Source: Microcystis aeruginosa NIES-843
GTDB taxonomy: Bacteria; Cyanobacteriota; Cyanobacteriia; Cyanobacteriales; Microcystaceae
Assembly (NCBI RefSeq): GCF_000010625.1
Contig: NC_010296.1
Span: 3,540,001 to 3,572,000 of the forward strand
Direction: 5' to 3'
DNA: 32,000 nt
The notes under the pieces are model-generated. The model worked only from the letters and a program-made list of their open reading frames with translations, was not told where the DNA came from and searched no databases. Below, in pieces: positions 1 through 32,000 of the stretch (its first letter is position 1; each line of letters starts with the position of its first letter). The translations under genes and the position numbers were made by a program.

Positions 1-91
1 TGGAATCTTTTTTAAAGCATCTAGAGAATCTCAGGGATTCGGTTAATTAAAAATGGCAATATTTCTGCAAAATCCTTAGGAGGATAATAAT

Positions 92-1027
92 TTGGAAAAC
101 ATCGGCAAAATTCCCCTCAAAGATGAATGGCGTAATCGCTGGGCAACCATCAAACAATTTATCCTTAATCCGGTTCGAGAAATGGCGTTTTTGCAAGATC
201 AGTTTCAAGTTTCTGAACTGTATACTAATATAGCGAAACGCGATCCTCATCTTCATGATCCTAATTTTCCCCAATGGCTTAATTTTGGTTATTGGCAAGA
301 AGAAACAACTTATAACGGAGCTTGTGCCGCTTTAGCGCGTAAATTAGCCGAAGTAGCCGAACTTAAAGCCGGAGATCACCTTTTGGATGTGGGTTTCGGT
401 TTTGCTGAACAGGATTTACTCTGGGTAAGAGAAAACAATGTTGGCTCAATTATCGGTCTAAATACAACCGAGTTACAAGTAGAAATTGCTCAAGAAAGAG
501 TAGCTAAAGCAGGGTTATCGGACAGGATAAAACTTCAAGTCGGCTCGGCTACTCAAATACCTTTTCCTGAGAATTCTTTTGATAAGTTGACCGCTTTAGA
601 ATGTGCTTTTCATTTTGACACTCGTGAGGATTTTTTTGCGGAAGCTTTTCGAGTTTTGCAGCCCGGTGGAAGGTTGGCTATAGCGGATTGTTTGCCTAGA
701 GTGGGTCGAGAAATTAACTTCTGGCTGCGGGTTAATAGTAAGAAAATGTGTATTCCCTTTGCTAATCAATACGACCGACATACTTATGTGGAAAAACTCA
801 AAAAGCATGGATTTGTTAATATCCAAGCTTTATCTATTAGTGAATATGTTTGGCCGGCAATGGTTCATTATTTTGCCCAGATTAGCCAAGGAATTAGTAA
901 GCATGATTTAGTTATCGATCTCCAGAAAGATAACCCTGGACTTGAAGCTTGGTCAAGAAATCGGGGTTGGTTTATGGCGTTTGATGATTATCTTTTGTTT
1001 TCGGCAGAAAAGCCTAAATTAAACTGA
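92..1027 (+). CDS. Class I SAM-dependent methyltransferase
   Basis: 311-aa ORF. TTG start at 92 is preceded by AGGAGG (78-83) with an 8-nt spacer. Contains the glycine-rich SAM-binding motif LLDVGFGFAEQD and downstream Rossmann-type motifs (GGRLAIAD). Confidence 0.8.
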   Translation: MENIGKIPLKDEWRNRWATIKQFILNPVREMAFLQDQFQVSELYTNIAKRDPHLHDPNFPQWLNFGYWQEETTYNGACAALARKLAEVAELKAGDHLLDVGFGFAEQDLLWVRENNVGSIIGLNTTELQVEIAQERVAKAGLSDRIKLQVGSATQIPFPENSFDKLTALECAFHFDTREDFFAEAFRVLQPGGRLAIADCLPRVGREINFWLRVNSKKMCIPFANQYDRHTYVEKLKKHGFVNIQALSISEYVWPAMVHYFAQISQGISKHDLVIDLQKDNPGLEAWSRNRGWFMAFDDYLLFSAEKPKLN

Positions 1028-1100
1028 GTTCGGTTTAAGCAGATTGATGTAAAACCCAGTCCATCGGTAGGGAGGACTTCTTGTTAGCGATCGCCTATTA

Positions 1101-1209
1101 ATACTAAATCCGTTCAGTATAGGCTACATATCAGGACAGGCACTCATGCAAGAGGCACTCATGCAAAAGGGGGAATGAATAATCAGTCTTTAATAACCGG
1201 ATTTAGTAT
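1101..1209. mobile_element. 109-bp MITE-like element with perfect 12-bp terminal inverted repeats
   Basis: ATACTAAATCCG at 1101-1112 and its reverse complement CGGATTTAGTAT at 1198-1209. The right half (GCACTCATGC...AATAATCAGTCTTTAATAACC) recurs inverted at 15709-15769. Confidence 0.5.
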
Positions 1210-1312
1210 AAGATATCCATTCAATCCGTGAAGTTGTTCAATTATCAACAGTATATCGCCAAAATAGAGAGAATAAACCCAATCCTTTGGCGAGAAAATA
1301 GGATTGAGTTAA

Positions 1313-1530
1313 TAAGTAGTTAGGCGTTAAAAACTATCAGACACCCCCCTTATCAAGGGGGGATTAAGGGGGGATCGACACCCCCCTTATCAAGGGGGGA
1401 TTAAGGGGGGATCGACACCCCCCTTATCAAGGGGGGATTAAGGGGGGATCGACACCCCCCTTATCAAGGGGGGATTAAGGGGGGATCGAACCCAAAATCT
1501 ATCTTCAATTTAATTATAACCAGCTACTTA
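1313..1530. mobile_element. MITE-like element carrying a G6/C6 hairpin module (copy A)
   Basis: Ends are TAAGTAG...CTACTTA. Flanking blocks (TAGGCGTTAAAA.. on the left, ..AATTTAATTATAACCAGCTAC on the right) are shared with a second copy at 2952-3104 in the same orientation. Confidence 0.6.
1340..1487. repeat. Tandem repeat, 4 identical head-to-tail 37-bp units
   Basis: Unit GACACCCCCCTTATCAAGGGGGGATTAAGGGGGGATC occurs at 1340, 1377, 1414 and 1451. Each unit contains a C6-TTATCAA-G6 hairpin. Confidence 0.95.
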
Positions 1531-1587
1531 CAATCCAGTCCTTGGGATAGGTTAAAAACACATCCCACGGTCTCGATTAAGTCAGAA

Positions 1588-2736
1588 TTACTGACGAATT
1601 TGTACTGGCATCACCAAATAGGTCATCTTTAAACCTCCCAAGGGGGTAAAAATAACCGGTTGGGTACTAGCATTTAACTGCATTTGGATATCATTATTGG
1701 GTAAAGCCTTCAAACCGTCCATCAAATATTTAACATTAAAGGCAATATCGCCACTTTCTCCCTGAATTTCCGCCGCCATGGACTCTTTGGCACTACCTAA
1801 ATCGGGAGACTCCACCGCTAGGGATAAACGGTCATTTTCGCTATCGAGGCTAAACTTGACTAAGTTATTCTTTTGGTCCGATAAAACCGCCACTAATTCC
1901 AAACAACGGATTAATTGTTTGCGGTCTAAAACCAAAGAGCGATCGAAGGATTTAGGAATTAACTGATTATAAGTGGGATAGGCCCCTTCTAACTTACGAC
2001 TGGTTAACCTCTGTTCCCCCATTTCAAAGATGACTTGAGAATCATCCACATGCAGAGTAATAGTCTCGATATTTTGTTTTGTTGCCATCATTCTTTCCAA
2101 TTCTCGCAGGGCCCGGGCCGGAATGGTGACATTAAAGCCACCAGAGGCACTTTCCACCTCCTCTAGGGGAGTTTGTACCACCGCTAAACGATGACCGTCT
2201 GTAGCGGCAAATTCTAGACAATCGACGGTTTTAGTTAAATGCACCCCCGTCAACACCTGTTTAGTTTCATCGCCACTAGCGGCAAACAAAGCGCCTTTTA
2301 GTCCCTCTGTCAAGGCAACTATAGGTAAATTAACAATTTCCCCATCGGCCACCGTGGGCAATTCTGGGAACTCATCGGCTTTCATGCCGCGAATTTGGAA
2401 CTGTGCCGAGGCAGTTTTCAGGAAAGCGAGACTATGCTCCTCATCATTCTCGTTTTCTTCCACAGAGATAGTGATTTCCCCCTCTCCCAAACGAGAGACA
2501 ATATCGTTAAGCAATTTTGCCGGCAGGGTAATTTTGCCCCCTTCCACCACTTCGGCCCGAAAACTGGTGCGAATCCCTAAACTCAAATCAAAAGCAGTCA
2601 GGCTAATTTCGCCCTTTTCCTCATCGGCACAAAAGAGAACATTGCCCAAAACCGGATGGGTAGGACGACTGGCAACGGCCCGACTAACTAGGGATAAATT
2701 GCTGTTGAGTTCGCTTTGACTACTGGTAAATTTCAT
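1588..2736 (-). CDS. dnaN: DNA polymerase III beta subunit (sliding clamp)
   Basis: 382-aa ORF. The N-terminus MKFTSSQSELNSNLSLVSRAVASRPTHPVLGNVLF and the C-terminus PVIFTP...YLVMPVQIR are typical of DnaN, and the length fits a three-domain clamp. Confidence 0.95.
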   Translation of the reverse strand: MKFTSSQSELNSNLSLVSRAVASRPTHPVLGNVLFCADEEKGEISLTAFDLSLGIRTSFRAEVVEGGKITLPAKLLNDIVSRLGEGEITISVEENENDEEHSLAFLKTASAQFQIRGMKADEFPELPTVADGEIVNLPIVALTEGLKGALFAASGDETKQVLTGVHLTKTVDCLEFAATDGHRLAVVQTPLEEVESASGGFNVTIPARALRELERMMATKQNIETITLHVDDSQVIFEMGEQRLTSRKLEGAYPTYNQLIPKSFDRSLVLDRKQLIRCLELVAVLSDQKNNLVKFSLDSENDRLSLAVESPDLGSAKESMAAEIQGESGDIAFNVKYLMDGLKALPNNDIQMQLNASTQPVIFTPLGGLKMTYLVMPVQIRQ

Positions 2737-2951
2737 AGCAGGAATAGTTTTTTTGTACGCTAAGAAATAATAGCAAGAATTCCCCTGTGGAAAATCTGTG
2801 GAAAACCTGAGCTTTTTTTGATCGCTCTTTCCGGGCTAAAATCTATCAATAGCAATAACTTCGCCCATTGCGAGGGTGTTTGGAGCAATTCTGAAAAGAT
2901 TGTGGAAAAATGGTCAAAAGTGAAATTTTCGCCCTTTCTCAGCCAATTACA

Positions 2952-3104
2952 TAAGTAGGTAGGCGTTAAAAGTTGTCAGATGCCCCCCTTATTAAGGGGG
3001 GATTAAGGGGGGATCCCCCCGCCTATCGGCACCCCCCTTATCAAGGGGGGCAGGGGGGATCAAACCTAAAATCCATTTTTAATTTAATTATAACCAGCTA
3101 CATA
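2952..3104. mobile_element. MITE-like element carrying a G6/C6 hairpin module (copy B, shorter)
   Basis: Flanking blocks match copy A. The internal module is reduced to about two degenerate units (CCCCCCTTATTAAGGGGGGATTAAGGGGGGATC and CCCCCCTTATCAAGGGGGGCAGGGGGGATC). Confidence 0.6.
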
Positions 3105-3291
3105 AGTTGTTAAGGATCAAGCTATAAGTCAAGAAGAGCGAGACTTGATCCGACCAGCGCTCTTCCTAGGGAAAAATTGCGTCAAATGTAGGCCAGTGAT
3201 CTTTAAAATGGAACAAGCAGCAGGAAGTTAACAAAACAAAGCTCTGGGGCTTTCCCAGAACCGATAGACTCAAGTAGACAAGGAGACAGGA

Positions 3292-4593
3292 TTGGTTAGC
3301 ACATCTTCGTATCAAACAACAAAATCGAAAGAAATCTTTACAGCCGCTCAAAAATTAATGCCGGGGGGTGTAAGTTCCCCCGTGCGGGCCTTTAAATCCG
3401 TCGGTGGTCAACCCATCGTTTTTGAAAGCGTCAAAGGGGCCTATATTCGCGACGTGGACGGTAACGAATACATCGACTATGTGGGAACTTGGGGGCCGGC
3501 TATCTGTGGTCATGCCCATCCCGAAGTGATTGCCGCCCTACACGATGCCCTAGACAAAGGAACCAGTTTCGGCGCTCCCTGTGTTCAGGAAAATATTCTC
3601 GCTGAAATGGTGATTGATGCCGTTCCCAGCATTGAAATGGTGCGTTTTGTCAATTCCGGCACCGAAGCCTGTATGTCCGTCCTGCGCTTAATGCGGGCTT
3701 TTACCGGCCGGGATAAAATCATCAAATTCGAGGGCTGTTACCACGGTCACGCCGATATGTTCCTCGTTAAAGCCGGCTCTGGTGTAGCGACCCTGGGCCT
3801 ACCCGACTCGCCGGGGGTTCCCAAAACCACCACTAACAACACTTTAACCGCCCCCTACAATGACCTGGAAGCGGTCAAAGCCCTCTTTGTCGAAAATCCC
3901 GACTCGATCGCCGGGGTGATTTTAGAGCCAGTGGTGGGTAATGCCGGCTTTATCGTGCCGGATGCTGGCTTTTTAGAGGGATTGCGGGAATTAACCAAGG
4001 AATACGGAGCCTTATTAATGTTTGATGAGGTAATGACCGGATTTCGCATCGCCTACGGTGGCGCTCAGGAAAAATTCGGCATTACCCCCGATTTAACCAC
4101 CCTGGGCAAAGTTATCGGCGGTGGGCTGCCGGTGGGGGCCTACGGCGGTCGGGCCGATATTATGGCGATGGTGGCTCCGGCCGGCCCGATGTACCAAGCG
4201 GGAACCTTATCCGGCAACCCTTTGGCCATGACAGCAGGAATTAAAACCCTCGAGTTACTCCAGCGCCCCGGCACCTACCAATATCTCGATAAAGTGACCA
4301 AATCCTTAACTGAAGGGCTGCTGAAAGTGGCCAGAGATGCTGGTCACAGCGTTTCTGGAGGTTATATTAGCGCCATGTTCGGAATGTTTTTCACTGGCTC
4401 CCCCGTACATAACTATGAAGATGCCAAAAAGGCCGATGTGGCTAAATTCGGTCGTTTTCACCGGGGAATGTTGGAAAGAGGCGTTTATCTAGCTCCTTCC
4501 CAGTTTGAAGCTGGTTTTACTTCTTTAGCTCACACAGAGGCCGATATCGAACGGACTTTGGCCGCCGCTAAGGAGGTTTTAGCAAGTTTATAG
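3292..4593 (+). CDS. hemL: Glutamate-1-semialdehyde 2,1-aminomutase
   Basis: 433-aa ORF with a TTG start after AAGGAGA. MVSTSS...[22 protein letters not shown] and the rest align by eye along the full length with cyanobacterial HemL, including the PLP-lysine region [17 protein letters not shown]. Confidence 0.95.
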
Positions 4594-5118
4594 TTAATGC
4601 CGCTTCGACTGGGAAAATTGATTGATAGAGTCCCAAGATTGATGAGTTGACATTTCCCCGCTTGCAAAAGACGGGGATTCTCCGGGGAAATTTGCGGAGA
4701 AACCCCGAACAATCGAGGGATTATTCTCCCCAGCACTGTCAAACCTATCAGTCTAACCACAGGCCGACCCTTTTTAGTCAACCAGATGGAGGAGACCATG
4801 AGCAAGCGGTATCTAACTTGACAAAAATTACCTCGGTTTTTATAATCCTGAAACCGTTAACAAAATTGAGCGATAAATAGCCCAGCAAAAAATCAAGAAA
4901 AACAGCAAAAAAAACGGGGTTCCCCCCTTGACAAATAGCCAAAACTAGGCATTAGTTAAATTTAATGATTTTTTAATAAAAACCGCTTTCTATCACCAGA
5001 AAGAGCGATGGGTAGATTTTTATCAGAGTAATGTAATCATCTTTACAACTATCGGGGATCAAAGGATGTTAGGGTGAAGGAGCGATGACAAACCCACTTT
5101 AAGATCACCCCAATTGCT

Positions 5119-5499
5119 ATGGCACAGATTCTCGATCCCCTCCCCAACGGCAAGAAAAATAGTATTCTTTGTTGCTATGTCAATGCGACCAGTCATATTC
5201 AAATTGTTCGCATCACCAATATTGCTAACTGGTATTTTGAAAGGGTGGTTTTCCCCGGGCAGCGTTTAGTATTTGAGACCCTAGCGGATGCTTTCTTAGA
5301 GATTCATACGGGGATGATGGCCAGTGCCATCCTTTCCGATAACATCCCCTGTGAACGCCTTTATATCAGCGATGGGGATGACGATGACTCCGATGGTCAA
5401 CTAGAGGGGGAAATATTCTACCCCCATTCCCTAGAGGAAAGTCAAGGGGCGAAAATTGACAATACCGTACCCTTCGGTTTAAGTTTAGCTTCCGCCTAG
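5119..5499 (+). CDS. DUF1830-like small cyanobacterial protein with acidic C-terminal extension
   Basis: 126-aa ORF. The core ILCCYVNATSHIQIVRITNIANWYFERVVFPGQRLVFE matches my memory of the cyanobacteria-restricted DUF1830 signature. It is followed by a DGDDDDSDGQLEGE tail. Confidence 0.6.
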   Translation: MAQILDPLPNGKKNSILCCYVNATSHIQIVRITNIANWYFERVVFPGQRLVFETLADAFLEIHTGMMASAILSDNIPCERLYISDGDDDDSDGQLEGEIFYPHSLEESQGAKIDNTVPFGLSLASA

Positions 5500-5507
5500 C
5501 TAATCAA

Positions 5508-8135
5508 CTAATCTGATAATTCCCCTCGCACGAGAATCACAGTGCAATTAACGGCACGGGCAATCGTCGAGGGGATATTGCCATTTAATAACTGATTGAG
5601 CAGACTCTCTCTAGATGCACCCAAAAGCACCAAGGAACAATCTTCCGATTCTACCAGATTAATTACCGCCTCGGCCGGAGAGGCCGAACGAATCGGTAAA
5701 GGCACGACTGGCTGTGCGATCGCTTTTTGTAAAGATGCTTGTAAAACTTCCAAAGTGGACAGATCTGGCAGTAACTCCGTCGGAGAATAAATTTTACATA
5801 ACCAAAGTTCGGGATGATCCGAAGACTCGGACAAAGACAGCAAACTAGGCAATAATGCTAAAGCTCGTTGAGCATTGGGACCTCCGGCAGTGGGAATCAG
5901 CCAAATCCTTTCCCGATTAAGATCGTTGGGAAAACAATCCTTTGTCCCCAATTTTACCAAGATGGTTTCACAGGGAGCCTCAGCGATCAAAGTATCGACT
6001 GAAAACCCGAAAATCGCCCCAGTAGTGGATTTTTCCCCCGTCCAACCCATAATTAATAAATTGCTGTGTCGTTCGCGAATCGTGGCTAAAATCCCGTCGG
6101 CGATATCCTGAGCCACAGAAATTTGTGTATGAACAGAGATATGCTGCTGTCGGGCTAATCTTTCCAGACGATGAAGTAATTTGCGTCCTTCCCGTGTATC
6201 TACCTTTACTTCCGCCGGAGAACTAAGACGAGGCACAGTAATCACATAGAGACAATCTATCTCATAATTGCGTTCACTGGCGATCGCAGCAGCAATTTTA
6301 AACAAAGCAGTAGCGGTGTCAGGATTGGCAATAGGTAATAAAATCCGGCCTATTCCCACAGCTGGGGAACGAGTTTGATAAACCACATAGGAAGGGGTAC
6401 TGGGTTGGGGCAGTTGACAAACTCCCCCCAATTGATCGGCTTCCACCCGAATAATATCGGTGCGGGTGATGATCCCCACCAGTTTTTGACCGTCGGTAAC
6501 GGGTAAACGGGAAAGCTGATAGCGATTTAAGAGAAATAAAACATCGGTTAAAGCTGCCTGGGGGGCCACAGTAATCGGATTGGGAGTCATGATCTCCCGT
6601 AGGACTGTTTGACTGTTTTTTGATCGCCATTTATCCAGATCACTTTGGGTAAAAATCCCCAATAGTCGCCCCTGTTCCACCACGGGAAAACCGCGATGAT
6701 GGGAACGGGACATAATTTTCACCACTTCCCCCAGGGGTAAATCCGCCGGCAGAATTTCCACCTGCGATTGCATCACATCCATAGCCGACAGATGGGCCAA
6801 CACATCATTAGAAGGGGTTTCTTCGTTGAGAATAATACCACTAGCGGAAAGTAAATGCTGATAGAGGGAACCGGGGTGAATGCTTTCGGCAGTGATATAA
6901 GAAACGGCACAGGTCAACATCAGGGGCAGCACAATATTAAAATTGCGATGCAGTTCAAAGACAATCACGATCGCCGTTACCGGAACCCTGACTACTCCCG
7001 TAAAAAAAGCCCCCATACCGGCTAAAGTATAACTAGGTTCGCTGCCGAAACCCATCATTTTCGTCTCGATTCCCCCCACCAGAAACCCCAAGCAGGATCC
7101 CAACACCAAAGCGGGGGCGAGGAGTCCTCCCGGAGCGCCGGAACTATAGGAGATCATCGTCAGGAAAAAATAGACCACAAAAGCGAGGGCGGTATTCTGC
7201 CAACTTAATTCCCCTGCCAGCAAAAATTCGCGTAAACCCGTATTATCCCGAAAAAAGTCGGGTAAAAAGGCCACTACCGTTCCCGATAACCAGCTGACCA
7301 GACCGATGCGCCAAGCCAGAGATAACCGCCAACGCCGCTGCAGCTGGCTACAAAAAAGGATGCCTTGATTGAATAAAGCCCCCAATAAGCCCGCTAAAAC
7401 CCCCAAAAGGCAATAAATGGGTATTTCTTGGGCAGAGAAGCTAATATTGGCATATTCAGTGATGATCGAGGGGGTATTCTGCAGCATCATCGAAACCACG
7501 GCCCCGGTAAAGGAAGCCACAATCGCCGTTTCTAGGGTCATACTGGAGACATCGCGCATTAATTCCTCGATCACAAAGAGGACGCCGGCGATGGGAGTAG
7601 TAAAACCGGCGGCTAACCCCGCGGCTGCCCCGGCTGCGATCATCTGACGACGGTGATCGGGACTGGTGGGCAGCCAGACGCTTAATTGGGCCGCTAGGGC
7701 TGCTCCGATGTGTACCGTAGGGGCGCGACGACCAAGGGTTAAACCACCGCCAAGGATCAGGATCGCCCCGATCATTTTTACTAGGGCGACCCGCCAAGAC
7801 AGGGGCAAAGGATATTTAGCTAAGGCCGCTTTTACTTGGGGAATACCACCCCCGGCGGCCGCGGGGGAGAAGTGTTCGACAATCCAACCGGCACTGTAAC
7901 CGAGCAGAAAACCGCCGAGGGGCAAAACTAGGAAAGGAGAGGAATTGGCTACTAGATGCACCCGCCAACCACCTAACCAACCGATACCCAATTTCAGGAT
8001 AATAGCGGCAAGGGCGGAGAGAATTCCGATTAAACAGGCTACCAGTAAAGCATAGCGACTATCGGTTGCGCTACGTCCGAAGTGTTGGGATTTAAACCAC
8101 TGACGGAGGTTTTGGTGACGGGCAAAAAGTCCCAT
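5508..8135 (-). CDS. ClC-family chloride channel/transporter fused to tandem CBS and two USP-like domains
   Basis: 875-aa ORF. ClC motifs are GGGIPQVKA, GRRAPTVHIG (GREGP-type) and GAPGGLLAPAL (GxFxP-type), with many TM helices. Two CBS-like segments lie at about residues 455-590. Two universal-stress-protein-like alpha/beta segments follow (ILLPIANPD...LLIMGWTG and IWLIPTAGGPN...LVLLGASR...ILVRG). Confidence 0.9.
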   Translation of the reverse strand: MGLFARHQNLRQWFKSQHFGRSATDSRYALLVACLIGILSALAAIILKLGIGWLGGWRVHLVANSSPFLVLPLGGFLLGYSAGWIVEHFSPAAAGGGIPQVKAALAKYPLPLSWRVALVKMIGAILILGGGLTLGRRAPTVHIGAALAAQLSVWLPTSPDHRRQMIAAGAAAGLAAGFTTPIAGVLFVIEELMRDVSSMTLETAIVASFTGAVVSMMLQNTPSIITEYANISFSAQEIPIYCLLGVLAGLLGALFNQGILFCSQLQRRWRLSLAWRIGLVSWLSGTVVAFLPDFFRDNTGLREFLLAGELSWQNTALAFVVYFFLTMISYSSGAPGGLLAPALVLGSCLGFLVGGIETKMMGFGSEPSYTLAGMGAFFTGVVRVPVTAIVIVFELHRNFNIVLPLMLTCAVSYITAESIHPGSLYQHLLSASGIILNEETPSNDVLAHLSAMDVMQSQVEILPADLPLGEVVKIMSRSHHRGFPVVEQGRLLGIFTQSDLDKWRSKNSQTVLREIMTPNPITVAPQAALTDVLFLLNRYQLSRLPVTDGQKLVGIITRTDIIRVEADQLGGVCQLPQPSTPSYVVYQTRSPAVGIGRILLPIANPDTATALFKIAAAIASERNYEIDCLYVITVPRLSSPAEVKVDTREGRKLLHRLERLARQQHISVHTQISVAQDIADGILATIRERHSNLLIMGWTGEKSTTGAIFGFSVDTLIAEAPCETILVKLGTKDCFPNDLNRERIWLIPTAGGPNAQRALALLPSLLSLSESSDHPELWLCKIYSPTELLPDLSTLEVLQASLQKAIAQPVVPLPIRSASPAEAVINLVESEDCSLVLLGASRESLLNQLLNGNIPSTIARAVNCTVILVRGELSD

Positions 8136-8372
8136 AATTATCAGGGAGAATCAAGGCAATGGCGGAGCGAGGATTTATTTAGGGTTCTGATTCCTCGTTT
8201 CTTTAATCATAGGCCGTTAAGTTCTGTCACCGTTCACCTTGTTGCTACCAGTGGCCCTAATAGTAGTTTTTCTATCGATGGGCTAGGATCAAAGGTTGTC
8301 CCTGTCTTTGAGCGGAGGGTATTTTAAAGTTTCAAGAGAAATATAATCAGATATAGTCAAGCATGGCAATAT

Positions 8373-8675
8373 GTGGACAGGAAACTATCAGACTAGGCAA
8401 AAAAAACAGGAATAAGTTATCGAACGGCTTGGAGGTGGTGGAAACAAGGGAATTTAACAGGCTATCAATTGCCTTCTGGTACAATTATCATAACGGATGA
8501 CAACCATTCAAAACCCGACTTGATAGCTGGCACTTATGCAAGAGTTTCCAGCGCCGAAAATAAAGACAATCTAGATAGACAAGCTGACCGATTAAAAGAT
8601 TATGCTGTTGCTAGAGGCCACAAAATCTACAAAGTTGTCGAAGAAGTAGGCAGTGGGATAATCGCCAACAATTAG
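8373..8675 (+). pseudogene. IS607-type serine recombinase (TnpA) remnant
   Basis: Single-frame translation reads VDRKLSD*AKKTGISYRTAWRWWKQGNLTGYQLPSGTIIITDD...YARVSSAENKDNLDRQADRLKDYAVARGHKIYKVVEEVGSG. This is an HTH plus the catalytic YARVSS motif. There is an in-frame TAG at 8394-8396. The ORF ends after about 100 codons where roughly 200 are expected, and no tnpB follows. Confidence 0.7.
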
Positions 8676-8697
8676 CCAAAATTCTAGTTGACCCCAA

Positions 8698-9288
8698 TTA
8701 TGTTGGTTCAATAATTTTTATCCCTGCTCTAAATTCCCGCAGTGCTTGAGCATGATTTTCTGTATTAATACAACGCATCAATAAACCTACATCTAAACTC
8801 GGTAAAAGTTGCGATTTACTAACAGCTTCATATCCCTCATTTCCTAAACTATAAAACAATAACTCATCATTCGTCCAAAACCAAACTTCAGGAATTTGTA
8901 ACCGTTTGTATGCTTCCAGTTTATTAATTCCTCCACTACTAACAACCACCTCAATCACTAAATCAGGATGTTTTCTATTTGCTCCCAATTCATAAGATTC
9001 ATCACCTTCTTTTTTAACCTTTTCAAATTCATTTTCTAGGGTGACAGAACCAGTAGGAGTAAAATCTAATTCCAAAAATTCTAAATAAATTTCTACTAAA
9101 GAAGCAATACGTTTTTTGATAGTTTCCTGTTTTTTCCCTGGCATTTTTCTAATCTCCAAAACTCCATCTAAAAAAGATAACCTTAACCCTGGGCGCTCAA
9201 TTAGCTGTTCAACAGCTTTAAATTCTCTCCAGGTTAGGTCACTAATTAAAATTGGTTCTGCTTCCCGTTCAATGAGTGTAGTTATCAT
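8698..9288 (-). CDS. Uma2-family (DUF820) PD-(D/E)XK endonuclease
   Basis: 196-aa ORF. It has the Uma2 hallmarks: a GDESYELG segment, PDLVIEVVVSS, and KLEAYKRLQIPEVWFW. The family is highly expanded in cyanobacteria. Confidence 0.8.
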   Translation of the reverse strand: MITTLIEREAEPILISDLTWREFKAVEQLIERPGLRLSFLDGVLEIRKMPGKKQETIKKRIASLVEIYLEFLELDFTPTGSVTLENEFEKVKKEGDESYELGANRKHPDLVIEVVVSSGGINKLEAYKRLQIPEVWFWTNDELLFYSLGNEGYEAVSKSQLLPSLDVGLLMRCINTENHAQALREFRAGIKIIEPT

Positions 9289-9360
9289 AATTTAAACCCA
9301 AATTTAGAGAGTGAATTTTTATCAATATGATATCATCTAAAAATAGATTATCATAAAAAC

Positions 9361-9452
9361 AGGACTTACGCAAAAAAGACCGAAAGTAGGGGTAATTCAT
9401 GAATTACCCCTACGCAAGAATAAGGCGTTCAGCCACGTCTTGCGTAAGTCCT
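9361..9452. repeat. Nested-palindrome small dispersed repeat
   Basis: Outer 13-bp inverted repeat AGGACTTACGCAA (9361-9373) / TTGCGTAAGTCCT (9440-9452). It encloses the perfect 28-bp palindrome GTAGGGGTAATTCATGAATTACCCCTAC (9386-9413). Confidence 0.85.
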
Positions 9453-9463
9453 AAAAAAACATC

Positions 9464-9748
9464 ATGCAAGCATACAAACTCAAAGGAAAAATTGATCAAT
9501 CTGGTAACTTGCTGATTACCCAACCCCTGAATTTACCCCCCAGAAACGTGGAAATTGTAGTTTGGGCAGCCACAGACACCCTTGATCATACCACAACCCC
9601 AACCACTGAACCAGCACCAGAAACACCAAAAAGACCAACTAAAATCAAGGTTTTGCAAAACTGGTTTGAGAAAACCCAACCTGCACCTCCTGATTTTGAT
9701 CCAGATCAAGCTAAATGGGAATATTTAAAGGAGAAACATAACCTGTGA
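9464..9748 (+). CDS. Putative VapB-like antitoxin (AF2212/DUF104-like N-terminus)
   Basis: 94-aa ORF. The N-terminal KGKIDQSGNLLITQPLNLPPRNVEIVVW resembles small beta-rich antitoxins paired with PIN toxins. Its stop overlaps the GTG of a PIN-like reading frame (GTGA at 9745-9748). Confidence 0.55.
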   Translation: MQAYKLKGKIDQSGNLLITQPLNLPPRNVEIVVWAATDTLDHTTTPTTEPAPETPKRPTKIKVLQNWFEKTQPAPPDFDPDQAKWEYLKEKHNL

Positions 9749-9822
9749 AAATCTTGCTTGATACCAACATAATTATAGATAGTGTAAACTTAAATTGTTC
9801 ACTCATTACCAAAATTCTATGA
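9745..9822 (+). pseudogene. PIN-domain (VapC-like) toxin stub, 25 codons
   Basis: Translation is VKILLDTNIIIDSVNLNCSLITKIL*. LLDTN(I/V) is the canonical first acidic motif of PIN domains. The frame stops after 25 codons where about 130 are expected. Confidence 0.55.
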
Positions 9823-11375
9823 CTCGCTGGTTTAATATTGCCGGTCCCTGTAAAGACGATATCCACTATATGCTCTCTCCCACAGTACGATTACCAGATT
9901 TAGAGGAGCTAATTGAACAAGAAAGTTATTTTGTCCTTCACGCACCACGACAAACAGGGAAAACCACAGCCATGTTATCCCTAGCAAAACAACTTACCGA
10001 TAGAGGAAATTATGCCGCAGTCATGGTATCTGTAGAAGTAGGAAGTGCATTTAATCATGATCCTACTGCCGCAGAATTAGCAATTTTAGGAACTTGGTAT
10101 GATACCATAGATATCCGCTTACCTAAAGAATTACAACCACCTGTTAAACAATGGCGACAGGAAGAACCAGGAAGCAGAATTAAGGCTTTTTTATCAGATT
10201 GGGCAACATCCTTAAACCGCCCTTTAGTATTATTTATAGATGAAATTGATTCTTTACAAGACCAAACATTAATATCAGTTTTACGACAGTTAAGAGATGG
10301 TTTTCCTAATCGTCCTGAAAATTTTCCGACCTCAGTAGGATTAATTGGTTTACGAGATGTGAGAGATTATAAAGTAGCATCTGGTGGTAGTGATAGATTA
10401 AATACATCTAGTCCTTTTAATATAAAAGTTGCTTCTCTGACTATGCGAAACTTTAATCTTGCAGAAGTAGGAGAATTATATCAACAGCATACAGCAGCAA
10501 CTGGACAAATTTTTACACCAGAAGCAATAGAAACAGCTTATGATTTAACCCAAGGACAACCTTGGTTAGTCAATGCTTTAGCTAAAGAAATTGTAGAAAA
10601 AATGGTAAAAGATAGAAGTATTGCTATTACCGAAGAAACCATTTTACAAGCTAAGGAAATATTAATTGCTCGTCAGGATACTCATTTAGATAGTTTAGCA
10701 GAAAGACTCAGAGAAAAACGAGTTAAAAACATTATTGAACCAATTTTAGCAGGGCAAACATTACCAGATACCCTAGCAGATGATCGCCAATATTTAATAG
10801 ATTTAGGATTATTACGACGTGATCCGATGGGGGGATTAGTTATTTCAAACCCTATTTATCGTGAAGTTATTCCCCGTGTTTTAGTACAAGGAACTCAGGA
10901 CAGTTTACCTTTAATTAGTCCTAGTTGGTTGACAGCAAAAGGTGAATTAAATATAGATGCTTTATTAACAGCATTTCTCAAATTTTGGCGACAACAGGTC
11001 GAACCATTATTAGGTAGTACGGTATATCATGAAATCGCTCCACATATTGTATTAATGGCTTTTTTACATCGCGTGGTTAATGGTGGGGGAGTTTTAGAAA
11101 GGGAATATGCAATTGGTAGCGATAGAATGGATTTATGTCTGAGTTATAAAGATGTAATTTTAGAGATTGAATTAAAAGTATGGCGGGATAAAAAGCGCGA
11201 TCCTCAAGCTGATGGGATCGAACAATTAGAGTCTTATTTAGGGCGTTTGGGTTTAGATTTTGGTTGGTTATTTATCTTTGATAGGAGGAAAAATGCTTTA
11301 CCAATGGAAGAAAGATTATCCACTGAAGTTGTGGTGACAGAAAATCAATATAGAATTACTGTGATTAGGGCATGA
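9819..11375 (+). CDS. AAA-type ATPase fused to a C-terminal PD-(D/E)XK nuclease-like domain
   Basis: The ORF track starts at TTG 9795, but ATG 9819 (MTRWFNIAGPC...) is the more likely start. Walker A is HAPRQTGKTT and Walker B is LVLFIDEIDSL. The C-terminal SDRMDLCL..(10)..ILEIELKVW fits a D...ExK nuclease core. Confidence 0.8.
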   Translation: MTRWFNIAGPCKDDIHYMLSPTVRLPDLEELIEQESYFVLHAPRQTGKTTAMLSLAKQLTDRGNYAAVMVSVEVGSAFNHDPTAAELAILGTWYDTIDIRLPKELQPPVKQWRQEEPGSRIKAFLSDWATSLNRPLVLFIDEIDSLQDQTLISVLRQLRDGFPNRPENFPTSVGLIGLRDVRDYKVASGGSDRLNTSSPFNIKVASLTMRNFNLAEVGELYQQHTAATGQIFTPEAIETAYDLTQGQPWLVNALAKEIVEKMVKDRSIAITEETILQAKEILIARQDTHLDSLAERLREKRVKNIIEPILAGQTLPDTLADDRQYLIDLGLLRRDPMGGLVISNPIYREVIPRVLVQGTQDSLPLISPSWLTAKGELNIDALLTAFLKFWRQQVEPLLGSTVYHEIAPHIVLMAFLHRVVNGGGVLEREYAIGSDRMDLCLSYKDVILEIELKVWRDKKRDPQADGIEQLESYLGRLGLDFGWLFIFDRRKNALPMEERLSTEVVVTENQYRITVIRA

Positions 11376-11518
11376 TTGTTATATTTTTTGTTTCACGCAG
11401 AGGCGCTACAGTCGCAGAGAGGAGAAAGGAAAGAGGGATTTTTGCAGATTGTTTTTATCTGTATCCTTGAAAATTGTAGAGTAAACAAATCTGTACGAAT
11501 TACCATTAGGGATAACTT

Positions 11519-11803
11519 TTAGGGATTAGGGAAAAAGACGATTTTTCCCAGAATGCCTAGTATTCCTGTCACCAAAATTCCGACAATGCCAAGAAACCCA
11601 TTAGTAGTAATATTAACCCGTGCATTCAGGTCGTCAATACGCTTTTCTATTTCCATAACTTTAGAATCTAGGGCTTTAATATCCCCTCTTATTTCTGATT
11701 GTCCTATCTCTAGCTTATTAACATCTCTTTGTAAAGAGTCGATTTTTCCCTCAATCCTTGTCAGGACTGCTTCTAGGGAATAAGTTACGGTTTCGTTAGA
11801 CAT
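11519..11803 (-). CDS. Small tail-anchored coiled-coil protein (XhlA-like architecture), paralog 1
   Basis: 94-aa ORF beginning MSNETVTYSLEAVL. It has heptad-rich repeats with the motif KLEIGQSEIRGDIKALD and one C-terminal TM segment (FLGIVGILVTGILGILGKIVFF). Paralogs lie at 11887-12402, 12684-12983 and 21618-21968. Confidence 0.7.
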   Translation of the reverse strand: MSNETVTYSLEAVLTRIEGKIDSLQRDVNKLEIGQSEIRGDIKALDSKVMEIEKRIDDLNARVNITTNGFLGIVGILVTGILGILGKIVFFPNP

Positions 11804-11886
11804 TTTGCTAAACTCCTACTTTTGCTGATTTTTTCTCTAATCGACAAGGCATCAAAATTGCCGATATGCAAGACTAAGGATAACTT

Positions 11887-12402
11887 TTAGGGATTAGGAA
11901 AAAAGACGATTTTTCCCAGAATACCTAGTATTCCTGTCACCAAAATTTCGACAATGCCAAGAAACCCATTATTGCTAATATTCACCCGTACATTCAGGTC
12001 GTCAATACGCTTTTCTATTTCCATAACTTTAGAATCTAGGGCTTTAATATCCCCTTTTATTTCTGATTGTCCTATCTCTAGCTTAGTTAGGGTCTGCTGA
12101 ATAAATCTAAAAACCTTGTTGGATAAGACTTTTGGACTTTTTTCCCCTCAAAAAGTGCCAGCCATTGCGGGGATCGGGGGAAAATTCAGGTACTTTTTCC
12201 CTGAAAATTAGGTAGTTGACCACCTCAAAACTGGTAAAACCCCACACCCCACACCCCACACCCCACACCCTGCCACCACCGAAAAGCTTTTTCAGCAAAC
12301 CCTAGTTAGACGCTCATTAACATCTCTTTGTAAAGAGTCGATTTTTCCCTCAATCCTTGTCAGGACCGTTTCAAGGGAATAAGTTACGGTTTCGTTAGAC
12401 AT
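11887..12402 (-). pseudogene. Tail-anchored coiled-coil protein, paralog 2, split by a MITE
   Basis: 11887-12085 is nearly identical to 11519-11717 (3' part of paralog 1). 12317-12402 carries the shared 5' end (MSNETVTYSLETVLTRIEGKIDSLQRDVN). The two parts are separated by a 219-bp insertion. Confidence 0.75.
12087..12305. mobile_element. 219-bp MITE with 15-bp imperfect TIRs and TTAG flanking repeats
   Basis: Left end TTAGGGTCTGCTGAA (12087-12101) pairs with right end TTCAGCAAACCCTAG (12291-12305). TTAG lies directly on both sides (12083-12086 and 12306-12309). It contains (CCCCACA)x4 at 12240-12267. Confidence 0.65.
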
Positions 12403-12457
12403 TGTGCTAAACTCCTACTTTTGATAACTTTAATTAGGGCTTGCTGAAAAAATAAGA

Positions 12458-12644
12458 GGTTCTTCGTTACTTGGTATGGTTCGATAGGGGGGCATAAATC
12501 GACTAAATCCTTATCTGGCAAGAGACTTAATTGATTAGTTCGCTCTAGATAAAAAACAATTGACAAAAATCGCTAAATGCCTTTCTATATAAGGGTTCCA
12601 TCCCTTATAACCCCCGTCCATTGCATAACAATTACCGAAGAGCC
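12458..12644. mobile_element. 187-bp MITE, family copy 1 (inverted relative to copies 2 and 3)
   Basis: Ends are GGTTCTTCG...CGAAGAGCC. An 8-bp target duplication AAATAAGA lies at 12450-12457 and 12645-12652. Near-identical copies are at 23976-24163 and 28696-28882. Confidence 0.8.
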
Positions 12645-12683
12645 AAATAAGATAGGAAAAATTTATGATGCTAAGGGCAACTT

Positions 12684-12983
12684 CTAGGGGTTGCCAATAA
12701 ATCCAAAAAGTTTAGCTGCTCCTCCTAAAATAGCAACAACAAGGGCGATCAAAATGCCTCGATTAGTAAACTCTTGATAGGCAACTCTAGCGGTCAATCC
12801 GTCAATTTTTGTGCTTAGTCGCTCATCTAAAGCTTTAATTTCTCCTTTAAGTTCTGCCTGTCCGATTTCTAATTTTGTCAGACGTTGCTCGATTCTATCA
12901 GCTTTGTGGTTGACTTCCTTGATGCTGTCTTTGATTTCCTTGAGGACCGTTTCAAGGGAATAAGTTACGGTTTCGTTAGACAT
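12684..12983 (-). CDS. Small tail-anchored coiled-coil protein (XhlA-like architecture), paralog 3
   Basis: 99-aa ORF beginning MSNETVTYSLETVL. It has TKLEIGQAELKGEIKALD and a C-terminal TM segment ILIALVVAILGGAAKLFGFIG. The first ~45 nt are identical to paralog 2. Confidence 0.7.
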   Translation of the reverse strand: MSNETVTYSLETVLKEIKDSIKEVNHKADRIEQRLTKLEIGQAELKGEIKALDERLSTKIDGLTARVAYQEFTNRGILIALVVAILGGAAKLFGFIGNP

Positions 12984-13050
12984 TTGCTAAACTCTCAGAG
13001 TTATCCTGCCGCTATCTTAATTATTAATCTTTTTTCTAGTTTAAGATGGC

Positions 13051-14154
13051 TTACGGTTCACTGCCACGATTGCGCCAGACTTGCCAACCGACGTAACCGA
13101 GGAGGAGAGTTGCACCAAAGGCAAAACCCCAACCACTGGGAACATTGGAGAAACCGAGGGCTAAACTGCCCACCCAGAGAGTTAGGGCGTAGATAAATAA
13201 TACTGTCAGACGGTGAGAGATACCCGCTTTTAGTAAACGATGGTGTAAATGACGTTTATCAGCCACAAAAGGGGATTTTCCGCGTTTGAGACGGGAAATA
13301 ATCACCGTTGACATATCGAGGAGAGGAACCGCGAGGATGAGATAGGGTAATAGGACGGCGGTAACGGCAACAGTAGTCACAGCAGTAGTTTTAGCCAATC
13401 CAATCACCGCCACACCCGCGAGGGTAAAACCCATAAAATAGGCCCCACCATCCCCCATAAAAATTTGGGCGGGGTTAAAATTGTAACGCAGAAAACCCAG
13501 GGCCCCACCCGCTAAAGCGGCGGCGATAATAGCGGCGGCCGGTTGTCCCATCACCAAAGTTACAATCAAAATAACCACGGCAGATATACCGGAAACTCCC
13601 GCCGCTAATCCATCTAAACCGTCAATCCAGTTAATTGCGTTAGCCATCCCCACTAACCAGAGGAGAGTAACTGGCAAACTTAGCCAATGAATTTGTAATA
13701 AATCGCCGAAGGGAATAGAGAGGAAATCGATCCTCACCCCAGCTTGCCAAGCTAGAAAAGCGACGCTAAACTGCATTACCAGACGATTGAGGGGCGAAAG
13801 ATTAAAAAGATCATCCGCTAGACCGATGAGGAAAAAGCCCAAACCGCCTAGGGTTACGCCCCACACTTCCCATTCTCGATCGCTGTTTAAACCGGCAAAC
13901 CCTCCCAACCACCAAACGATCAGGAGGGCAGTTAAAGCGCCGACAAAAATCGAAACTCCCCCCAGTCGAACCATAGGCTTTTCATGGACCTTCCTTGGGT
14001 TGGGTTTATCGACGTAACCGCTTTTCAGTCCGACGGTTTTGACGAGGGGGGTACTCCAAAGTACCACTGTATGGGCGATCAGAAAAGCAATTAGATAGTA
14101 TAAATCTCCAGACATGGGAATTGGGGGGCGATTTAATTCACAATTGACGACCAA
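13051..14154 (-). CDS. MraY/WecA-family (GT4) polyprenyl-phosphate N-acetylhexosamine-1-phosphate transferase
   Basis: 367-aa polytopic membrane ORF. It carries the family signatures GLADD, NAINWIDGLDGLAAG and FMGDGGAYFMGF. The track start is TTG 14154; the internal ATG at 14113-14115 (MSGDLYY) is an equally plausible start. Confidence 0.85.
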   Translation of the reverse strand: MVVNCELNRPPIPMSGDLYYLIAFLIAHTVVLWSTPLVKTVGLKSGYVDKPNPRKVHEKPMVRLGGVSIFVGALTALLIVWWLGGFAGLNSDREWEVWGVTLGGLGFFLIGLADDLFNLSPLNRLVMQFSVAFLAWQAGVRIDFLSIPFGDLLQIHWLSLPVTLLWLVGMANAINWIDGLDGLAAGVSGISAVVILIVTLVMGQPAAAIIAAALAGGALGFLRYNFNPAQIFMGDGGAYFMGFTLAGVAVIGLAKTTAVTTVAVTAVLLPYLILAVPLLDMSTVIISRLKRGKSPFVADKRHLHHRLLKAGISHRLTVLFIYALTLWVGSLALGFSNVPSGWGFAFGATLLLGYVGWQVWRNRGSEP

Positions 14155-14193
14155 AGAACAATCGCCAATTATGAGTTTTTATTATCTCTCGTT

Positions 14194-15477
14194 TTAGGCC
14201 AAGGCGGGGACGGAAATATGGAGATGGGGATAGAGGGGGAAGCTTTCACAGAGTTTGGCTACCCGTTGACGGCAAGCAGTTCTCAGGGCTTCATCACCTG
14301 GATTAAGGAGAATATCGGCGATAATGTTGCCAATCTCGATAAATTCCGTTTCTCCTAGTCCTCTGGTGGTCATAGCCGGGGAACCCAAGCGCAGACCACT
14401 GGTGACAAAGGGAGACTCGGGATCGAAGGGAACAGTGTTTTTATTAGCGGTAATATTGATGGTACTGACCAAGCGATCGGCTTCTTTCCCGGTCATGCCC
14501 ACGGATCTTAAATCGAGTAACATCAAGTGATTATCCGTACCATCGGTGACAATTTTAATCCCTCTAGCTTTCAACTGACCGGCCAAAGCTTGGGCATTAG
14601 CGATTACTTGGCCCGAATAGATTTTAAACTCTGGTTTCAGGGCCTCCCCAAAAGCCACCGCTTTCGCCGCGACCACGTGTTCTAGGGGCCCGCCTTGGGT
14701 ACCGGGGAAGACGGATTTATCGAATTTTTTACCTAATTCCTCGTCTTTGGTCATAATTAACCCCCCCCTAGGACCGCGCAGGGTTTTGTGAGTGGTGGTG
14801 GTGACCACATCACAGTGGGGTAGGGGGTTAGGATGATGACCAGTAGCCACTAAACCGGCAATATGGGCGATATCTGCCATCAGATAGGCCCCCACTTCGT
14901 CAGCGATGGCGCGGAATTTCTCGAAATCAATCTGGCGCGAGTAGGCAGAATAACCGCAGATAATTAGTTTGGGTTTTTCCTTGCGGGCGATGTCAAGGAT
15001 GAGATCGTAGTCCAGGCGTTCGCTTTCGGGACTTACTCCGTACTGTACTACTCGGAACCATTTCCCAGAAACGTTAACGGGGGAACCGTGGGTAAGATGA
15101 CCCCCGTGGGAGAGATCCATACCCATAATCGTATCGCCGGGCTGCAAGAGGGTCAGGAAAACGGCGAAATTAGCTTGGGCGCCGGAGTGGGGTTGTACGT
15201 TAGCGTGGTTTGCCCCAAATAGTCGTTTAACCCGATCGATCGCTAATTGTTCCGCTTCGTCAATGTATTCGCAACCGCCATAGTAGCGTTTTTTTGGCAG
15301 TCCTTCGGCGTATTTGTTGGTTAAAACCGAACCCTGGGCGGCCATGACGGCAGCGGAGGTAAAGTTTTCACTAGCGATTAATTCTAGGTGATCTCTTTGA
15401 CGTTGCAGTTCTTTTTGCAGAATCCCTGCGATCGCTGGATCCGTCAGGGATAGTATATCTAAGTTCGTATCAGTCAC
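14194..15477 (-). CDS. glyA: Serine hydroxymethyltransferase
   Basis: 427-aa ORF with [11 protein letters not shown], the PLP site [14 protein letters not shown], and GTQGGPLEH. Confidence 0.95.
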
Positions 15478-15708
15478 GGTTACTCGATCCTTTCTTTAAC
15501 AATTTACCTGTAATCATTGGGTCACTTTCTCCATTTTGGCACAATCTCTAATCTTCCGACACACCAGTGAGCTTAATTGCCTCTCTTCGGGATCGCTCAT
15601 CAATTGTCAACTGTTAGCAGTAAAATCTTCATTTTTAGTTAATAGATAATAGTAATATTAACCAGTAGAATCCTTCCCGGTGGGGATTGAGTAATAAAAT
15701 CGGAAGTA

Positions 15709-15769
15709 ATACTAAATCTGGTTATTAAAGACTGATTATTTATTCCCCTTTTTGCATGAGTGCATGAGT
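15709..15769. repeat. Half-copy of the 1101-1209 element (inverted)
   Basis: ATACTAAATCTGGTTATTAAAGACTGATTATTTATTCCCCTTTTTGCATGAGTGCATGAGT is the reverse complement of 1143-1209 with a few mismatches. Confidence 0.6.
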
Positions 15770-15802
15770 AGAAAACGGGTTTCTCGGAGAAACCCGTTTT
15801 CT
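15770..15802. terminator. Near-perfect 33-nt palindrome, candidate bidirectional terminator downstream of ppc
   Basis: AGAAAACGGGTTTCTC-G-GAGAAACCCGTTTTCT. The arms end in a U-rich run on either strand. It lies about 150 nt downstream of the ppc stop. No expression data are available. Confidence 0.4.
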
Positions 15803-15952
15803 GTGCGTTACTCAAATGCCCAATTTTAGCAGTAATTTTCCCTTTAAAAATAACAACTCAGTAGAAATTATACAAAAAGTTGACAAATCCCAAAAAGAGG
15901 GTGGATTACCTTCAAGATAACCCCCCCGAAAATTACCATTAATTATCTGTAA

Positions 15953-18900
15953 TCAACCGGTATTTCTCATCCCTGCGGCAATACCATTAATCGTCATTAA
16001 AGCACCCCTTAATAACTCCTCTTTAGAATAGCGGAAATGAATCACACCGGATTGAGCTTGACTGTTGTATTGACGTAAACGCTTGAGGAGAGACACCTGT
16101 AGGAAACCGAGGGGAACGATCGAACCGTTGCGTAACTGCACCGAGCGCTGTAAATTCGGATCATTATCCAATAAATGTTTCTCGCCGGTGATCTGGAGAA
16201 CAATCTCGCTAGTGCGATTATATTCCTCTTTGATCCTTTCAAACAGACGTTGAAAACGTTCTCGATCTTCCTGTTTAGAAAGTTCACTGACGTAGTGATA
16301 GGCCATCTGTAGGTCCACCTTCGATAGAGTCATGTCTGCCTTAGAAATCACCATCTGGAAGAAAGGCCACTTGTGATAAAAATGGCGTAACAATTCCAAA
16401 TTTCTGCTAGGAGAATCATCGAGAAACATCTGTAAAGCTGTCCCTAAACCATACCAAGCCGGTAAAAGAAAACGGGTTTGGGTCCAACTAAATACCCAGG
16501 GAATTGCCCGCAGGGTACTTAAATCCTGTTGACCACTTTTCCGGCGCGCTGGTCGGGAACTAATCTGTAAAAGACTAATTTCAGGAATGGGAGTTACGGA
16601 CAGGAAGAAGTCTAAAAAGTCCGGTTCTTCATAAATCAAACTGCGATAGGTTTGCCGTGAACGGGTGGCTAACTCCTCCATGATGCGATTCCAGGGTTCG
16701 AGATCATCAAAACCACTGCCCAGTAAACTTGCCTGTATGACTGCCGTTACGGCCGTTTCGAGGTTATACAAGGCCAATTCTGGTAAAGAGTATTTCGAGG
16801 CTAAAACCTCGCCTTGTTCGGTGATTTTAATGCGACCGTTAATCGTTCCCCGGGGTTGGGCGAGGATAGCGGCGTAGGCCGGTCCACCACCCCGACCGAC
16901 GGAACCGCCCCGGCCATGAAAAAGACGTAGATTCACGCCGTATTGTTTAGCGGTTTTTTGTAAAGCCTTCTGGGCCTTATGAATTTCCCAATTACTGCTC
17001 AAAAAGCCAGAATCCTTGTTACTATCGGAGTAACCCACCATAATCTCCTGTAAATTACTCGGTTCCAAGATGGCCGGTTCCGGGGTCACGTCCTCCCCGT
17101 TTAAAGCCGCTAAATGGTCGTAACCGCCAGCTAGGGTTGCCCGATAGAGGGGCAATTCAAACAAAGTCTGCATGATGCCGGGGGCGTGTTTGAGGTCATC
17201 GACGGTTTCAAAGAGGGGAACGATGCGCAGGGAACTGCGGCTAGTGGCGGGGTCGTATAAACCGGCTTCTTGGGCTAATAACAGCACTTCTAGCACATCG
17301 CTGGCCTCGTTGGTCATGCTGATAATGTAGGTTTGGCAGATTTCCAGACCAAATTCCCCTTGCAGACTTCTTAAAACTCGCAGGGTTTCAATGGTTTCGC
17401 AGGTTCTTTCCGAAAAGGGCATTTCCCGGGGAATTAGGGGCCGACGGGTTTTTAATTCCGCCACTAACCAGGCGATTTTTTCTGATTCGGTTAATTTGCC
17501 ATAGGGTTTCGGTAAAACTCCGAGATATTGAGCGATTTCTTCGATACATTCGGCGTGACGGGTGGATTCTTGCCGAAAATCTAACTGAGTCAGGACAAAG
17601 CCAAAAATCTCTACTTGGGCGATCAGTCGATCGAGTTCTTGACAAGAAAGACCGGTTTGAAAGAGACTGCGCTTTAATAGCTGTAATTCGGCTAAAAACT
17701 CGGAACCGGAGCGATAGATGTTGGTTTCGTTGAGTTTAGTTAATAATTGTCGTTCTTCCGGGTCATTGAGGCGATCATTGCGATCACGCGTATTTTCCAG
17801 ACGTTTTTGAATAAAGGCCAATTTGAGGCGATAGGGTTCCTGACGGTAGCGAATTGCTAACTGGCTATAGATTTCGGGCATTTGCTGTTTATCTCTGTCC
17901 AGGGAGTCCAGCAACTCCGGCAAGACGTGACACCAGTGCAGGGAGGCACTTAAAATACTGGTCAGGTCGCGAATAGCATCGAGATATTTTTTAATAACGA
18001 GATTGCGCTGATAACAGCAGGTTTTCCAGGTGACTTCGGGGGTAACGGAGGGATTGCCATCCCGATCTCCCCCGACCCAAGAACCGAAGCGACAGAAGTT
18101 ATTTTTCGGCGCTTGTAAACGGGGAAAGGAGGATTGTAGGCTTTGCTGCAGACGCAGGGTTAACTGGGGTAGGGAATCAAAGAGAACTTCATCGAAGTAG
18201 TGCAGGGCATAATCCACTTCATCGACGACGGTGGGTTTAAATTGGTGTAGTTCATCTGTTCGCCACCAAAAACGTATTTCTTCTTTTAACTGTTTGGTGA
18301 CTGTTTGTGCTTCTCTGGAGTTAGTTAACCCCATACTGCGAAAGATTTCTTCTGCTTGGTCAAGTTTTTCGAGAATGCCTGAGATACGGCGCTGTTTAAT
18401 GCGAATGGTATGACGGACAATTTCCGTGGGGTGAGCCGTGAAAACCAGACGAATATCTAACTGATCGAGAAGACGCTGAATTTCTTGGGGAGGGACGTTA
18501 ACCTGTTTGAGATAGGGAAATAACCAGTGAAATAGTCCCGATTTTGGGCCGGAGTGATCGGACTCGTTCAGGGTTTTTTCTAGCCAATCGGCCCCGACAA
18601 TGGTGGCTAAAAGGCTTTTTTGCGTTGGGTCAGCCTTGGGACTTTCGTTTTCTTCCCCGATCACCGTCCGTCGCAGTAGTTGCTGATCCCTTTGTTCGTA
18701 GTGTTGTTCGATTATATTTATTAACTGGAAATAGAGGGCAAAAGCGCGGGTAACTTTGATCGCTTCCCCTAGTTCCAAGTCTTCGATCATTTTGGCGATC
18801 GTTGCTTCTGGACTATCATCGGTCACTTGTCCTTCCTCAGAACAGAGATGGCGCAGTAATTCCAGTAAATCGACTAATTCTTGACCACATTCGGAGACTA

Positions 18901-19009
18901 AGACTTCTTTCCATAAATCTTCGATTAATTTCAGTCTTTGCTGCAGAAACAGGTTGGAAGTGCTGAAAATATCCTGTTCGGTTTCGGTCGAGGAGACAAG
19001 GACGCTCAT
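15953..19009 (-). CDS. ppc: Phosphoenolpyruvate carboxylase
   Basis: 1018-aa ORF with [32 protein letters not shown] and the canonical C-terminal GMRNTG. Confidence 0.95.
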
Positions 19010-19030
19010 AATTTCAGTAAAAAGTGAAAA

Positions 19031-19100
19031 GGAGATAGGAGTTAGGAGTTAGGAGTGGGGGGTGGGGTGTTGGGTGTTGGGGTAGTGGGGCAGTGGGGAA
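19031..19100. repeat. STRR-like heptamer array (GGAGTTA then GGGGTGT types)
   Basis: Ten consecutive 7-nt units: GGAGATA GGAGTTA GGAGTTA GGAGTGG GGGGTGG GGTGTTG GGTGTTG GGGTAGT GGGGCAG TGGGGAA. The array starts 22 nt upstream of the ppc start codon. It is followed by a 16-nt direct repeat CCCGATCTCCCTAAAT x2 (19116-19147). Confidence 0.85.
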
Positions 19101-19316
19101 TTTAGCTGAAATTTCCCGATCTCCCTAAATCCCGATCTCCCTAAATCCCTATCCCCTGTTCCCTGATATATCGGGATGTACTTTGTTGAAATGATTAGTT
19201 CTTAGGGTTTGTCAAAAATGAGATTATATCCCAAAGAATCACATTTTTTCCTATTTTTAACAAAAATTTCACTATTTTTGCCTCTTTTCAGGGGTCAAAA
19301 GGACTTTTTTCTTGGA

Positions 19317-19505
19317 TTATTGGTCACTGTTGACCGGTAACTGATCGGGAATATTGAGCAGCGGCAAGCGATCGCCCCGAAAGATTTCCTCGCTGTCTTT
19401 CCCGACTTCTATCAACCAATTATTCATAGAACGTAGTCCCAAGTAGGATAAAAGAAAGGGACTGACCGCTAGACTAAGCCAAAGCTCGATCGGTTGAGTT
19501 TTCAT
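19317..19505 (-). CDS. Hypothetical small membrane protein translationally coupled to minE
   Basis: 62-aa ORF. Its ATG overlaps the minE stop (ATGA). It has one hydrophobic segment, LWLSLAVSPFLLSYLGL. No family was recognised. Confidence 0.45.
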   Translation of the reverse strand: MKTQPIELWLSLAVSPFLLSYLGLRSMNNWLIEVGKDSEEIFRGDRLPLLNIPDQLPVNSDQ

Positions 19506-19789
19506 GGCAATTTCTCGGTTAAAGGACGGCGTTTGATCCGACGAATCGGAAAATTAGCAATCAGGGCTGTAGTCCGTTGGTCACTTTCTAAGAGTAACTC
19601 GGTTTCCTCGGTGTCGATATCAAGATAACGACCGACCACTTCTAAGATTTCTTGACGCATCATACTAAGAAGTTCGGGACTAAGATCGGCGCGATCATGG
19701 GCCAGAATAAGTTTTAAGCGTTTTTTAGCTTGGTCGCCACTTTTGCCCGAACCGCGCCATGCTAGAAGTTTATCGATCAGGTCATTCAT
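19502..19789 (-). CDS. minE: Cell division topological specificity factor MinE
   Basis: 95-aa ORF. KKRLKLILAHDRADLSPELLSMMRQEILEVVGRYLDID is typical MinE. It lies immediately downstream of minD. Confidence 0.9.
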   Translation of the reverse strand: MNDLIDKLLAWRGSGKSGDQAKKRLKLILAHDRADLSPELLSMMRQEILEVVGRYLDIDTEETELLLESDQRTTALIANFPIRRIKRRPLTEKLP

Positions 19790-19818
19790 AGTAGGTTAAG
19801 AGGTTGAGATGAGAGAGT

Positions 19819-20619
19819 TTAAGGCCCAAATAAGCGACGACGCAGACGAGTGAGAAACCCTTCCTGACCGGCCATTAAATCTAGAAACGGCACATCGCGA
19901 CCCTGTAAACGCTGGGCAATGTTTCTAAAGGCCATAGAGGGGAGAGAAGTCTTCTCCTCTAATACTAATGGTTCTCCTTTATTAGTGGAAATAATAATTC
20001 TTTGATCGTCGGGAATAATCCCCAACAGGGGAATTACCAATAAGTCGAGAATGTCCTCGACGCTGATCATCTGATTCAGTTGGATCATTTCTGGCCGCAG
20101 CCGGTTGACAATCAGACGGATACTCTTAATATCTTCGCTTTCTAGTAATCCCACCACGCGATCGGCATCTCTCACCGCCGACATTTCCGGAGTAGTAACG
20201 ATGATCGCTTCTTCAGCAGCGGCGATCGCATTGCGAAAACCCATTTCAATTCCTGCCGGGCAATCAATCAATACATAGTCGTAACTTTTTGACAATTGGG
20301 CGACTAAATCCTTCATTTGATCGGCAGTAATCGCCTCTTTGGTGCGATTTTGTGCCGCCGGTAATAAGACCAGATTTTCCTGTCTTTTATCCTTAACTAA
20401 AGCTTTATCAAGGCTACAATCTCCCGCCACCACATCGAGCGCAGTATAAACGATACGCTGTTCTAATCCTAACAATAAATCGAGATTTCTCAGTCCGAAA
20501 TCAGCATCGACAAGGGCGACTCGACAGCCTAATTGAGATAAGGCTGAACCTAAGTTCGCCGTTACTGTCGTTTTACCAACTCCTCCCTTTCCCGATGTCA
20601 CCACAATTACACGAGCCAT
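19819..20619 (-). CDS. minD: Septum site-determining ATPase MinD
   Basis: 266-aa ORF with the deviant Walker A GKGGVGKTT, the DADFGLRNLD motif, and a C-terminal amphipathic helix (LTRLRRRLFG). Confidence 0.95.
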   Translation of the reverse strand: MARVIVVTSGKGGVGKTTVTANLGSALSQLGCRVALVDADFGLRNLDLLLGLEQRIVYTALDVVAGDCSLDKALVKDKRQENLVLLPAAQNRTKEAITADQMKDLVAQLSKSYDYVLIDCPAGIEMGFRNAIAAAEEAIIVTTPEMSAVRDADRVVGLLESEDIKSIRLIVNRLRPEMIQLNQMISVEDILDLLVIPLLGIIPDDQRIIISTNKGEPLVLEEKTSLPSMAFRNIAQRLQGRDVPFLDLMAGQEGFLTRLRRRLFGP

Positions 20620-20626
20620 AATTTAT

Positions 20627-20703
20627 ATCAGTTATCAGTTACCGGTTATCAGTTATCAGTTATCAGTTATCAGCTATCAGTTATCAGTTATCAGTTATTG
20701 GTT
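20627..20703. repeat. STRR-like heptamer array (ATCAGTT)x11 in the minC-minD spacer
   Basis: Eleven contiguous 7-nt units: eight are exact ATCAGTT and three are variants (ACCGGTT, ATCAGCT, ATTGGTT). The array starts 8 nt upstream of the minD start codon. Confidence 0.95.
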
Positions 20704-20744
20704 TGATAGAGTTTTTCATTTCAACGCAGTTAATCCCTATTTTT

Positions 20745-20781
20745 ACTGTTTACTGATCACTGTTTACTGGTCACTGCTCAC
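20745..20781. repeat. Second heptamer array (ACTGNTN type) overlapping the minC stop
   Basis: ACTGTTT ACTGATC ACTGTTT ACTGGTC ACTGCTC, with 7-nt periodicity. Confidence 0.8.
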
Positions 20782-21611
20782 TTTTTTTCGACCCATCCAA
20801 CTTTATCTTTAAAGGTGTAGGTTCTGGAAAAATTATAAGCCCCAATGATGCGGATTCCTCCTTCGCTGATACAGGCAATTTCTGGTTCCATGCGATCGCT
20901 ATTCAAAGCCGGGGTGCGTGCCACTAATTCAGCGATCCTCAGTTGAGTTAAGTCGATTCGCAGGGCCATAATTACCGCTGCTCGATCGCCGCGGAATCCA
21001 GCATGGGCCACACCGCGTAAACCCCCCCAAACCAATATATCGCCATCAGCGACGATCGATCCGCCGGGGTTGACATCGCCCATGACTATAACTGTGCCCG
21101 GGTGACGGATTTCTACACCCGATCGCAGGGTAGTTTTTAAGTACAAAGGTTCGGCGAGGAGGGATGGTAGCGGTTGCTCGTCCCCGAAAACCGTGGGACT
21201 CGAGCGCATTTGTTCGACATTGTAACCCATGGTTGCCGCTGCTACTGCGGTTTGTCTTCTTTGGGTTTGGATGGTATGCAGGGGTAATTCGGCACTGTCT
21301 AAAATTGTGGCGATCGCTTGTAGTTGGCGCGTATCCATCAGGCGATCGTTGGCCTGTAGGTGTACTGGTGTTCTAGCGGGGCAGTTTTGGCCGCTATTAC
21401 GGAGATAATATTTTAATCCTGTCAAGATATCTGTCCAATCCTGACTTGTCTCCCCGGCACCGGTTTTGGGCAAAATTAGCAGCAATTTATCGCCCTCACT
21501 TTTTAAGTGGATTTGGGCGTATCTCGACATTACCGAGGCTGATGGCGCAATTTTTTCGGTTTCTGAGTCGATTTCTTGATTTATTTCGGTTTTAGTTTCA
21601 TCCATAGCCAT
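20778..21611 (-). CDS. minC: Septum site-determining protein MinC
   Basis: 277-aa ORF. The C-terminal beta-helix region VIVMGDVNPGGSIVADGDILVWGGLRGVAHAG is typical MinC. Its position upstream of minD-minE supports the call. Confidence 0.85.
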   Translation of the reverse strand: MAMDETKTEINQEIDSETEKIAPSASVMSRYAQIHLKSEGDKLLLILPKTGAGETSQDWTDILTGLKYYLRNSGQNCPARTPVHLQANDRLMDTRQLQAIATILDSAELPLHTIQTQRRQTAVAAATMGYNVEQMRSSPTVFGDEQPLPSLLAEPLYLKTTLRSGVEIRHPGTVIVMGDVNPGGSIVADGDILVWGGLRGVAHAGFRGDRAAVIMALRIDLTQLRIAELVARTPALNSDRMEPEIACISEGGIRIIGAYNFSRTYTFKDKVGWVEKK

Positions 21612-21617
21612 AATTTT

Positions 21618-21968
21618 TTACTTAAACAAGACAAAGCGTAAAATAGCGATCAGCAAACCGACGGAAGCGGTAATCAGTGAACCCCCTAAAATGGTTATCA
21701 ATGCCCAAATTTGATTTTTTTGACTGCCCTCAACTATTTTGAGGCGATTATCCATCCCTTCGACTCTTTCGGTTAATTTGGCCTGTCCTATCTCTAGGGA
21801 TTTAACATCTTGCTTGATTTCCTTAATATCAGCCTTAATTTCGACGATATTATTCTCGATCGCCGTGAAACGAGTCTCGATCGCCGTGAAACGAGTCTCG
21901 ATCGCTTTTTGTCCGTTGATAATTAAGTCTTCTAGCCTTTGCAAGTCCGTATCGGCAACAGTTTTCAT
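21618..21968 (-). CDS. Tail-anchored coiled-coil protein (XhlA-like architecture), paralog 4
   Basis: 116-aa ORF with SLEIGQAKLTERVEGMDNRL and a C-terminal TM segment IWALITILGGSLITASVGLLIAIL. It contains an in-frame 21-bp tandem duplication. Its stop lies 6 nt before the minC ATG. Confidence 0.7.
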   Translation of the reverse strand: MKTVADTDLQRLEDLIINGQKAIETRFTAIETRFTAIENNIVEIKADIKEIKQDVKSLEIGQAKLTERVEGMDNRLKIVEGSQKNQIWALITILGGSLITASVGLLIAILRFVLFK

Positions 21969-22033
21969 AAAAATTAACTGGCTATCAGTATAGATGTTTC
22001 TTTAATTATGAACCTTGAGCAGCCGGCAGCAGT

Positions 22034-22061
22034 GGGAATTAGGAATTATGAATTAGGAATT
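22034..22061. repeat. STRR-like heptamer array (GGAATTA type)
   Basis: GGGAATT AGGAATT ATGAATT AGGAATT. It lies about 70 nt upstream of the 21968 start codon. Confidence 0.8.
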
Positions 22062-22133
22062 ACGGCTGATGTGAGATAGAGAGGTTTGTAAAATCAAAGG
22101 GAGGCATCACGATAAAGGTAATCACTCCAAAGC

Positions 22134-22655
22134 ATGAGGCCTCCCATGAATAGGATAGATGCTCCCACCCTCTTGACTATTATTTATGTCCTGGTGGATG
22201 ACTGGTATCAAGAACAGGGATATCGCTTGACTCCCATGCTGCCTGGACCTGAGCCTAGTTTCAGTGATAGTGAAATGTTGACCTTTTGGTTTATTCCCTC
22301 GTCCCTGCTCATACTGACGAACGCTCCCGCAGCAGAATCCGTATTGCAGTTCATTCAAGGCAACAATATCCTAGCCGACAAGGGGTTTATTGGTACTGAT
22401 TGGCAGACTGAGATATCAAGAACCACAGGTAATCGAGTCTCTACAGCTAAGAGAGTCAATCAACATCAACAAACTTCTCCCGTCTTTGAGCGACTTCTTC
22501 AACATTTTCGAGAACGGATTGAGGGGGTTTTCAATGAGGTGCAGAATACAGGACGCAACTTGGAGCGATTGCTCAGAAAGAAAGTTGAGGGACTTTGTGT
22601 CCATCCTTTGAGCAGACTCCTGTTCAACCCTTTGGGCAACTCATATAAGGCGTGA
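22134..22655 (+). pseudogene. DDE transposase (IS4/IS5/IS982-like) with internal deletion
   Basis: The N-terminus LLTIIYVLVDDWYQ...GPEPSFSDSEMLTF and the C-terminal part ILADKGFIG...RERIEGVFNEVQN...LERLL are typical ends of DDE_Tnp_1-type transposases. Only 173 aa remain and the central catalytic region is missing. Confidence 0.6.
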
Positions 22656-22996
22656 TTTTAAAAATTAACTTAATCATAAAGAAAAATTTAACTTTCTCTT
22701 TTATAGTAAATTGCAAAACACGATCGAGCGGAAAAATTAAGGGGAAAATTTTGATACTACTTATACTAAAAGCCATCCTGATCACCCTAGCGCTCTTGCT
22801 ACTCGGTGATTTAATTTCTACGTTTCTCTACCATGTTCCAGAACACGTTTTCGGCAAGTTTCACGCTGCGGTACACCACGGCAAAAATCGGAACTTTTTT
22901 CATTACGCGTTGTTAAATCGAAATCCGCTAGTTTTACTCGATGGCTTTCTCGGCGCGCTCCCCTATAGTATATATGTATGGGGTAAGTTCAGTTAA
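22652..22996 (+). CDS. Hypothetical membrane protein fragment with histidine-box-like motif
   Basis: The first ~33 codons look non-coding (AT-rich, K/I-rich). A plausible start is TTG 22751 after AAGGGGAAAA. It has a TM segment ILITLALLLLGDLISTFLY and HVPEHVFGKFHAAVHH, reminiscent of di-iron membrane hydroxylase/desaturase His boxes. It may be truncated. Confidence 0.3.
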   Translation: MILKINLIIKKNLTFSFIVNCKTRSSGKIKGKILILLILKAILITLALLLLGDLISTFLYHVPEHVFGKFHAAVHHGKNRNFFHYALLNRNPLVLLDGFLGALPYSIYVWGKFS

Positions 22997-23065
22997 AACG
23001 CGGTAGAGAAACTGGGCAACCTTGTATGTTATTAAATTATGTAATAACATGATATGTAGTAAACT

Positions 23066-23398
23066 TTGCCTAAAATCATGAGTAACAAACAATACAATCT
23101 AACCTGGGCTAGAATAGGCAATGCTTCAGGTTTCCGTCTGAGTGCCAGTTTTTTTAAGGATAATCCCCAGTTTAAGGAAGCTAAAGGTGCTGTTGAAGTT
23201 ATCAGCCCTGATACCTTATTAGTCCGCTTACAGCCTCAATCTGTAGAACAGGAGGAAGATGAACTGATGATGAGTTTATTTTTAGATTTTCTGACCAAGC
23301 AAGCCCTATTAAATCCTGATGCTGAGTTAGAAGCTTATACGGAAGCGATGGCAGCGGTCGATGAAGAGTTGATGACAGGAGTAGAACTTGATAGTTAA
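23066..23398 (+). CDS. PrlF-like (AbrB/SpoVT-fold) type II antitoxin
   Basis: 110-aa ORF; the probable real start is ATG 23078 (MSNKQYNL). It has an N-terminal swapped-hairpin-like region, ARIGNASGFRLSASFF, and an acidic C-terminus. It overlaps the downstream YhaV-like gene by 11 nt. Confidence 0.65.
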   Translation: MPKIMSNKQYNLTWARIGNASGFRLSASFFKDNPQFKEAKGAVEVISPDTLLVRLQPQSVEQEEDELMMSLFLDFLTKQALLNPDAELEAYTEAMAAVDEELMTGVELDS

Positions 23399-23831
23399 CG
23401 GTTGGCGAATCTACTTTATTAAAAGACTTTTTGGGCAACAACGCCGCGATTTACAAGTTGAGGTTCGTAAACTAAAAAACACCTTGCCAACAGAAGCATA
23501 CCGTACTCATTCTACAGTCAAACTCTACAGGGCGATTATGGTCGCCATTAAAGAAAAAATCCCTCTCGACCCTTTTGCTTCCCATTTTGCTCTGACTGGG
23601 GCGCTCAAGCATTACGGAAGAGTCAAAAAGATGGGACTACCTGACCGTTATCGCTTATTCTTTCGGGCTATACAAACCGAGGAGTATAAAGCTATTTTTG
23701 TTTTATGGCTAGGCTATCCTCGCAAACAAGGGGATAAAAATGATTGTTATAAAGCCTTCACAAAAATGGTTGAGCGAGGTGATTTTCCCAATTCTCTTGA
23801 CGCTTTAATCCTTGATAGCCAAGAAGATTAG
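23388..23831 (+). CDS. yhaV: YhaV-family type II toxin (ribonuclease)
   Basis: 147-aa ORF. NGWRIYF..., KLKNTLPTEAY, IPLDP, RYRLFFRA...KAIFVLWLG and DCYKAFTKMVERGDFP track the E. coli YhaV sequence from memory along its whole length. Confidence 0.75.
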   Translation: MIVNGWRIYFIKRLFGQQRRDLQVEVRKLKNTLPTEAYRTHSTVKLYRAIMVAIKEKIPLDPFASHFALTGALKHYGRVKKMGLPDRYRLFFRAIQTEEYKAIFVLWLGYPRKQGDKNDCYKAFTKMVERGDFPNSLDALILDSQED

Positions 23832-23975
23832 CTAGTGATAAGGTGGTTGAAAAAGCGATCGTAACCCACAGATACACTTTCAACTGCGCCTCCACAGAAA
23901 GATTGCGATCTAACATTAGCATGAGATCGATGATCGCACTAAGATGATATGATAGTAGTGCATTTTCCTAATTAT

Positions 23976-24163
23976 GGTTCTTCGGTTTGTGTTATGCAAT
24001 GGACGGGGGTTATAAGGGATGAAACCCTTATAGAAACAGACATTACCGCAATTTTTGTCAATTGTTTGCGATCTGGAGCGAACTAATCAATTAAATCTCT
24101 TGCCAGATAAGGATTTAGTCGATTTATGCCCCCATATCGAACCATACCAAGTAACGAAGAACC
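23976..24163. mobile_element. 187-bp MITE family, copy 2
   Basis: Ends are GGTTCTTCG...CGAAGAACC. An 8-bp target duplication CTAATTAT lies at 23968-23975 and 24164-24171. The element ends 10 nt upstream of the higB ATG. Confidence 0.85.
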
Positions 24164-24173
24164 CTAATTATTT

Positions 24174-24455
24174 ATGATTAAGAGTTTTGCATCTAAGGAG
24201 ACAGAGCAGGTATTCAAACGTAAATTTTCACGAAAATTACCTCAAGATATTCAACGAAATGCTCGGAGAAAGCTAGAAGTTTTAGACGCGGCCGAAACTT
24301 TACAGGATTTATACATTCCTCCATCTAATCGGTTGGAAAAACTCTCAGGAGATAGAAAAAATCAGCATAGTATCCGAATTAACGATCAGTGGCGGATCTG
24401 TTTTATTTGGAAAAATGGCAACGCCTACAATGTAGAAATAGTCGATTATCATTAA
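24174..24455 (+). CDS. higB: HigB-type toxin (RelE/ParE superfamily, plasmid maintenance system killer)
   Basis: 93-aa ORF. MIKSFASKETEQVF...LEKLSGDRKNQHSIRINDQWRICFIW...VEIVDYH is the canonical HigB family pattern. The toxin-first gene order fits higBA. Confidence 0.9.
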   Translation: MIKSFASKETEQVFKRKFSRKLPQDIQRNARRKLEVLDAAETLQDLYIPPSNRLEKLSGDRKNQHSIRINDQWRICFIWKNGNAYNVEIVDYH

Positions 24456-24471
24456 TTGTTACTCAATAATC

Positions 24472-24786
24472 ATGACTGAGAAAAAATTATTAGCTCCCAT
24501 TCATCCTGGTGAGATTCTGTTAGAAGAATTTCTCAAACCGATGGAAATTAGCCAAGAACGTTTGGCAGAAGATCTTAATGTACCAATAGAGCAAATCAAG
24601 GAAATTATCGAGGAAAAGCGAGGAATTACTGCCGATATTGCCTTAAGGCTTTCTCGTTATTTTGGTATGTCTGAAAGGTTCTGGATGAATCTTCAAACAA
24701 GGTATGATATTGAAGTAGAAAAAGATAGGCTCAGAGAACGTTTAGAGAAGGAAGTAAAAGTCTATGCTGCTTCACAAGCACTGTAG
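24472..24786 (+). CDS. higA: HigA-type antitoxin (XRE-family HTH)
   Basis: 104-aa ORF. IHPGEILLEEFLKPMEISQERLAEDLNVP...ITADIALRLSRYFGMSERFWMNLQTRYD is the canonical HigA pattern. Confidence 0.9.
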   Translation: MTEKKLLAPIHPGEILLEEFLKPMEISQERLAEDLNVPIEQIKEIIEEKRGITADIALRLSRYFGMSERFWMNLQTRYDIEVEKDRLRERLEKEVKVYAASQAL

Positions 24787-24832
24787 CATAACCGAAAAAA
24801 TAGGGGAAGAATAATAATTTTAACCCCCCGTA

Positions 24833-24937
24833 GTGGACTGTTTCAGCTAATTTGGTGTATTAGAAAAATGCTATAAATTCTATAATCTAAGATTTTAAGC
24901 CGAAATCTATTGCCCTATTTTAGTTGAAACAGTCCAG
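24833..24937. mobile_element. 105-bp MITE derived from the adjacent IS630-family element
   Basis: It consists of the two ends of the outer IS (GTGGACTGTTTCAGCTAATTTGGTG... and ...CTATTGCCCTATTTTAGTTGAAACAGTCCAG) with 43 nt between them. It is flanked by TA at 24831-24832 and 24938-24939. Confidence 0.75.
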
Positions 24938-25680
24938 TAGTGGACTGTTTCAGCTAATTTGGTGCAATAGATTCTCCCGATTCCTCCTCCTCAAACACAG
25001 GATAAAGATGTTTCAGCTTGACCCTAGCATCGCTGGTCGTAAACGTCCATATTACTGTAGATGCAGTCTGATTACGTTCTTTTTGCCAGGTTTCTATCTC
25101 CCTTTTCAGTTCTTCCTTGCTAGAAATCCTTCTATCTAAACATTGCCTCGATAAGACGCTTAGTTCAGTTTCGGCTACATTTAACCAGCTACCATTACGA
25201 GGTGTGTAATAAATTTCCAGTCTTCTAGCTAAACGATGAGCAACGGGTGCTGGAAATGCTTCATAAAGCGAGGCTATGTTATGAGTGTTGAGATTATCAC
25301 AGACGAGCTTGACTTTTCGAGCCTTTGGATAGTCCACATCCAATAATTGACGAATTTCTTCTGCCCAATCTATTCGGGTTCGACTATCTCGGTTACTCAC
25401 CCGTCTCCATCCTCGATGGGGGTCAAAAAACATGAACAAGGCTTGAACCCCTTCACGACTATAGTGATAGTCTTCTTTTTTATCTTGTCCAGGTTGCATG
25501 GGTATCGGAGGGTAAACTTCTCCAAGTAGTTGCTTTGATGCTTCATCCATCGCGATTAACGGTTCTTCTTCCGATGGCTGAGTGCCATACAGGTCAAGGA
25601 CAACTTCCATCTGGGCAACAAATCGGGCTAAATCCTGTTCCGGAATACAGTATCTTTGGGTTTTCCAAGGGCGTAATTGG

Positions 25681-25688
25681 TTTTTTTT
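25681..25688 (-). other. Candidate -1 programmed ribosomal frameshift site (A AAA AAA C)
   Basis: This is a T8 run on the plus strand, i.e. A8 on the coding strand. The orfA frame reads CTA AAA AAA ACC. A -1 slip gives ...LKKNQLRPWKTQRY..., joining the orfA HTH region to the orfB catalytic region. Confidence 0.6.
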
Positions 25689-26111
25689 AGAGTACGCCAC
25701 ACCGTTGGACTGGAAATCTCGGTGATAATTTGTCTTTGTTTGAGTTCCGAGGTTAATAGTCGGATTGTCCACTCGGCTCGGCCAGATGGTGGCTCCGAAC
25801 AGCACAGGGCAATGATTTGGGCGGCGGCGGCTCCATCAACTTTTGCCGGAGTGGGGGGAGTTTTTCTCGATTTCCGTTCTAATGCTGGTTTTTCGCCTTT
25901 TTGAAGAAATCTTTGACGAATACGTCCCACTGTATTTCTATGAACTTCTAAAGCTTCGCCTATTTCTTCATCTGTCCATTTCCTTTTCGCCTGTTCTCCC
26001 TCGTCACACATCAGCAAAATCCGAGCGTGGAGAATTTTTTTAGCTGGTGCATAGCCATTACGACTGATTTGTTCGAGGTTTTCTCTTTGTTCCCCTGTTA
26101 GATTGACTTTA

Positions 26112-27061
26112 TAGTTATTTCAAATAAGAACGAGACACTAGGCGACACAATAAGTACGAATAATTTCATCAAGGGGTGTCCCCACAGGAGCATACATTCT
26201 TGCCCTCTTTAATGCACTAAAATCATGTTCGATATCATTTAAATCAGGAGAGTATTTTGGCAAAAACACGACCTGATGACCTGCTTCCTCTACCAGTTGT
26301 TTAATGACTGTCTTCCGATGAATTGGTGCATTATCCATAATTAATACTGATGTTATGGTTAGAGAGGGCAACAAATATAAAGATAACCACCCTTCAAAAC
26401 CTTCGGCATTCAGGCTTCTCGTAAATACCATCGGTGCAATAAAGTCTTTTTTTCCCTTTCTTCTACCAGCGACAAGGTTCTCTCTTTTTCCTCGTTTTCC
26501 TTGTCTATCTCCAAAGACTTTCTTCCCTTTTTTTGACCAAGCATAAAAACAGGCTTGAAATTCTTCAAACCCTGACTCATCAATAAATACAAGGCTTTCA
26601 CTTCCATATATTTTAATCAATTCTCTCAGCACTCTGTAGTATTTCATTCTTTCTTCTCGGTTTCTTTCTCTATAACGAAGTTCCTTCTTTTTTCTGGTAA
26701 CTTTCATGTTTTTTAAGGCATAGCAAATGGCACTTGGTCTCACTCCAAATTTCTCGGCTCTGTCTCTTAATCTTGCCTCGGGATTTTCTTGGACATCTTT
26801 TGACAGTGCTTTCCAGTCCAGCTTTCTCTGACGGTGTTTTACCTTTGTTGCTTCCAGTTTTTCCCTACCTAGCCATCTATATATCGTCGCTCTTCCTATA
26901 TTAAATAGAGCGGCGGCTTTGGTTATGCTTCCCCCATTCTCTACATAATCGATTACTTTTTTTCTCAAGTCTAGGCTATAAGACATTTTTCTGTATGGGT
27001 TGCTCGTTTCTCTTGATTTTACCTTATTTTTCCCTCGTCTCACACTTATTTGAAATGACTA
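26112..27061 (-). mobile_element. IS630-family insertion sequence (inner element, 950 bp) nested in the outer IS
   Basis: TIRs are TAGTTATTTCAAATAAG (26112-26128) and the reverse complement of 27045-27061, TAGTCATTTCAAATAAG. A TA target duplication lies at 26110-26111 and 27062-27063. Removing the element plus one TA restores the outer orfA reading frame. Confidence 0.85.
26138..26986 (-). CDS. IS630-family transposase (apparently intact)
   Basis: The track ORF is 301 aa from 27043. The probable start is the internal ATG at 26984-26986 (MSYSLDLRKKVIDYV). It has an HTH (ITKAAALFNIGRATIYRW) and a DDE/D triad context (FIDESG, IMDNAPIH, YSPDLNDIEHDF). Confidence 0.85.
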   Translation of the reverse strand: MSYSLDLRKKVIDYVENGGSITKAAALFNIGRATIYRWLGREKLEATKVKHRQRKLDWKALSKDVQENPEARLRDRAEKFGVRPSAICYALKNMKVTRKKKELRYRERNREERMKYYRVLRELIKIYGSESLVFIDESGFEEFQACFYAWSKKGKKVFGDRQGKRGKRENLVAGRRKGKKDFIAPMVFTRSLNAEGFEGWLSLYLLPSLTITSVLIMDNAPIHRKTVIKQLVEEAGHQVVFLPKYSPDLNDIEHDFSALKRARMYAPVGTPLDEIIRTYCVA

Positions 27062-27142
27062 TATCTCGCCGACCTCTTCCCATGATTGATGTCCTCTGCT
27101 TGTTCGAGCTATTGCCCTATTTTAGCTGAAACAGTCCAGTAG

Positions 27143-27225
27143 GGTGGATTAGCGCAGCGTAATCCACCATTACATCAATTATTGAATAACCATAGATTAG
27201 GTGCGTTACACTTCGTTAACGCACC
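27143..27225. repeat. Two sibling hairpins (9-bp stem, 8-nt loop) of the small-dispersed-repeat type
   Basis: GGTGGATTA-GCGCAGCG-TAATCCACC (27143-27168) and GGTGCGTTA-CACTTCGT-TAACGCACC (27200-27225). Confidence 0.8.
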
Positions 27226-27377
27226 CTACAAGAGCGGCGATCGCACTAACCGGACAGCGATAACCTTTGCAACTCAACAGGTAGTCTATGCTCCGTTCCG
27301 GTTCAGCGCAATGTTAGACCAGCACCCACCCGCCGCTCAAGGGGTAGTTGCCGATTTGCCGAACCCATTGCCCCCCA

Positions 27378-28355
27378 TCAGGACTTCGGAGGTAGCTTGG
27401 GCAGTTCGATCCACAGTTCCAGCACACCGGGCTGTGGCTTCACGCCGGAGAAATTCGTAAAGTCCGCCGTCTGCACCGTCAGATTTTTATAGCCTAGCTG
27501 TTTCAGGGCATTCGTTGTATCTTTCGCCAGTTTGCCCGCCGCGGACGCATCCTTATTATCGTTATTGTTGAAGAAACGAACCTCGTGTAGCCCCGCGGCA
27601 CCGCCATCGCGATCCTCGGGAGGCACATTGTATTTGGCGGCTTGGAGAGCGGTACGCAGGGCCTTCGCCTGCTCGCGGGGCGCACCGGCGAACTGAATGA
27701 ACACCGTGGGCATCTTCTGCGCCTCGGCGCTCTGGCGCACTTGTTCATCCGTCCGTCGCACAAGATTCGCAACATCGGTCTGCACCTTAGTCACCGTCGA
27801 ACCGTCCTTGGCCGTCAGCGTGCTAGTGCCGGGTAGCTTCTCGACGATCTGGCTCAGTCGATCGACCTGCTTGCCGAGGGCGGCAACCCTTGTCATGTTT
27901 TCATCGAGCAACGTTGTGATAGGTTTCTCGCCAACCGTCACGATCAGAGCCTTGGTTCGATCGTCGAGAGCTTTCTGCCGAGTCTCCAATGTGTTGATAG
28001 TATCGATAGTCGGGCCCACCTCGGCGAGCTTCTTCTTGGCTGAAGCGATAAACTCGGCATTCTGTTTGGCTAACTCCTCCGCGATACCGAGCGTTACATT
28101 GATACGCTCGCTCTTCTCCTCTGCCTGACCGGTGATCTCCTTGATTTTTGCGTCTACCATAGAGGTGATGATCTGGTTCCAGCCTAGGCCGGCGATGACC
28201 AAGGCAAAGGCAAATGCCACACCGGCAAGGCCGTAGCGCCACATCAGGGTTGCCTCGACGCGCTGGATGACCTTCTCCTCGATGCGTCGCTCGATCAGCT
28301 CCAGTATCCGCTCATCGATCTTTTCGAGTTCGGGATTCTGTCCTTTGTCAGCCAT
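27378..28355 (-). CDS. Orphan G+C-rich membrane-anchored coiled-coil protein with unassigned C-terminal domain
   Basis: 325-aa ORF. The ATG is preceded by the GGAGGGAAGG run. Two 60-nt lines hand-counted at about 53% and 63% G+C, against 37% for one line in patch 1. It has one TM segment (WRYGLAGVAFAFALVIAGLGW), a long heptad-rich region, and a ~100-aa C-terminal domain (TVFIQFAGAPREQAKALR...GVLELWIELP). No family was recognised by eye. Confidence 0.75.
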   Translation of the reverse strand: MADKGQNPELEKIDERILELIERRIEEKVIQRVEATLMWRYGLAGVAFAFALVIAGLGWNQIITSMVDAKIKEITGQAEEKSERINVTLGIAEELAKQNAEFIASAKKKLAEVGPTIDTINTLETRQKALDDRTKALIVTVGEKPITTLLDENMTRVAALGKQVDRLSQIVEKLPGTSTLTAKDGSTVTKVQTDVANLVRRTDEQVRQSAEAQKMPTVFIQFAGAPREQAKALRTALQAAKYNVPPEDRDGGAAGLHEVRFFNNNDNKDASAAGKLAKDTTNALKQLGYKNLTVQTADFTNFSGVKPQPGVLELWIELPKLPPKS

Positions 28356-28416
28356 CTCGCCTTCCCTCCGAGCTTTGTTCTACTAATTTTCCTTTTAAAA
28401 ATGCTAACTATTAATT

Positions 28417-28600
28417 ATACCGCTCACTGCGGTCTAGCACCCTCATCTATCCTACTATACCACCTCCATCGGTCTAACACCCCCTTAATCATACCTAATA
28501 CCGCACTGTGCGGTTTAATCACCTCAATTAGGGAATAATAACCGCAGAGGGTGGTCTGGTATTCCCTTCAAGTGGATTTTACCGCATTTGCCGATGACGG
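28417..28600. promoter_or_regulatory. Five phased (~40-41 bp) direct repeats with ACCGC-N5-GCGGT-type cores in a divergent intergenic region
   Basis: ATACCGCTCACTGCGGTCTAGCACCC (28417), ATACCACCTCCATCGGTCTAACACCC (28457), ATACCGCACTGTGCGGTTTAATCACC (28498), ATAACCGCAGAGGGTGGTCTGGTATTCC (28538) and TTACCGCATTTGCCGATGACGG (about 28580). Function is unknown. Confidence 0.5.
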
Positions 28601-28695
28601 AAGAAGCACAGTACCCTCGACTGTTAGAACAAGTCCGAGAAGTCATGCGTCTCAAGCACCTCAGCTTGAAGACGGAAAAATTACATTCGAGATTT
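28594..28695 (+). pseudogene. Tyrosine recombinase N-terminal (SAM-like) fragment, truncated by a MITE
   Basis: ATG 28594 gives MTEEAQYPRLLEQVREVMRLKHLSLKTEKLHSRF. This matches the LLDQ(V/L)RE.IR.KHYS.RTE pattern at the N-terminus of integron-type/XerD-like integrases. The frame runs into the MITE at 28696 and nothing integrase-like follows. Confidence 0.55.
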
Positions 28696-28882
28696 GGCTC
28701 TTCGGTTTGTGTTATGCAATGAATGGAGGTTATAAGAGATGGAACCCTTATAGAGAAAGGCATTTAGCGATTTTTGTCAATTGTTTTTGATCTAGAGCGA
28801 ACTAATCAATTAAATCTCTTGCCAGATAAGAATTTAGTCGATTTATGCCCCCCTATCGAACCATACCAAGTAACGAAGAACC
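28696..28882. mobile_element. 187-bp MITE family, copy 3
   Basis: GGCTCTTCGGTTTGTGTTATGCAATG...CCAAGTAACGAAGAACC is near-identical to copy 2. No clear target duplication was seen. Confidence 0.8.
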
Positions 28883-28920
28883 TGAAAACTCACATCTGCT
28901 CACTGATTACTGATTGCCTC

Positions 28921-30240
28921 CTATTGACACAAACGTTGATAAACTGTGGCTAAAGCTCGGACATCACCGACGTTACCCGGGAAAAGAACCACAGGTAGAT
29001 TAGGAAAGAGATGATGATCGGCTGCTGTACGGACCATGGAGACACCGGGGAGAATCTGACCGAGTAAACGGGCCGATTGCAGGCTTAAACCCGTACTTAA
29101 GACATCATTAGAGGTAATTCCGCCTTTACTGATTAAAAAACTGATATCACTGGGTAAACCCTTAACAATGTCCATTAACAGGGTGGAGACGGCAACCCCA
29201 AAATCAAGGCGTTTCTGCACAGAAGCAAAGGTTAACTCTTGCCGACTGGTATAGATCACGGGGGTTTGTTTATTTTTGTGAATAAGCTTGACTTTTTCCA
29301 GAGCTTGTGCTAGGAGTTGATCTCGTTGCTCAGGACGATCGCGCAATGCCGTCACATCGATTTCGACTCCGACGGTGTTGGGTTGTTGAAGCAGTTCATC
29401 TAATTGTTGGCTAGTTTTTTTGACGTGGGAACCGACGATAATTGCCCCGGCTTCCCCCGTGGGCTTATACTTACCCATAGATTCGGGTGCGATCGGTTGA
29501 GTTCCTAAATTAGCCAAAGAAGTTAAAATACTGGCGGCACTACGGAATAAAAATTTTTTTCCTTCCCCTGCGGCGGTTAAAATATCTTCAGCAAAGCGAT
29601 CGAGATCCGCTTGAGTTTCCCCATCTACCACCCCACATTGATTATTTTTGAGCTTTTGCAGTCGTTCTAAACTACCTTGACGGATATCTGCCAGTAAAAA
29701 TCTTTCCACATCATCTGCTTTAATTTTACCTTTCGTTTTCTCCTCCACATAATCCGGCAGATAACTGTAATGGTAGGCAAAAACCGAATCGCGAGCAAAT
29801 TCCGTCTCGTGGACGGGAGTGGGAACGCCATCGATGATTAAATAGTGAATACTATCACGGGTGATTCTACCTCCCTCAAAAAAGGCTGGAATCAGGAAAT
29901 GTGCATCAAAACCGCCCAATTCTTCGGCAATAACATCAGTTTCGATCGGATAATGCCCGCGCAGGGTAGAATCGGAACGACTAACCACCAAAAAATCCTC
30001 GATTCCCTCTTTAGTTAAGGCAGTTTTCAGGTTATGACAGACTTCTCTGGTGACAGACTCGGCTTTTTCGGGGGTTAAAGCGCGAGTATTGGTCAAAACA
30101 AAGAAAATTGGCGCATTATCTGCCAATCCCAAGCGGAGAGTATCTTCATCCCACCGCATCAATAACAGACAACTATGGACTGTTTGGGAACCTGTCGGGT
30201 CGTCATCTAAGACTATAATTTTAGGTCTATTATTGCTCAT
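28921..30240 (-). CDS. Four-carbon acid sugar kinase family protein (DUF1537/YgbK-like)
   Basis: 439-aa ORF. The N-terminal IIVLDDDPTGSQTV motif and the two-domain length are typical of the family. The C-terminal nucleotide-binding region reads ISKGGITSND. Confidence 0.75.
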   Translation of the reverse strand: MSNNRPKIIVLDDDPTGSQTVHSCLLLMRWDEDTLRLGLADNAPIFFVLTNTRALTPEKAESVTREVCHNLKTALTKEGIEDFLVVSRSDSTLRGHYPIETDVIAEELGGFDAHFLIPAFFEGGRITRDSIHYLIIDGVPTPVHETEFARDSVFAYHYSYLPDYVEEKTKGKIKADDVERFLLADIRQGSLERLQKLKNNQCGVVDGETQADLDRFAEDILTAAGEGKKFLFRSAASILTSLANLGTQPIAPESMGKYKPTGEAGAIIVGSHVKKTSQQLDELLQQPNTVGVEIDVTALRDRPEQRDQLLAQALEKVKLIHKNKQTPVIYTSRQELTFASVQKRLDFGVAVSTLLMDIVKGLPSDISFLISKGGITSNDVLSTGLSLQSARLLGQILPGVSMVRTAADHHLFPNLPVVLFPGNVGDVRALATVYQRLCQ

Positions 30241-30390
30241 ATATTTTTTATCAGGATGGGAGGGACGAAGGAACCAAGAGAATCTGGTTAATAGTTTATC
30301 GGGTTCTGGTTCCCCATTAAAGTCGTCCCCTCCCTAAGCAACCGCTATCAATCTTGATCACAATCTGTCCAATATAGGATAAGCTATACC

Positions 30391-31227
30391 ATGATTCATA
30401 CAGTGACGAAGTTGAGCGCGGGAGACTTCCCTTTGAATACGTTAATTCACCCCACTGCGGTTATCCATCCGTCGGCAAAACTTGCTCCAAAGGTTAAAGT
30501 TGGTCCCTATGCTGTGATCGGGGCCAATGTGGAAATTGAAGCTGATACAATTATTGATGCCCATGTGGTCATTGAGGGTCCGACCAAAATTGGCAAGGGT
30601 AATCATATTTTTTCCGGGGCTGTTATTGGTAATGAACCACAGGATTTAAAGTATAAAGGTGGCGAAAGTAGCGTGGAAATTGGTGATCATAACCAAATTC
30701 GCGAGTTTGTCACGATTAATCGCGCCACGGATACGGGAGAAGTTACCCAAATTGGCAGTAATAATTTATTAATGGCCTATGTTCACGTTGCCCATAATTG
30801 TATTTTGCAAGATAACATTATTATCGCTAATAGTGTCGCTTTGGCAGGTCATGTCCAGATCGAATCAAAAGCAGTTATCGGGGGGGTTTTAGGAGTACAT
30901 CAATTTGTTCATATTGGCAAAATGGCCATGTTAGGAGGAATGAGTCGTATTGATCGCGATGTTCCCCCTTTTACTTTAGTGGAAGGCAATCCCTGTCGGG
31001 TACGAACTCTTAATTTAGTCGGTTTACAAAGGGCCGGTTTTACCGATGAAGATCTAGCTTTACTGAAAAAAGCTTTTCGGATTATCTATCGTTCTAATAT
31101 AAATCTTCAGGAGGCTTTAGAACAAGTTTCTCTCTTAACCGATAACCCCCATGTTCAACATCTCTGTCAATTTTTACAATCCTCTACCACGGGAGAAAAA
31201 CGCCGCGGTTTAATTCCGGGAAAATAA
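30391..31227 (+). CDS. lpxA: Acyl-ACP--UDP-N-acetylglucosamine O-acyltransferase
   Basis: 278-aa ORF. It has left-handed beta-helix hexapeptide repeats (IHPTAVIHPSAKL, VGPYAVIGANVEI...), the motif EPQDLKYKG, a helical C-terminal domain, and lpxB downstream. Confidence 0.9.
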   Translation: MIHTVTKLSAGDFPLNTLIHPTAVIHPSAKLAPKVKVGPYAVIGANVEIEADTIIDAHVVIEGPTKIGKGNHIFSGAVIGNEPQDLKYKGGESSVEIGDHNQIREFVTINRATDTGEVTQIGSNNLLMAYVHVAHNCILQDNIIIANSVALAGHVQIESKAVIGGVLGVHQFVHIGKMAMLGGMSRIDRDVPPFTLVEGNPCRVRTLNLVGLQRAGFTDEDLALLKKAFRIIYRSNINLQEALEQVSLLTDNPHVQHLCQFLQSSTTGEKRRGLIPGK

Positions 31228-31251
31228 TTTTTTTATTGAGGAACAGGGAGT

Positions 31252-31335
31252 GGGGTGTGGGGTGTAGGGTGTGGGGTGTAGGGTGTGGGGTGTAGGGTGT
31301 AGGGTGTGGGGTGATGGGGAAGTGGGGAAGTGGGA
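31252..31335. repeat. STRR-like G-rich heptamer array (GGGGTGT/AGGGTGT)x12
   Basis: Twelve contiguous 7-nt units start at 31252. There are many runs of 3-4 G separated by TGT/TGTA. Confidence 0.95.
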
Positions 31336-31360
31336 AGAATAAATAAAAATAATCTCGTGT

Positions 31361-31430
31361 CTCCTGACTCCTATCTCCAGCAATCCTGACTCCTATCTCC
31401 TGACTCCTGTCTCCTGACTCCTATCTCCTG
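31361..31430. repeat. STRR-like heptamer array (CTCCTGA/CTCCTAT type)
   Basis: Ten 7-nt units: CTCCTGA CTCCTAT CTCCAGC AATCCTG ACTCCTA TCTCCTG ACTCCTG TCTCCTG ACTCCTA TCTCCTG. The array ends 30 nt upstream of the lpxB ATG. Confidence 0.9.
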
Positions 31431-31459
31431 AATTCTTTTATTATCAAATAATTATCCAA

Positions 31460-32000
31460 ATGCGTATATTTATTAGCACGGGTGAGGTATCGGGTGATTT
31501 ACAGGCAGCCATGCTGATTGAATCCCTTTTTAAACTAGCTAAAACCCAGGCAATTGAGTTAGAAATTTTTGCTTTAGGTGGCGATCGCATGGAGTTAGCC
31601 GGGGCGAAAATGTTGGGTAAAACCACTCGACTGGCTGCCATGGGATTAATTGAATCTATCCCCTTTATTTGGCCAACTTTACAACTACAAAAACGAGCAA
31701 AAGAGTTTTTTAAAGATCATCCTCCCGATCTGATTATTTTAATTGATTATGTGGGGGCAAATGTGGCGATCGGTCAATCGGCTAAAAAAATTATTCCCCA
31801 AGTGCCAATTATTTATTATATTGCCCCACAGGTGTGGATTTGGTCGGAAGAAAATATTCCCTCAGCTAAACTAAGGGCCACAGCAGAAAAGTTATTTAAT
31901 ACGGAAAAATTAATCGCCGTCACGGATAAATTATTGGCAATTTTTCCTGCCGAAGCCCGTTTTTTTGAAACAAAAGGTTTACCGGTAACTTGGGTGGGAC
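31460..32000 (+). CDS. lpxB: Lipid-A-disaccharide synthase (5' part, runs off window)
   Basis: It is absent from the ORF track because no stop falls inside the window. ATG 31460 gives MRIFISTGEVSGDLQAAMLIESL...GGDRMELAGAKML...PDLIILIDYVGANV...YYIAPQVWIWS, the typical LpxB N-terminus. It lies downstream of lpxA. Confidence 0.85.
   Translation, partial: MRIFISTGEVSGDLQAAMLIESLFKLAKTQAIELEIFALGGDRMELAGAKMLGKTTRLAAMGLIESIPFIWPTLQLQKRAKEFFKDHPPDLIILIDYVGANVAIGQSAKKIIPQVPIIYYIAPQVWIWSEENIPSAKLRATAEKLFNTEKLIAVTDKLLAIFPAEARFFETKGLPVTWVG

Follow-up and report, generated by a model that had tools for sequence, protein, structure and literature searches.

Gene content and composition of the locus

The window examined here is a 32,000-nt stretch of Microcystis aeruginosa NIES-843 (contig NC_010296.1, positions 3,540,001 to 3,572,000), and all coordinates below are numbered within it. 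It carries a short foreign segment that contains a single gene, together with the following adjoining features.

24938–27141, reverse strand: outer of two nested IS630-family elements, the inner one at 26110–27063 (Pfam HTH_Tnp_IS630 and DDE_3; terminal inverted repeats)
27200–27248, no strand assigned: right-hand junction element, consisting of the HIP1 sequence GCGATCGC (27237–27244) and the hairpin GGGTGCGTTAACGAAGTGTAACGCACC (recurrent junction in eight gene-free loci)
27249–28405, reverse strand: foreign single-gene segment, 1157 nt, G+C 0.560 (homology breaks against other Microcystis loci)
27378–28355, reverse strand: gene for a 325-aa bitopic membrane protein (ORF with ATG start)
28365–28369, reverse strand: GGAGG ribosome-binding site, 9 nt 5' of the ATG (sequence reading)
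28406–28550, reverse strand: resident leader with three hairpin repeats, ending in a -10-like TATAAT (repeat analysis, other strains)
28695–28882: 189-nt MITE-like repeat, with a second copy at 23975–24163

An earlier note on this DNA had singled out positions 27230–28370 as unusually G+C-rich, and measurement places the raised stretch at about 27200 to 28370. The ORF has a G+C content of 0.566 and a GC3 of 0.690, compared with 0.34–0.52 and 0.20–0.54 for the remaining 18 ORFs that reach 120 aa and with a window mean G+C of 0.441. It forms the G+C maximum of the window (next peak 0.547), and its value is reached in only 0.6% of 978-nt windows, every one of which overlaps this ORF. The long antisense ORFs that had been pointed out are also present, with lengths of 143, 92, 64 and 54 aa, and are an expected by-product of the high G+C. 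The strong GGAGG site is indeed uncommon here, preceding only 2 of the 19 large ORFs in the window.

Borders of the segment and the resident leader

The limits of the segment were set by comparing the window with other Microcystis loci and reading the junction sequences exactly. Between these limits lie a 50-nt 5' leader, the ORF and a 129-nt 3' tail. Homology breaks at 28405/28406 in five loci that lack the gene (L030, L032, L033, L040 and L042), and at 27247/27248 in eight such loci (L030, L032, L033, L034, L039, L040, L043 and L044).

Upstream of the segment, the resident leader contains three repeats at 28417–28526, spaced 40–41 nt apart, each with an ACCGC-N5-GCGGT hairpin. Its TATAAT occupies 28414–28419, 8 nt from the segment junction, and the same leader stands 5' of unrelated genes in the five loci that share the upstream break. 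The resident leader probably serves as the promoter of the imported gene. A consensus scan for promoters and terminators found nothing above shuffle expectation and left the leader TATAAT uncalled owing to its poor -35 region, and an Rfam search of the leader and the tail returned zero matches at E≤1. At the other end, the combined HIP1 and hairpin element is a dispersed Microcystis repeat, with further copies at L002:330, L035:540 and L041:2210. Both borders are reused in other strains.

These observations revise the view that IS elements, a repeat array, an integrase stub and a MITE bound the segment: its true borders are the leader repeat and the HIP1 and hairpin repeat. The array itself was correctly recognized, corresponding to the three hairpin repeats of the leader, and the reported MITE corresponds to the 189-nt MITE-like repeat with its second copy. 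The nested IS630 elements do adjoin the segment, but they are missing from the equivalent site in NIES-102 and others; since NIES-102 has the segment but not these elements, they represent a later insertion beside it and neither bound nor explain the acquisition.

Exact junctions around a single ORF also raise the possibility of an integron-type cassette captured at an attI-like site beside an integrase remnant. A possible N-terminal integrase stub (putative, about 33 codons) lies on the opposite strand, followed by the leader with its putative promoter and then the ORF, and both segment junctions read GTT|AG. However, the other occupants of the site start with ATGCGG, GGGCTG or CTTTCG, so that no conserved core site (GTTRRRY) exists, and the predicted folding of the 142-nt 3' tail is indistinguishable from that of its shuffles (z = 0.12), which leaves no attC-like structure. 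Each locus moreover has one leader rather than an array, and the right-hand junction is the dispersed HIP1 and hairpin repeat. As an attC fold and a shared core site are both lacking and each locus has a single leader, we rejected the integron cassette, which is effectively refuted.

Strain distribution and origin of the segment

The segment occurs in nine independent Microcystis assemblies with 0–2 mismatches per 1157 nt, whereas the core gene next to it shows 19–24 mismatches per 1320 nt between strains. The encoded protein is 100% identical in M. viridis NIES-102 and M. ichthyoblabe FBCC-A1114. Presence across strains is patchy: alongside the nine carriers, the segment is missing from all 16 Microcystis metagenome or WGS loci located through the neighbouring gene. 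Exact matches to the neighbouring kinase-like protein were confined to short contigs that stop right behind that gene, and they carry no information on presence or absence. An assembly artefact can be dismissed because two complete genomes, as well as independent assemblies from NCBI, JGI, ENA and Logan, show the same segment and junctions.

Among GTDB species representatives, one match is a Microcystis record and the nine remaining ones belong to Proteobacteria or proteobacterial symbionts, including a Methylococcales-type symbiont, Methylomarinum, Halopseudomonas, Motiliproteus, Kiloniellaceae, Paracoccaceae and Endoriftia. The gene lies outside the cyanobacterial core. Its closest relatives (56–64% amino acid identity) reside on contigs of 54–66% G+C, while the nearest DNA match is 73% identical and lies on a 2.9-kb contig. 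Because the named relatives of the neighbour gene are scattered over Desulfobacteraceae, Thiodiazotropha and alphaproteobacterial MAGs, no donor lineage was assigned. Searches of plasmids, phages and viral contigs yielded zero copies of the protein or the leader, and a BFVD fold search gave nothing significant.

GC3, junctions and strain comparison agree with the earlier description: the segment consists of little more than one gene, has a foreign composition and was acquired recently. The segment is a real and recent import of foreign DNA into a variable site of the Microcystis chromosome, and the donor was probably a proteobacterium-like organism of higher G+C.

The receiving islet lies between a four-carbon-acid-kinase-like gene with lpxA and lpxB on one side and a toxin-antitoxin and minCDE region on the other; the imported gene is about 6 kb from minCDE.

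Architecture of the encoded protein

Hydropathy and an AlphaFold2 (AF2) model agree with the predicted layout of a charged N-terminus, one transmembrane (TM) helix, a helical rod and a compact terminal domain. The four parts are encoded as follows.

28236–28355, reverse strand: residues 1–40, charged helical cytoplasmic N-terminus with the family motif LELxERRLxEK (alignments, positive-inside statistics)
28179–28235, reverse strand: residues 41–59, single TM helix YGLAGVAFAFALVIAGLGW (hydropathy)
27720–28169, reverse strand: residues ~63–212, periplasmic alpha-helical coiled-coil stalk of about 150 aa (AF2, profile matches)
27381–27722, reverse strand: residues 212–325, alpha/beta domain of divergent LytR_C type (AF2, Foldseek, Pfam)

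Residues 41–59 form the sole hydrophobic peak (KD19 = 1.85, next best 0.55), and an equivalent TM helix is found in 117 of 120 relatives. In 105 of those 117, K and R residues are more numerous before the helix than after it, indicating an N-in orientation; by this positive-inside rule, the C-terminal part is predicted to be extracytoplasmic behind its membrane anchor.

In the AF2 model, helices span residues 8–74, 84–143, 146–172 and 188–214, and profile searches of the PDB match the stalk to coiled-coil proteins. The stalk has a hydrophobic period of 3.57 in the window copy, a signal that none of 300 shuffles reach, and a family median of 3.51. The description of the rod as heptad-rich thus holds at the family level, the window copy being less clean.

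A divergent LytR_C-type domain at the C-terminus

The C-terminal domain was modeled with high confidence (pLDDT 96.2) and has the order b-a-b-a-b-b. In the family alignment R260, E313 and W315 are invariant, and V218, Q221, L237, P245, D269, A273, L276, P307 and G310 nearly so. With both models, the best Foldseek match in the PDB is 2m5y, an NMR model of the C-terminal domain of Rv0431/VirR (probability 0.94, E 0.017), which is also the only high-probability fold match of that search. The superposition itself is weak, however, with a TM of only 0.45/0.43 and an rmsd of 4.9 Å over 110 columns.

Profile evidence points the same way. Against Pfam LytR_C (PF13399), the isolated domain scores 17.5 bits (E 0.008), below the gathering threshold of 22.2, and the full-length protein gives E 1.7; Pfam and NCBIfam searches with the full protein returned nothing near threshold. 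Among 71 relatives, 49 match LytR_C at E≤1 and 8 at E≤3e-4, which approximates the gathering score. The best of these values is 1.2e-7, and P0024 reaches 27.0 bits, above the 22.2 cutoff. The LytR_C-matching relatives align over their full length to the window protein at E<1e-33, so that membership, judged from sequence profiles, extends to the window protein by transitivity. Sequence searches of the PDB with the protein, the family profile and the best LytR_C-scoring relative found only coiled-coil or chance matches and never reached 2m5y. The terminal domain, which the earlier note could not place in any family, can thus be assigned by profile as a divergent, remote member of the LytR_C type of cell-wall domain. 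Pfam searches find no LCP catalytic domain (PF03816) in the window protein, and no transferase activity is therefore expected.

The overall layout also resembles that of FtsN, and we considered whether the protein might be a SPOR-like division protein of septal peptidoglycan, an analog of FtsN, DedD or DamX with affinity for denuded glycan strands at the division site. SPOR (PF05036) is weakly matched by 23 of the 71 relatives at E≤1 (best 4.7e-5), one relative adjoins zapA, and the window gene is close to minCDE. Nevertheless, the window protein itself has no Pfam match to SPOR, and at E≤3e-4 SPOR is found in 1 of 71 relatives against 8 of 71 for LytR_C. The predicted b-a-b-a-b-b order differs from the b-a-b-b-a-b RNP-like fold of SPOR, the top 50 Foldseek matches in the PDB include no SPOR structure, and the closeness to minCDE is not a conserved feature, as the gene is an accessory insertion. 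We consider this assignment improbable. PG_binding_2 gave weak matches in 6 of the 71 relatives; together with the weak SPOR matches, these speak for a link to the cell wall.

The wider family and its genomic neighbors

The gene had been described as an orphan, an impression that follows from a word-indexed protein search with only 9 matches (4 in a profile repeat). An exhaustive profile search instead identified 1181 cluster representatives at E≤1e-3, of which 158 reach E≤1e-30. Members are nearly all full-length, at about 320 aa. The named relatives are Proteobacteria, and the family is mostly proteobacterial; its taxonomy, neighbors and fusions are drawn from the best 150 of the 1181 matches. 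The reported lack of a characterized homolog does stand. Neither Pfam nor NCBIfam has a model for the family, and there is no literature on it.

Several members are associated with cell-wall functions. In P0092, an Amidase_2 domain (muramoyl-alanine amidase, E 1.5e-17) is fused directly 3' of the C-terminal domain, a single case among the matches listed (best 150 of 1181). The close relative P0004 adjoins a PG_binding_1 and Amidase_2 gene, and another member sits between zapA and an OmpA-family lipoprotein gene. The C-terminal extensions of four longer relatives have zero Pfam matches; among them, a suggested SPOR-like extension in P0024 was discarded as unsupported. An all-against-all comparison of flanking ORFs from 11 loci, together with Pfam searches of 20 neighbors, revealed zero shared partners. 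No neighbor is conserved across taxa, so that the genomic context does not point to a function.

Three contigs have a gene for a large secreted-type hydrolase directly beside the family member, namely a PG_binding_1 and Amidase_2 protein (L012), a T6SS_Tle1-like lipase/DUF2235 protein (L025) and a Peptidase_C1 protein (L011). Such neighbors might suggest that the protein serves secreted hydrolase toxins as an immunity factor or accessory, and that its periplasmic domain neutralizes or escorts the adjacent effector. Immunity proteins are toxin-specific, however, whereas these three enzymes are unrelated; the DUF2235 neighbor is itself widespread, with 3183 relatives at E≤1e-20. Ordinary genes flank the family member at eight other genomic loci, and the Microcystis copy has no hydrolase beside it. 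This role appears very unlikely.

According to another alternative, the protein would serve in anti-phage defense or exclusion, as a sensor or effector that is membrane-anchored and interchangeable with several others in a defense-type islet. The slot lies among toxin-antitoxin modules, with HigB/HigA and YhaV in NIES-102 and ORFs in L032 and L040 that we take to be HicAB-like and XisI-like. Other occupants behind the same leader are likewise anchored by an N-terminal TM helix, combined with Response_reg in L030 and L040 and with a P-loop domain in L032. The patchy distribution and recent spread would also be consistent with defense, as would the P0009 contig, on which genes for an integrase and an AlpA-type protein lie at a distance of about 6 kb. 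On the basis of the toxin-antitoxin-rich islet and the defense- or signaling-like occupants, the locus also fits a defense role. The protein itself argues otherwise: it lacks effector domains of the nuclease, NTPase, TIR or pore-forming kind, PADLOC (PADLOC-DB) returned only weak coiled-coil noise at residues 50–215, and PHROGs gave no match for it. Furthermore, the proteobacterial copies lie among ordinary housekeeping genes without a partner, and zero copies were found on phages, plasmids or viral contigs. Overall, a defense role is unlikely.

Proposed origin and function

The account that we favor, with a little better than even confidence, is that of an imported segment encoding a stalked periplasmic wall-binding or scaffolding protein of LytR_C type. 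The 1157-nt foreign piece at 27249–28405 would have entered Microcystis by landing in a hypervariable islet and then spread between Microcystis lineages by recombination, with the TATAAT-ending leader and the HIP1 and hairpin element as anchors. Transcription would probably start from the resident leader, and translation would use the segment's own strong GGAGG site. The product would be a bitopic inner-membrane protein whose stalk extends into the periplasm, may oligomerize the protein, and holds the LytR_C-type domain, some 105 residues long, at the height of the cell wall. There, a conserved exposed beta-sheet face (Q221, R260, E313 and W315) may bind peptidoglycan or a wall-remodeling partner. 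By analogy with VirR and Cei, the protein could act in envelope integrity, tethering or scaffolding, and its role is most likely envelope- or peptidoglycan-associated. Known partners of LytR_C are the LCP enzymes of Gram-positive bacteria and Actinobacteria, which counts against this account.

In a more far-reaching interpretation, which we regard as speculative and unlikely, the slot would serve specifically for expression of incoming genes, and the imported gene would found a Gram-negative branch of LytR_C proteins with a ligand of its own. The leader at 28406–28550 would supply the promoter and the HIP1 and hairpin element would close the unit, while strains would exchange unrelated, mostly single-gene membrane-anchored modules between both anchors. 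The G+C-rich gene would then be a cross-phylum import that gives its carriers a new periplasmic wall-binding protein.

The favored account, an imported stalked LytR_C-type protein, bears on a poorly understood accessory domain that has been studied almost solely in Actinobacteria, where solo proteins combining a TM helix with LytR_C control envelope permeability and vesicle release. A proteobacterial family of over a thousand clusters that bears a divergent LytR_C-type domain on a predicted periplasmic coiled-coil stalk would extend this domain to diderms, and it offers simple systems for finding the LytR_C ligand, aided by the natural amidase fusion. The locus additionally provides a clean, datable cross-phylum import with base-exact junctions and apparent spread between Microcystis lineages, making it a useful case for studying envelope diversification in bloom-forming strains. 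Nothing here overturns current understanding.

Comparison with known systems

The closest parallels are VirR (Rv0431) and Cei (Rv2700), which share with the window protein a single N-terminal TM helix, an extracytoplasmic C-terminal domain of LytR_C type and the absence of a catalytic LCP domain. Envelope integrity depends on both, and both interact through LytR_C, by which VirR associates with itself and with LCP proteins (PMC11832169, PMC7831098). VirR lacks the coiled-coil stalk of about 150 residues and the conserved cytoplasmic helix of the window family. Hosts also differ, being diderm Proteobacteria and Microcystis for the window family but Actinobacteria for VirR and Cei, and the family has distinct motifs (VFxQFAG, EVRYF and KPxxGxLELW) and no sequence-level match to Rv0431.

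LCP ligases such as Lcp1/Rv3267 of M. tuberculosis and LcpA of C. glutamicum likewise carry an extracytoplasmic LytR_C accessory domain behind a TM helix, but they possess the catalytic domain PF03816 that is missing from the window protein. FtsN, DedD and DamX resemble it in their short cytoplasmic N-terminus, single TM helix, long periplasmic spacer and small C-terminal wall-binding domain, whereas their SPOR fold order departs from the predicted b-a-b-a-b-b. As for the site, it is comparable to the flexible islands of Microcystis and other bacteria, with variable content between conserved flanks, recurrent breaks in short dispersed repeats, and toxin-antitoxin, MITE and IS elements nearby. 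It differs from them in having a specific three-repeat leader as its upstream anchor; since the TATAAT of this leader abuts the junction, unrelated imports would all be placed behind the same putative promoter.

Composition and coding content of the G+C-rich segment

The window has a G+C content of 44.1%, and its maximum in 978-nt sliding windows (0.576; the second independent peak reaches 0.547) lies in the flagged region, where G+C steps up at ~27200 and down at ~28370 (100-nt steps), in agreement with the G+C-rich segment that the earlier note had placed at 27230–28370. As that note also held, the segment is essentially one gene: its sole substantial ORF is 27378–28355 (−), encoding 325 aa from an ATG start. 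The G+C of this ORF is 0.566 (GC1/GC2/GC3 = 0.61/0.40/0.69); the 18 remaining window ORFs of at least 120 aa span 0.34–0.52, with GC3 of 0.20–0.54. Only 0.6% of 978-nt windows equal or exceed the value of the gene, and each overlaps it. The GGAGG ribosome-binding site (28365–28369), 9 nt 5' of the ATG, is indeed uncommon, being found upstream of just 2 of the 19 large ORFs. The long antisense ORFs seen previously are present (143, 92, 64 and 54 aa) and are a chance product of the G+C-rich coding strand. Elsewhere, the window holds a low-G+C block at 8500–12000 (0.33–0.37; GC3 0.20 in ORFs 8698–9288 and 9795–11375) and moderately high G+C (0.546–0.547) at 3361–4338 and 7041–8018, inside ORFs 3292–4593 and 5508–8135.

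Boundaries and flanks of the foreign unit

Microcystis contigs were retrieved via a conserved neighbour, a 439-aa SBD_N/NBD_C kinase-like protein (28921–30240) adjoining lpxA, and none of the 16 Microcystis loci recovered in this way carries the G+C-rich gene. Homology with the window breaks recurrently at 28405/28406 (five loci) and 27247/27248 (eight loci). The junction sequences show that the left conserved flank invariably ends ...GGTATAATTAATAGTT and that the right conserved flank invariably starts (T/A)AGTGCGATCGCC...GGGTGCGTTAACGAAGTGTAACGCACC, a HIP1 site followed by a hairpin. These recurrent breakpoints and junction reads therefore delimit a foreign unit of 1157 nt, 27249–28405, with a G+C of 0.560.

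Features flanking the foreign unit (L numbers denote other genomic loci or contigs compared)
24938–27141: outer IS630-family element (Pfam HTH_Tnp_IS630 and DDE_3; inverted repeats)
26110–27063: inner IS630-family element, nested in the outer one (Pfam HTH_Tnp_IS630 and DDE_3; inverted repeats)
27200–27248: dispersed Microcystis repeat, HIP1 (GCGATCGC) plus 27-nt hairpin, the recurrent right-hand breakpoint; also at L002:330, L035:540, L041:2210 and others
28406–28550 (−): leader (possible promoter or operator), three repeats spaced 40–41 nt, each with an ACCGC-N5-GCGGT hairpin, ending GGTATAATTAATAGTT at the junction; copies in other strains at L030:6760–6835, L032:9025–9100, L033:7452–7609, L040:8610–8686 and L042:660–735
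28695–28882: MITE-like repeat, 189 nt, with a second copy at 23975–24163; copies 87–95% identical

The nested IS elements, repeat array and MITE described in the earlier note thus correspond to the IS630 pair, the three hairpin repeats of the leader (28417–28526; no Rfam match) and the 189-nt MITE-like repeat. The outer IS630 transposase is in two pieces (HTH ORF 25628–26017, DDE ORF 24954–25805), and additional copies of its terminal repeat at 24821–24973 resemble a solo-end or MITE remnant. A similar second hairpin, GGTGGATTAGCGCAGCGTAATCCACC, lies at 27144–27169 beside the IS630 end. Strain NIES-102 is collinear at 99% with window 32000–27109 and 24940–22000 and lacks the intervening 2.2 kb, that is, the nested IS630 elements; because it bears the gene without them, the elements came in after the gene and do not account for its presence. 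Three Microcystis plasmids (FD4, NIES-2481 and one further strain) carry the MITE-like repeat as well, and the block 28550–28872, containing one copy, is absent from several strains (L002, L003, L006–L008). The putative integrase stub of the earlier note corresponds to 28600–28698 (+), whose translation, EEAQYPRLLEQVREVMRLKHLSLKTEKLHSRFG, is truncated by the MITE-like repeat and may resemble the N-terminal part of an integron-integrase-like tyrosine recombinase of cyanobacteria.

Spread among Microcystis strains and alternative contents of the site

The protein is 100% identical in Microcystis viridis NIES-102 and M. ichthyoblabe FBCC-A1114, and M. aeruginosa NIES-843, the source of the window, has a copy with at least 90% identity. 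Among nine independent Microcystis loci the foreign unit shows 0–2 differences per 1157 nt, versus 19–24 per 1320 nt in the adjacent kinase-like gene, which points to a recent arrival and to spread between lineages through recombination. Near-identity in nine independent loci also excludes an assembly chimera. The recent acquisition proposed earlier is well supported for a unit of defined ends whose presence is patchy across strains (nine loci with the unit, 16 recovered loci without the gene).

In other strains, unrelated genes of ordinary G+C (0.36–0.47) stand behind the same leader:

L030:6916–7608 (same gene in L040): 230-aa protein with a TM helix and a response-regulator receiver domain (E 5e-11)
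L032:9205–10149: 314-aa TM and P-loop NTPase-like protein, plus a small coiled-coil protein
L042:852–1583: 243-aa TM protein
L033: multi-gene block

The occupants in L030/L040, L032 and L042 are likewise N-terminally membrane-anchored; a membrane-tethered receiver domain with no nearby kinase, as in L030/L040, is unusual. The remaining variable stretches are made up of small toxin-antitoxin-like modules. In strains with other contents, a 155–250-nt duplicate of the YhaV toxin gene 3' end and downstream DNA (window 23668–23917) directly precedes the HIP1 and hairpin junction (L030:7753–7907, L032:10430–10627, L040:9532–9781), which points to earlier rearrangements inside the toxin-antitoxin region. 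The locus is a hypervariable islet, its content swapped between repeat anchors. An integron cassette was considered and rejected, as each locus has a single leader, the junctions of the different contents share no core site and the 3' tail shows no attC-like fold.

Protein family and architecture

The description of the protein as an orphan does not hold. An exhaustive profile search of 1.84 billion representatives yielded 1181 matches with E ≤ 1e-3, of which 361 lie at ≤ 1e-10 and 158 at ≤ 1e-30. Almost all are ~320 aa long and aligned end to end; a word-indexed search gave 9 clusters. Together with three metagenomic sequences (56–64% identity; contigs of 54–66% G+C), the Microcystis protein makes up a separate sub-clade, outside which relatives show at most 34% identity to it. 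In a single peptide pattern scan, which was not exhaustive, organism-named genome matches were Proteobacteria or proteobacterial symbionts (a methane-oxidising symbiont, Methylomarinum, Halopseudomonas, Motiliproteus, Kiloniellaceae, Paracoccaceae and Endoriftia), and no cyanobacteria besides Microcystis were found. Searches for plasmid, phage or viral-contig copies found none. The gene very probably reached Microcystis from another phylum, entering a replacement slot framed by repeat anchors.

A single hydrophobic segment occupies residues 41–59, with an equivalent TM helix in 117 of 120 aligned relatives. Lys/Arg residues are in excess in the 15 positions before versus after this helix in 105 of the 117 (mean difference +2.4), which predicts a cytoplasmic N-terminus and a periplasmic remainder. 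The N-terminal helix carries the family motif LELxERRLxEK. Residues ~63–212 are predicted to form a helical stalk, and the family profile matches coiled-coil proteins of the PDB; the hydrophobic period of the stalk is 3.57 residues in the window protein (reached in 0 of 300 shuffles), with a family median of 3.51. This architecture and the history of import, taken together, are very probably correct.

The conserved core is the last ~110 residues. Across 120 sequences R260, E313 and W315 are invariant, and conservation reaches 90% or more at V218, Q221, L237, P245, D269, A273, L276, P307 and G310. From strand alternation, we infer that Q221, R260, E313 and W315 share one sheet face, with the hydrophobic V218/I220/F222 and L312/L314 on the opposite one. 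An AlphaFold2 model of this domain (71-sequence alignment; pLDDT 96.2) has the order b-a-b-a-b-b. With both models, the lone standout in Foldseek searches of the PDB was 2m5y, the C-terminal LytR_C domain of M. tuberculosis Rv0431/VirR (domain model: probability 0.94, E 0.017, TM 0.45; probability of all other hits ≤ 0.15). Independently, the Pfam LytR_C model recognises 49 of the 71 relatives at E ≤ 1, and 8 of the 71 score close to its gathering threshold (best E 1.2e-7); one relative, P0024, scores 27.0 bits against a membership cutoff of 22.2, and the window copy, at 17.5 bits, falls under it. We conclude that the end domain, previously regarded as unassignable, belongs to the LytR_C superfamily as a divergent branch, with homology established via relatives and supported by the fold. 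The runner-up domain is SPOR, and the overall architecture would fit a SPOR-like division protein. Weak SPOR matches occur in 23 of 71 relatives, but just one reaches E ≤ 3e-4, the predicted strand/helix order differs from the SPOR fold, and Foldseek retrieved no SPOR structure.

There is no Pfam or NCBIfam model for the family, and the searchable literature does not mention it. The family is undescribed, and what it adds, modest but real, is the pairing in diderm bacteria of a periplasmic coiled-coil stalk with a divergent LytR_C-type domain.

Putative function and comparison with known systems

Several observations link the family to peptidoglycan. The metagenomic relative P0092 (455 aa) has a TM helix, coiled coil and LytR_C-like domain followed directly by a fused Amidase_2 (residues 324–429; N-acetylmuramoyl-L-alanine amidase domain, E 1.5e-17, with matches to phage endolysin amidase families too); it is the sole informative fusion among the 150 relatives listed, and the C-terminal extensions of four other long relatives have no Pfam match. 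The gene of P0004, a close relative, adjoins a PG_binding_1+Amidase_2 gene, and some relatives show weak SPOR or PG_binding_2 matches. In the methane-oxidising symbiont of Gigantopelta aegis, a family member lies between the cell-division gene zapA (L015:5474–5785) and an OmpA-family lipoprotein gene of glycine-zipper type (L015:7549–8184), a neighbourhood not seen in the other genomes holding family members.

Hydrolase-type neighbours in three cases make an immunity or escort protein for such enzymes a suggestive alternative, but the three are mutually unrelated and the pattern is not general; no conserved operon partner was found across the family loci compared. The amidase fusion has been seen in one relative, and a defence function would be just as compatible with the islet setting in Microcystis. 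A defence or exclusion protein would also agree with the interchangeable TM proteins of the site; this explanation is weakened by the housekeeping gene contexts in Proteobacteria and by PADLOC and PHROGs searches, which gave no match outside the coiled coil.

The most economical reading, which we hold tentatively, is a role in envelope integrity, tethering or scaffolding. The inner-membrane-anchored protein would oligomerise through its coiled coil, and the wall- or partner-binding end domain would be held at the peptidoglycan layer. VirR and Cei each combine one TM helix with a LytR_C domain, which mediates VirR self-association and LCP ligase binding; when either protein is lost, the envelope of mycobacteria becomes more permeable and its sensitivity to peptidoglycan-targeting drugs increases (PMC11832169, PMC7831098). 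These two proteins are the nearest analogues of the window protein and the source of this working model.
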